Origin: a bacterium
Lineage (GTDB): Bacteria > Hinthialibacterota > Hinthialibacteria > Hinthialibacterales > Hinthialibacteraceae
Assembly: GCA_963663405.2 (NCBI GenBank)
Contig: CAXXSM010000164.1
Span: forward strand, 1 to 58,728
DNA length: 58,728 nucleotides
Direction: 5' to 3'
Part shown: positions 1-58,728 of the stretch, piece by piece
Position numbering within the stretch: position 1 is the first letter of the stretch
Layout: every line of letters starts with the position of its first letter
The notes under the pieces: generated by a model
Databases searched by the model: none
Told to the model about the DNA's origin: nothing
Seen by the model: the letters and a program-made list of their open reading frames with translations, nothing else
Position numbers and translations under genes: made by a program

Positions 1-83
1 TTCAATCGTTCCGGATAGAGCGTGGAGGCGCCCATCGAGCCGATTTGATTCAGCTGCTCTTCGGTTTGTATTATTTCGTTCAT
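1..83 (-). CDS. 5' end of next operon gene, probably NuoF/HoxF-like NADH-binding subunit (cut by window edge)
   Basis: ATG at 83 overlaps the upstream stop (ATGA); reads MNEIIQTEEQLNQIGSMGASTLYPERL. Identity inferred only from position after a NuoE domain. Confidence 0.4.
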   Translation of the reverse strand, partial: MNEIIQTEEQLNQIGSMGASTLYPERL

Positions 84-982
84 TCAAACGCCTCCAAAAT
101 ACCCGCGATCTTATTCAACTTCACATGGCCGAATGTCACCCCATCAATCCGCATCGCTGGAGCCAGCGCGCAGCAGCCGATACACCGAACCGTCCGGAGA
201 GTAAACCGCAGATCTTCACTGGTTCCCCCGGCGGAAACGCCAAGTTCCTGCACCAACTGATCGAGTACAAGTCCTGATCCACGCACGAAACAAGCCGTCC
301 CCATGCAGATCTCAATCGTATGCCGCCCGACCGGCTCCAAATTGAACGCATTATAGAAACTCGCCACCCGCAGGATTTCAGCCAAAGGAATCCCCAGCTG
401 GAACGTTAAATATTCCAACATCGGACGGGGAAGATATCCCCGGTTATCATTAATATCCTGTAAAATCTGGATCAAAGGAGCCCGGTCGTCTTTATACCGC
501 GAAAGAACTCCTTCAAGCCATGCTTTATCATCTTCTTCAAGCAATTCGCTGGGAGCAAATGGCGCGACGGATTCAGGAACATACCGCACAGGGCAATTCT
601 GCCAGCATTCACCGCATCCCGTGCACTTTTCCGCATCCACTCCTCTTGGATTCTGCCGAACTTTTACGTCAAAATTCCCGGCTTCGCCTTTCAGTTCAAC
701 GATATCCGACATTGTTAAAAGGTCGATATTATAGTCGCGCATACATTCCACGAGTTTAGGAGAAATAATACATGTGGCGCAGTCGCCCGTCGGGAATGTT
801 TTATCCAACCGCGCCATGCCGCCGCCGACAGTCGGTTGTTCTTCCACTAAATAAACGCGGAATCCCGCGGCGGATAGATCCAAAGACGCTTGAATCCCGG
901 CGACACCCGCGCCGCAGACAAGCACCGCGCCGGAAGGTTCTTTGCCGTTCGATCCAGCGGTAACTGTTTGGTTTGCATTCAT
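80..982 (-). CDS. Fusion of HdrA N-terminal FAD/Fe-S segment and NuoE/HoxE-like [2Fe-2S] domain
   Basis: VLVCGAGVAG dinucleotide fold, HdrA signature LDKTFPTGDCATCI, ferredoxin CTGCGECWQNCP; then LIQILQDIN..GYLP, ASFY, CMGTAC and CIGCC as in NuoE. Confidence 0.85.
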   Translation of the reverse strand: MNANQTVTAGSNGKEPSGAVLVCGAGVAGIQASLDLSAAGFRVYLVEEQPTVGGGMARLDKTFPTGDCATCIISPKLVECMRDYNIDLLTMSDIVELKGEAGNFDVKVRQNPRGVDAEKCTGCGECWQNCPVRYVPESVAPFAPSELLEEDDKAWLEGVLSRYKDDRAPLIQILQDINDNRGYLPRPMLEYLTFQLGIPLAEILRVASFYNAFNLEPVGRHTIEICMGTACFVRGSGLVLDQLVQELGVSAGGTSEDLRFTLRTVRCIGCCALAPAMRIDGVTFGHVKLNKIAGILEAFE

Positions 983-1878
983 CGCGTACCTCCACTGCCT
1001 GCGGCGCTCTTCGCTGTATCCCGTTGTTCGAGAAGAGACGCCGCGCTGACGATCAAAGCGTCTAAACCAAGATCGTCTGGAGTGAGACCCAAGGCCAATC
1101 CAAGTAATTGTGTGATATACAAAACGGGCGTGTCAGGAATCTCCCCATAGGCTTTTTTCGCGTCCGATTGACGCAGATCCAGATTCGCCTGACAGAGTGG
1201 GCAAGCGACAGCCAAACAATCAGCGCCCGCCCGCCGCGCCATTGATAATAATTTATGACCCAGACGGCATACAATATCCGCGTTTGTGATCGAGAGCGCG
1301 GCCCCGCAGCATTCAGTTTTATACGGCCATTCCACTGGCGTTGCGCCTGCGGCGGAGAGAAGATCGTCCATGCAGGTTGGATGTTCCGGATCATCAAACG
1401 CGGCGATCTCCGGCGGACGGGAAAGCAGACAACCGTAATAACATGCCACCCGCAAACCCTCCAGCGCCCGCTGCGTCTTCGAACGAATCGCATCCAGGCC
1501 TAAATCATTCACAAGAACATCCAAGATATGACGGACGGGCGTCGTCCCTTCACAAGGTTTTCCAAGAATCGCCGACGCGCGGTCCCGTTCCGCTGGATCA
1601 TTCTTGACTTTGTAGTTCGCCGTCCGCAGACGGGCGTAACACGACGCGCAGGCTGTGAGAATATCCATTTTCATCGCCCGCGCTTTTTCGATATTCATCA
1701 TCGCCAAAGCCACGGCTAGCGACGTGTTGCTCGTATGGGCGGGAGTGGAGCCACAGCAAACCCAATCAGGAATCTCTTCCAGTTCAATTCCTAAAGCGCG
1801 GCAGATGGCGCGTGTGGATTTATCAAATTCCCAAGCGGTGGATTCCAGGCTGCAACCGGGATAGTAGGCGTATTTCAC
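979..1878 (-). CDS. hdrB: Heterodisulfide reductase subunit B-like (two CCG domains)
   Basis: YAYYPGCSL, WVCCG, ACASC, YYGCLLSRP, ECCG, ACPLCQANLD. Confidence 0.92.
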   Translation of the reverse strand: MKYAYYPGCSLESTAWEFDKSTRAICRALGIELEEIPDWVCCGSTPAHTSNTSLAVALAMMNIEKARAMKMDILTACASCYARLRTANYKVKNDPAERDRASAILGKPCEGTTPVRHILDVLVNDLGLDAIRSKTQRALEGLRVACYYGCLLSRPPEIAAFDDPEHPTCMDDLLSAAGATPVEWPYKTECCGAALSITNADIVCRLGHKLLSMARRAGADCLAVACPLCQANLDLRQSDAKKAYGEIPDTPVLYITQLLGLALGLTPDDLGLDALIVSAASLLEQRDTAKSAAGSGGTR

Positions 1879-2447
1879 CTTTTCTTCTCCTCCTCTTCCG
1901 CTTTACGGAACACATCCCGCACCTCGTTGACGCTCCCGCTTTTTGTTGGCAGCAGCGCCAGTTTTCGTTTCTTGAACATGGTAGGCGCTTTATCCATATC
2001 GGCGAATAACTGCCCGGATCGGACTTTATAAGCGGTCAGCATCCCCAATTCAAATACACGCCCATGCCGTTTCACACTGCCCAAGAACGACGAGCGGTTG
2101 AAAGGTTCACCCCGCGCGTCAGGTGAAACGGCTTTGCGCTCAACGGCCATGATTCGCAGCGTATCCATCACTCCCGCGATGTCGATTCCCATTGGACAGC
2201 GCGTCGTACAGGCTTCACATGAAGCGCACAACCAGATCGAAGGCGATTCCAATACCTTTTCTTCTTCTCCAAGATGAATCAACCGCATCACCTGGCTGGA
2301 TAATAACTCCATTTCCGGTCCCACCGGACAACCGGTCGAACATTTATGACATTGAAAACACGCGCTGACGGGGGTTCCGCTGCGGCGTTCGACTTCACGC
2401 AGAAACGTGGCGCCTTTCCATGCAAGCGATCCTTCCATATCAATCAC
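1875..2447 (-). CDS. hdrC: Heterodisulfide reductase subunit C-like (2x[4Fe-4S])
   Basis: CFQCHKCSTGCP and IWLCASCEACTTRCP; overlaps the hdrB start. Confidence 0.9.
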   Translation of the reverse strand: MIDMEGSLAWKGATFLREVERRSGTPVSACFQCHKCSTGCPVGPEMELLSSQVMRLIHLGEEEKVLESPSIWLCASCEACTTRCPMGIDIAGVMDTLRIMAVERKAVSPDARGEPFNRSSFLGSVKRHGRVFELGMLTAYKVRSGQLFADMDKAPTMFKKRKLALLPTKSGSVNEVRDVFRKAEEEEKKR

Positions 2448-5134
2448 CCATTCCTTCCAATTCCGCTTGAATTTCCTTATCCGTACTCGGCGCCACTTTT
2501 CGGTATACTTCTCGCGGTGTTTTTAGAACGCCGTCAACGGTCAGAAGATCGCGTTCGATCTGGATATCGAAGAGCCGTTCATTCTCACGTAGATAAGGCA
2601 AAAGCAGTTTCCAGTCTTCAGGCTTAAAAGCATAGAACGCTCCACCATTCAGCTGTTCTTCTACAAGTGTGCGATGAGGATCGCGCACATAAATCGCGCC
2701 CCCGGAAGCGAGCGAGAGAAGGTTGCTTCCAGGATAGGGCAGTACAAACGGAACCACGCGCCCATTTTCATCCAATTCAACACCGTTGACAATCGCGAAT
2801 CCCCCGCCATTGAGAGGATCCCCCGCCATGAACGATTCCGCCAGAAAGTCCAGCGCGGTTCCATTGATAATGGCTTTCAGAGAGCCGACCGCGTTGATCA
2901 TCGGCCGACCGGCGGCGTTGCCCAGCACGTAAATCTCACCCCCCTTAGCGCCGTAAAGAAACGTCTGTCCGACATCACCATAAACGACGAGTTTGCCTTT
3001 CTTCGTAATCTGACCGAGCTGATCTTGGGCGTTGCAATGCACATAGACTTCCAGCCCATCCATTCCCGAACCAAGATAGTCCCCCGGATTGTCGTAACAA
3101 TCGACTCGCAGCCCTTCCGTCGATGGGCCGAATCCCGCCGCATGGAAACGGGTTCCACGCGAGTTATAATGAATCAGATGTTTCCACCCTACGTTATACG
3201 CCTCAATCGCAAGCCTCGCGTCGCAATTTGCGCCTTCCGGTGAAAAGCCACGCGCGTCAATGAGAAGAGTTTTTTTCATTCCCTTCCGGGCCTCGCAGCC
3301 GGTCACGAGTATCCCACGTGATCCGCCGGTGAGTCGAGTCTCCATTATTCCCCGTCTCATGACAAAGATGTTGCCGTTCAAAAAGAGTTTCTAGACCATT
3401 CCGCAGTATGGAATAAATAGAACTGCGTTTCTTATCTCCAGTGGGATACCGCCGATCCATACATAACGTTAGCGCCTCAATCCCAAAAGATGGTTTTTTC
3501 TTCGCGGTCTGGTCTACTAATTCATCAACAAACCAGCGCAGACGGTCGTAATCCATCTCGACGATCAAATCACGGAAATAAGTGTATAAACCAACGGGAT
3601 CATTTTCCTTGATAGCCCGTTCAATTTTCGCTTTATCTTCTTCATTCTTAGCTGACACGGTGGGGGCAGACGAAAGATCGCAGTGCGTTTGTCCAGGCGC
3701 CGTAGTCACCGATTCCCCAAATTTATTCGTTACACGCATTTCATACTGCCCGTTCGTCCCATCACCATTCTTTGGAGTAATGTGGAACAAGAACGCGCCG
3801 CCATTCGTATAACTCCCACCTCGCGCGTTCCAGTATTGATCCGCCACAGGAGTGAATCGGGAATCCTCTTTCGCCAGACTGGCCAAGGTCGCGTCGATCG
3901 CCTGCTTCTCCGAGCAGATCAAACCTATCGACACTTCCCCTTCCTGCAAAGCGAAAACCTGTGGACGAAGCATCGCGGTATCGGTGATCCCCACAAGTTG
4001 GAATCCTTTCGCGGGATCGAGGCTGCGGGCAATAATGAAGAACCACGGTCCATCAGGAGACGCGTGAATGTGCGACGCTTGAATATGCCGGTAGATACGC
4101 CGCTTATCGGCGGGTAAACGATCGAAATCGAGTTCCGTTGTTGGCGCCAGCGCTTCAATTATATATTCCGTTGGATAGCCATACGTCCGGTTAAAGAGAT
4201 CGAAAAGCAGAACAGACACTTCCGTATCCGTCAGAAATTGCGGAAATAGATTATGCTGCGCCAAGTATTCACTGACAGAATGATAATTCGCGAAATCGCC
4301 GTTATGAACGAGCGCTTCGTTCATGCCGATAAAGGGATGCGCGCCACCTGGGTGCCATACCCGCCCGCGGGTCGGATAGCGCTGATGGGCGATCCATACA
4401 TGAGCGCGCATATCCGGCATGCGATAGTATTGCACAGCCGCTTCCGCATATCCCACAATTTTTATAATCAACAGATTCCGCGCGTGGGATAACACAAACG
4501 CCCGCTTTTCCCCCAGCGAAGCGTAGTATTGTTGATTCAACTGAAAGGAATTCTGGAAGACGAACTCGTCTTCAATCTCCCGGTCCGAAAGATTCTTAAG
4601 ACCTTTCTCTTCCGCGAAACGTTCGAGAGCCTCTGGCTTGGCCTTTACAAAATAACGGGCCACGTCAGGCGGTTGAATGTCGAGAAGTGGAATATCACGG
4701 TAGTCATCGACAGTCGGGATCATTCCGCCCTGATCCACGTTAAAGAAAGGCTCAATGCAGTTTTTCTCCACCTCGCCACGGGCGTTCGGATCGAGCAACG
4801 CGATCTGTAGAATGTAATCTTCATCAAGAACGCTTCGAGACACACCCATGTCTTCCGGAACCAGTCCGCAGGCGGCGATTCCGCCCCCTTTTCCATTCCC
4901 CCGGTTGCGCATCTGGATGGAAGGTTCGTAAATATGACGTCCACCCACTGGTATAGAGCAGGCGAAACCGGTTACGCCGCAGCCGCCTTCCGCTTCCGGT
5001 GAAGAAGGGAACCATTCTCTTCCTGGTTCCGGCCGGAAATGTGTTCTTGCTTCCTCATATATCTCGGCCCGGCTGTGAGGTGAGACCCGCCGGGAAGATT
5101 GGATATTGGATGGTGTATATAAGTTCCTAGTCAT
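2440..5134 (-). CDS. Glutamate synthase glutamine-amidotransferase (Ntn) domain plus C-terminal GXGXG domain; one frameshift near 3260-3380
   Basis: EAEGG-CGV N-terminal nucleophile context, HQRYPT, AHPF, VHNGDFANY, TDTE, DGPW, LRP in 3257..5134; PGDYLGSGMDG, GDVGQTFLYGAKGG, GNAAGR, LASGGAIYVRD in 2440..3381. Confidence 0.8.
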
Positions 5135-6698
5135 GGCGTTGGTTTGCCCTCATAATCAAGATGAGTCAATACATCGGTTCGGCCGCGCAGGGACGCCCAC
5201 GGAATCAATCCCTAACTGATAGAGAATATCGATCAATCTCTCACGCCAGGCGTTGTAAAGGTTTACCAGCCGCTGTGTACACCATTCGATTGTGACCATT
5301 TCCAATAGTTCTGTGTCGGTCGTACAGATCCCCCTTGCGCAGCCCCGCCCGCTCTCGCAGCAACCACAGCGGATACAGCCCAGCGCGACTAATTCGGCGG
5401 TGCCGATCACGACACCGTCCGCCCCCAAAGCGATCGCTTTGGCGACGTCGTATGGACTTCGGATGCCGCCGCTGACGATCAATGTAATCTCGTCCCGCAC
5501 GCCTTCATTGACGAGAAATTGATGCACCATATTGATCGCGTACTCAATCGGCATGGCGATATTTTTCTTTGCGATATTGGGAGCCGCTCCCGTTCCTCCA
5601 TAACTGCCGTCCAGATGCACAATATGCGCCCCGGCGCAGTACACCCCCACAGCGACCATATCCACATCCGCCGGTGTAGATACCTTCGCGGAGAGCAGCG
5701 CCTGCGGGTTGATATGCGCGATCCAATCGAGGTGCTTTTTATGATCCTCAATTGAATAGACGCTGTGAAATGGAAACGGAGAAAACAGAGATGAGCCGAC
5801 AACCGCCTCGCGCATCGCGGCCACTTCCGGTGTATTCTTATCCCCCAAAAGGTGCCCACCGAGTCCCGGTTTTGCGCCCTGGGCGTATTTAAATTCCACA
5901 ATCCGCGCGCGTTTAATCGTCTCTTCCCGCACGCCAAAAAGCCCTGTCGCGACTTGCGTGATCATATGATCCGCATAGGGAATCATCCGGTCGGGATAGC
6001 CCCCTTCACCCGTGCAACTGAAGGAATTCCATGCCTTCGCCACTCGCGCCTTGCTTAAGAGCGCCCGCAAGTTGGTCGATCCGAACGACATCCCCCCACC
6101 ATACCACGGCACATCGATTTCAACTTTTGGACGGTTATCTTTACTTCGATTAAGAAGCAGTTTTGTGGATATATCTTCACGGCGCAGATCGGATGGAGGC
6201 GCCGGAAGAGTTCGGAACCGAAGACGGTCGAATCCTCCGCCGGACGCGCCGATTTCGCTTTCAAGATAGGAGGGAGGCGCATGACCCGTCTCAGCCATCA
6301 TCCATGTCGACGCCAAAAGATCCGGCGTCCACCGGTAATCCCCCATCGTCTCAAAGGCGGGATTGAGGGTGACCGAGAGCGCGTTCTGTGGACAGGCGTT
6401 CACACAGTAATGATCCGTCTCCGCGCATTCGAATCCCAACGCACCGGTAATCAAATGGCCGGATTAACCGTTTATATCCACTTGGTCGGATATGAACATC
6501 ATGCGGACAGATCTCAACGCATTTCCCGCAATTTACGCAAAACGACGCCCGGTGCACACTGAATTTCCCGATCTCATTGCGGTAGCGCGGCAGCGCGGGA
6601 TGGATCTCCCGCGATACGTCCGCATAGGCGGGATGCGACAAAAAATCCTCACTCTTTTGAGAAACCGCTTCTGGACTGAGGACGGAAGGACTGCTCAT
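5131..6698 (-). CDS. Ferredoxin-containing glutamate synthase FMN-binding subunit (archaeal GltB2-type); frameshifted near 6440 and 5195
   Basis: CVNCGKCVEICP, CVNACP, GGMSFGS, CTGEGG, QVATGLFGV, EFKYAQGAKPGLGGHL, DGSYGGTGAAP, SGGIR, KAIALGAD, CIRCGCCESGRGCARGI. Alternative frame LRGRTDVLTHLDYEGKPTP* ends overlapping the next ATG. Confidence 0.85.
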
Positions 6699-6700
6699 GA

Positions 6701-8108
6701 TCAGATAACTCCGTTTTGATCTTTTCGTTTTCCAAAGAGCCGGCCGAACGTCTCCCGTTCGAGATCTTCGAAGAACATACAGCGGCCCGTCTCACCCCGC
6801 AGCCGCCGGACTTCCCGGATTCCCATCGCGCCTAGCAGCTCGATCAATTGATTGCGCCAGGCGCCGATAAGATTCACGATGCGCTGGACGGCGTAATCCA
6901 TCTCCGCGCCTTCCAGATCGATTGGACACAGTTCATCTCGCTCGCATTCCAGGCACAGCCTGCATTCCAGCGCCAATACAAGAGGCGCGTCAACGGCGAT
7001 CAAATCCGCCCCGCAAATAATCGCTTTCGCCATATGTTCGGGCAACGCGATCCCTCCCGACGCGATCAGTGTAATTTGATCCCGCGTCCCGTCTTTTAAC
7101 AAAGCGGTATGGATTTCTCGCAATACGTCTCGCGCATGACGTGGCTTTGACGGAGCGGTTTCCCGCCCATGCAAATCAAAAACGAGATGAATCACCTCGA
7201 TCTCATCCCGGTTTAATTCAAGAACGCGTGACGTAGTTTCCGGTGTAACATCTATTCGAACCGCGATGATCTGCCCTGGATTATCCGCTTTCAAACGGTC
7301 CCGGACCGCGATGATATTTTCACAATCTGGAACCATCACCAATGGCGTAGAAGAGAATGATTGCTGCAAGGCTTCATCCCCATCCGCATAGAGAGGGACA
7401 ATGCCGTTCGATTCTTCAAATAAGGATTGATGACTGGTCTGCGTGGGAAGCACAGCCAGCGCTCCAATTTTCTCCGCCGCTTTCACCGCCGCTTCAACCA
7501 TCGGGCCCCGCTGCCAATGCTCCGGTAGAATATCGAAAATCAGAGGTAATGGACTCTCGATCAATGGGGGCGGCGTAACACGCAACGCTCCATCCTGAAA
7601 CGAGAGATGGGGCAATGTCCGGCCGATATCCACGCTGGTGTTGATATACTCGCGTCCATGAATGCCATCCCGTGTCGGGCGTACGATTTCGGACATATCC
7701 GTCCACATCGAATCAAAACCGGGGCCGCTGAATGGGCCGCCGTACCCCCGAACCCGATACGGGGATCCGTCCCGTCTCCGCTTGAAACCAAGTGGATAGA
7801 ACGATCTCCGGCGTATAATATTCGTCACCGAGACGGCTGTATTCAGGATTTTCCACCCGTGTGAGAATGCCTTTCGTGCAATTTTGTACGCAGTTCAGAC
7901 ACCCTTTGCATTGGAAGATATAATCCAGAAAACCGATCTCTTCCCGCAACGTATCCGCTTCTTCCCGGTAGAAACCATAGACACAGCCCTGCTTGACGCA
8001 ATTATGGCAATTGGAACAATCCTCCCGCCAGTCGACGATCCCCAATTTCCCTATGGGCCGTAGACGGGGAGGGGCGGATTTCGTATGAATGCTATATTTA
8101 GCTGGCAT
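6701..8108 (-). CDS. Second, divergent glutamate-synthase FMN-domain paralog with N-terminal ferredoxin; frameshift near 7740-7760
   Basis: CSNCHNCVKQGC, CKGCLNCVQNC, GFDSMWTDMSEIVRP, RDQITLIASGGI, KAIICGAD, CRLCLEC..CP, ELLGAMGIREVRRLRG; lacks the QGAKPGxGG motif. Confidence 0.75.
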
Positions 8109-8111
8109 GAT

Positions 8112-9028
8112 TTAATCGGTTCTCAGTCCAGATTTGTCGATCAATTCCAACACAGCGCCGTCATCATCGGCGCTGCAGATTTCAAAACCACGTAATCCGT
8201 CGAACGATGAAAGCCGCTCGATCGTTTCTTTCGCGATCGCGATCCCTTCCGCCCGCTGTTCCTCCACGCTGGATTTCGATCCAAGCCGGTCGAGCAGCGC
8301 CTGTGGAACCAGGGGCTGAGGACGTTCGCGCGCATAGGCCTTCGCTTCTTCTCCATTCGTCAATATGCGAATCCCCGCCAAAATAGCGGCGCGTTCATGA
8401 ATCCCGCTTCGCGTCAATTCGTTCCACCATTCTCCAAAACGATCCAGGTTGTAAACCGGCTGCGTGATCAAAAACCGCGCCCCGGCTTCGCATTTTTTTC
8501 CCAACCGCATGATCTGTAATTCAAGCGGGTCCGCAAACGGAGCCGCCACACCACCGAAACAGAATGTAGTTCCGTTTAATCTAATCTCTTCCACAACCGG
8601 TTCCCCGGCCGCAAGGCGGGTTCCGGGACTGGATCAATTGAATCGAATCGATATCGAACACACTCTTTGCGTTGTGGAATCGCCCGAGAGTCTGGTGCGT
8701 GCCCGTTGTGCAGAGGATGTTATGAATCCCTAATGCCCCCGCTCCAAGGCAATCGGAAAGCAGCGCGATCCGGTTTCGGTCACGAGTCACCATATGAAGG
8801 ATGGGTTCCACCCCTTCCGCAACAGTCAGCGCCGCCGCCGCCAAGGCCGACATACGCGTCCCTTCGCGGTTGTCACTGATCCCCAACGCATGTTACCTTC
8901 CCAGCGTATTGTTTCACGCGAGATCTCACCAGGTCGGGATCGCATGAGGAAGGAGGCGCGATTTCCACCGTCAATATCGGTTTTCCCGAATCAATTCGTT
9001 GATGAAGCGCTGTTTTCTCTGTTGACAT
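8112..9028 (-). CDS. metF: Methylenetetrahydrofolate reductase; at least two frameshifts
   Basis: ATG at 9028 (MSTEKTALHQRIDSGKPILTVEIAPP), then ISDN, EPILHMVTRDRNRIALLSD, GIHNILCTTG, KKCEAGARFLITQPVY across successive frames. Confidence 0.8.
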
Positions 9029-9122
9029 TGTATTTACAATCCTGGATAAATTTTCATTCTGCGAACGGCGATATTTGTTATTTATATTTTGAGCAAATTA
9101 ACGGATCATGCCTATCCATGAT

Positions 9123-9544
9123 TCAAATCGCAGACCGAATTGGATTGGCGCCCAATGCGGAAAACCGGCCCGCCGCCTCTTGAATTGCTTGCATGAGTTC
9201 ATCGGCCGTCACGTCCGGGGAACTGTGCATAAGTTCGATTCGCTTGGATTCCAGCCCAATCTCCGACAACAACCGCTGTACGGTCTTGATACGAATCTCC
9301 GCCCGGTAATTCCCCTGTCCCAAACGGCATTCCCCACGGGAACACGCGATGACGAATATCCCATCGCTGCCCCCCTTCCAATGCGTGAAAGAGATATTGC
9401 GTGTCGATTTTTCCACTGCACGGCACATGCTGAATCTGTATCCGCGCGCCATTCTCCATCCATTGACGGGGGTAAATGTCCGCCGGCGGGGATACAGTTA
9501 TGGCAGATATAGACAATCACATCCGCGGATGGGGATTTTTTCAT
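9123..9544 (-). CDS. mvhD: MvhD/FlpD [2Fe-2S] subunit; two frameshifts at G/C homopolymers
   Basis: VYICHNC, VPCSGKID..LFHALEGG, DGIFVIAC..GEC..GNYRA, LLSEIGLE..RI assembled from three overlapping ORFs. Confidence 0.85.
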
Positions 9545-9663
9545 CGTTTATGTCCTTACAGGTTCGGTAGGAATCAAAGTCGAATGTACGAATACGGCGG
9601 CGGAGACAATCCACTCTGCATTACTCGAATCTCATTTGTGTTCCTGAATCCTTAGGTTTTCCT

Positions 9664-9761
9664 TAGAAAAATAGGGTGGATCTCGCATGATTGATCCACT
9701 GGGAATGATTCATGGGTTCGATGGATCATCTAGAGGCGATCCATTGAAACTTATTTTTCTA
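9664..9761. promoter_or_regulatory. Two TGGATC-N10-GATCCA palindromes inside an outer TAGAAAAATA/TATTTTTCTA inverted repeat, upstream of mvhD
   Basis: GTGGATC(9676)-10 nt-GATCCAC(9699) and ATGGATC(9721)-10 nt-GATCCAT(9744). Confidence 0.45.
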
Positions 9762-10248
9762 TAAATCGAGTTAAAATTTCATCTATTTTTAAAGAATTTA
9801 TCGATTTAATATGGAAATGTATGGCCAATATTATCAGAATTTGGATGCTTAGTCAATGCTTGGAAACAATTTTGTCCGGGAAATAAATCGATCCACGGAA
9901 CTTGACGGTATTCGATAATATCCGAATCCAATCCTAACCAGCGGTGATTCGGTCTTACCAAATACAAGCAAAAAAAAGATACAATCTGGTTTATCCAGAA
10001 AGTGCCCGCATAAAGAGAGGAGTAAACAAAAATGTCATTTCTTCAAATTCTCAAAGTGAAAACTGGACGAATCTTTCTATCTCGCAGGGATATTTATATA
10101 GTCAGGGATTTTAATATAGGGCGCCTAAATCGTTTCACAATCTCCCGTTGAAAAGTGAATGGACTATACACAAAAGCGTACTCACTTTCCGGGTAAAACG
10201 ACCATATTTAAATGGCGCCATTGCCATTATATGAAAATGAAAAAATAA

Positions 10249-11011
10249 CTAATCTTTGTTGGCGAGTATAAATATGAGGGCTTTTAATCTGCTAACCAAT
10301 ACCAAAACCGGAATATTTAAGTCTCTTTCCCTGGACGAATGGCGCTGCCTAGATAATCCCTTTGGAGCTGCTCGATACAAAGGACCAACGACACACGCGC
10401 AAATTTCCTTCGCTTGCGGGTAACAATCACGGCAGCAGTAATTTACCGCCCGGCAGTGATCCACGATCGATCGGTCTTGGTCGTCCACTCCATTGGTGAT
10501 TTCCATCATATCCTTAGCGCGTTGACATAATTTTATCCCGTCGCTGTGCCGGTCTTGCGCGCAGAGCAACATCGCCAAGTGATGAAGACTGAAATGCTGC
10601 AACTTCGAATTCACTTCAGGCCACCGCAGATAATGCGCTTTTTCCTCAATATCCAAAGCGTGATGATACGCGCGTTTCGCTTCGTCGATTTTGCCCCCAG
10701 GCTTGATATAGCAAACCGAGTTGGTTCAAACTCCGGGCGGCCGCCAATGAATTGGGCGCCAAAAGGTTTCTCTCTATACCCAGCGCGTTTTTAAAACACT
10801 GTTCGGATTGAGAAAAACTTTCCAACGCAAAATAGTAAACCGCCAGCATCTTATATAACTTCGCCGTGTACGCGTTTGGATAGGAATAACTCTCTGCTTC
10901 TTTTAAAGCCGCTTGAAAACAGGTTTCGGCTTCATGAAAATCTTGATTTGAAAATTTTTGCACCCCAGCTTTTTGCTGCCGCATCATAGCTGAATAACTC
11001 ATCACATTCAC
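10249..11011 (-). pseudogene. Tetratricopeptide-repeat protein, frameshifted or degenerate
   Basis: AETCFQAAL, SEQCFKNALGIERNLL..AARSLNQLGLLY, SLHHLAMLL helical repeats across ORFs 10646..11011 and 10249..10656. Confidence 0.55.
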
Positions 11012-11206
11012 TCCCCGGTCTATATGTCATATTCGTTCATATCGAAACGATTCGATTCACCTAATATATTAAGGCGCCAAAATCCATAAAAATCTAGTCA
11101 AAAATTAATATTTTTGGTTCATCCGGAAATTGGGTTAAAACTTCAAAAAAAGAGTGGACAGGCTTACCCCTCCTAACTGGATAAAGTTAGAAAAAGGAGA
11201 GCAAGC

Positions 11207-11276
11207 ATGTCCACGAGTTTATTATATCGTATATTCGGAATCCGAGGTTACAAATATAAGAGGACCGATTATCTGA
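11207..11276 (+). pseudogene. N-terminal stub of an ISL3-type transposase
   Basis: AGGAG RBS then MSTSLLYRIFGIRGYKYKRTDYL, resembling ISL3 N-termini; cut at 11277. Confidence 0.5.
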
Positions 11277-11330
11277 TGTCAATAGCCGAGTAGGTTTGAC
11301 CCACTTGGAGTCGGTTTGATGTGACCCCCC
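11277..11330. mobile_element. Isolated IS21-like terminal repeat
   Basis: Begins TGTCAA and contains tandem GGTTTGA and TGACCCAC/TGACCCCC sub-repeats; no istA/istB in the window. Confidence 0.45.
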
Positions 11331-11355
11331 GTGTTGATTCGGAGCCGTTGTTCTT

Positions 11356-11688
11356 TTGCTTGTTAGGGCTGTTTTTTTATCACCTCCTTGCGCCCGGGAA
11401 ATACTCGATCAAGGCGTATGTGAGAATCAACGCGTCGCCTGTTTCCGACTGGCCGTTCACCTAAAGCGAATCGGCCTTCCATTTGATATAGCGATGGTGG
11501 TCTTGAAAGTGTGGTCCCTGAAAAACCGGCCGGTCAATGGAAAGCAGAGAATTACAGATCATGAAATCAAATCCCAGACGCTATGGGCCTATGAAAAAGA
11601 GTATCGCGGTTACGGCTGCGGGGAGCCTGTCATCAAATCATTTTGTTCCAAAGGTTGTCCTTTGTTTCAAAGGACAAAATCCCAATAA
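11356..11688 (+). pseudogene. C-terminal fragment of a mobile-element primase (PriCT/PriL-CTD-like, Cys-rich)
   Basis: PPC..IL..GV.E.QR..CFRLAVHLKRIG..W..KN.P..YGC..FC..CP; N-terminus missing next to the IS end. Confidence 0.5.
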
Positions 11689-11708
11689 ACCGGAAAGGAA
11701 AAAGCATC

Positions 11709-11924
11709 ATGAAACCGAAAGTCAATCTCGTCAGTGTCTTTGAGAAGAAGCAGGATGAAAATGGCGATGGATATCATCGAGGCGCCTTGGATCCAGCTCT
11801 TTTCAAAAAAGCCAAAGAGGAAATCCATTTTCTCTTGATGAAGGGCTCCATGCTTCCAATTTCGCTGATCGGTGATGATCCAGGAGCGCAGGAGAATCTC
11901 TTCATGTTTGTGGAAGAGAAATAG
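11709..11924 (+). CDS. Small hypothetical protein (mobile-element module)
   Basis: AAGGAA RBS before ATG 11709; co-directional with the primase fragment. Confidence 0.5.
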   Translation: MKPKVNLVSVFEKKQDENGDGYHRGALDPALFKKAKEEIHFLLMKGSMLPISLIGDDPGAQENLFMFVEEK

Positions 11925-12202
11925 TAAATGAGTCATTCATACAAAAAGACAATTTGAATGACGTTCCATTCGCTGTACGGATTGGTTGAGAAAATCCAAG
12001 GGTGAGTATCTCCCAAACAGGAATTCAGAATTCTCAAACATATCTCTTTCGTTTTTTTCCCAGCGGTTCAGTGTCTATCGAGTCATCTTTCGAACCGCTG
12101 GGAAGAAACCATCGAAGGCAAGACAATGTGACGCGGATTACAAACCGTTATGGGATGAGATAAAGCAGACAAGAAGCAAGAAATTAGGAGTTTTGTAAGA
12201 TC

Positions 12203-12418
12203 ATGAACGAGAAATTGCTAACAAGCCGTGAAGTGGCCCAAATGCTTGGTCTTTCTGTCGCATGGTGCGAGTATCACAGATGGAAAGGTGACGGAATTCC
12301 CTTCCTGAAATTGGGTAGAGTCGTCAGATATCGTGAGGTGGATGTTTTGGCCTGGATAGAATCACATCCGAAAAGAAGAAACACTGCGATGAGTACCGAT
12401 GATGAAGGGGAAGCATGA
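12203..12418 (+). CDS. Excisionase/AlpA-like helix-turn-helix protein (HTH_17)
   Basis: LLTSREVAQMLGLS...R..G.GIPFLKLGRVVRYREVDVLAWI; AGGAG RBS. Confidence 0.85.
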   Translation: MNEKLLTSREVAQMLGLSVAWCEYHRWKGDGIPFLKLGRVVRYREVDVLAWIESHPKRRNTAMSTDDEGEA

Positions 12419-12695
12419 AACTGATTCCATCACTTATGGAAGTGCTATTTTTTTGATTTCCCTACCTTAAATTCAAAGAGAATGGAGGTGAATTGTTCTT
12501 TATTTGAAAATCCACAAAAAAAAAACTTGGCTATTTAATGGGTATAGTTACTTTAAATCAATCCTCACCTTTTTTTGTGCGATAATGCGTACCGGTCCGA
12601 TCAAACCGGAAGAGGGAAGATGCTTAAATCCCATGGGACCACGGGCATATCTAGAAAAGGGAGTGGTTCCCCTTCCATAATGGCTGATCAAATTA

Positions 12696-14679
12696 GCCTC
12701 TTCGCTATTTCATGTGGGTAGAGGGTAGAACCTCGAGAAGATTACATTCCAATTTTCCTCTGCCAAACAGATGGTTACGATCAACTTGTAGACGTTTCGA
12801 TATCTGTTAAGCGACAAGTATTTTGCAGTAGGATTGCCCTCCATCGATCCGTTTGCGGGTCTGGATTTTATCGAAGAAAAAAGAACCATATCTTTATGTG
12901 CCGCATGCTTGTGGAGTCTGTGGTCAGGCGCCTCAATAATCTTTCTCATTCCCCCTAATCTTTCGCAGGTGGCTGTCCAAATCTTGTGGGCAAACCGGCA
13001 GGAACTTTCTCTTCTCACCCAGAGTATCGGCGGTTTGTCCATAAGATGGCAGAATCCACAAGCCCTCACTCGTTCGGATTACTGATCATGAATCGCAGAC
13101 CGGAGAGACTCAGCCGGTTTCATCCGGTGTCTTTTGCTTAGTTTGGCGGCTTGCCTGCAGAAACGGGAACGATTCAAGCCGTATTACTATTTCGTGTGGG
13201 GCGAGGGAAGAACCTTGGGAAGATTGAATTCCAACTTGCTTCCAATCAAATAGATGGTAGTGATTAAATTGTTGACGTTGCGATAGCCTCTCGCACGGGC
13301 CTTGGCGGCTTGGATCAGGCTATTCATCCCCTCCAACAGACCATTGTTGATTCGCGAAGTAAACCAACGCACCACACCAGCCCAGTGCTCCTTGATCGTT
13401 TTCGCGGCCTTGATCATAGGCTCAATCCGGCCTGTGAGTCGCCCAATAATACCACTTTTTAAGAAACGATTCCCCCTCCTCCGGATCGTCGAACGAAAAC
13501 ACGTCTTGGAACACGGATCGCAGATGGTAGGCTTTCACCGTCTTCAATTTGCTCCCTCGTACATCTTGAAAAATTTCGTTCCGTTTCTTCTCTTGCTTGT
13601 CCGTGAGATTCCATTCATTCTTCAGCCAAATATACTTCGTCCCCTTCAATAATTCGGGATAAATCGCTTGGTCTTGTTTGCGCACTTCGTCCACAGCTTG
13701 ATTGATAATCCTCATCAGGTGGTATTCATCAAATGTCATTTCGGCGGCCGGGAAATTGGCTTCAATCCCGGATTGAAACGCCTGGGACATATCCAAACAA
13801 AATTCCTCCACCTGCTCCGCCTTTCCGTTATGCGTCTCTAAATCCTCTTTGAACGCCCCCACCGTTTGAGCGTCCTTTCCATCGGTGGCAAACATCACGC
13901 TGCGCTCGTCCAAATCCATGAATACGCTGACATAATTGTGCCCTTTGGCCTTTGAGGTCTCATCCACCCCCACCGCCTTCACTCCCGAAAAATCCTCCCT
14001 CTCTCGCGCGTCCATCACATAATGAGTCAGCACTCGCCAAATCAGCGTGTCATATTCTCCGACCACTCGGCTGATCGCATTGGCCGTCATCCCATTCTCC
14101 GCCAGTGCCATGACCAACGCTTCAAATAACAACGTAAATCCCGCCCCCGGACGGGCCCAGGGAAGATTCACTGTCTTGACTTTATGATTGGGACATTTCA
14201 CACGAGGTTGCCGGGCGTGTAAATACGTCTCATACTGAAAGAAATTCAGATGCCTCCAAGTGCGTCGTTTCGTATCATGCACTCCACACAGGTTCCCGCA
14301 TTCGGGACAGGGAAACAGACTCCCCTCGGGAAAGTCCAGCGTGAGGTGCAAGGTTTTTTCTTCCTCAGGAAACTCGGCCTGGACGACCTGCCATGGCTCA
14401 CTCAAACCTAACGCTAACCGGAATAATTCTTGGTTCTTCATTCTCTTCCTTCTCTCTCTCTCTCTCTCTTGGGATTGGGATCTTTGCCTTTAGCCTGGGC
14501 GGAGGATCGGACCTTGCGGGGACGCGAACTGAGTGCTGACCAAGAAGACTGTCGAAGGACGGTCTAGCACCGCCCTTCTTGTTAGTTTATCTCGTCGGGA
14601 TTGGTACGTAAGCGATATATCTTCGGGAGGATGGAGGAAAGCCTTCCCCAAATCTACCCACTCGATTCAGCGAAGAGCC
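12696..14679 (-). mobile_element. Complete ISL3-family insertion sequence
   Basis: Imperfect IRs GGCTCTTCGCTGAATCGAGTGGGTAG / GCCTCTTCGCTATTTCATGTGGGTAG; 8-bp direct repeat TCAAATTA at 12688-12695 and 14680-14687. Confidence 0.92.
13187..14441 (-). CDS. ISL3 transposase (frameshift near 13420)
   Basis: Zn ribbon CPECG..C, WRHLNFFQY, VGVDETS, LDMS, FDEYH, NGLLEGMNSLIQAAKARARGYR. Confidence 0.9.
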
Positions 14680-17600
14680 TCAAATTATTCGGGATCGAAG
14701 ACGGCTCTGATAACGCCGAGACGCGATTGATTAACGTATTTGTGACTAGCGCGGTTAGATGATTTGCGCCAGCTCGCGCTTTTCCAGTGATGTCGAGTGT
14801 TTGATCCCGCATCCAGCATACACCAACGGGGATTTCATTGATCTTGATTTCCACGATGTTCCCGACGGTTCCTGGATCGAGTCGCAGCAGTATATCATCG
14901 GCGATATACATCGCAGGAAGATTGAAATCAATCTCATACTGCCCCGTTCCACTGAAATTCCTTGTGACTGGATCTTCTGTCCAGGATTCCAGATGAGTGA
15001 CAGTTTTTTCCAACCGTGGAAAACCACGATCCTCCAGAACCATTTTCCATTGTCCCGTGACGGTGAATGGCGCAGGTAGGTTATCAACTATTGTGCTGTG
15101 CTGGGAAGTTACGTCGCCTTGAACCAAGGTTACATAGTGTGTGCCATTTTCAGACGCGATGGCTTCGACATGCAAGTCACTCAGCCCAGTGATCTCATCA
15201 AAATGGGTTTGCGTGGACAAAGCCTTCATCCTGTTTGTCGAAAAATAGAATAAACGTAGATTCATACGGTGATAGACAAAGAGGAATCGTTATACCTTCT
15301 TCTTTCAACTCGTAACACCAAATACGGGATACACCGCCTGTATAAGGATTCCACATCCACGGAGCCTTTCCTTTGACGCGAAAAGTAACGGGAATTCGGC
15401 TTGGTTTGTCTTGTATGTTCGAAACAAAATAGATATCGATATCGCCGTCTTTTCGATGTAGAAATGTAAGTCCATCATTTTCACAGATACTGTGCAACGC
15501 AAAGTCGATTCCAAAATCCGGAGGTATGTGTTTTCGTATGGCGTTCAGAAATGGATCGAACGCGCTGCTTTGCCGGTCGAGAACATCGCTGCGATCCATA
15601 ACCGTGTCGATCCGGATCGTATACCCCTCCCCGTAACGGGGAGGGCGGAACATCTCGTTGGCGATGGATTGCACTTCCTTGTCATTTTGCTCGTGACGCA
15701 AAAAACCAGTTGACCGGTTGGGGATTCTTTCCAACGCGATCACAACACCGCCAGCGCGGGCGTATTCCTTGATGAAACGTATAGTTTCTAAAGGCACAGA
15801 CTCGACACCCGGTAAGATGAGAATCGAGTATTCCAACTCATTCACTTTAATTTTGCCATCACTGATAACGGCGCGGTTTTGAAGGATATGATCATTGAGT
15901 AGATCAAAATCATATCCGTTGCTGATAAGAAGTTTCCCCAGTTCGCCCCAATCAAATTCGCGCGTCCACTTCCGGGCGTTTAAAACATCTAACGTCCATT
16001 GGTTAGCGAGAGGCGAGTACACTGCGATATCGGCAGTGAAATGGCCTTTCCGCAGTAAATATGAACACCGGGACACATAATCCGCAAGTAATGGATAGTA
16101 ATCCCACCAGCAATTGGTATGAGTAATCCGCGCGGCGAATGGGATTGATCGGGAGGGCGTCACATCCCGTTCGGGAGAGTAACTATAGCCATGATTGATA
16201 AAACGATTAGCGCCGGACCGGAAAAATCCATCACTGGCTATCTTTAGTTCTTCGAGTGTTGCGCGATACAGTTCCCAATGAATGTAGGTGTACGCTTCAA
16301 CCGCCACGACATTCCGTACATACAAATGCGCGCCCGAAGCGATATATTTTTTAGGCCCGATCCGCGTGTCAAACCAGGGCACAATATCTTTCTCCCCGGA
16401 GTGACTTCCATCATGGGCAGCGGCGCCAAACCGGCGGATTGGATAACATCTGTTGGAAATCCAATTGGTTCCATACTTCCCTTGATTCCATGCTTCTCAC
16501 ACCAGCCTAGAAATGGGTGGAAAAACGCCTCGAAGCCCATATGATGAAGAAGTTCACTGACGTCATAGCGAATGTATGGAGAGAGTTCTCCCACATCCCA
16601 CCAGATCGCAGGTAGATATTTCGTGAGATCGTAGCCATGATCGTTTTGAAAGTCATCTAAAAGAGAATTACTCCAGTAAATTCCATTCGGTAAATTGGCC
16701 AATTCAAAACTGTCACAATGAAACGCTTCCAGAGTCTTCCCGAATTCATCCCCAAACGCTTGAAAGAACTTGCCTCCAACATAGTCACAGTACTTTTGAA
16801 CAGCGGTTCTGCTGAAATGATCGAGGCTCCAGTGCTCTTCATGGCTTCGTTGGCCAGTATTATTCAACCAGAAAGCCATCACACGCCATTCTCCTTCCGG
16901 AGCCTTCCAGGTGAGCATGAAATCATCGTTTACACGTTCGGTCAGAATCGTCAAGGAAGATTCAACAATTGTATTTTGATCGATTCTTCTGCTACGACAG
17001 CAATTAATTTGTCATTGTCCGGTATATCTTCTACTCGTATTTCACCCCGGTGATCCGGCGCTTTTTTGAATCTAGGCAGCTGGATGGTAACCGATTTCGG
17101 GCCTTGGATATTCACAAATGTTGGAACCAGACTTTTACTGCGTTCTTCCCAAGGAAGCCAGGAACCGCCGAACGCCCATCCAGAACTGAAATTCAGATAG
17201 ACTTTCATATCCAAGCGTTTCGCGGTTTGGATGGCGTGCTCAATCATATCGAGATAGAGATCAGAAAGGTATTCAATATTGCCCTTTTCATACACTTTCG
17301 GCGCGGCGCTAGTAATCAACACACCGCCAATCCCTTTCTCACGCATCTGCTGCATTTCCCACGTAATTTCATCTTTAGTAACAGCATTCCCCGGCCACCA
17401 CCAATAGGTGTAGGGCCGGCAATCCATCGGTGGATTCAAGAATTCTTCTTCCCATTTCGCCAATACTCGATCATCAGCAGTATGCGCGGGAAAAACAAAT
17501 GAGATTACAAGCGAAAAAAGGAGAAATGAAAATTGGAACAGGTTGGTTATGCGATCATCCGGCATGAATTCAATCCCTTAAGTGTTTTTATTATTACCAA

Positions 17601-17801
17601 CTGAATTTTCAAGATCAATGTTCAATGAATAGCCTTGAGTATGAAGGATATTCATGACAAGATCAAGCAAATCCAAAGGCGTGGATGGTGGAGTTTCAAA
17701 GTGAATCTTGCTTATCCAGAGATTCAACTTGAATCAATTAATGCTCCAAAGAGAACAAAGGATTAAGGGATTTTAGAAGGAATTAGAGGGAAATTCTTTT
17801 A

Positions 17802-18048
17802 ATTCAAAACCTTATTAATAAAAATTTGATATTGTTTAGGTTTTCGTAAGTCTTTATTTTTCAACAAGCTGGCGGTGGGACTTGAACCCGCGACCTGCTG
17901 ATTACAAATTAGTATGTCCCATGTTTTATCTACCTTTAAATCCTTCTAATAAGGTTTAAAAATTCAATAAAAACGGATATAATTACCCCTAATGAGTTAG
18001 AAGGTCCGCCTTTGAACTTTTATTCAAAACCTTATTATAACCTTATTA
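17802..18048. repeat. Four AACCTTATTA motifs flanking the att core (putative integrase arm sites)
   Basis: ATTCAAAACCTTATTA at 17802 and 18022, AACCTTATTA at 18039, inverted TAATAAGGTT at about 17948. Confidence 0.55.
17867..17912 (-). other. 3' half of tRNA-Thr(TGT): integration (att) core, not an intact tRNA
   Basis: Minus strand TTTGTAATCAGCAGGTCGCGGGTTCAAGTCCCACCGCCAGCT = anticodon loop, T-arm and 3' acceptor strand; D-arm and 5' acceptor absent; about 140 bp from the integrase. Confidence 0.85.
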
Positions 18049-18053
18049 AAAAA

Positions 18054-19190
18054 ATGAAACTTACTAAATCGAAAGTTGAAGAAATTCCTCTTCAAGAGAA
18101 GGGGCAGCGGTTTTATTTTGATTCTCAATTGAAGGGATTCGGTGTCTGTGTTGGAAGGAAATCGAAGACATATATTGTACAACGCGATGTTGATGGGAAG
18201 ACCGTTCGTGTAACGGTTGGGCGGCACGGTGTTTTTACAACCGAACTCGCACGTAAAAAAGCCCAGGAAATCCTAGTGCGCATGGTTAATGGAGATGATC
18301 CGAGACAGGAAATAAAGCCGGATAATATCACCCTGAAAGATGCCTTTGATTCCTACCTTGAAACAAGAAAGCAGTTGAGTGCAAAAACGATTAATGACTA
18401 TACCCGTTCATTAAACCTTTACTTAAAAGATTGGATGAGAAAGACTCTTGAGAAAATAACCAAGGATATGGTCTTTGAAAGGCACAGGAAATTGGGAGAG
18501 ATCGGACACTCTACGGCGAATTTAGTTATGAGGATTCTCAGAGCTGTTTACAATCATGCTAAAGCGCTTAATGAAAACTTACCACCGAATCCAGTATCTC
18601 GTTTGGGACAGACAAGGGCGTGGTATCGAGTGGAGCGTAGAAGGAATATCATTAAAAATCATAATCTTCATGATTGGTATCAGGCTGTTATTAATCTCCC
18701 TAACCCAACAATAAGGGATTATCTGATTCTTCTCCTTTTCTCCGGGATGCGAAAGGGAGAAGCGGCCAAGTTGAAGTGGAAGGATGTGGACTTAAAAGAA
18801 AAGAAATTCGTGGTTCCAGAGACGAAGACACACGAACCGCTTGTCCTTCCATTGAGCGATTTTCTTTGGAATCTCCTAAACGTGCGTGAAATAGATGGGG
18901 AATTTGTTTTTCCCGGAACTGGGAAGACCGGTCATCTTGTTGAACCAAAAAAAGCGGTAAAGAAAGTAGTCGAAACTTCTGGTATTAATTTCATGATCCA
19001 TGACCTTCGGAGAACATTCATAAGCATTGCGGAAAGCCTTGATATCCCAGCCTATGCGCTAAAGCGTTTGCTGAACCATAAAATATCTGGGGATGTGACG
19101 GCTGGTTATATCATTACGGATGTTGAAAGGCTACGTGTACCAATGCAAAAAATAACAGATTTCATCGTTGACGCTGCGAAAATTCAATGA
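18054..19190 (+). CDS. P4-like tyrosine integrase with N-terminal arm-binding domain
   Basis: FDSQLKGFGVCV..KTY..VTVGRHG arm domain; catalytic SGMRKGE, TK, HDLRRTF, LLNH, TAGY. Confidence 0.95.
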   Translation: MKLTKSKVEEIPLQEKGQRFYFDSQLKGFGVCVGRKSKTYIVQRDVDGKTVRVTVGRHGVFTTELARKKAQEILVRMVNGDDPRQEIKPDNITLKDAFDSYLETRKQLSAKTINDYTRSLNLYLKDWMRKTLEKITKDMVFERHRKLGEIGHSTANLVMRILRAVYNHAKALNENLPPNPVSRLGQTRAWYRVERRRNIIKNHNLHDWYQAVINLPNPTIRDYLILLLFSGMRKGEAAKLKWKDVDLKEKKFVVPETKTHEPLVLPLSDFLWNLLNVREIDGEFVFPGTGKTGHLVEPKKAVKKVVETSGINFMIHDLRRTFISIAESLDIPAYALKRLLNHKISGDVTAGYIITDVERLRVPMQKITDFIVDAAKIQ

Positions 19191-19446
19191 ACTTAATCTA
19201 AAGTCGTATAGAAAAAATTCGGAATATATGAAGAATTCTTGGATGGAAGAGTACCTAAAGCGTTCTGTCGGACCTCAGTCACCGAACTCGATTGCCTCTT
19301 GTTTGCCGTGAGAATTTGAATCACTATTAATTGGAAAAGTAGAGTATGATGATATAAAGTCAATATCGTCAGGGTAGTAGCAGTGTACCGATTCCCCCAT
19401 AACAATCCAAGTTACTTCTACCTTCGGCATGTAAATTCAGGATAGG

Positions 19447-20607
19447 CTATCTTAGCGGTTTAATATCGCTAAGAATACGAGAGAACGAAATTGCTCGAAT
19501 CTTATCTGACAATAAGAATGTCTTCTCTCCTGCATGAATTACTTCGAGGTTTGTGAGTTTCAAATTACTCATTGCGCTTCGCATAGAGGGGGTTATTCGG
19601 GGTGCAGTAGTTCTTTTGATCTCAAATCCATACCGAGTGTTTCCACGAACGACGAGTAAATCAAGTTCGGCGCCCGCGTGTGTTGCCCAAAAAAAACATT
19701 CATCTCGTTCCACTCCGAGCTGCCATCGGATCTGTTCTATGACAAAGCCTTCCCAGGAAGCACCGATTTTTGGATGGCTCTCGAGATCGGTTTGAGTTCG
19801 TAGATTCAACAAGGTGTGTAACAGTCCACTGTCTGCCACATAGACCTTTGGCGCGCGAACTTGTCGTTTGGAAATGTTTTCGTACCATGGCTGTAACTGC
19901 CTTACGACGAGAGCGGCGGTAAGGCGGTCAAGATATCCTCGGACAGTTGTGTCAGCCACGCCGAAGGAACGGGCGAACTCGGAGGCATTCCATGTCTGCC
20001 CGTGATAATGCGCAAGCATGGTCCAAAATCGACGCATTGTATTGCTGCTTATATTGACGCCAAGTTGAGGAAGGTCTCTTTCCAAAAAGGTCTGTATAAA
20101 GTTACGCCGCCATTCGTGACTTTCTTTCAATGAACGTGCGAGATAGGAGCGAGGCATACCTCCGCGAAGCCAAAGACGATTGCAATGCTTAACACTCGTT
20201 TCTTCAAGGCATAATCCTCCCAATTCGTGGTAGGCAATTCGTCCCGCTAGTGTCTCCGAACCTTGACGCAGGAGTTCTGGAGATGCGCTGCCAAGCACTA
20301 AGAAACGCGCTTGGGTTTTTGGGCGGTCAGCAAGTACTCTCAAAACAGGAAACAGATTTGGGCACCGTTGAATCTCGTCGATTACTATCAAACCTTTTAA
20401 TTCTTTTAAGGCGAGCATTGGATCACTCAAACGCGCCAAGTCTTCAGGATTCTCAAGATCAAAAAAGGCAATTCCACGTTTCCGGCGCTCGGATATCATA
20501 CGCGCTAGAGTCGTTTTCCCTACCTGACGTGCTCCAACAATGCCAACAACGGGATGTCGCCTTAATAGATCCAGTACAGCTTTTTGCTCTTTTTCTCGTC
20601 CTATCAT
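19447..20607 (-). CDS. AAA_14 ATPase with DUF4143 domain
   Basis: GARQVGKTT, IVIDEIQ, LGSAS, ETLAGRI, RGGMP, PKVYVADSGLL, WEGFV, ELDL..FEIK. Confidence 0.9.
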   Translation of the reverse strand: MIGREKEQKAVLDLLRRHPVVGIVGARQVGKTTLARMISERRKRGIAFFDLENPEDLARLSDPMLALKELKGLIVIDEIQRCPNLFPVLRVLADRPKTQARFLVLGSASPELLRQGSETLAGRIAYHELGGLCLEETSVKHCNRLWLRGGMPRSYLARSLKESHEWRRNFIQTFLERDLPQLGVNISSNTMRRFWTMLAHYHGQTWNASEFARSFGVADTTVRGYLDRLTAALVVRQLQPWYENISKRQVRAPKVYVADSGLLHTLLNLRTQTDLESHPKIGASWEGFVIEQIRWQLGVERDECFFWATHAGAELDLLVVRGNTRYGFEIKRTTAPRITPSMRSAMSNLKLTNLEVIHAGEKTFLLSDKIRAISFSRILSDIKPLR

Positions 20608-20788
20608 GATATAAATATACCTAGATATCTCTGTTATGTCAACCGGATTTTCAAGGTAATATTAACCATGCTACGTACAGTCAAAATATTCATCCGAACT
20701 GTAATTTTCTATTATTGCATGATTAAGACTGGTTTTATTTTATCATGACAAGTACACCATTATGTATTATTTAATGCGGGGGATTACT

Positions 20789-21752
20789 TTATGGCTTCCA
20801 ACTCGCACGGCTGCCGTCGATAGCCATCTGATAGGTCAGAGATTCGATGCGCATCGCGTCCGTGCCGTCAGGGCGTATAATCCAGACCGGACGTTTGTCC
20901 GCAGGTTTGGTGTCATAGATCAGCTTCATGCGATCGGGATCGCTCCAATACCGCTCGTCGGTTTGACGGAAGGAAATCCACTTCCCATCCGGCGACCAAG
21001 CGGCCGGCGTATTGATCATTGTATAGCCGAAAGTCGTGAGCTGTCGGTTCCCTGTGCCGTCAGCGTTGATAATGAATAACTCGAGGGCTTCATCGACCGG
21101 GAACGAATAGACAATCTGCTTCGAGTCCGGTGACCAGTAAGGAAAGGTCGCCCCTACATGGCTTGTGCCTGACACCACCCGTCGCTTGTTATCACCATTC
21201 CAATCCATGACGTAAACCGTCACACCGCCTTCCGGCGGATGGCCGGTATAACAGATCCGTTTGCCATCGGGTGAAATAACACGGATCATGTCCATCACCC
21301 AGCATTTTCAAGCTCGTGCCATCGGGCCGGATGCTGGCCATCTCGGGTTTATCGCCATGCATGCCAAACACGATCAATTCACCCACAGGAGATTTCTGCC
21401 AGCTGGGCATATAAGTTACAGCAGGGGACATCAATAAGCCGTCGAACCTGCGAACCGTCCGCGTTGCTGATCCAGAGGTTCGGTGTCCCTTTTCGATCAG
21501 ACATAAAGCAAATCTGTTTCGCATCCGGCGACCAGCAGGGATACCGATCCTCCGAGTCTGGCGCACGGGTGACGTTAAACATATCGCCTGTGGTTGGATC
21601 GGCAATGAACACCTCGGTGTCGCCGGTGCGCACGGAAGTGATAAGCAGTTTATGGCCGAAAGATCAGCAGCGGTCACAGTACCGATCAATATCAGGAGCA
21701 GCAAGGTTGTTTTGATCATGAATTTCAATCCAATTCTTTGAATGTTCATCAT
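20789..21752 (-). CDS. TolB-like PD40 beta-propeller protein, frameshifted
   Basis: Signal peptide MIKTTLLLLILIG; repeats PCWSPDAKQICFMSDR, SPDGKRICY, PYWSPDSKQIVY, AAWSPDGKWISF across three frames. Confidence 0.75.
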
Positions 21753-21939
21753 CCGGGATTTCCCCCTTTGACACCATAATTTGCACTACTGCATACAACA
21801 CAGTCAACAACACCTAAATTTGGACCGTAATAAAACATTCATTGTACATATTGTAATTGTCAGATGTGAAGAGCACCTTGGCCTTATAATCCTCTTTCAC
21901 GAATATCAAGTATTCGCCAACATTTCAACGGTCATAAGG

Positions 21940-23469
21940 TCATGACGAAGCCTGTTTCTTTTTCCGGGCATAGCGCACATCCTGGCGGACATTATCCAGA
22001 CAGCGGCCGATCAAGTGCAATTCATCCGGTTGGCGGCACTGTTCGGTCAGAATGTGTAGTTTTCCGGCCAGATGCGCCAGGTCCCGGTCGTAGGCATCAA
22101 GCGCCTTATCCGATAAGCGCAACAGGTAGATGGATTCACCGGCGGTTTCATTCTTGAGTGGTTCAAAATCTAACTCACCGGTCATGATATCGCCAACACG
22201 GCTTGTATAGGCTTTTTCAACCTTTAGTAGCCAATGCACAAGATTATCTGCTGCACTACTGTTTTTGGGAGCGTATAAATCGCGGACTACTTGCAACAAA
22301 ACCTGTTCGTTTGATAGCGAAGCGTCCTGCAATAGCAGACCTGTGTAGCGAGTCATCAGGTTGTAACCCGGGTTATTTAACGGGCCTACAAAATACTCAA
22401 ACGCTCGACCTCCATCAGCGCTCAAAGAGCGGATGGCGTCGTCGGTTAATCGCGCATGTGGAAAGAACCAACGGTCGCGTTTCCAGCGTTGTGGGGGCAC
22501 GACAACGGCGCCGCCCAGCGATCCTAGCGCGCATGGCAGGCCGGCAGTTAGCGTTCGACGGTATTCACTTCCCAGTCGCTTCGACTGATCCGTGACGTCG
22601 GTGAGATAGTCCAAGTGACGGATCATTTTTTGCAGCGCATTGGCGCCGCATCCCAAGTCCACTCCCCAAGCGCTCATCCCAAGGATCTGATCCGGATACT
22701 TTTGCCGAACGTATTGGGCGGTTTCGTCAATGACGCGGGAATGAAACTCGGTATCCGAAAGCGTCTTGCATTCTCTGCAAAAACAGCGGCCCAAATCGCC
22801 GGATTGGAAACCAAAACCTTGTGTCCCCATCTCCTGCACGATTAGATCCACAATATCCCGCATCCATTGACGCGCAGATTCGCTGTGATAGCACATAGCC
22901 ACGCCGTTGTCGGGTTGGAAGCCGCCCCAGGCGCGGCGTCCCTCGTTGCGCGCTGTGGTCGGGTCGTGTTTGATGATCTCTTCAAAGCTCCAACTGTACA
23001 CACCCAGGCCGTGGAGGATCTTGATCCCCACTTTATCGGCCTCAATCAGAATTTGGTCGATGATCCGGCGGCGTTGCGGGACCAGGGCCTTTTTCAAGGG
23101 CACGGGCCAGGCATGGGAGACATACAGGCCCCAGATGGTCATGCCGTTGTAGCCATAATCCCAGGCAATGCGCAGGAATTGTTTGTACTCCTCGACAGTC
23201 CGTTCATCCACATCCGTAATCGGCCAACGTTTACCAACCAGGGGACGGTGACAGATATCGTTAATCCATCCCAAAAGCAGGCGGAAATCGTAGCCTTTTC
23301 CGCCGGATCGGGCCGGTTGCGGGGTATGTACTGCTGACGGTGTCATTGCGGCACTCGCAACGGCCCCACCAGCCAGTTTCAGAAGGTCCCGCCGACTCAC
23401 GGAACCGGACGTGTGACAATGGTTCACAAGATGCGGATGCGTCATAGTGATCCTCCAGTCATGTTTCAC
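21940..23469 (-). CDS. Tat-exported hypothetical protein, probable glycoside-hydrolase-like TIM barrel
   Basis: SRRDLLK twin-arginine signal; GYNGMTIWG, DLGRCFCREC. Confidence 0.6.
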   Translation of the reverse strand: MKHDWRITMTHPHLVNHCHTSGSVSRRDLLKLAGGAVASAAMTPSAVHTPQPARSGGKGYDFRLLLGWINDICHRPLVGKRWPITDVDERTVEEYKQFLRIAWDYGYNGMTIWGLYVSHAWPVPLKKALVPQRRRIIDQILIEADKVGIKILHGLGVYSWSFEEIIKHDPTTARNEGRRAWGGFQPDNGVAMCYHSESARQWMRDIVDLIVQEMGTQGFGFQSGDLGRCFCRECKTLSDTEFHSRVIDETAQYVRQKYPDQILGMSAWGVDLGCGANALQKMIRHLDYLTDVTDQSKRLGSEYRRTLTAGLPCALGSLGGAVVVPPQRWKRDRWFFPHARLTDDAIRSLSADGGRAFEYFVGPLNNPGYNLMTRYTGLLLQDASLSNEQVLLQVVRDLYAPKNSSAADNLVHWLLKVEKAYTSRVGDIMTGELDFEPLKNETAGESIYLLRLSDKALDAYDRDLAHLAGKLHILTEQCRQPDELHLIGRCLDNVRQDVRYARKKKQASS

Positions 23470-23611
23470 CTATCTCAGAGGCGTTTGACCGGGAAAATCA
23501 ACCGGATACACGAGTTGGTTTTTTAACGAAGCGCATGCCGGTTCCATGCGAACCCATTATTGTAAACATAAACCAGTTTACCGCCGCTGGATCAGCCATA
23601 TAGATCCTCAA

Positions 23612-25550
23612 TTATTTGGAGTACTCCGGCGGTCTACTGAATTTGCCGACAAAACCGCCGCCCTGTTTCATTGAGATTGTGATCGTGTTATTGCGCTTGA
23701 CCGGAATAGCCGTCTCGATCTGCAGGGCGCTGTTGGGGCCGTCGGCGTCCCGGCACAGCATGGCCCGATATTCGCCGTCGCCCAGAAACGACAGGTTCAA
23801 TGTGTAGTCATGCGACTGCCGCTGGCAATTGAGTACTGCCACGTACCAGTCTTCACCTGAACGGCGTGCCATGGCGACGGTGCGGCCAATCGCTGATCCG
23901 TCCAACACGCGAGTTTCATCCCACATCGTCGGCACAGTGCGAATCAGCGGCAGCATGGGGCTCTCCAGATACGCCTCCGGATGGTCGGGCCAACAACTAA
24001 AAGGCGAACTGAAGACCACGGTCGTGCCGAACTGAAATGAGGATGTAGTGTTTTTAAGGTACTTCGACCGCACAAAACCGGGCAGGAAATCGCCGTGGCC
24101 AACCACCATACGCGTGAATGGCAGAGATCCATAATGCTCCAGCGGCAGTTGATCCCACAACACGTATTCCTGTTCGCGGAGGCCTTCACGCGCGACTTCA
24201 TGCGGCCAGGTACGCATCTCGCCGGCCGGTTTGTTGGCCCCGTGGAAGTTGATCGTCAGTTGGTATTCGGCCGTTTCCCGCAGGATGGCTTCGTACACAT
24301 CGATGATCTCCTTACGTTCGGAATCGAAAAAATCGATCTTGACGCCCTGTACGCCCGCGTCTTTGCACTTTTGGAAGAACTCGCGTCGCACTGTCGGATT
24401 CGTCAAACCCGGACCATCGTCGCGACCTTCCGGATAGGCGTTCCACACAACGATACCTACGTTTCGCTCTTTGCCATACCGGCACAGTTCCGTCAATCGT
24501 GCCCATAAATCGCCGCCATCACGCAGGAAACCCCACTTTTCGGTACGCCAACCGCCGTCGACCCAGCAGGTACTCGCACCCCCATAGCCGCGCACTGGTC
24601 TACGAACCACTTCTGCCGCCACCATTGCGCGCCGTCGTTGAGGAATACAGCCCAGGTACAAATGGACTTGCCCGCCCGAATCCAATCCGTGTGGAGTCCT
24701 TTTGGAAATAATGCCCGGATCCGGTGCCTCGCCCAAACTGTAGATCAGGTCTGAGTTGACCAGCGCGTTCAAGTCCGGGCAGACAATTGTGACGCGCCAT
24801 GGTGACAGGATCTCCCCATCGACCGTCCAGCCGTTCTCATCATCCTGAAACCACGGCTTGTAGTGTGGAATCGTTCACAACATTTAATGTCATGCCACTG
24901 TAGCCATAAACACAGGCCTCGGTGATCAATGCATAGCCACCGCCGGGCCGTTCCATAGTGATCGGGCATCCGATCCATTTTCTACTATCCTCCGCTTGTC
25001 CATGCAGAGCCGCCAAGGTGCTTTGATAGTAGTTGCCTTCATAATTTCTGGTATTATTCTGCAACCAGATCGGAGCATCTTTGGGCAAACGCCACGCAGT
25101 GCTTTCCCCACGGAGGCGTCGCTGTCCGTCACCTGGAACACGATAACGGTAAGCCACTCCGTCGTCAAACACGCGCACCTCTAGGGTCCACAGTTGGCTG
25201 GTATCGGTCATGGTGACGGGGATACGGTATTCGATGCAATGATTGACAGCTGTCGATTTCACGCCACGACATGGCAATTCTTCGTGAATCGTACGCTGAA
25301 ACACAGCCCCGACAGTCACACCCAATCCCGTATCGTGATCATCAACCAGAACGCCCAATGGTGATGGGAGTACAACATCCACGTCACCATTTCGCATAGC
25401 CAGTGTCAGTCTCTGAGCGTCATCCACAGTTACAACCGCAGTTATCTTGCTGTCTGGTGATGATAAAATGCAAGTCGCAGATTGTGCGTTGCGCATGGTT
25501 AAAAAAAATAAGACAACGCCTGCAAAAAAATTCATAAATAATTGATTCAT
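23612..25550 (-). CDS. GH97 alpha-glucosidase/galactosidase, frameshifted
   Basis: LSSPD, EVRVFDDGVAYRY, VDGGW, GVKIDFFDSE, INFHGANKPAG..RTWP, PFTRMVVGHGD, PTMWDETRVL, MARRSGEDWYV. Confidence 0.85.
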
Positions 25551-25809
25551 AGTTGCGCCATTTCGATGCTGGTGGAGGTCTTCCAACAATCGCCCCTGTC
25601 GCGGTTAATGGGCGTGAATAAGAGACAGTCTGCTCCGTGGGCTGTCTACATCCGGTTCTTTACTATTTTGATTTGTCATTGGCCTATCGGGTACTGGTGT
25701 AAAGTTGTTATCTTCTATTTTCATATTCTATCCTGTTTAAAATTCTTACTGTAACGAATTACAAATCTCTTCTCTATTTTACTCTCGTATAAAATAAACA
25801 AATCACATA

Positions 25810-28800
25810 TCAATGTGGCAACCTATTATTGGACAAGACAGCCAAAGGAGCGATGCTAAGGTCACTGATCTCAGTCCCTTCTGTACGAATAGCCAGTTTC
25901 TTCACATCCAGATCGGGGCGGTAGGAGATCATCGTGCGATGTCCGGCGATCTCGGCGTCGATCAGCGATCCGCCTAGCTTGTCATTGCTCTTGACCATCA
26001 CACGCATACAAAACGGCTTGTCAACCCCAATCAGATTCTCGATGGCATAGTCGCGCGCACTGTGGGGCGATCCACCTTCCCGCAGGGACTTTTGCCTTTG
26101 CGCCTGGCCATTTAATGATCCCGGTCCGAATTGCGCCCGCAGACCATCCAACGATATCCCCAACTCGCATCCGGCTTGTTCTCCATTTCCCGGTAGGAAC
26201 GAGATACCGAATCCGCCTTTGCCGGACTTGCCGGGATGGACCGTGAACTCGAGCAGGAACGAAGCGTAGTCTGTTGAGAAGAGGGTAGGTTTAGTGAGCG
26301 TCGCCGCTAAACGGACCGTCGTTCCGACATCAGGCATTATTTCCTTCATCCATTTCGAACCAATCCGGCCATCGGGAAACTGAATGAGTTCACGAATCAG
26401 CAAGGCGCCGCCCCAACCGCGCACCGGCACCCATGCCGCCATCAGAAATCGACCGTCGACAATTTTTGTGACGGCCGGAACGTTCGAGCCGTCATAGAAA
26501 TCCATCCCCTTGCGGACGACATCCTCGTAGGCCGAGTCCGGCGCGTCGGCCGGTTTAGACCACAAACCACTGAAGCCTCCGATCACGTACTCGAATCTGC
26601 CCCACCGGAAAAAGATAGTACAGTCGCCGCCGGGCGGGAACTCATCATTGACACAGCGCCAGCCGCCATCCAGGGATTCGGACTCCCAGGTACCTTGAGA
26701 TCGATAGTTTGCCAGCAAGCGCAATCGTCCGTCAGGATCGATGTACACGCTGGGATTCTCACACGGGTGAAACATGATTCCTGATTTCTTGAAACTCGCG
26801 ATGCCGTCGGTACAAACCGAATAGGTCGAACCCGCAGGAAAACCAGGTGTGGTTGCGCGTGGAAAGGCGCCGGTTCGTCCATTTTGTTTCAGATAATCCC
26901 ATTGCGCTTTTAGCGCTGTTTTTTCTTGTGGATAGACGCGTGTTGTGTGCAGGCCGTAACTAATATAGAGTTGATTGTCGAGGATGAACGGTACTCCCGT
27001 GCCGATGCATTCCCATTGTTCTTCCAGCGGTGTCGACGCCTCGTGCTCGGTCCATGTCTTGAAGTTTGCTGTCGATAGGTGCTCGAAGTAATGAGCTCCG
27101 CAGCCAAACTTGCTGCCATGATGCCGCCGGTCATACAGATAGAAAACATGATACCGCCCGTTGTAATAACACGTCTCGACGTCACCAACCCAATTATTAT
27201 GTCCGGGAGGTGTCCAGTACTGAATGTCTGAATCCAATCGGATCGTTTTCGCAGATGCCAGTTCGGTTCTGATGGCAGGGAAGTAAAGTGTCGCCTGTTT
27301 TACCAGCGCGGGGTCTATCTTCCACGCGTTCATCATTTCCCATCGTGCATACCCAAAGGGGAAATCATTGTCGAGTAATTCACCGTCCACATACATCCGC
27401 CAATCCGGACCCGTGAAATGAAGAACAACCTCATGTTCGCCAAAGGGCTGGGGCAGCATAGCAAGGGGGATGCCGATGGTCATGTTTTGCCAGTCGGGAT
27501 GCTCGATGGAATGCAGTGTCAATGTGGCTTCTAAAACAGGAACCGATCCATCCCGCATTTTGAATGCTGGATAGTTCTGGCGGTCACGGTTTTCTGGATC
27601 GTGTAGATGAAGACTAACATGTAAAACACCAGGTATTGACAGAATGTCCCTGTCCTGGTCAGGCTCCCTCAGATTGAGATTGAGTTTGACCGAGAAACCG
27701 GTGGTTGCGTCCGACGGTCCAGCAAAGGCAGCCTTTGGATTCTGGACATTCAATGTTCCGACTGGAGTTTGCGTGGTATCGAAACGCCAGAATCGGCTTC
27801 GCAACTTCACTCCAACCTTACTGTTTCTAACTTCCGCTGCGTCCCTCTTCGTCTGGCTGACCAAGATATTTCGTTCAAGGTTGGAATTGCTGGAAACAGT
27901 GCAGGCGGATTTTGTACTGCCAGATGGAATAGTAGCAAGAGCAGCACTGATTTGCCGGAGTTGATCCATATGCATCGCGGAGATGGTTCCGATTGGGCCA
28001 TTTGCGGGATTCCAATTCGGCCCGGTATCCAGCGTAATGACGCCGGAATTCTCTACGACTTTCATCGCCCATTGAGACCATTTCTCGGTCGGATAACGCA
28101 CTTCTCTCTTGGCCCAGCCCGGACCGAGATAGGTCAACGTGTGCCACTGCGATCCATCAATCCAGCGGGAATCCGGAACATAATCCAGCGGTTCGTTCAA
28201 TTCTCCAGCCGTATAGTCTTCCGCGTCGGTCCAATGGATGAGTTTAATTCCCGGATTGAAGGTAACAATCGCTTTTGAGTTGCCACGTTTGACGGCGTAA
28301 ATTTTTGCGATCTCGTTATTGAATCCGATCCATTCGTATCCACCATCGAACCACCAACCGGCTACTTTGTCATGATAGCGCGCAGACCAGTCATAAATCA
28401 CTTCCGCCCATTTTTGGGCGAACGTCACATCAATCGATTGATCTTTTGCGCCCTGCGCAAGGCCGAACGCCTCTTGCGCCCGCTTGTCTCCATTGGGCGC
28501 CTGACAAGGCAGATACAACATCAGTTTTATCCCTTTGGGGTAAAGGGCACGATACAGATCCAATGGCAGATCGCGTGTAGAGCAACGTTCCCCCGCTTTA
28601 TAACCGGTTATACATTCATACGTCGGATTGGGCGAATTCATAAATCCCGAATTCTGTCCCAGAGTCAACACAAAATATTTCGCCCCAACCTTCTCAAGTT
28701 GATCGGCCAAGGCATCCACATCGAATTCTATGACGCGTTCCAGTTCATTGGCATTGCCGGGCAACAGATGCATAAACACCCCCAAACGGGCGTCTTTAAA

Positions 28801-28908
28801 CCAGTCCGTATTCGGATTGTTCGCGTCGGCCCATAAATTGGAGGGCAGCAGAGTCAAAACAACACAAAATAAAATCAGTCGATAGTTTAAAGTTTTAGAA
28901 TGTTCCAT
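25810..28908 (-). CDS. Secreted multidomain glycosidase: GH29-like barrel, LamG-like segment, GH32-like propeller
   Basis: DWFKDARLGVFMH, GAKYFVLT, AGWWFDG; HEVVLHF..MYVDGEL; WVGD..YYNGRYHVFYL, CIGTG. Confidence 0.7.
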   Translation of the reverse strand: MEHSKTLNYRLILFCVVLTLLPSNLWADANNPNTDWFKDARLGVFMHLLPGNANELERVIEFDVDALADQLEKVGAKYFVLTLGQNSGFMNSPNPTYECITGYKAGERCSTRDLPLDLYRALYPKGIKLMLYLPCQAPNGDKRAQEAFGLAQGAKDQSIDVTFAQKWAEVIYDWSARYHDKVAGWWFDGGYEWIGFNNEIAKIYAVKRGNSKAIVTFNPGIKLIHWTDAEDYTAGELNEPLDYVPDSRWIDGSQWHTLTYLGPGWAKREVRYPTEKWSQWAMKVVENSGVITLDTGPNWNPANGPIGTISAMHMDQLRQISAALATIPSGSTKSACTVSSNSNLERNILVSQTKRDAAEVRNSKVGVKLRSRFWRFDTTQTPVGTLNVQNPKAAFAGPSDATTGFSVKLNLNLREPDQDRDILSIPGVLHVSLHLHDPENRDRQNYPAFKMRDGSVPVLEATLTLHSIEHPDWQNMTIGIPLAMLPQPFGEHEVVLHFTGPDWRMYVDGELLDNDFPFGYARWEMMNAWKIDPALVKQATLYFPAIRTELASAKTIRLDSDIQYWTPPGHNNWVGDVETCYYNGRYHVFYLYDRRHHGSKFGCGAHYFEHLSTANFKTWTEHEASTPLEEQWECIGTGVPFILDNQLYISYGLHTTRVYPQEKTALKAQWDYLKQNGRTGAFPRATTPGFPAGSTYSVCTDGIASFKKSGIMFHPCENPSVYIDPDGRLRLLANYRSQGTWESESLDGGWRCVNDEFPPGGDCTIFFRWGRFEYVIGGFSGLWSKPADAPDSAYEDVVRKGMDFYDGSNVPAVTKIVDGRFLMAAWVPVRGWGGALLIRELIQFPDGRIGSKWMKEIMPDVGTTVRLAATLTKPTLFSTDYASFLLEFTVHPGKSGKGGFGISFLPGNGEQAGCELGISLDGLRAQFGPGSLNGQAQRQKSLREGGSPHSARDYAIENLIGVDKPFCMRVMVKSNDKLGGSLIDAEIAGHRTMISYRPDLDVKKLAIRTEGTEISDLSIAPLAVLSNNRLPH

Positions 28909-28936
28909 AAAATATCTCCTTGAAACATTAATATAG

Positions 28937-29453
28937 TTACGGTTTGAGTGCCTTGAACCAGTCGATTGCCAGTTTACTGTTGCCTGATTCGGTTAAGCGC
29001 TGGCCGTCCTTTTGCCAGTCACCGTGTACAAAGCACACGGTGTTGGGCAAGATCACGAATTTGGTGTTCGTGCGTTGATCTATAAGTCTAGGCAAAGTTG
29101 CCTTGAATTACTTGGCCAGGTTGTCATCGAACTCGTGCGGTAGCAGGAATGAAACCAGCACGAGCGTATCCGGTTTGCGTTTATGGATGGCGTCCACCAA
29201 TCCCATCAAGCGCACGGCGCCCTGTTTTTCCGGATCGTAACCGGGCTGGCGATCTCCGATGTTATTGTAGTCGTTCACACCCAGCAGCAAGAGCACAATA
29301 TCCGGCTGGTGCTGCATGAATTTCTTCACGCGCACAAACAGGTTGCCCCGTCCGTCGCTCCAATCATCGCCCAGACTCGGTCCCGGACCGATGGTAAAAT
29401 CACTGTGTCCTTCGTGGTCCGGATCACCTCTGTTGTATGGGGTATCGTGGACC
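28937..29453 (-). pseudogene. SGNH/GDSL hydrolase C-terminal remnant
   Basis: DPDHEGHS, PDIVLLLLGVND, degenerate DG..LTESGN.KLA.DWF.AL; 5' part replaced by the IS end at 29454. Confidence 0.6.
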
Positions 29454-30240
29454 TGTCAACCGCGAATCCGACAACCACTAAACGCCTGACGACATTATCG
29501 TTATATCATAGAGTCTCATTCCGATAAATACTCGTAAATGGGACCACTATGGATGGAATTCAAGTGCTGTTTTCATTGATCTTGAAGGCTAATATATTAT
29601 CTGCTCGCTGGGCGGGAACTGTTCGTATCAGGCAAATGTGGAATCTTGCTGGGGAGAAGAATTATCTCAAAATCGAGATCCAATTGTTCCGGGATCGGAT
29701 TTTTCAATTGGAAACCGAACTGGAAATTTGTTGAAAATATAGAAACGATACAAATCTAAAGTCGCACTACACACTTCGAGAAAGATTGCTGATTCTTTGG
29801 TACAGGAATATTTTTCAAGTATCGACACGCGAGATCACGAAACGACTTGGCGTTGCACGAGCAATGATTTATCGATGGATAAGGAAGATCGGAGACGCGT
29901 CTTCAAAGAAAACAGAACCGGCAAATAAGACGCCGATCGAATTAGTACGATTGGTTTTTCAGATAGCGAAAGTCAATTCTCACTAGGGTCGCATTCGTAT
30001 CTCCCTTCAATTGAGTCTTCTTCAAGTTTTCATGGCGGCCTCCACGGTTCGAAATATTCTCGACCGCCCTGAGCCCTCTCCCCCGGAAAGCCACCCCCCC
30101 CCCCCAAAAAAAAAGGAAATCTTCAAAATTGTTGAGCCAATCGGTCTGTTTCGGCGTTGTATCCCAATCATGTTTGAAGTGTGGATCGAACGATTGTAAA
30201 GCATGGGGATTGTGGCCTTGTTACGCTCTAGTGATAACTT
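29454..30240 (+). mobile_element. Degenerate IS (HTH plus integrase-core type) left end and transposase N-terminus
   Basis: TGTCAA..GCGAATC end; DRIFQLETEL, LGVARAMIYRW, TPIELVRLVFQIA..N..GRIRI..L...ASTVRNIL with stops. Confidence 0.6.
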
Positions 30241-30299
30241 GGATAGTTTTTACCAATGATAAATGAGTAAGAATATAAAGAGAAAGTGTCCTCGGACCA

Positions 30300-30641
30300 G
30301 ATTCAAACAGACGCTTTTCAACCGCCATCAGCACGAGATTTATGATTTTTCTCGTTGGTACCTGTAAATTTTCAATTCCGTTTCCAACTGGAAAATTCGA
30401 TCATGTAAAAAACGAATCTCATCTTCCCTTCCCTCATACTGTCCAAAGAAATTACGTAATCTTTGGATCAGATTCCTTCCTACTCAACGAGTCGAGAGTA
30501 TAAGAGCATTGAGGATCAATAGAATTGCTGCATGAATTACGTTCATAGAGGTCCCATTTACGAGTCTATATTGAAAGGGGATCATATGATATAACATTAA
30601 TAACATCAAGTGATTAGCAGTGGACCGATTCGCCCTTGACA
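30300..30641 (-). mobile_element. Second, inverted degenerate copy of the same IS left end
   Basis: Reverse complement TGTCAAGGGCGAATC...GTTATATCATA...CTCGTAAATGGGACC matches 29454-29550; encodes MNVIHAAILLILNALILSTR*...HDRIFQLETEL. Confidence 0.6.
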
Positions 30642-31130
30642 GCTACACTTGGACTGGATTACCGCTCTAACGGCGAAACAAGTCCAACAGTTGATGAAAA
30701 AAAAGACTCTTCAACCGTCCTTGTTTGACGATCGGGATTTGGCTGAAATTCAGTCGCCGGACTATCCGGGGGAACGTCTTGTGGCGTGCCGCAATCCTTT
30801 ACTGGCGTCCGAACGCGCCCGCACGCGGCAAGAACTTCTTCGGGCCACGGAGAAAGAACTTGACAAGATCGCCGCCGCTGTACGCCGTTCCCATCGGCCT
30901 CTTCGAGGCAAAGCGGAAATTGGAGTGCGAGTGGGAAAAGTGATCAACCGGTTTAAGGTTGGCAAGCATTTTAAAGCCACCATCGAAGACGCCAACTTTC
31001 AGTATGAACGAAAGAAAGAAAAGATTCGTTTGGAAGAAAGCCTGGATGGGATTTACATCGTTCGTTCCAGTGTTCCGAATCCTCCATTGAGTTCGGAAGA
31101 ACTGGTAAAAACTTACAAAGGGCTCTCTTA
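30642..31130 (+). pseudogene. IS1634-family transposase internal fragment
   Basis: DWITAL, LQPSLFD, PGERLVACRNP, VGKVINRFKVGKHF, LDGIYIVRS, YKGLS. Confidence 0.75.
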
Positions 31131-31268
31131 TTCTGAATATCACCATTTGTACCCTTGTTTACCTATAGTTACTAGATATTTGGGCAAAATTTGGTTAAAT
31201 ATAAATTTTCAATGTCAATCGCTTTCAATATTGACGCCTCATTTAAAGTCCAAATTTTGATTGAGTTT

Positions 31269-31874
31269 CTATTGTTTTAATGGGATGTTACCAATATATG
31301 TTAAAAATTGTATTTCACGAATTCCCTCCTGCGGATCAATTAATCTTGGATGATAAGCATCCCTATCAAGAAATGTTTTAACACCACCTTTTGTACGACT
31401 TGGAGATAATTTAACATAACGTGTTTGACCTTCTAGTAAAACGAATGAAACACTTCTATAAGATTTTGGATCTGTTAGAAAATCGCTTTTTCCGACAACA
31501 ACTTCATATTCTCCAGGAATACGATCTACAAAGAAAAAGAATCTTTTCATAGCAGATTGACCAATAACTTCTCTATTAAGAAACACATCTCTTACACTAG
31601 AAGTTCCTAAAAATCTTTTTGTATTATTTCCGTAAAAAACAACTCTTCCATAGCCAATCTTTATTAACGGTAGTTCCAATACTATTTCATTCCTTGGAGT
31701 TTTCTTTTTGTATTCTGTAATACAAGCGGAAATGGTAGAAATTGTTAATAATAAAAAAAATATTTTTATAAAATAAATGTTTTTATTTTTTTTAATGTTC
31801 ATTAGAATGTTCATTGGTTTGACATTTTTATGATTAATAAATTTATAAAAGTACATTATTTTTTCTTTCTTCAA
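31269..31874 (-). CDS. Putative lipoprotein (DUF2846-like)
   Basis: ISAC lipobox; GRVVFY, FFFVDRIPGEYEV, GQTRYVKL; AT-rich. Confidence 0.6.
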   Translation of the reverse strand: MKKEKIMYFYKFINHKNVKPMNILMNIKKNKNIYFIKIFFLLLTISTISACITEYKKKTPRNEIVLELPLIKIGYGRVVFYGNNTKRFLGTSSVRDVFLNREVIGQSAMKRFFFFVDRIPGEYEVVVGKSDFLTDPKSYRSVSFVLLEGQTRYVKLSPSRTKGGVKTFLDRDAYHPRLIDPQEGIREIQFLTYIGNIPLKQ

Positions 31875-32335
31875 TTGTTTTTGAGTAATGTTCCAGTATA
31901 ATAAAAGATTTGCTTTTCAAGTAAATCTCTTCCATAATCTTTGTCTAAAATCATAAAATAGGATGTCATTACATTCCGAGGCTTTCTATAAAATAATTCA
32001 ATAAATATCTCTTGACTAGCTTGAATTGTAAATTCTTTACGTTCTCCATGAAACATTCGAAATGAATTTTTACTGCCTCTCCAACACTCATAATCTCCTG
32101 GAGAAATATCAACATAAAAAACCTTGTAAGCACCACTAAGTTTACCAATTTCATTCTCTATATCACTACTTACTTTACTTAACATAATGTCTGTAAATTC
32201 TAAATCAGTAGCTTGAGAGAGAAAATAAACTCTACCTTTTTCTGGATCTAAAGGTGGAATTAGGTGCTTTACTTCTTTATAAGGAGTAAGCGTTTGACAT
32301 GAAAGTAGAATAAAACAAACTAATATTAAACTCAT
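31871..32335 (-). CDS. Putative lipoprotein (DUF2846-like paralog); true start may be about 32385
   Basis: LLSC lipobox; IPPLDPEKGRVYF, FYVDISPGDY; GAGGAG RBS precedes the ATG at 32385. Confidence 0.6.
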   Translation of the reverse strand: MSLILVCFILLSCQTLTPYKEVKHLIPPLDPEKGRVYFLSQATDLEFTDIMLSKVSSDIENEIGKLSGAYKVFYVDISPGDYECWRGSKNSFRMFHGERKEFTIQASQEIFIELFYRKPRNVMTSYFMILDKDYGRDLLEKQIFYYTGTLLKNN

Positions 32336-32409
32336 AAATCTAGTAAATATCTTAGTCTGATTTTTTTTACTGATATCCTGAGCATGATAAATTATCCTCC
32401 TCTGTAGTG

Positions 32410-32469
32410 GATCATTTTATAACCTTATTAACGTCAAGCGATTAGCCGTAGTACGATTCGCAGTTTACA
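32410..32469 (-). mobile_element. Third isolated end of the 29454/30641 IS family
   Basis: TATAACCTTATTAACGTCAAGCGATTAGCCGTAGTACGATTCGC..TTACA aligns with TATAACATTAATAACATCAAGTGATTAGCAGTGGACCGATTCGC..TGACA. Confidence 0.5.
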
Positions 32470-32635
32470 GGTATATCCTAGAACTTGTAATATTTTTCTA
32501 CTCTTTTTAGGAAGTCAGAGAATCAAATAAAAACAAAAATGCATAATTTTTCTCCTTTATATATGGTTTACTAATAAATCGTACTACATAACATAAAATC
32601 TATAAATTTAATGAGTTTTTCCGTACAGTAGAGTG

Positions 32636-35600
32636 TTAATATATCCTATAACGATTTATATTTGTATCTGCAGAAATATTAAGTTCATGTACAAAATACT
32701 GAGCTGGCAATCCAAGTTCTTCTATTGTTACATAAATGCTATATGGCCCTTCCTTTTTGCCGGGTGTGATCTGCCAATCATATATAATAGTTTCATCTTC
32801 ATTAACAATATTAAAAGGGATTGAAATCTGATCCGTAGTTGAAAATGAATCAGGTAGATAAAGACGAATAATTACATTTTTTGCAATCGAACCAATATTA
32901 ATGGCAGAAAAAGTTATATTGAATGGCTCATCGATATTAATTTGATTAGGAGCACTAATCATTCCATCAAATATCGCTGTTTTAGATCGTACAGTCAGCA
33001 TAGAAGAAATTCGAGCAAGAACATGCCCTTCTGAACTTTGAAATGCGATCTCAAAGGGATGTGTACCCATTCTGTTGACTTTGCAGGTCCACTCAAACGT
33101 GTTTTCCGAATATGCAGATACGATATATTCGATTGCATCTCCCATTAATGTAAATACTCCGTCAGAACCGGTGGATAGCATGGGAGGAATCAATTGTAAA
33201 TCCATGGATGCATCATTGATAAGCGTACAAGTCAAATGGAAATATTCATTTTCATTCATTCGATTTGGTATATCCAACTTTATTTTTGGACTTGGAACAT
33301 GGAATATAACTGTAGTTTCCATTTGTTTAGTTTCGGTTAAAAGTTGTACTTCAATCTCATAGTCTCCAGGAGATAAGTAGTCTCCATAATTTATCGGAAT
33401 ATTTATTTGACGATTTTCATTCATATTGAGTTCAATAATCTCACTGAACATTAATATCATTTGAGTTCCAATAGTACTGAAATTACTTACTTCATCAATC
33501 TTATCTTTCATCCATACAAGACATCCAATCGTTTCGAAAGAATTGGATTGATTTGTGATATGAATCTGCATCCATCCAGATTCCATAAAAACATTTGGTG
33601 GAGATGTCTCAATCGTCAAATTGAATCGGTTCTCGTATTGTTTTGGATATATGTTTTGATTAGTAAAATTATTATCATTATCTTGCTTTGAAAACAGATT
33701 GTAAGGCCATTTTGTTTGATAAAAAGAAATGATATTTATAGATTTTCCATAATCGGGATTATAAACATTCACACTTGAAGAACATTGATTTCCATTTTCT
33801 TTTTTCCACAAGCGTGTTACATTATCCGGTCCTTTTGTCTCAATGATTCCTTTGAATATATTCCACAATCCTGGTGTTTGCCCAGGTGTTAATTCACGGT
33901 ATTCTTCCCATGGTAAATTGATCTCTTCCCATATAAATCGAGCAGGATCCATAGGAAGTCCGTCTTCTTCTCGATCTATTTTGATAGTCTGAACCACATC
34001 TCTTTTAACAGGATATAATAAAGGACCCCAAGGAGATGCAAATGTTCCATCTACTACTCTCCAATCCAAATCACCCAACTGTTGTGGAAATAGATAGACT
34101 TCATTCCATACATGGTATCTTTCCCATCGTTCAAAATATTTAAGATCATTATATGGTAAAACTCGTCCTTGAGATTGGTTGTATAGATACCATGATCTGC
34201 ATAAATTAAAAGGTTCAATACGATCAGTTCCTGCATTCCAAGCAACAACACCTCGACATGGAATCCCAAGACTTCTCAACATGGCTGTAACAACTGTGGC
34301 AATATGATTACATTGACCCTCATGCCATGTAAGGCCATATATTTTTCCATTTGCAATTATATTCGATGCATCTTTTGATGGTAGGCTTTGAGGATTTGTT
34401 GCATATTTAATAAATCCGCTATCATTTGTTTTTGTTTCTCCACGGATGTTAACATTGGAGCCACCTTGTGATAAATCAACTATTATTTGAGTTGCTTTTA
34501 TTGCATCTTTCTCATAATCGACAAGTTGGATTACCTTTAAAAATTGTTCTTTATGCCAAGGTGTAACAATATAATCCGGTCCAAATGAAAGTTCCTTTTC
34601 TCCAAGCACATATTGATCTAGTTGTTTGGTCGAGAGTCCATAGGGATAGAAACAGACATCATCGTCATAGATTTGATCGTATCGATCTTCATTATAAGGA
34701 TTGAATATTACATAGAATTCACGCGTCTCATCTTGAGCGATTTCTTTTAATTGCTCGGATAGTATTCCTCTTAATTTATATTCACCGATTGGTATTTCTG
34801 TTGGTAAAAGAATCTGAAGATCTAATATGGTGTTATCAATATCTTGGTTGTAGGTTTTTCCAAGAATGCGGAAATATGAAAATAATTGGAAAAGACAATC
34901 TGTAAAATCTGTATGAATCAAATTGATTTGTTGATAGTCATTATTATTATCAATTAGGTATAACTTTAATTCATGAATATTCGGATCAAATTTTCCAGTG
35001 ATCGTAGCTTGCGCTCTAAATGTACTTGCTCGTCTCAATACATCTACATTGTTATCCCAATATTTTTTTGTAAAATGGGAATTGCCAGGATTCATTAAAC
35101 CGATTTTGATTATGCTCTTCGAACTCAAATCGATTTCAGTTCTCACTAAATCAGATAATTTATCATTATCAGTAACAGTCAACATTACATTGTATTTTTT
35201 AGGAATTTTATACTGATGAAATAATTTCTGATGTGTCCATTCAATTCCTTCAGTGGTTGTGCCATCACCAAAATCCCATTGATATTTCGTGATGTCATTT
35301 CCTAGATCAAAAGATGGTGAAGCATCAAAATATATATTTAAATTATCGTATTGTGTAGCATTAAATGCCGCAACTGGTGGTGATTCAACAGTGATCTCTC
35401 CCGGAAATCGATAATTATCATCAAAAATCCATTTATATGGCAGCGTTGCATAAATCCGAAATATCGGATCTGTGAGATCTCCATAAACATGGAAACGATC
35501 AATCCGTATATAATCTCCATTTACTACAGGTGAAAAATATAGATCGATACTTGTTACTGTTTGTTTTGAAATAGAATAGGTCAGAGACGCATTGGGAGGC

Positions 35601-37606
35601 TCATATAGAAATTCGTGGTTTCCTACATCGTGATAAGTGTTTGTAGCATTCCAATAATGCTCAACCAATGTGTAATCAAAATCAAATTTTCCTTCAAAGC
35701 GTGATAATTGAAATTCAAGAAGATCTGTTTCATGTTCCGGCCGTGACGCAGTACCTTCGGTATCTCCTTCAAAACTTAAACTCCATCGTAAATCATCATA
35801 ATCTCCATCATTGTAATCCAAATGCTGATGTCCATCTCCGCTACCGTTGAGTGACACCTCGATATTAAATTCGGATGCTGTATCCGTTTTCAAAAAAGGT
35901 GTTGGTGTTAAAGTAATCGTTGGAGTTAGAGTCGGTGTGTTGGTAGGTGTATTTGTTGGAGTTGGACTATCCGTCGGTGTTGCAGTTGGAGTATGCGTTG
36001 GTGTAACTGTAAAAGTTGGAGTAAAACTCGGTGTGTATGTTGGTGTCGATGTGTTTGTATTTGTCGGTGTAGGTTCGGGTGTTTGCGTACCGGATCGTGT
36101 CGGTGTTATAGTTAGAGTTGGAGGCCAAGTTGAAGTTGGAGTCTTTGTCAAAGATGGAGTTTCTGTCGGTGTGTGAGTATACGTGTTAGTCGGTGTTATT
36201 GTTGGAGTTTGAGTGGCAGTCGGGGTTGGAGTCGGCGTCGGGGGATGCTGTATAGTAATTTTTCTATCACCAGCACGGGCATGGTTATTTGTTTCTTCAT
36301 ATTCATCGATAATTTCTTCGCTGTCGATAAACCATCCTACCCAATAATCTCCTTCAGGGATTGAACTGGGGACGGTGCTTTCCCATTCTACACGGGCGGT
36401 CTCGAATGGAGCGAGAGTCGAAGTAAAGTCTAAGGCGCCTATAAAATATGCGTTTGGACTCGTGGTTGAAGGTACCGCATAAAATGAAATCGTAAATGGA
36501 TCGGCTTCTTTTATTCCTACGTTTTTTATTTCTGTCCAAATATAAAGATAATCTTTGTCAACGACAACTGTGTTAGGTGTGAAATTTTTGTAGTCTGTAT
36601 CTGCGTCGATTAAGTCAGGTAAGTCTACAGGACGATCATCTTCATCCATCCACTGATTTATAAGTGATATTCTTTCATTAGTCAATCTAGCTCCTGCATT
36701 GACAAGAACATCATCTAAATATCCACTTCCACCATGAACGGCAACAATATCTCGCCTGCCATTAGAAGGATCATATATATAAATTGGCATCCCGCTTTGT
36801 CCTTCTTCTGCATCGATGTTATATATAAGGAGTTCATCCATCGCTCCGATACCATAATCCGAATCGCGGTAGAGATAGGTACCATCATTAATATCGATCG
36901 GATATCCAGCGCCATTAAGAATATCCTGATAATTTGGAGATCCTGCCGGTCCAGCCCACATTCCCATTGCTCCAGTAATATTTCCAATGCAACGATCCAA
37001 TGTTATTAATGCAAAATCATATTTCCTTTCTCGATTATTATTATAGGCGCTTAGAAACCGCAAGATATTCTCCCTTGCATAATGAAAGGGTTGCTCATCT
37101 CCTGACAAACCAGGAACAATTTTGATTGAATCGACCCATCCACCTTTTTCAGGATCGTATAAACAGTGTGCCGCAGTCAATACATGAAAGGTATTTCCAT
37201 CTCCGCGTTGTATAATCGCACCGGTACCATTACGAAACACTCCCGGTTGATCTGGAAACTCTAAATAAAGCTTACAGATACAACGCCATGGATAAAGCTC
37301 CGTATCGTATACAATGGTTCTTCCATCAACCGGAGGAATAATAGCTTTTGGAAGAACCGTATGTAAGAGAGACGCAGGATTTATTTTCTCTTTTATATTT
37401 TGTACTGAATTATTCAAGGTTTGACTTGCATTTTGAATTGCAGTAACGGATACCGTTTGAACGATTTCCTTACGAGTTTGCATATCATATTTTACAACGG
37501 ATATATCTATCGCGTTTGCGGTTGATAAGATAAAAAATATCAAGAGTAAAATATAATAGATAATTGAGTTTAGACATATTTTGTTGAAAATTCTGATCAA
37601 TTTCAT
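32636..37606 (-). CDS. Giant secreted protein: V8-like serine protease, CARDB, Pro/Thr linker, PKD, animal-type transglutaminase, Ig-like barrels
   Basis: Signal peptide; [28 protein letters not shown]; IDEYEETNN; (PT)n; [21 protein letters not shown]; [55 protein letters not shown]. Confidence 0.85.
35895..36245 (-). repeat. Pro/Thr-rich low-complexity linker (coding)
   Basis: [19 protein letters not shown]...TPTP. Confidence 0.9.
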
Positions 37607-37845
37607 AGTTACTCCTGTGTTTACTTCAGATTAATTGTCAATTTATCAATTACGCTAGAAAAAATAAAGATACATCTCAAAGACCATACCATTAATTTTT
37701 ATTATTTCTAATAACCAATATTTTGCATATTGCTGGTCGATAAAGGTCTTCTAATAATAAAGAAACGGTTAATTATGTTGTTGTCATACTTGATTTGACT
37801 ATATCACATTGATTAGAAAAAAAGTAATTCTATTTTATCAATATA

Positions 37846-39599
37846 CTATTTATTTAAAAATATCTTATCTTCATATCCGTAGATGTTTCCTATTTGGAAG
37901 AATCCGTTCATCTTTTTGGCTTGAAGAAATGGATTTATTTGCATTTGGGTGGGAAAAAGGTCTCTTGATATACGATGGATTTCTAAGTTATCAAAATCTA
38001 CTGTTACAGTATCGTCTATTTCACTGTTTGCAACTTGAAATACTGAACTACAGCGTTTCTTTCTGGTATAAATAATGCTTCAAGGAATTGGAATTGGTTT
38101 TCGAATCGATTTACAGTCATTAGCATATTTACACCGATGGATCCATCTAGCGCTGCGTATTCCATTGTATCGGCCATTACGGCATCAAGGGCGCCAACTG
38201 CTAAGGATATATTTGGATTACTTGATCTTGCGCTTATCTTAATATAGACAATATCATTTTCTTCTACTTCGAATGGTTTTCCAAATATTGTGGCGCCTTC
38301 ACCTTTGTTTACATTAACAGTTATACCTTGGCCATCCGTAAATATATCCTCTTCAGACTCCTTTGGTAATACTCCAAAAGATACATCTCCAAGATTCATG
38401 CCCGTTGGAACTGCAATAATAATATTATTATATTCTGCTGTTGGAGCTGTAAAAGAATATATTTTTGATTGAGGAACTATTGTTATAATATCATTTAGAG
38501 GAGGATATATTTCTATATCATCTATGTACCAGCCTTCGGATTCGTAATGATTATTAATACTTACCCCAAATATCTCGTAATGTTCATGTTCTTCATGATG
38601 GTAAAATGCAATACGGATTTTCTTTCCAGCATACTTAGTGATATCAATCCGATATGGAGTCCAAACACCTGATGTACCAGAAAATCTTGGTCCAATATCC
38701 TCCCATGCTTCCCAAGTTGTAGCGCTAGGTTTAACTTTATAACTAATTTGTACTTGACCATAATCATACCATACATAAGAATACCAGTGCCAAAAACGTA
38801 TTTGTAATTCATCATCATTGTTACCTGTAGCAGGTAAAATAAATGGCGCACTTATTAATCGACTAGGTGTATCTAGAGGATAATTACCCTCCAGTATAGT
38901 TGCAGCACATGAAACACCACTGTGCACACAATTAGAGCAGTTAGGATCTCGTTCTCCAATTTGCCAGACTCCATATTGAGTATCCCAAAAACCATAACCA
39001 TTTTCAAAAGTCTCTTCACCACAAAATGTTGGTTCACATTTCCAAATACTTATGTGATCGATATACCATCCTGTGGATTCGTAATGATTATTAATACTTA
39101 CCCCAAATATCTCATAATGTTCATGAACACCACAATGATATAATCCAAGTTGTATCTGTTTTCCAGCATATAATGTTAAATCGATTTTTCTCTCATACCA
39201 ATAACTACTATTAGTATGATCATTATAATAATCACCAATATCAAACCATTCCTCCCAAGTTGATCCATTATATATCCTAATTCTTACAACTCCATAGTCA
39301 TACCAAGTATACCATGACTTTTGCCATATACGTAATTGAAGAATTTCAAAATCCCCACTCACTTCCGGTAATGTAATTTTATCCCCTTCAAAAAGACTTG
39401 TTTGTTCTACTGGATAATTTCCATCTAATATTGTTGCAGCGACTCCAGTAGCATCAGACACATTTCCAATTTCCCATACACCATTTGAAGGAAACCAATC
39501 TCCGTACTCGTTAAAATCATTCTCATAGATGAGTGTTTCTGCTGATACACTAAATGTCGAAATACAAAGAATAACTATAGAAACCAATAGATTTTTCAT
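37846..39599 (-). CDS. Secreted protein with two cleaved-adhesin/MAM-like jelly-roll repeats and a C-terminal domain shared with the neighbouring paralog; frameshift near 38045
   Basis: Signal peptide; repeated GVW(E/Q)IG..ATIL.GNYP..IDL/IT.YAGK.I..GWYID; alternative frame FQVANSE..VTVDFDNLEI..NGFFQIGN matches the paralog. Confidence 0.75.
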
Positions 39600-39632
39600 A
39601 AACCTACTCCTTTAAAATAGTAATCATATTAT

Positions 39633-40660
39633 TTATTGATTTACATTGATAAATATTTTGTCACCATATCCATATATATCATTCCCCATCTGGAAAAAAC
39701 CATTTATGGTGTTCCCTAAAGTTGATGTTGTAGAGCGGATGGGTTCTGGGAATTGATTTTTTGAAAAACGATAGATTTCAAGATTGTCGAATTGAACAGT
39801 TACCGTATTTTCTTCATTACTATTCGCTACTTGGAATACTGGGACGACTGCGTTGCGTTTTGGTTCATAACACGCCCATAAATAGCCAAATTGATCGACG
39901 TACTGTTCGGAATTTATAATCATATTGACACCGATCGAACCATCTAATGCGGCGTTTTCAATGGAATCAGCCATAACAGCATCCAATGCGCCAACAGCAA
40001 GAGCCACATTAGAATCACTTGTCTGGGTACTGACTCGAACATAGACGATATCGTTCTCCTTAACCTCAAATGGTTTTCCAAAAAAAGTTGCACCTTCATT
40101 CTTGTTTATATTAACTCTTATCCCGGCGCCATCAGTGTATTCCAAATCCTCATTTTCTATACTTAACACATCAAATGAGACATTCCCCAGCTGAAAACCG
40201 GTAGGTGGCTGTAAAATGAGATTATTGTCTACAGAAGTTGGGGCGCTAAAAGTATATTGAGTTTTATATGGTGTTGGAGGAGTTGCTTTATCAATAATAT
40301 CATTAGGAACAATCCTGATATCATCAATATACCAACCATATCCCACATATTGATCATCATCATTAATATGATGAAAAGCAATTGAAATTTTTTCTCCTGC
40401 AAATTGAGTTATATCTATATGATAAGGGGACCAAACAATAGATGAACCTGAAAAACAAGAACTAATGGGTATCCACTCATATATTTTATAGTCATCATCA
40501 TACTTTCCTATATGAACAATCCCACCATCACCATTTTCATAGTCATACCAATGCCAAAAACGTAATTCATAAATATCATACTCACTTTGAGTAGCACGCA
40601 TCACAATAGGAGGACTAATTATATAACAATCATTTCCAAATTGTCGATATGATCCTTTTA
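39633..40660 (-). pseudogene. Paralog of the previous gene, 5'-truncated by the IS
   Basis: LRFWHWY, IDITQFAGEKI, GWYIDDI, identical AVGALDAVMAD..AALDGSIGVNM; open frame runs to the IS boundary with no signal peptide. Confidence 0.75.
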
Positions 40661-42539
40661 TGACGCCGCGGCAAAAAGTCTGCAGAAAAAGTATGTAAAA
40701 ATGGTTAAAACTGACTAATAATTCTTGAAAAAACTACCAAAAAAGTGTATACTTAAATTATGTAAATTCAATGTGTAAGGTTGAGAGATGTTCCGAATTG
40801 ATGACAATCAGCAAGGCTCTTTGATCGATCCCTTTGACTACCTCGGGCCCAAGCGGAAAGAACTTCTGAACTCAGGTTGGGCCGGTTTTTTCCAGTCTAA
40901 CATAATTGATCAACTCCCCGTCGATGAGATCCAATCCAGTTTCCATACCCACATGGGTCGGCCGACCAAAGAAATCCGGACGGTCCTCGGTGTGCTTATC
41001 TTGCAACAACTGTTCGACCTAACTGATCAAGAGACGGTCCGCCAGTTTGCCTTTAACACCGAATGGCATTATGCGTTGAACATCCGTCTGGAAGACGATG
41101 AGTCCAAATATCTGTGCGAGCGCACATTACGAACTTATCGTTCGCTTGCGACGGAACTGAAAATCGATACGATCCTCTTCCGGTTGTTGACCGATGAACT
41201 GCTGACCAAACTGAATATCCCGACGAAAAAACAGCGCTTGGATTCCACACACATTCGATCCGACATGCGGCGCTTGAGCCGGTTGGAATTGTTCCTCAAA
41301 ACGATTCGAAAATTTTTGAACGTGATGAGCAAAGAACACAAGACTCTGTTAACCAAGAGAGTGGACAGCGAACTGATCGAGCGGTATCTGGGCAAGACAA
41401 GCGGGTATTTTGGGCAGGTCAAACCGTCGGAAGCTCAAGCCGCTTTGCAGCAAGCCGCCGAGGATTTACTGGTCTTGGTGGAGATCTTTCGCCTGCATCG
41501 CAAGATCCGGGGAATGCCAGTCTTTCGCCTATTACAGCGTGTGCTTGACGAACAATGTCATGTCAGCAGCGAAGGGGAAGACGCAAAGGTGGAAGTGAAA
41601 AATCCCAAGGAGGTTCCGTCCGACAGTCTGCAGAATCCATCGGATGAGGACGCGGGGTATAGCGGTCATAAAGGGCAAGGCTATCAAGCGCAGTTGATGG
41701 AAACATGCCAGGACGAGACGGCCGAGGACGAACCGGCGGCACCGAATTTGATCACGTACGTTGACGTGGAACCGGCGAATTGCAGTGACAGCGACGCGGC
41801 GCTGCCAGCCATTGAAGAGACGAAAGAGCGGGGCTGCGCGCCGGAAGAGTTGTTGGTTGATAGTCTGTATGGAAGCGACGAGAACGTGCAGAAGGCGGCG
41901 GGAGAAGGAGTGGACTTGATCGCGCCCACAATGGGGAAACCGAAAAGCAAAGAGACCAAACTCATCTTGGATGACTTTACGGTCGATGAAGAAACGGGGG
42001 AAGTGACGGCGTGTCCAGCCGGGGAGGCGCCGTGTGAGATCCAGCGCGGGAAAGACGATGAATTGAAAATTTACTTTGATCCAGAAGTCTGCGCCAACTG
42101 TGAACATCATGACTATTGCAGCGTGGGAATGAACGCGGAATGTAAGTTGGAATACACGCCAAAGCAATTGCGATTGGCGCAACGGCGTGTGGCGGAGGAG
42201 TCGGATGAGTTTCGGGAGAGGTACCGATTGCGTTCAGGGATTGAAGCCCTGAACGCGAAACTGAAACGAATGCTGGGATTGGGGCGCTTGCGAGTGAGAG
42301 GGCTGGCGAGAGTGCGCTTCGCGGTCACGCTGAAAGCGCTGGGTTGGAACATCATTCAGGCGGCGCGGGCGTAAAAAGGCCCGTTTTCGGCCTTTTTCGA
42401 CGTGAGAACCACCCGGGAGGCTGTCAAAACATATAGTTGGAATCCGGTTCTTTAGAATTTATTATAGACATACTGCATAGGGTATGAGAAACGAGTATTT
42501 CGGGATAAATCGAAATTCGGACTTTTTACCGGGGCGTCA
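40661..42539 (+). mobile_element. IS1182-like insertion sequence
   Basis: IRs TGACGCCGCGGCAAAAAGTC / TGACGCCCCGGTAAAAAGTC (rc); no clear target duplication. Confidence 0.8.
40788..42374 (+). CDS. DDE transposase (IS1182-like)
   Basis: GRPTK, LTDQE, WHYAL, RLDSTH, SLQNPSDEDA, GYQAQ, VDSLYG, CPAG..C..C..C, YRLRSGIEALN..KR..LRVRGL. Confidence 0.88.
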   Translation: MFRIDDNQQGSLIDPFDYLGPKRKELLNSGWAGFFQSNIIDQLPVDEIQSSFHTHMGRPTKEIRTVLGVLILQQLFDLTDQETVRQFAFNTEWHYALNIRLEDDESKYLCERTLRTYRSLATELKIDTILFRLLTDELLTKLNIPTKKQRLDSTHIRSDMRRLSRLELFLKTIRKFLNVMSKEHKTLLTKRVDSELIERYLGKTSGYFGQVKPSEAQAALQQAAEDLLVLVEIFRLHRKIRGMPVFRLLQRVLDEQCHVSSEGEDAKVEVKNPKEVPSDSLQNPSDEDAGYSGHKGQGYQAQLMETCQDETAEDEPAAPNLITYVDVEPANCSDSDAALPAIEETKERGCAPEELLVDSLYGSDENVQKAAGEGVDLIAPTMGKPKSKETKLILDDFTVDEETGEVTACPAGEAPCEIQRGKDDELKIYFDPEVCANCEHHDYCSVGMNAECKLEYTPKQLRLAQRRVAEESDEFRERYRLRSGIEALNAKLKRMLGLGRLRVRGLARVRFAVTLKALGWNIIQAARA

Positions 42540-42641
42540 ATCAAGGATAGTATTTTTTTAATTAAAATACAACAATCTAAACAAACACGTTGAATATTGT
42601 GTATCTCCTGTATGTCTTTTAAGAGTTATGAGGTTATAGAG

Positions 42642-45600
42642 ATGGCTGATAAACCAACCCGTGAAGAGATCAAGAACAAACTAAGAGAACTTGCATTAAC
42701 CGATTTCGAGCAGAAAGACTTGCTAAAGTCTCTTTTAATGGAGGAAGAGACATACCGGCATTTGTTTGAGAACATGTTGCATGAAGTCCATATTTGGGAA
42801 GTCATCTACGATGAACACGGTTCAATTAAGACCTGGAAATTAGTGGACGCTAATCCTGGCGCCCTTCGATCTTGGGGCAAGTCTCTATCAACAATAATAG
42901 GTAAAACAACAGATGAAATATTCCCTGATTCAAATGCAACAGAACTCTTCATGCCCATTGTTAAAAAGATATTCGAAGAAGTAACACCTCACGAGTGGGA
43001 GGTTTATTTTCCAGCGACAGACCAATTTCTCCACATGATTAGTATTCCGTTTAAGAATTTCTTTATCAGTACCGGATTAGATGTTACGCAGCATAAACGG
43101 AATGAAATTTACTTGAAACAAAGCCTTGAAATGCACAAACGCACTGAGGCCATTGCTCATATCGGAAGTTGGGAATGGGATATTCAAAAAGACAGTGTAT
43201 TTTGGTCCGAAGAGATGTTTCGGATATTTCAACGAGATCCTTCTGAGGGGGCTCCCTCGTATGCCGAACACCCAAGTTTCTACGCCGCCGAGGACATGCA
43301 ACGATTAGATAATGCTGTTCAACTCTGCATTTCAGAGGGTACACCATATGCATTAGAACTACGGATTATTCGAACGGATGGTGATATTCGGTATTGCGTT
43401 GCTAGAGGGCAATCACAAACCGATGAAAATGGGGAGATTGCTCGGTTGGTTGGCAGTTTACAAGACATCACCGAACGCAAGGTGATGGAGGATAATCTTC
43501 GTAAAAGTGAGGCCCGTTACCGGGGCGTTGTCGAAGATCAGACCGAGATAATCTCGCGGTTCCAGATTGACGGAACCTTTACCTGGGTAAACGAGTTTTC
43601 GGCTCAGTATATAGGCAAGACGGTTGATGAACTGATTGGTAGCAGTTTTATGGACTTCCTAAGTCCGGAAGAACAGGTCAAGGTGCGCGAGAATTTGGAC
43701 CAGATCACGGTTGATAACCCTGTGTTGGAGAGCACACAGCAGTTTCGGCTTCCCAATGGTGAGACAAGATATCTCCAATGGAGAAACCGGGGGATCTTCG
43801 ATAAACATGGTGAAGTTGTTGAATTCCAGGGCGTGGGTCGCGACATCACCGAACGCAAGGCGGCCGAAGAGGCTCTCAATGAAGCTCTTTTGCGGCAACA
43901 GGAAGCCGTGAAAGCTGGCAATGTCGGGCTCTGGGATTGGGATCTCGAGACTAACAACGTCCGATATTCTGCTGAATGGAAACGCCAGATCGGCTACGAA
44001 GAGGACGAGATCGGTGACAACTTCGATGAGTGGGAAAGCCGTGTGCATCCAGATGATCTTTCGAGAATTTTAGGACGAATAAAGCAGTATATCCGAGATA
44101 GGGCGAGTGCCTATAAGGTTGAGTTTCGCTTCCGGCATAAGGATGGTTCGTATCGCTGGATCCTGGCGCAGGCGTCTGTCTTGACGGACGAAAACGGTGA
44201 ACCTTACCGCGTTCTCGGCTCACACATCGACATCACCGAGCACAAGACGGTCGAGGAGGCTCTGCGAGAAAGTGAAGAACGTTTTAGTAAAATCTTCGAG
44301 ATGTCGCTAGATTTGATTTGCATCGCGGATATCAACACAACTTCATTCCTAACCGTTAATCCTTCTTTCAAGCGTGTACTAGGTTATGAACAGCATGAAC
44401 TTGTTGGACGCAGTTTCTTAGAATTTATTCACCCTGAAGATGTTGATAAAACGAAAACAATTGTTGAAACTCACCTCAAAAAAGGCCTATTCGTAATTGA
44501 ATTTGAAAATCGCTACCGCCATAAAAAAGGATTTTATTTGACTTTAGATTGGGTCTCTCATCCGCTGCTGGAAAAAGGTGTAACCTACGCCATCGCACGC
44601 GACATTACAGAACGCAAGAAGGCTGAACTCGCCCTGCGCGAAAGCGAACACAGAGTGCGGACCAAATTGAACGCCCTTCTCGATCCAGAAGGCGATCTTG
44701 GGATGCTGAATCTCGCCGACGTAATGGATTGCGATGAGATTCAATCTCTGATGGACGATTTCCATGCATTGACCGATATCGGCATCGGCATCCTCGATCT
44801 GGATGGGAACATCCTTGTCAGAACCGGCTGGCAGGATGTCTGCACGAAATTCCACCGGGTTCACCCCGAGACGGAAAAACTCTGCCGGGAGAGCGACTCG
44901 AAACTCACATCCGGCGTGGAGCTGGGAACCTTTGAAATCTACAAATGCAAGAACAACCTGTGGGACATGGTGACCCCGATAATGGTTGGCGGGAAACACG
45001 TGGGCAATCTCTTCCTCGGCCAGTTCTTCATCGAGGATGAAACGCCCGACATCGCGACTTTCCGCGAACAGGCGCGTCGCTACAAATTCGACGAGGAGGC
45101 ATACCTAAAGGCCTACCATGCCATCCCACGCTGGTCCCGCGAAACCATCGATCGGGTCATGACCTTCTACTGCAACCTAATCAATGTCATCTCCCGCCTG
45201 TCCTACGCCCACATCAAACTGGCCCAGACTACCGAGGCGCTGCGGAGAAGCGAGGGGAAATTCCGGGCGCTTATTGAAAACACAATTGATTGGATCTGGG
45301 AAACCGGCGCCAATGGCACGTATACCTACGCAAGCGAGAATGCATATGAACTACTGGGATATACCAACGTGGAATTACTGGGCAGAACCCCATTCGATTT
45401 AATGGATAACGAAGAGGCCGATCGTGTCCGGAGCATCTTCCAAGACGTTGCGCAGAAGTATGATAGGATTCTTCATTTGGAAGATACCTTGCTTCATAAA
45501 GATGGACATCCTGTCATTTTCGAGACGAATGCAACGCCTCTTATTGATGAAAATGGTGATTTGCTGGGGTATTTTGGTACTTGTCGCGACATCACCGAAA

Positions 45601-47165
45601 GTAAGCAAGCTGAGGATGCCCTGCGAAAAATAGAGAAACGCTATCGATCTTTGGTCGATCACTCGCCGGTGTGTCACAAGATCGTAGACCTCGATTTCAA
45701 TCTCCAATACATGAGCGCCAATGGTTTCCGGATGCTGAAACTGGAGATTACCAACGAGTATTACGGAAAGCCATATCCGTTCGATTTCTTCCCAAAATTG
45801 GCTTATGAGAAGATGGTTGACGCCCTTTCGACAGTTAAAGCATCAGGGAAGATCATGGACTTCGAGTCACAGGCAAGCGATGCGGAAGGTAACACCGTCT
45901 GGTTGCATCACACCCTTATTCCGGTATTCACCGATGACAACATTATTAATTTCATCACCGTAGTATCGGCGGATATCACCGAACAGAAACAGGCTGAGGA
46001 AGAGCGTGTACGCCTTAACACCCAGCTTCAGCAGGCCCAGAAAATGGAAGCCGTGGGCCGCCTGGCAGGCGGCGTGGCCCACGACTTCAACAACATGCTG
46101 GGGGTTATTATCGGCAATGTGGATTTGATCCTGATGGAGATGGAACCGGATCATCTGCTTTATGACGATCTAATGGAAATCAAACAAGCCGGAAAGCGCT
46201 CCGCCGACCTAACCCGGCAGTTGCTGGCCTTTGCCCGTAAGCAGACCGTGGCCCCCAAGGTCATCGACCTCGACAAGACCATAGCAGGCATGCTCAAGAT
46301 GCTGCAGCGTCTAATCGGTGAAGATATCGATATGGCCTGGATTCCGAGTGGGAAGGTGTGGCCGGTGAAGATCGATCCCGGCCAGATCGATCAAATTCTG
46401 GCCAACCTGTGCGTCAACGCGCGGGACGCAATCACCGGTGTCGGTAAAGTGACCATCGAAACCGGAAACGCCGTTTTCAACGAGGATTACTGCAAGGTTC
46501 ATGCGGGATTTGCGCCCGGAGAGTACGTCATGCTGGCCGTGAGCGACAACGGCTGCGGCATGGATTCAGAAACGCTGACGCAAGTATTTGAACCCTTTTT
46601 TACCACCAAGGAATTGGGTAAAGGTACCGGCCTGGGCCTAGCCACGGTCTATGGCGTGGTGAAACAAAACAATGGTCTCATCAACGTGTACAGCGAACTT
46701 GGCCAGGGTACGACTTTCAAAATATACCTGCCGCGCTACAATGCCAAACCGGCTTCATTGCTGGATAAGGAACCGGGCAAACCGAGTCAACCAGGCCGTG
46801 AGACGATCCTGCTGGTGGAGGACGAGCCATCGATCATGAAAATCACCACCAAGATGCTCGCGCAGCAAGGGTATACCGTTGTGGGGGCTTCCAGGCCAGG
46901 CGAGGCCATTCGTCTTGCGATAGAACATGAAGGTGATATCCAGTTACTCATGACTGACGTGGTGATGCCCGAAATGAATGGCCGCGACTTGGCCAAGAAC
47001 ATTTTATCTCTCTATCCAGGAGTGAAGTGCCTGTTCATGTCGGGTTATACCGCCAATGTGATCGCCCACCATGGCGTCCTGGACGAAGGCGTAAATTTCA
47101 TCCAGAAACCATTCTTAATAGAAGACCTAACCGTCAAATTGCGGGAGGTGCTGGATCAAAAATAA
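42642..47165 (+). CDS. Hybrid sensor histidine kinase: about seven PAS/PAC modules, PocR domain, HisKA, HATPase, REC
   Basis: Repeated DITE(R/H)K PAC ends; PocR GWQDVCTKFHR..C..YKCKNNLWD..NLFLGQFF; GRLAGGVAHDFNNML, DNGCGM, FEPFFTTK, GTGLGL; ILLVEDE..TDVVMP..QKPF; GAGG RBS before ATG 42642. Confidence 0.93.
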   Translation: MADKPTREEIKNKLRELALTDFEQKDLLKSLLMEEETYRHLFENMLHEVHIWEVIYDEHGSIKTWKLVDANPGALRSWGKSLSTIIGKTTDEIFPDSNATELFMPIVKKIFEEVTPHEWEVYFPATDQFLHMISIPFKNFFISTGLDVTQHKRNEIYLKQSLEMHKRTEAIAHIGSWEWDIQKDSVFWSEEMFRIFQRDPSEGAPSYAEHPSFYAAEDMQRLDNAVQLCISEGTPYALELRIIRTDGDIRYCVARGQSQTDENGEIARLVGSLQDITERKVMEDNLRKSEARYRGVVEDQTEIISRFQIDGTFTWVNEFSAQYIGKTVDELIGSSFMDFLSPEEQVKVRENLDQITVDNPVLESTQQFRLPNGETRYLQWRNRGIFDKHGEVVEFQGVGRDITERKAAEEALNEALLRQQEAVKAGNVGLWDWDLETNNVRYSAEWKRQIGYEEDEIGDNFDEWESRVHPDDLSRILGRIKQYIRDRASAYKVEFRFRHKDGSYRWILAQASVLTDENGEPYRVLGSHIDITEHKTVEEALRESEERFSKIFEMSLDLICIADINTTSFLTVNPSFKRVLGYEQHELVGRSFLEFIHPEDVDKTKTIVETHLKKGLFVIEFENRYRHKKGFYLTLDWVSHPLLEKGVTYAIARDITERKKAELALRESEHRVRTKLNALLDPEGDLGMLNLADVMDCDEIQSLMDDFHALTDIGIGILDLDGNILVRTGWQDVCTKFHRVHPETEKLCRESDSKLTSGVELGTFEIYKCKNNLWDMVTPIMVGGKHVGNLFLGQFFIEDETPDIATFREQARRYKFDEEAYLKAYHAIPRWSRETIDRVMTFYCNLINVISRLSYAHIKLAQTTEALRRSEGKFRALIENTIDWIWETGANGTYTYASENAYELLGYTNVELLGRTPFDLMDNEEADRVRSIFQDVAQKYDRILHLEDTLLHKDGHPVIFETNATPLIDENGDLLGYFGTCRDITESKQAEDALRKIEKRYRSLVDHSPVCHKIVDLDFNLQYMSANGFRMLKLEITNEYYGKPYPFDFFPKLAYEKMVDALSTVKASGKIMDFESQASDAEGNTVWLHHTLIPVFTDDNIINFITVVSADITEQKQAEEERVRLNTQLQQAQKMEAVGRLAGGVAHDFNNMLGVIIGNVDLILMEMEPDHLLYDDLMEIKQAGKRSADLTRQLLAFARKQTVAPKVIDLDKTIAGMLKMLQRLIGEDIDMAWIPSGKVWPVKIDPGQIDQILANLCVNARDAITGVGKVTIETGNAVFNEDYCKVHAGFAPGEYVMLAVSDNGCGMDSETLTQVFEPFFTTKELGKGTGLGLATVYGVVKQNNGLINVYSELGQGTTFKIYLPRYNAKPASLLDKEPGKPSQPGRETILLVEDEPSIMKITTKMLAQQGYTVVGASRPGEAIRLAIEHEGDIQLLMTDVVMPEMNGRDLAKNILSLYPGVKCLFMSGYTANVIAHHGVLDEGVNFIQKPFLIEDLTVKLREVLDQK

Positions 47166-47221
47166 GGCAACTGTTGCTCGGAGTAAGATGCAAGAAAGCC
47201 GAAAAAGGTATAGGAACAAAT

Positions 47222-47330
47222 GCCCAACAAGGCGCTGCGTGGTTCGTGTCTTTGCTCCCTCGTTACGTTTCGGGAGAACTAAAGCGCTCGAACGGATCCC
47301 CTTCGGGCGCCGCTCAACGCCGCATTAGCC
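47222..47330 (+). other. attC-like imperfect palindrome (degenerate)
   Basis: GCCCAAC-AAGGCGCTG ... CGCCGC-ATTAGCC with inner GTTCG/CGAAC and CTCCC/GGGAG stems; the 3' box is ATTAGCC instead of GTTRRRY. Confidence 0.4.
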
Positions 47331-47365
47331 ATGTAAAAGCATACTGATTATCTCGATGAAGGCCT

Positions 47366-48976
47366 ATGGATCCACAACTAATCTCAATCCAATACAGTGA
47401 TCCTCTATGGATAGCCATCGCCTTCCTCTGTGGCCTAGTTTTCAGGATAGTGGGTCTACCACCGATGGTCGGTTTCCTGATGGCTGGTTTCATGCTTAAC
47501 GGACTGGGTGTGCAGGGTGGCGAGTTTCTTAATGCGATGGCTGACCTGGGTATCACCCTTTTGCTTTTTTCCATCGGACTCAAACTCAAGTTGAATTCAT
47601 TGGTGAAGCCCGAGGTGTGGGGAGTGGCAACCTTGCATATTGTAATAGTCACTCTTCTGATTGCCGCAATGGTGCTCTTGTTATCGACTACCAGTCTGCC
47701 TTTGCTGTCAGGTCTTGAATTCGAGACTGCTCTGCTTATTGGTTTCGCCATGACGTTCTCAAGCACTGTATTCGCGGTGAAGATACTCGATGAACTGGGA
47801 ACCACCAGTGCAAGGGACGGCAAGACGGCAATCGGTGTATTGGTCGTTCAGGATATTGCAGCAGTGGTATTTATTGCTGTCTCACTAGGCAAACTACCGA
47901 ATCTGTTCGTTTTAGGATTGGTCGCATTAATACCACTTCGGTATCTCTTGAATTGGATTTTTGACAAGGTAGGACATGGTGAACTGCTGATTCTGTTTGG
48001 TATCGTGCTTGCCTTAATCGGCGCTGATGTCTTTGAATTGGTCGGAATCAAGGAGGATGTTGGAGCCCTCGTATTTGGTATGCTGCTCGCATACCATCCC
48101 AAGGCAAACGAACTAGCAAAAGCCCTGCTTGGTTTCAAAGAACTATTCCTGGTCGGCTTCTTTCTCAGTGTTGGTATGGCCTCTGTACCGGGCATAATGG
48201 AAATACTGATCGCACTGTTGTTCATCCTGTTTCTGCCTGTCAAGGTGGCTATGTATTTTGGTCTATTCAACCTTTTCCATCTGAGGTCTAACACATCATG
48301 GCGAACATCTTTTAACTTGGCGAATTACAGTGAATTCGGCCTGATCGTTGGTGCGCTAGCCGTCTCTGCGGGCTGGTTAACAAATGAATGGTTGTCTGTG
48401 TTTGCTGTCGTGATGTCAATCTCCTTTATACTTTCAGCGCCTTTAGTAAATATTCGGGACGAGCTGTATCAGACATGGCGATCCAGACTAAAGCGGTTTG
48501 AGCGTTCAAAACGCTTATCCGGCGAACAGAATTTGGACCTTGAACATATCAAGTTGGTGGTTTTTGGTATGGGACGGATGGGCACAGCAGTCTATGATGC
48601 GATGGAAACATATTATCCGGGGAGCTTGGTTGGAGTGGAAATCGATCATGTGAAGGCTGAGCGACATAGTGCCGCAGACAGGAATGTAGTCTGTGGAGAT
48701 GCAACCAACCCAGATTTCTGGATCCGCGCTCCCGAATTGATCGATGACCTTGAATGGGTTCTACTGACCTTACCAGTTCACAAAGCCAATGTTTTTTCAG
48801 CATTACGACTCAAAGAGATGGGATATCGTGGAAAAATCGCCGCAACAAGTAAATTTCAAGATGAGGAAGATGCCCTGAAAGCAATTGGTGTGGAGCATAC
48901 TTTCAATATCTACTCAGAAGCCGGCCTTGGTTTTGCCAATGAACTGCGAAATTTTATGGGGCAAACGAATGGATGA
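47366..48976 (+). CDS. CPA2/Kef-type cation:proton antiporter with TrkA-N (RCK) domain
   Basis: LPPMVGFL, LLLFSIGL, SSTVFAVKIL, GVLVVQD, FFLSVG, SEFGLI; VVFGMGRMG, VCGDAT. Confidence 0.92.
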   Translation: MDPQLISIQYSDPLWIAIAFLCGLVFRIVGLPPMVGFLMAGFMLNGLGVQGGEFLNAMADLGITLLLFSIGLKLKLNSLVKPEVWGVATLHIVIVTLLIAAMVLLLSTTSLPLLSGLEFETALLIGFAMTFSSTVFAVKILDELGTTSARDGKTAIGVLVVQDIAAVVFIAVSLGKLPNLFVLGLVALIPLRYLLNWIFDKVGHGELLILFGIVLALIGADVFELVGIKEDVGALVFGMLLAYHPKANELAKALLGFKELFLVGFFLSVGMASVPGIMEILIALLFILFLPVKVAMYFGLFNLFHLRSNTSWRTSFNLANYSEFGLIVGALAVSAGWLTNEWLSVFAVVMSISFILSAPLVNIRDELYQTWRSRLKRFERSKRLSGEQNLDLEHIKLVVFGMGRMGTAVYDAMETYYPGSLVGVEIDHVKAERHSAADRNVVCGDATNPDFWIRAPELIDDLEWVLLTLPVHKANVFSALRLKEMGYRGKIAATSKFQDEEDALKAIGVEHTFNIYSEAGLGFANELRNFMGQTNG

Positions 48977-49577
48977 ATTTGAATCGTCCAATAACATCAT
49001 TGGAAGAAGATTTAGAAGAATCGTTGTCATCAAAGACCTAAGAAGAAATTTCATGGACAACAAAATATAATTCCATGAAACAATCATGGAAGAAGAAAAA
49101 TGAGAATATACTGAAATTGGTCACGATGCAAAATCTAATATTCCTCATCTGTGTATTCCATTTAAATAGACCGCTGAATCCAGGAGAAAGCAGTCGTTTG
49201 TTCGAATTGTTTTCCAATTATTCGCATACGACAGAGGCCAAGTCAGTGGTTTTGAGTTCCGCGGATGGTTTGCTACCTTCAGATTTTCCGTATTCGTGGG
49301 CAAGGGTTTGGAAGGTTTAAGCGCTCATATAACGAATCGTTGCAGGGATTCTTGGACGACCGAGTTTCTTCAGTTTGGAATCCGGATCATTCAACTCACA
49401 CAACCAACACTGAAGGATATTGTCTGAAACGATATATAAGTTATATTAAAGAAAGTCACTATGGGGAAAACAATAATGCATTAGCGTAATATGTTCTTTA
49501 GTTTCTTACAATAAAAATTGAGCTCAAAATGGTCAAGAAATAGATCTGACTTACATTCGACTAACATATAGATTCGG

Positions 49578-49803
49578 CTAATGATGGAAGAAAGAAGTCA
49601 TCGCATTGTCATAGCAGATATCCGGTAACGTGCCGGTTAGAATGACTCGATCGAAACAGGATATGATTCCCCGAATTTGCTCCGCATGCCGTTCCAGAAA
49701 TTCATCCATCAGAGTCCTCCTCGATTCTCACTGGTTCTGCTATTCTTGACTCAACTCGAGGATTTCTCTACCCCCTGTTTGGTTCCGGCTCTGCCGGGTT
49801 AGG
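49578..49803 (-). mobile_element. Left end and N-terminal stub of an unclassified IS-like element
   Basis: End CCTAACCCGGCAGAGCCGGAACCAAA; GAGGAG RBS; MDEFLERHAEQIRGIISCFDRVILTGTLPDICY...* (49709-49578). Confidence 0.45.
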
Positions 49804-49933
49804 TTCATTATTATCTTGGAATCGAATCGGTTACGCGGAATTTGGTTTTCTACATTGAAATACTAGATCTTTGCGGACCGATTTTGTTTGCGTGTTTTTC
49901 ACTCAATCTCAACTTATGCTGAAAGAGAGTACT

Positions 49934-51040
49934 ATGACCAGTTACGCCCTTCTTTTGTATCTATTCGTTTCGCTTTTTAGTTTGACAACGCCTTGCGCGG
50001 ACGCCTCAAGCCATGCCGCTCCCATCAAGGTGATATTCGACACCGACATAGGCTCGGACTGTGACGACGCCGGGGCGCTGGCATTGCTTCATAATTATGC
50101 TGATAGAGGATTGGCTGAAATCATCGGCTGCGTCTACAGTTCGGGTAAGGTTCCTTACGGAGCCGCGGTGGTCGAAGCGATCAATGTCTATTATGGACGT
50201 CCCGGCATTCCCGTCGGCGCCAGCCATGATGACATCGTAGGAGACCCAGTCGACAAAATGCAGGCGGAAAAGCTCGCCCGCGATCGGACGGCCTATGGAC
50301 ATAGCATCGTTCACAACCACGACGCGCCCGAAATGACCTTGCTGAATCGCCGTCTGCTGGCCGTACAACCTGACCAAAGCGTCACATACATCACGGTTGG
50401 GCACACCAAAGGTCTTCATGATTTGCTGGTTTCATCACCGGACGAAATATCTTCGCTTTCTGGCGAAGAATTGATCCGGAAAAAGATATCCCGTTGGGTG
50501 GCGCTCGGCGCGTTAAGCGCCATGAATCCTCAAAACCAGTTCGCCAAAGACTGGAATTTCTTCCACAATGGAACTGCCCCCTACACCAGCGAATTGATCA
50601 AGCGCTTTCCCGTGCCTGCGTATTTCATAGACGCTGGCAGTGATGTCATGACTGGACGCGCGCTGAAACAAACGCAGCCTGGTAACATCGTACGCGACGC
50701 CTATCGTGACTGGCTCTGGAATTACAGCCAACGCACACTTGACGATCAGCGTCCCAGTTGGGATCTTGCTGCGGTCTATTTCTCGGTCGAAGGCACAGGC
50801 GAATATCTCCGTGATATCGGGCCAGGGCATCTTAAGTTTGATGTGGAAAAAGGTTCTCTCTGGGTAGCTGGCGAAAACAATATGCGGCGCCACTACATTA
50901 AGCAGAAAGATAACATAAGTTTTTTATTCTCCAGCTATTTGAATCAATGTATTGCAACGGCGCCGAAATTTCGCCCGGATCCTGACAGACTAAGGAATGA
51001 AAGCAGCGAGAAGAAATCAGATTATGTTGGGAATCATTGA
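49934..51040 (+). CDS. Secreted inosine/uridine-preferring nucleoside hydrolase family protein
   Basis: Signal peptide; VIFDTDIGSDCDDAGAL, YITVG, DWNF, RPSWDL. Confidence 0.85.
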   Translation: MTSYALLLYLFVSLFSLTTPCADASSHAAPIKVIFDTDIGSDCDDAGALALLHNYADRGLAEIIGCVYSSGKVPYGAAVVEAINVYYGRPGIPVGASHDDIVGDPVDKMQAEKLARDRTAYGHSIVHNHDAPEMTLLNRRLLAVQPDQSVTYITVGHTKGLHDLLVSSPDEISSLSGEELIRKKISRWVALGALSAMNPQNQFAKDWNFFHNGTAPYTSELIKRFPVPAYFIDAGSDVMTGRALKQTQPGNIVRDAYRDWLWNYSQRTLDDQRPSWDLAAVYFSVEGTGEYLRDIGPGHLKFDVEKGSLWVAGENNMRRHYIKQKDNISFLFSSYLNQCIATAPKFRPDPDRLRNESSEKKSDYVGNH

Positions 51041-51329
51041 AATTTCATTCAGGGGAAAAAGTATATCCGGATAGCCACGTTCGGTTTGCTTTTAATCAAT
51101 TGTAGCGCCGCATTCGACTGGGCATTCGGCGGAAGAGGACGTAATGCTATAAGACTCAGTGGATGTGGAGGAATCTATTTCTACGCGCCACCCGGAGAAC
51201 TGTGGATTGAGGTGCAAAAGCAAATCTCAACATACGCGGAAACAAGACGGATTTGTTTGCACTGCTTTTTGCTCCGGATCGAAAGGTTGTCGACCAGGCA
51301 TGGATAAGCGATTACGAAAGAACTACTAG

Positions 51330-52035
51330 TGAAGTGCCCCTCAAAATTTTGACAGTGGTTTAAGGTGGAAATCCGCCGAGTCGACAACTTGGCTTGAAGG
51401 ATTAACCATAAAGAACAAACGCAACTAATTCAGCGGCGCGTTCAAAGCGAAAGTGGCTTTGAGCGCGATCAAGGGACAGAAAACCCTGTCCAAACTCCCC
51501 AGTCTGCACGAAGCGCATCCGAACCAGATACGGCAATGGAAAAAGAAAGTCATTGATGAGTTACCTCATCTCTTTTCACTTAAGCGCAAGAAAGCGGACC
51601 CGGATCAGAAAGCGCTCATCGATGAGTTGTACAAACAGATCGGGGAGTTGAAAGTGAAACTCGACTGGCTTAAAAAAAATCTGATCCTTTCGGTTGAGAT
51701 TAAACGCTCGTGGATCGATCCTGACCATCCCCACATTTCCATTTCATGTTAATGCGAACTCGTGGGGCTCCCCCGGTCAGGCTATTACTATCAATCCAAA
51801 GGCGAGACCCGTTGCAACGTGAGTTTGATGAATATGATCAATGAACAATACACCCTGTATCGTTCTATGGTGTACGCCGTATGACCAAGTGGCTTTGGCT
51901 TTAAGGCTACGCCGTGAACAAAAAGCGCGTCAGCCGTTTAATGCGCCGAATGGGCCTGCAGGCGATCGATCCCAAGCCCCGTTTGAGTCAGGGCCAGGAT
52001 GAACACAAGAACTATCCTTACAAGGATGTCCTCCA
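51330..52035 (+). mobile_element. Degenerate IS3-family element (orfA plus truncated orfB)
   Basis: TGAAGTGCCCCTCAAAATTTTGACA end; FKAKVAL.AIKG, HPNQIRQWK, LYKQIGELKVKLDWLKKN with A8 slippery run; orfB LGL.RS.YY, YGVRRMT, NKKR..RLMR.MGLQA with stops. Confidence 0.8.
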
Positions 52036-52347
52036 TCTGAGCGTGGACAAGGATTCGTCGTAAGGCAGATAAACAAATGAGGTGAAAACCATGGATGAAC
52101 CAAACCGTGAAAAACAAACAAAGAGTGAATCGTTTCTGAAAACTGTTAATAACACCCCGGATTCAAAGCCGGATAAACCGGTTGAGATAATCGAGATGAA
52201 TAATATCCGAGCGGCGATTTTTGAGAAAAAGCGGTATGGGAAGAATGGAAAAGACGATACGTTTTATCAGATTTCGTTCAGTGCGCGGTATTTAAAGGAT
52301 GGGCGTTGGCGGACAAGTCATTCATTTCGGCCAAGAGAAATTAAGTT

Positions 52348-54679
52348 CAGACCTCCTGAGCTGGGCCGGGGGATTCCGCAGAATTGATGATTTTGGCAAG
52401 ATACCTTTTTGGGGATAAAAACGATCGATCTAAAAAGGAGCCTAGTTGATGCCACAAGAATTCTTACCTCACTTTGCCGATACTGAGGAAGGCTACATCA
52501 CTGATTTACTCTCGTACCGGAAGCATGGAGGTTCGGTCTATTATTTTCACGGCGCCTTCCCTATTTTCAATCATCTTGAAACCGATCGAAAGAGTTTTCG
52601 TATGATTACCAGTCAGTTCGTAGAGAACAAGCAATGCACGCAGATGGAGATCGTTCGAGCGTTTGGGGTGAGCGTGATCAGCGTGAAGCGGTGGGTCAAG
52701 AAATACCGGCAAGGCGGAGCGGCGGCGTTCTTTGAAACGCCTCGAACGCGAGGCGCGCATGTCTTGACGAAAGACGTTCTCCAGCAAGCGCAAGAATTCT
52801 TGAACGAGGGGCTCTCTCGAGTGGAGATCGCCAACCAGCTGGGCCTTAAGCGGAACACGTTGAATAAAGCGATCCAAGCCGGCCGCCTGGTGGAACCGCT
52901 AAAAAAAAACGGTGGCGAAGGCCGCCCGAAAAGCGAGCGAAGCGTAGAAGACAGCCAAGCGGCGATGGGGATGGGCTGTACGCGGATGGTGGAGCGGGTC
53001 TGCGCGGCGACCGGGCAGTTGGAAGAAGCCCCGACTCGTTTCGAGATGGAATTGGATGTGGCGCAAGGCGGCGTGTTATGGGCAATGCCCGCGTTACTCG
53101 CCAACGGGCTGCTGAAGAATGTCTCGAAGAACTTTTCTCTCCCCAAAGGATTTTACAGTTGCGTCCACATTTTTATTGTGTTGGCTTTCATGGCGTTGAC
53201 GCGGATCAAAACGCCGGAACAGTTGCGCTATCATCCCGCGGGGGAAGGGGGCAAGTTACTGGGCTTGGATCGAATTCCCGAAGTGCGGACCCTGCGGGAA
53301 AAAATCAAAATTCTCGCTCAACCGGACCGGATCAAAGAATGGGGAGACGAATTATCCCGGGAGTGGATGGAGGCGGATCCGGACGCGGCGGGCGTTTTGT
53401 ATGTCGATGGTCATGTCCGCGTCTATCACGGTTCGCAAACGAAACTGCCCCGCCGTTACGTCGCGCGTCAACGATTATGTTTGCGTGGACTCACCGACTA
53501 TTGGGTGAACGACGGCGAAGGCCGCCCCTTCTTTGTGGTGAGCACTCCATTCACCACCGGCTTGTTGGATCGGCTCAAACAGGACATTGTTCCCCAGTTG
53601 CTAAAAGATGTTCCCCACCAACCCACGGCAGAAGATCTGGAAGCCAATCCTTATCTCCACCGGTTCCTCCTGGTGTTCGACCGGGAAGGCTATAGCCCGG
53701 AGTTCTTCGCCCAAATGTGGGATTCGCGGATCGCGTGTCAAACGTATCGCAAGTTTCAGGGAGAAGATTGGCCGGTTACAGAATTCGAAACGGTGAATGT
53801 GCGTCTGCCCGGCGGACATGAGGCGCCGATGCGTTTGGCCGAGAGAGGCGTCTTTCTGGGAGGGAGAATCTGGGTGCGGGAGATTCGCAAGTTGGGAGAG
53901 ACGGGGCATCAAACCGCCGTGATCAGTACGGATTATACATCAGACGCAAGTCAAATAGCGGCCCATATGTTCGCGCGTTGGTGTCAGGAAAACTTCTTCC
54001 GCTACATGATGGAACACTATCATTTAGATGGACTTATCGGGTATGAAACAGTCTTGCCGGATGAGACGATGAAGGTGGTGAATCCGGCCTACCGGAAATT
54101 GGAAAGCCAGATCAAAAGCCTGGCGGGAAAAAAGGTCCGAAAGCAAGCGGAGTTCGGCGCCCTTGTCCTGCAGGAACCCTCCGATCCGAAAGTGATCGAA
54201 CGCTATGAAATCCAGAAAGGCGCCCTCCTTGAAGAGATCGGAGGGATGGAGAAACTACTCGAGGAGTTCAAACAGCGCCGGAAGGAAACGAAAAAACATA
54301 TTACGTTTGGGGACTTGCCAGAGGAAGCAAAATTTCACCAATTGGCGCCGGTGAAGAAACAATTCATGGATACGATTCGAATGATTGCATATCGAGCGGA
54401 AACGGCGATGGTGTCAATCCTGCGGGAGGTGCTGAGCCGGGGGGATGATGCGCGTTCGTTGGCGCGAGAAATCATGACCACCGAAGCGGACCTGATTCCC
54501 GATGAAGAAAAAGAGATTCTCACGATTCGGCTCCATCACTTGACCAACCACCTTTCCGATCAAGCCGCCCGTCATTTGGCCGCTCAATTGAATGAAACCG
54601 AAACCACTTATCCTGGCACGAATCTACGTCTCGTTTACCAATTGGTGTCAGATCAATATCCCCCAGATCAGGAGACCTG
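52348..54679 (+). mobile_element. Complete unclassified (ISNCY-type) IS with 5-bp target duplication
   Basis: IRs CAGACCTCCTGAGCTGGG / CAGGTCTCCTGATCTGGG (rc); AAGTT at 52343-52347 and 54680-54684. Confidence 0.85.
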
Positions 54680-54680
54680 A
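52446..54680 (+). CDS. HTH-DDE transposase
   Basis: Two N-terminal HTHs; LYVDGH, VFDREGYS, MFARWCQENFFRY. Confidence 0.85.
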   Translation: MMPQEFLPHFADTEEGYITDLLSYRKHGGSVYYFHGAFPIFNHLETDRKSFRMITSQFVENKQCTQMEIVRAFGVSVISVKRWVKKYRQGGAAAFFETPRTRGAHVLTKDVLQQAQEFLNEGLSRVEIANQLGLKRNTLNKAIQAGRLVEPLKKNGGEGRPKSERSVEDSQAAMGMGCTRMVERVCAATGQLEEAPTRFEMELDVAQGGVLWAMPALLANGLLKNVSKNFSLPKGFYSCVHIFIVLAFMALTRIKTPEQLRYHPAGEGGKLLGLDRIPEVRTLREKIKILAQPDRIKEWGDELSREWMEADPDAAGVLYVDGHVRVYHGSQTKLPRRYVARQRLCLRGLTDYWVNDGEGRPFFVVSTPFTTGLLDRLKQDIVPQLLKDVPHQPTAEDLEANPYLHRFLLVFDREGYSPEFFAQMWDSRIACQTYRKFQGEDWPVTEFETVNVRLPGGHEAPMRLAERGVFLGGRIWVREIRKLGETGHQTAVISTDYTSDASQIAAHMFARWCQENFFRYMMEHYHLDGLIGYETVLPDETMKVVNPAYRKLESQIKSLAGKKVRKQAEFGALVLQEPSDPKVIERYEIQKGALLEEIGGMEKLLEEFKQRRKETKKHITFGDLPEEAKFHQLAPVKKQFMDTIRMIAYRAETAMVSILREVLSRGDDARSLAREIMTTEADLIPDEEKEILTIRLHHLTNHLSDQAARHLAAQLNETETTYPGTNLRLVYQLVSDQYPPDQET

Positions 54681-54846
54681 AGTTTGTGATTTATGTGCTT
54701 ATGCAGGTGGATCAGTTTCTCAAACAAAGGCTTGGATCGCAAATGACACAATCAAAGTCGAACGTTAGATCCGGGGACGAAGGAATAACTTCTGGAATGT
54801 TGGCCGATCAATGATAATGAATTGCTAGCGGTAAAGAGGTGAGTTG

Positions 54847-55464
54847 TCATTCTGTGAAAAACCTCGGAGGAGAGTTTTGTGGAATCATGACATAAACATC
54901 ACCGTTACTTTGGGTTCCGTTTGTAGTATCATAGGTCAACCCATTATAACCGATACTTGTCGAAATATCCGTGATTATTAGAGAAGGGCCGCGGCTGATT
55001 AACACAAACCCATTTTGATTGTGTTCCTTGAAAGGAAACAATTTATTTAATTCTCTCTTGTCCGTTGCAATAAGAATGGATTCTTCGTAGAAACGATCTG
55101 GGAATGGATCATAAAAAAAGTCGTGAGATACATATTTCGAGAGAGATGGATAAAAGAAGTTTGAAGCAAGATGAGGATCCGATCCAAAGTCAGTCACACT
55201 ATTTCCTGGGATATCAACCCATGAATGTGTATGTAGGTCCTCGGACCAAATGCCGGTTTCTACATAATAGATCACATGATATTGCGAAAGAGTCTTGCTT
55301 TTTGCATAAAATGAAGACAATCTCGCCTTCGTGAGACAATGTTGATAACAGGAAATGCAAATCAGAGCGATTATCGATATAACGCTGACGCAAACAGAAA
55401 GTTCCATCAGCGTATAGGATTGAATTCCTGGATTTAAAAAAGAATGGCCTTTTTCTTTCCCCAT
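54847..55464 (-). CDS. Prepilin/pseudopilin-type N-methylation protein
   Basis: SYTLMELSVCVSVISIIAL..Y...TKARLS; DPF; LISRGP; YDTTNGTQSNGDV. Confidence 0.7.
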   Translation of the reverse strand: MGKEKGHSFLNPGIQSYTLMELSVCVSVISIIALICISCYQHCLTKARLSSFYAKSKTLSQYHVIYYVETGIWSEDLHTHSWVDIPGNSVTDFGSDPHLASNFFYPSLSKYVSHDFFYDPFPDRFYEESILIATDKRELNKLFPFKEHNQNGFVLISRGPSLIITDISTSIGYNGLTYDTTNGTQSNGDVYVMIPQNSPPRFFTE

Positions 55465-55637
55465 TTTATTTGGACACGATCAATCAATTTAGCCCAATCT
55501 AAAATAAAAAAAACTATTTGTCAAATGCTTTTCGATAATAGATTGAATTTATCGATGGGGTTTTTTCTTGCATAACTGGAATGAATATTTATTAAGAAGG
55601 AATGTGTTGGCGGATGAGGGAACGGCTACTGAATTAT

Positions 55638-56396
55638 TTAGAATGAATTTGATTGCCCTAAAACGCGATACCAAGGCACATTAGATTTTGGAGTCCACCA
55701 GCGTTTTTGTTGATCCATCTGATCTGAGATTTTACACTGATTGAGATCAATTGTGATTTTTTGTCCTGTACGAATTCGATGAGAATTATTCTTATCTGAA
55801 AATTCGATTTCACCTTTCCATACGGATACTAGGATTTGATTTTCTAGTACGGTTAAATCGAATTCTGTTCCAATCGTGCGAATGAATCCAAGAGGGGTGT
55901 TAAATTCCCATTTCATTTCTTTGGATTCCTCATTCAGATAATGAATCCGGCCGGATTGGATATGTAATTTCCCTGAATCAAGATATTTTATAGAGGTTTT
56001 TTGGTCGAGAATCAGGAGAGATTTTTCACTTAAAGCTATTTGAACGGTGTTGCCCATCGTATTCAGTTCGTTTGAAGGTTTCAATTTTATAATGTTGTTC
56101 CTTATTACCCTATTCTTCCCGTTGACCTGGATTTTACAATCACCAGACAAAAAAGTTCCTTTCAAATGGCTGGATTGCATAAATATAAATAGAAAAATGA
56201 TAAATATAAATCCACTTAATAAAGCGGAATTTATATAAGGCCGTAGCAGAATCCATTGAAATTTATTTATCTGTGTATTATGAATCGTCTGAAAAATCTC
56301 CGATTCCAAGCCTTTATTAGATATTCGTTTTTCTAAACTTTTACGTAACTTTTCAGATAACAACCGATCGATATCAGAATCATTCAAGGGAGTCAT
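55638..56396 (-). CDS. FecR-type anti-sigma factor
   Basis: Single TM; TPLGFIRTIGTEFDL, VSVWKGEI; overlaps the sigma gene. Confidence 0.8.
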   Translation of the reverse strand: MTPLNDSDIDRLLSEKLRKSLEKRISNKGLESEIFQTIHNTQINKFQWILLRPYINSALLSGFIFIIFLFIFMQSSHLKGTFLSGDCKIQVNGKNRVIRNNIIKLKPSNELNTMGNTVQIALSEKSLLILDQKTSIKYLDSGKLHIQSGRIHYLNEESKEMKWEFNTPLGFIRTIGTEFDLTVLENQILVSVWKGEIEFSDKNNSHRIRTGQKITIDLNQCKISDQMDQQKRWWTPKSNVPWYRVLGQSNSF

Positions 56397-56949
56397 GTTC
56401 TACCCTCCATTCTTGATAAAATGAATCGGGCAGTAATTCTCGAAGATGAGATCTTGCCCTTCGTAACCGGCTACTTACAGATTCCAATCCGATAGATAAA
56501 ACATCGGCGATTTCATTCATTTTCATTCCATCGACATAGTATAACATAAGTATTTCACGATCTTTAGGAGATAATTTGTCATAAGCGTTCATCAGAATGC
56601 CTTCAAGTTCTTTACAAAGAATCAAATTCTTTGGGGTATTGTTGTTCGATACTTGAACGCTTTTTCCTGAAAATAGCCACCGGATTTTATTTTTTCGGAG
56701 GTAATCTATCGTTTTATTATGAGCAATTCTATAGAGTGCGAATTTGAGATGAGGGATTTTTCGATTTTTTCTTACATAATTCATCCATAAACCAATAAAA
56801 GTGTCATGCACGATCTCATCAATATCCTCGGAGGAATTGACGTGGCATGAGACGAGTAATTTGATTTTTGTGCAATATCTATTGATGACCTGTCGAAACG
56901 CTAGTTCAGATCCATTCTGTAGCATTTCGATAAGATCGTCTTCTTCCAC
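56380..56949 (-). CDS. ECF sigma-70 factor
   Basis: AFRQVINRY, DEIVHDTFI.LW, LYRIAHNKTIDYLRK, LSPKDREIL, EIADVL..VSSRLRRAR. Confidence 0.92.
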   Translation of the reverse strand: MEEDDLIEMLQNGSELAFRQVINRYCTKIKLLVSCHVNSSEDIDEIVHDTFIGLWMNYVRKNRKIPHLKFALYRIAHNKTIDYLRKNKIRWLFSGKSVQVSNNNTPKNLILCKELEGILMNAYDKLSPKDREILMLYYVDGMKMNEIADVLSIGLESVSSRLRRARSHLRELLPDSFYQEWRVEHDSLE

Positions 56950-57049
56950 AATCTCCCCTCCTCGTTTAGATGAAAATTATGCTTTACTCTAATTATATAT
57001 AATTCGTTTGATATCAAGAAATCGGTCTCTAAAAACAGAAAAAATAGCA

Positions 57050-58522
57050 TCATTGCATTATTTTCCAAATATCTACCGCTGACGGTACTGGCGACGGAGT
57101 TGGCGTTGGAATTGGCGTTGGAATTGGCGCCGGTGTTGGTGTAGCATTGATAATATCCGAATCGTAAAAAAATACCCGGTAGGCTTTCGTTGCGCCTTCT
57201 TCTTCCAAAACAAAAATAAATTCTCCGTAGCCATTGCCGTCAATATCTCCCAAAATCGGTCTGTCCGTGAGATAACCTTCTATTCGAAAAACTATTGACT
57301 GCAAAATAGGATTAAGATCCGGTGACAAAATAGAAAAAAATAGTTTGTTCTCATGTGCCTGAACGGCTATATTCTCGTTACCCGGAGACAAGTGGACTAA
57401 TTCCGTTGCGCCAACATAATATTTTGCCTTTTGCAGGGTCATAATACGGTTCCGGTTCTGAGAAAAATCAATCCGATGAAGATTGAAATCATTAGCAAGA
57501 AATACGATCTCCAATTCTTCGTCATCATCAAGATTCCCCACGGACATATATTCAATGTTAATTGGTCCAATAACGATTTCATTTAAGAGTCTACCTGATA
57601 GGGTATCTAATTCTATGATGGAACGTAATTGATTGGATTCAGCCTGTATAGTTTGTACTCCTACAATGACGGTTTGATCACCATTGATTGTTTTGCCGAT
57701 GGATAAACGGGAAGGCCCTATATTTTCCGCTAATGATTGAGACCAAAGCAATTCAATCGTTTTGGTATCCTGTCCAATTCGATAGGCATGGATCCAGGAT
57801 GGAACTGTATCCGAAGGTTCTGTTGCCAGAAAAAGAAGCGATTCTTTCCATTCAGGATCTTGCGTGATGGCAAAATTGCCAGGTGATACCTTCTCAGGCA
57901 ATTCAACTGTATCGATAATAGAGGCGTCATCTACTGTATATATGTTCAATTCACCAAATGTTGAATCTCTCCTCTCACCGATTCCGATCAGGTCAAGTCG
58001 ATTATCGTAATCCAAATCCAACGATGCGTAAATTCTCTCATTCATTGTAGTATCAACACTATGGAATGAGAAAATTGTCTTTTTTTGTTTGACGCTATAA
58101 CCATAATGAATTGAATCTCCAGAGCCGGAAGAAACAGAAAACACAATATCTTTGGATTGATCTTGATCGAGATCGATAAGCGCGCCAAAATTGATCTCAT
58201 CATTGGCGCTGGCAGATGAAAAAATTGTTTCGGTATGGAAATCCATGAAATCAATCAACCAGATTTCCTTTTTATCTTCAGATGTGCCGATAACTTCTTG
58301 AAATCGGTCATCATCTACATCGCCACATAACAAATTGAGTAATGGAATATCAAGAGGGATCGTTTGGAAATCTAGCAGTGACTGAATATTTCGCTCAGCT
58401 GGTGAAAGATCTAAAAAAGAATGGGCTCCCACGTCACCAAAGGGATAACTCCAATCGTTATCAGCCCAACCTGACGTGGATAAAATAGATAAAAAGAAAA
58501 ATGGAAAGAAGATTCTACGCAA
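57050..58522 (-). CDS. Secreted FG-GAP/VCBS-repeat protein with Pro/Thr tail
   Basis: Signal peptide; GDVDDDRFQEV, DLDQDQSKDI, DLDYDNRLDL, GNLDDDEELEI, GDIDGNGYGE; ends PTPTPSPVPSAVDIWKIMQ. Confidence 0.8.
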   Translation of the reverse strand: MRRIFFPFFFLSILSTSGWADNDWSYPFGDVGAHSFLDLSPAERNIQSLLDFQTIPLDIPLLNLLCGDVDDDRFQEVIGTSEDKKEIWLIDFMDFHTETIFSSASANDEINFGALIDLDQDQSKDIVFSVSSGSGDSIHYGYSVKQKKTIFSFHSVDTTMNERIYASLDLDYDNRLDLIGIGERRDSTFGELNIYTVDDASIIDTVELPEKVSPGNFAITQDPEWKESLLFLATEPSDTVPSWIHAYRIGQDTKTIELLWSQSLAENIGPSRLSIGKTINGDQTVIVGVQTIQAESNQLRSIIELDTLSGRLLNEIVIGPINIEYMSVGNLDDDEELEIVFLANDFNLHRIDFSQNRNRIMTLQKAKYYVGATELVHLSPGNENIAVQAHENKLFFSILSPDLNPILQSIVFRIEGYLTDRPILGDIDGNGYGEFIFVLEEEGATKAYRVFFYDSDIINATPTPAPIPTPIPTPTPSPVPSAVDIWKIMQ

Positions 58523-58728
58523 TTATTAACCTTTAACTTTTACATTCTTCATATGATTATATCGAAAACTCTTCAAGTTTCGGTTTTAAATGAATCTTTT
58601 ATTTTTCGTTTTTAGCGTTTCTTCGAATGAGATGGGATGATATCTTTAATCAATATTTCTTATAAGGGAGAAAGTGATGTATCCATATTTTGATTCATGC
58701 GAAACAATTGAGTGGAAACATGGGAATA

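Follow-up and report, generated by a model that had tools for sequence, protein, structure and literature searches.

Gene content and organization of the locus

The window—the whole 58,728-nt stretch that was analyzed, which is an entire contig—carries at its left end, on the minus strand and running from 9544 to 1, most of one widely conserved operon (Table 1). Gene identities were taken from ORF calls, Pfam, NCBIfam, and tblastn, with mvhD1, whose ORF as assembled had no Pfam match in the window, being placed by tblastn; all the genes named in an earlier note on this DNA were indeed located on that strand. The full operon is proposed to comprise 12 genes, mvhD1-metF-gltB1-gltB2-glutaminase/GXGXG-hdrC-hdrB-hdrA(N)/nuoE-nuoF-nuoG(N)/hdrA-mvhD2-metV, of which mvhD1 through hdrA(N)/nuoE are present here, followed by a nuoF-like start cut at the contig end. 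Except for a gap of ~90 nt between mvhD1 and metF, the junctions are gaps of 0-3 nt or overlaps of 4-8 nt, bearing out the single tightly packed unit described earlier. In the region upstream, a sigma-70-like site was found at 9856-9828 (minus strand), and the sigma-54 consensus had no match.

Table 1. Features at the left end of the window.
Feature	Position	Strand	Evidence
nuoF-like (HydB/BfuB-like) start, 27 codons, cut by contig end	1..83	-	
HdrA N-terminal piece (FAD-binding GxGxxG, one Fer4) + NuoE-type [2Fe-2S] fusion, 300 aa	80..982	-	
hdrB-like subunit, two CCG domains, 299 aa	979..1878	-	PF02754, 2 stretches
hdrC-like 2x[4Fe-4S] subunit, 190 aa	1875..2447	-	Pfam Fer4_8/Fer4_17
glutaminase/GXGXG fusion: class-II (Ntn) glutaminase + GXGXG beta-helix	2440..5134	-	Pfam GATase_6, GXGXG
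gltB2, ferredoxin + catalytic-looking GltS FMN/synthase domain	5131..6698	-	PF01645, E 3.2e-88
gltB1, N-terminal 2x[4Fe-4S] ferredoxin + degenerate GltS-type FMN barrel	6701..8108	-	Fer4_9, weak Glu_synthase (Pfam)
metF, MetF-type methylene-THF reductase	8112..9028	-	PF02219 on both ORF pieces
mvhD1, MvhD/FlpD-type [2Fe-2S] adaptor	9123..9544	-	tblastn to orthologues
Upstream region, AT-rich	9545..10250	.	before operon

Five of the genes contain eight frame breaks, namely two each in mvhD1, metF, and gltB2 and one each in gltB1 and the glutaminase/GXGXG fusion. Because seven of the eight are single extra bases (3270, 5196, 7745, 8625, 8893/8894, 9370, and 9468) without counterpart in the contigs of public runs, the breaks are assigned to assembly errors and not to gene decay; the eighth, in gltB2 at about 6414-6454, has next to no read cover. 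One public record spanning 6865-9600 differs from the window by five gaps and by no other letter. Scripted deletion of the extra bases yielded frames of orthologue length, that is, 139 aa for mvhD1 (discounting 9370 and 9468), 304 aa for metF (8625 and 8893/8894), 468 aa for gltB1 (7745), and 897 aa for the fusion (3270); gltB2 contains the extra base at 5196.

With respect to the individual products, four Cys are conserved in the MvhD orthologue alignment, and the metF orthologue matches MTHFR in both NCBIfam and the PDB. The hdrC-like subunit is 76% identical to its orthologue in related locus L011, and the hdrB orthologue matches the NCBIfam CoB-CoM heterodisulfide reductase subunit B below the cut-off. 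The HdrA/NuoE fusion matches 2Fe-2S_thioredx (E 1.6e-42), FAD_oxidored, and Fer4 in Pfam, and window positions 982-587 match residues 1-132 of the HdrL-type protein of L011. As in relatives, the nuoF-like gene begins within an ATGA that also contains the nuoE stop, and its 27 codons align with NuoF-like N-termini at the same junction in six relatives; the NuoF-like protein of relatives carries an extra C-terminal 2x[4Fe-4S] domain typical of HydB/BfuB. The reading of NuoE/F as a real NADH-type input is upheld.

In relatives, the operon goes on past nuoE with nuoF, a gene for a NuoG-like/HdrA protein, a second mvhD, and metV, the last lying three genes beyond the cut. In the 82% complete assembly of this genome, the operon end (the rest of nuoF, nuoG/hdrA, mvhD2, and metV) was not found, PF12225 had no matches, and only paralogues of at most 48% identity were detected. 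The earlier statement that the visible part lacks metV and gltD is true, but metV lies downstream in relatives, and a canonical gltB/gltD pair is present on another contig of the same genome, so that basic glutamate synthesis does not depend on the Hdr-wired enzyme.

A putative split glutamate synthase and its predicted partner

The trio of GltB1, GltB2, and the glutaminase/GXGXG fusion looks like a working glutamine-dependent glutamate synthase, an activity predicted from sequence and structural models and consistent, in both motifs and folds, with the earlier assignment. The GltB2 orthologue aligns with residues 877-1172 of A. brasilense GltB, including the AQGAKPG loop and the Cys motif, and the substrate/FMN loop and neighboring motifs of GltB2 are near-identical to those of authentic GltS. 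In GltB1, the region equivalent to this loop is variable; the sequence had no match in NCBIfam or the PDB, and the model superposes on the GltS synthase domain with Z 23.2. Among orthologues of the fusion, the glutaminase motifs GGCGV, HQRYPT, HNGDFANY, and TDTE are invariant, with GGCG located at residue 10-85 in 76 of 76 intact proteins and the Cys preceded by an N-terminal leader. The model of the fusion (pLDDT 79.9) retrieved GltS alpha chains first (E 9e-11) and then GlmS/PurF. Fusions of GltB1 to GltB2, about 980-1000 aa long, are common (1039 proteins at E<=1e-10).

Like the GltB/GlsF alpha subunit (PDB 1EA0, 2VDC, 6S6S, 7MFM, and 1OFD), the trio contains an Ntn glutaminase, an FMN barrel with a Cys cluster motif, and a GXGXG beta-helix, with folds and synthase motifs both matching. 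Unlike it, however, the trio consists of three proteins, fuses the glutaminase directly to the beta-helix, shows no detected central domain, always includes a second, degenerate barrel (GltB1), carries an N-terminal 2x[4Fe-4S] domain on both barrels, and is encoded without a free-standing GltD in the operon. Split ORFs for GltS domains are noted for Archaea in section 6.1 of the available part of PMC8097209.

It appears highly improbable that the trio is instead a related amidotransferase/imine reductase whose substrate is some other 2-oxo acid or amine. N-methylglutamate synthase is also made of separate GltB-like pieces, and a reaction of that kind, supplying folate with C1 units, would account for the presence of MetFV beside the trio; furthermore, the fusion and GltB1 fall below every NCBIfam equivalog cut-off, no PDB relative of either is detectable from sequence, and the GATase_6 match of the fusion is marginal (27.9 bits; cut-off 27). 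However, the near-identity of the GltB2 loop and motifs to authentic GltS and the invariant glutaminase motifs argue against another substrate, as do the 5 of 80 loci in which the trio adjoins glnA (three loci) or canonical gltBD (two loci). The N-methylglutamate synthase reaction is redox-neutral and needs no electron input, whereas the ferredoxin domains on both barrels point to a net electron input.

A complex model of MvhD1 with GltB1 reached an ipSAE of 0.69, versus 0.06 for the best of three controls; among solved complexes, 58 of 80 attain the docking mark, as do 2 of 110 mismatched pairs, counts that hold only roughly because our own alignments were used. At least 70% of the contacts are shared between runs, the partner pLDDT is at least 81, and the predicted contacts involve the ferredoxin domain and C-terminal Cys motif of GltB1 and the surroundings of the MvhD Cys. 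MvhD is thus predicted, by this complex model, to dock on the ferredoxin domain of the degenerate paralogue. Structures of MvhD-HdrA have been solved, and the model may lean on them, since both partners carry ferredoxin-like domains.

Conservation and relation to known systems

The cluster is strongly conserved across genomes, contrary to the possibility raised in the earlier note that it might not recur. All 12 genes are collinear in 11 of the 21 loci found with the HdrA/NuoE fusion, with the other 10 being cut by contig ends and consistent in order, and the same block occurs in most of the 80 loci found with the glutaminase/GXGXG fusion. Both gltB genes precede the fusion in 60 of 60 related loci with at least 3.2 kb upstream, an arrangement far from chance. 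An mvhD was found in 51 of 53 loci and metF in 46, with mvhD staying by the trio even where metF and hdr are gone. Hdr genes follow the trio in 54 of 64 loci; none were found in L102, L107, L109, L110, and L111, and hdrC/hdrB were undetected in L054, L075, L076, L086, and L095. Among the 47 loci with at least 8.8 kb downstream, NuoF is present in 27 and a GltD-like insert in HdrA in 12, HdrA with neither detected occurs in 2, and a long HdrA is absent from 6, comprising the five loci without any Hdr gene and L066, where hdrC, hdrB, and the N-terminal piece of HdrA are retained. In the sister version, the GltD-like insert replaces NuoE/F/G at the identical point of HdrA—that is, two different NAD(P)H modules occupy one HdrA position. 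The carriers are MAGs labeled by their depositors as at least 15 phyla, with labels and binning that may be wrong.

In the available parts of PMC6085437 and PMC13391211, the MetFV-HdrABC-MvhD complex of Moorella thermoacetica ("type IV" MTHFR; Mock et al., 2014, as cited there) is described as using NADH as one substrate, with the second redox partner unknown. Like that enzyme as described, the present cluster joins MetF, MetV (in relatives), HdrA, HdrB, HdrC, and MvhD; unlike it, a three-gene glutamate synthase separates metF from hdrC, the operon has two mvhD genes, the tandem HdrA is split by a NuoE/NuoF/NuoG-like module (a GltD-like domain in the sister version), and the carriers are mostly not acetogens. 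An HdrA/GltD fusion, HdrL, is reported for Desulfobacterium autotrophicum in the accessible part of PMC2702500, and a "type III HdrA" with a GltD insert for archaea (PMC12054007). The sister version (L011-L013; 12 of 47 loci) encodes a protein of just this kind, ~1508 aa long and with mvhD after it, whereas in operons of the type seen in the window the place of the GltD-like insert is taken by NuoE, NuoF, and a NuoG-like N-terminus, each encoded separately or as part of a fusion, and HdrA is split over two genes. As far as the available portion of the PMC9304861 survey of Bam-Bfu class II benzoyl-CoA reductase (BamB-I) and the BfuABC/HydABC family goes, NuoE/F/G-like (BfuC/B/A) subunits, an HdrA-type module, and MvhD/HdrB-like parts are shared, as is the C-terminal extension of HydB/BfuB, but the partners here are MetFV and glutamate synthase rather than a tungsten benzoyl-CoA reductase; the words "Glutamate" and "tetrahydrofolate" are absent from its main text. 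No description of an operon joining a split glutamate synthase, a folate reductase, Hdr carriers, and an NADH module was found in a literature search, and it is apparently undescribed.

A proposed redox assembly and its alternatives

The proposal of the earlier note, that NADH input through NuoEF/HdrA may feed both methylene-THF reduction and glutamate synthesis in a candidate bifurcating complex, is partly supported: the unit, its conservation, the NADH-type module, the working-looking synthase, and the predicted MvhD-GltB1 docking all stand, and a single complex, its electron path, and any bifurcation are inferred. Our tentative reading, to which we give a little less than an even chance, is one redox assembly in which a GltD-less split glutamate synthase is wired by MvhD to MetFV and to a tandem HdrA with an NADH module, likely driven by NADH. 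In this assembly, the fusion would hydrolyze glutamine, GltB2 would hold FMN and the 2-oxoglutarate site, and GltB1 would be a degenerate twin serving mainly as an iron-sulfur cluster carrier. MvhD-type [2Fe-2S] adaptors, in place of GltD, would link the synthase to MetFV and to the tandem HdrA flavoprotein, into which the NuoE, NuoF, and NuoG-like NADH module is inserted. Electrons would most likely flow from NADH through the NuoF FMN to the HdrA FAD and leave it by two routes, one passing through MvhD1 and the clusters of GltB1 to the clusters and FMN of GltB2 and ending at 2-iminoglutarate, the other running through MvhD2, MetV, and MetF to methylene-THF. By analogy and from textbook potentials, the assembly could also bifurcate, with the HdrA flavin or a Bfu-like NuoEF core pushing a second electron onto ferredoxin, since both reductions are strongly exergonic with NADH; when NADH is the donor, neither reduction requires Hdr.

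Two or three independent enzymes might instead share the operon without assembling into one complex: a split glutamate synthase dependent on ferredoxin and a type IV-like NADH-MetFV-Hdr methylene-THF reductase, placed under common control by their use of one low-potential pool of electrons. The trio indeed occurs without MetF or Hdr (L100, L101, L108, L109, and L111), none of the 120 longer relatives listed fuses GltB1 to MvhD, MetF, or MetV, and HdrL/MvhD modules have quite different partners in D. autotrophicum (PMC2702500, available part). We nevertheless consider independence distinctly unlikely, as the trio sits between metF and hdrC, with the MetFV halves at opposite operon ends, in many phyla—an order hard to keep that speaks for a functional tie—and as mvhD persists beside the trio and contacts GltB1 in the model.

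The same assembly could also run in reverse, with methyl-THF as donor via MetF and the highly exergonic reduction of 2-oxoglutarate plus glutamine as the pulling acceptor; in versions with Hdr/Nuo, the second electron would be pushed uphill onto NAD+, amounting to bifurcation from methyl-THF. Methyl-THF oxidation lies at about -200 mV. Shorter versions of the cluster, in which the trio is accompanied solely by MvhD(-MetV-MetF) or by a GlcD-like dehydrogenase, favor this direction: in L110 (six genes, mvhD-metV-metF-trio) and L101 (mvhD-trio), neither an Hdr nor an NAD(P)H module lies within about 9 kb, so NADH input is not universal, and in L110 MetF is the sole visible donor site because glutaminase-driven glutamate synthesis is one-way. 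MetF may thus be the donor side in such versions, and in L108 and L111 a donor-type GlcD-like FAD/Fe-S dehydrogenase takes the same place before the trio. Furthermore, the genome resembles a methyl-group oxidizer more than an acetogen: it has one formyl-THF synthetase match, 20 matches fall in the URO-D/MtaA-type family, and the 82% complete assembly yielded no CdhC-type acetyl-CoA synthase. A URO-D-family gene adjoins the cluster in L011. One of the 20 must, however, be HemE; glutamate formed per methyl oxidized would far exceed the need for nitrogen assimilation unless recycled; the glnA/gltBD links point to assimilation; and in minimal clusters the electrons could come from reduced ferredoxin, on which a known MetFV depends (PMC8515935, available part). 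On balance, reverse flow seems unlikely, though a serious contender; if true, it would overcome the recognized bottleneck in oxidizing methyl groups that organisms face when they demethylate methoxylated or methylated compounds.

If, on the preferred NADH-driven reading, bifurcation does occur, nitrogen assimilation would be energy-conserving. Overall, the operon may couple the assimilation of nitrogen to one-carbon and energy metabolism across many anaerobes.

Gene content and reading frames of the operon

The genes described here are all encoded on the minus strand, running from position 9544 down to 1 of C164, a complete contig of 58,728 bases in an assembly of 8.44 Mb (170 contigs, 82% complete, 46.9% G+C). 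Pfam and tblastn searches confirmed the gene set that an earlier note, made from the sequence alone, had read at this left end, namely mvhD, metF, two ferredoxin-bearing GltB paralogues, a glutaminase/GXGXG fusion protein, hdrC, hdrB, and an HdrA/NuoE fusion. HdrA, HdrB, HdrC, and MvhD are thus encoded together, with HdrA present in the window as an N-terminal piece only. Neighboring genes are separated by gaps of 0–3 bases or overlap by 4–8 bases, the exception being the mvhD1/metF junction of about 90 bases, and the NuoF-like start at the contig end overlaps the nuoE stop as ATGA, the same junction as in the six relatives listed with it. Matches to the sigma-54 consensus (TGGCAC-N5-TTGCW, up to two mismatches) numbered 21 in the window versus 24.3 expected, with none in 9545–10280.

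Features of contig C164, with frame-corrected protein lengths where frames had to be restored
Feature	Position	Strand	Description
mvhD1	first gene of operon	minus	139 aa after frame correction
metF	second gene	minus	PF02219 on both pieces; 304 aa after two extra bases are discounted
gltB1	third gene	minus	Fer4 and weak Glu_synthase match; 468 aa after correction
gltB2	fourth gene	minus	Fer4 and Glu_synthase (PF01645, E 3.2e-88)
glutaminase/GXGXG fusion	fifth gene	minus	GATase_6 and GXGXG (PF01493); 897 aa after correction
hdrC	sixth gene	minus	Fer4_8/17
hdrB	seventh gene	minus	two CCG domains
HdrA N-terminal piece/NuoE fusion	eighth gene	minus	300 aa; FAD fingerprint, one Fer4, NuoE-type [2Fe-2S] (PF01257, E 1.6e-42)
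nuoF-like start	last 83 bases of window	minus	27 codons; translation aligns with the NuoF-like gene starts of six relatives
TPR fragments	10249-11011		broken look similar to the GH106 pieces
mobile-element genes	13422-14441, 18012-19190, 40788-42374, 52446-54680		ISL3 transposase, phage-type integrase, DDE_Tnp_1 transposase, Transposase_29 protein
GH106 alpha-L-rhamnosidase	14654-17565	minus	at least three overlapping ORFs matching successive parts of the Pfam model
low-G+C region	30000-40000		32–37% G+C, sharply unlike the rest of the contig
large ORF	32636-37606		intact, 1656 aa; CARDB, PKD, and transglutaminase-core domains
two ORFs	38016-39599, 39633-40604		without Pfam matches
hybrid histidine kinase	42597-47165	plus	1522 aa; many PAS domains, PocR sensory domain, receiver domain

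Comparison with the intact orthologues of L011, a locus from a genome of the same order, showed frame changes in mvhD (two), metF (two), gltB1 (one), gltB2 (two), and the fusion gene (one), several of them at runs of one base. Contigs of three public sequencing runs (X1, X2, and X3) were compared with the window over 1–9600. The X1 record lacks single bases at 7745, 8625, 8893, 9370, and 9468, with zero other differing letters over 6865–9600; a close relative in X2 lacks single bases at 3270, 7745, 8625, 8894, 9370, and 9468; and X3 lacks one base at 5196. One of the public contigs extends 634 bases past the left end of the window. These missing bases coincide with seven break points of the window, and discounting the seven bases gives mvhD1, metF, gltB1, and the fusion the lengths in the table, which equal those of the orthologues. 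The gltB2 break near 6414–6454 falls where there is next to no read cover (6081–6720). A decaying operon of pseudogenes, which eight frame breaks in 9.5 kb next to the intact 1522- and 1656-aa ORFs elsewhere on the contig could indicate, is rejected, as the public contigs are without the extra bases. We take the frame breaks to be assembly errors, and consider that the organism has an intact operon, because the public contigs omit the extra bases, the frames are restored, and the GH106 gene is likewise broken, the splitting of the latter being probably due to single-base assembly errors of the same kind.

Conservation of the gene order and the NAD(P)H module at HdrA

The HdrA/NuoE protein has its best relatives in MAGs labeled Thermoguttaceae, Pirellulales, and Planctomycetota. 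In L014, a locus from a Thermoguttaceae relative, four genes follow HdrA/NuoE, and encode a NuoF-like protein (Complex1_51K and NADH_4Fe-4S, with two extra 4Fe-4S motifs at the C-terminus), a protein of 1141 aa, another MvhD, and MetV (PF12225). The 1141-aa protein begins like NuoG (Fer2_4, Fer4), continues with what is left of one HdrA, and then carries a second HdrA-like unit. The full unit thus comprises 12 genes, with HdrA split by an inserted NuoE/F/G-like module. The remaining part of the operon was not found in the 82% complete assembly of the organism itself, where PF12225 gave 0 matches, and the three NuoF matches (PF01512) and all tblastn matches (contigs C118 and C54) were interior paralogues with at most 48% identity; MetV, encoded at the operon end in relatives, would lie beyond the window end. 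C118 also carries a second hdrC-hdrB-hdrA-mvhD set (2292–6210) and a separate NuoE/NuoF/NuoG-like (HydABC/Bfu-like) cluster (55659–58416).

Two sets of loci bear out the conservation of the cluster across other genomes. In the first, 21 loci found with the HdrA/NuoE fusion, all 11 with room on both sides contain the 12 genes in the same order, while the other 10 are cut by contig ends and retain consecutive parts in unchanged order. The second, with some contigs common to the first, came from a scan with the alignment of the glutaminase/GXGXG fusion, and covers the best 80 of at least 434 confirmed relatives. Among these best 80, gltB1 and gltB2 directly precede the fusion gene in 60/60 loci with at least 3.2 kb upstream; metF and an mvhD occur in 46 and 51, respectively, of 53 loci with at least 4.7 kb upstream; and Hdr genes occur in 54 of the 64 with at least 2.5 kb downstream. 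The 47 of the best 80 with at least 8.8 kb downstream comprise 27 with the NuoF version, 12 with a GltD-like insert, two with HdrA and neither module detected, and six without a long HdrA protein, namely L066, where hdrC, hdrB, and the N-terminal part of HdrA remain, and L102, L107, L109, L110, and L111, which have no Hdr gene.

Depositors' labels—which can be wrong where bins are—place these best 80 of at least 434 relatives in Planctomycetota, Geobacter and other Desulfobacterota, Polyangia, Binatia, Nitrospirota, Gemmatimonadota, Armatimonadota, Spirochaetota, Hydrogenedentota, Chitinispirillaceae/Chitinivibrionales, Omnitrophota, Sumerlaeota, Lentisphaerales, Opitutae, Bacteroidota, Actinomycetota, Bathyarchaeia, and Methanospirareceae. 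The fusion family as a whole holds at least 7627 clusters at 90% identity with E<=1e-20 (of 8000 candidates scored), all under generic names. Among the sampled genomes from the phylum of the organism the cluster is patchy, being present in 6/35, its own included (fusion at E<=1e-100), with 1/19 other members of its family and 4/4 of a sister family. This patchiness, the abundance of mobile-element genes on the contig, and the 52–54% G+C of the operon region versus 46.9% for the genome hint at horizontal acquisition.

The sister-family loci L011–L013 contain the same operon with a single 1508-aa HdrA, residues 1–132 of which match the HdrA piece in the window, residues 164–553 are GltD/NfnB-like (Fer4_20 and Pyr_redox_2), and the remainder corresponds to the HdrA portion of the 1141-aa protein. 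In the window, NuoE follows HdrA at residue about 150, without the insert seen in L011, so that the NuoE/F/G genes occupy the same HdrA insertion point as the GltD-like module. This shared position argues, at the level of sequence, for a pyridine nucleotide among the substrates of the putative assembly. At this single site HdrA can carry an NAD(P)H module of the GltD-like or of the NuoEFG-like kind.

A putative glutamate synthase in pieces and its partners

Glutamate synthase is the main entry of nitrogen into biomass, and we know of no characterized example that takes its electrons from a source other than GltD (NAD(P)H) or free ferredoxin. Sequence and structural models indicate that gltB1, gltB2, and the fusion gene together encode a split glutamate synthase. 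The GltB2 protein from a relative can be aligned to residues 877–1172 of Azospirillum brasilense GltB (2VDC/1EA0; E 1e-50), and GltB2 keeps the AQGAKPG-containing loop, the motifs following it, and the iron-sulfur Cys motif, with two further Cys present. The fusion protein shows 66–79% column-wise conservation, and retains GGCGV, RNRGNGKGGG, HQRYPT, HNGDFANY, and TDTE; GGCG lies 10–85 residues from the start in 76/76 intact orthologues, matching the expectation for a class-II (Ntn) glutaminase whose leader would have to be cleaved to expose the nucleophile Cys at the N-terminus. Its model (pLDDT 79.9, pTM 0.84) has a strand-rich C-terminal half; the top structural matches are alpha chains of glutamate synthase (6S6S, E 9e-11; 7MFM, 1EA0, 1OFD), over both of their ends, ahead of the glutaminase domains of GlmS and PurF. 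An N-methylglutamate synthase-like activity of the trio is a weak rival to this assignment.

GltB1 gave no NCBIfam match and no PDB sequence match. The best alignment of its model (pLDDT 74.1) is to the GltS synthase domain (residues 781–1190) and not the central domain, over 300–315 residues at an rmsd of 3.3–4.2, with a Z of 23.2 that is only slightly above that for other FMN barrels (about 20.5). No PF04898 match, indicative of the GltS central domain, was obtained apart from a weak one on GltB2. The least conserved stretch of GltB1 is the counterpart of the GltB2 substrate loop, and in 18 sequences the eight ferredoxin-domain Cys are invariant and the C-terminal CxxCxxC...C is kept in at least 90%. 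GltB1 is read from these sequences as a probably catalytically degenerate, cluster-bearing twin. GltB1 and GltB2 are fused (about 980–1000 aa) in many organisms, supporting the trio as one enzyme; among the best 120 of 1039 longer relatives, only such fusions were found, and none with MvhD, MetF, or MetV. PDB sequence searches with MetV and with the fusion profile yielded no matches. In distant versions, the trio adjoins glutamine synthetase (L104, L107, and L108) or a canonical gltB-gltD pair (L052 and L111). For Archaea, section 6.1 of the review PMC8097209 mentions no more than the existence of ORFs for single GltS domains.

Short versions pair the trio with different proteins. The order is mvhD-metV-metF-gltB1-gltB2-fusion in L110 (labeled Actinomycetota), where no Hdr- or Nuo-like gene occurs within about 9 kb, glnA-mvhD-metV-trio in L104, and mvhD-trio in L101 (Marinifilum). 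In L108 (an archaeon; 4288–6132) and L111 (Opitutaceae; 4139–6049), a GlcD-like FAD_binding_4/FAD-oxidase_C/Fer4_8 protein directly precedes the trio in loci without mvhD, and may be another electron-input partner. Because of these pairings, the trio appears to be a module taking different electron-input partners, with MvhD as its most constant companion. Such modularity would also fit independent enzymes merely sharing an operon, a third reading with which the interleaved, conserved gene order is at odds.

A complex model of MvhD1 and GltB1 supports, at the level of prediction, binding between the two. Its ipSAE was 0.69, compared with 0.06 for the best of three controls, a mark reached by 58/80 solved complexes and 2/110 mismatched pairs, these counts being only rough as own alignments were used. 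At least 70% of contacts agree between runs, with a pLDDT of at least 81 for the partner. The contacts involve the GltB1 ferredoxin domain (residues 23–29, 61–64, and 83–92) and C-terminal Cys motif (385–395), and, in MvhD, the surroundings of conserved Cys. A solved MvhD-HdrA complex exists, and may help the model to pass.

Proposed electron flow and relation to known systems

The earlier proposal that NADH input at HdrA may feed both methylene-THF reduction and glutamate synthesis is partly supported: the joint gene unit is shown to be conserved, with an NAD(P)H-type module at HdrA, and the path of the electrons is inferred throughout. In the reading that we consider most likely, NADH would reduce the FMN of NuoF, and electrons would pass via NuoE and NuoG-like clusters to the FAD of HdrA. 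One exit would lead through MvhD1 to the clusters of GltB1 and GltB2 and on to the FMN, reducing 2-iminoglutarate formed from 2-oxoglutarate and glutamine-derived ammonia; the other would lead through MvhD2 and MetV to MetF and methylene-THF. Given standard potentials of -320 mV for NAD, -200 mV for methylene-/methyl-THF, and about -140 mV for 2-oxoglutarate plus ammonium/glutamate, both reductions by NADH are exergonic; glutamate synthesis together with the hydrolysis of glutamine would yield enough energy for the reduction of ferredoxin (about -450 mV) by NADH. By analogy, the scheme would obey the principle of flavin-based bifurcation, which was put forward, and never completed, for the MetFV-HdrABC-MvhD enzyme of Moorella. 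The second partner of that enzyme is still unknown according to PMC6085437 and PMC13391211.

The main rival has the same assembly with MetF reversed, that is, with methyl-THF as the donor, glutamate synthesis as the pulling acceptor, and NAD+ as the uphill acceptor. In its favor, the short versions lack an NAD(P)H module, the dehydrogenase-type partner stands in at L108 and L111, and the folate set of the genome fits, with formyl-THF synthetase present, CdhC not found in the 82% complete assembly, and 20 URO-D-family matches; the weak point of this rival is that its glutamate output would be stoichiometric. The URO-D/MtaA-type matches (PF01208), 19 of which are over the cut-off, include C165:30067–31080, C53:113874–114857, and others on contigs C73, C111, and C122; the expansion is unusual, and may point to many corrinoid-type methyltransferase systems. 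The NADH-to-HdrA, two-exit scheme remains our preferred reading. We regard it as a rather unlikely, though serious, prospect that the assembly is a new class of flavin-based electron-bifurcating enzyme with glutamate synthesis as its exergonic driving half-reaction. Two forms are possible: NADH would reduce 2-oxoglutarate plus glutamine (and methylene-THF) and push electrons onto ferredoxin, or methyl-THF would reduce 2-oxoglutarate plus glutamine and push electrons onto NAD+.

The operon resembles type IV MTHFR (MetFV-HdrABC-MvhD) in encoding MetF, Hdr subunits, and MvhD together, but departs from its six-subunit definition, three GltS-type and the NuoE/F/G-like genes belonging to the conserved unit. 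With GltS alpha it shares the Ntn glutaminase with the GGCGV Cys, the FMN synthase domain with loop and Cys motif, and the GXGXG beta-helix; instead of supply by GltD or free ferredoxin, however, the window operon has no gltD, with fused ferredoxin domains and MvhD in its place. The Bfu (HydABC-type) module has a counterpart in the NuoE-like [2Fe-2S] subunit, here fused to the HdrA N-terminus; a NuoF-like subunit with an extra C-terminal 2x[4Fe-4S] is encoded in L014, whereas the window reaches only to the first 27 codons of its nuoF-like gene. HdrL of Desulfobacterium autotrophicum (an HdrA-GltD fusion; PMC2702500) and the 'type III HdrA' of some archaea (PMC12054007) are of the type of the 1508-aa HdrA and not of that in the window, and the Bam-Bfu benzoyl-CoA reductase (PMC9304861) has parts in common with the assembly. 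Overall, the assembly would work as a combination of a type IV MTHFR with a split GltS and a Bfu/HdrL-type NAD(P)H module. In the main texts of the literature searched, GltB-type genes were nowhere described as part of an Hdr/MetFV cluster, and the assembly is an apparently undescribed one built from known modules.

A very widespread form of glutamate synthase is apparently hard-wired to Hdr-type flavoproteins and a folate reductase. If the wiring is real, nitrogen assimilation in anaerobes of peat, soil, and sediment would be powered, or made to earn energy, in a new manner. The assembly also offers a candidate, open to testing, for the missing redox partner of the MetFV-Hdr methylene-THF reductases. 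If bifurcation is true, a long-sought kind of second partner for these enzymes would be named, and nitrogen assimilation would be energy-conserving and, in anaerobes from many phyla, mechanically tied to the C1 metabolism of folate.
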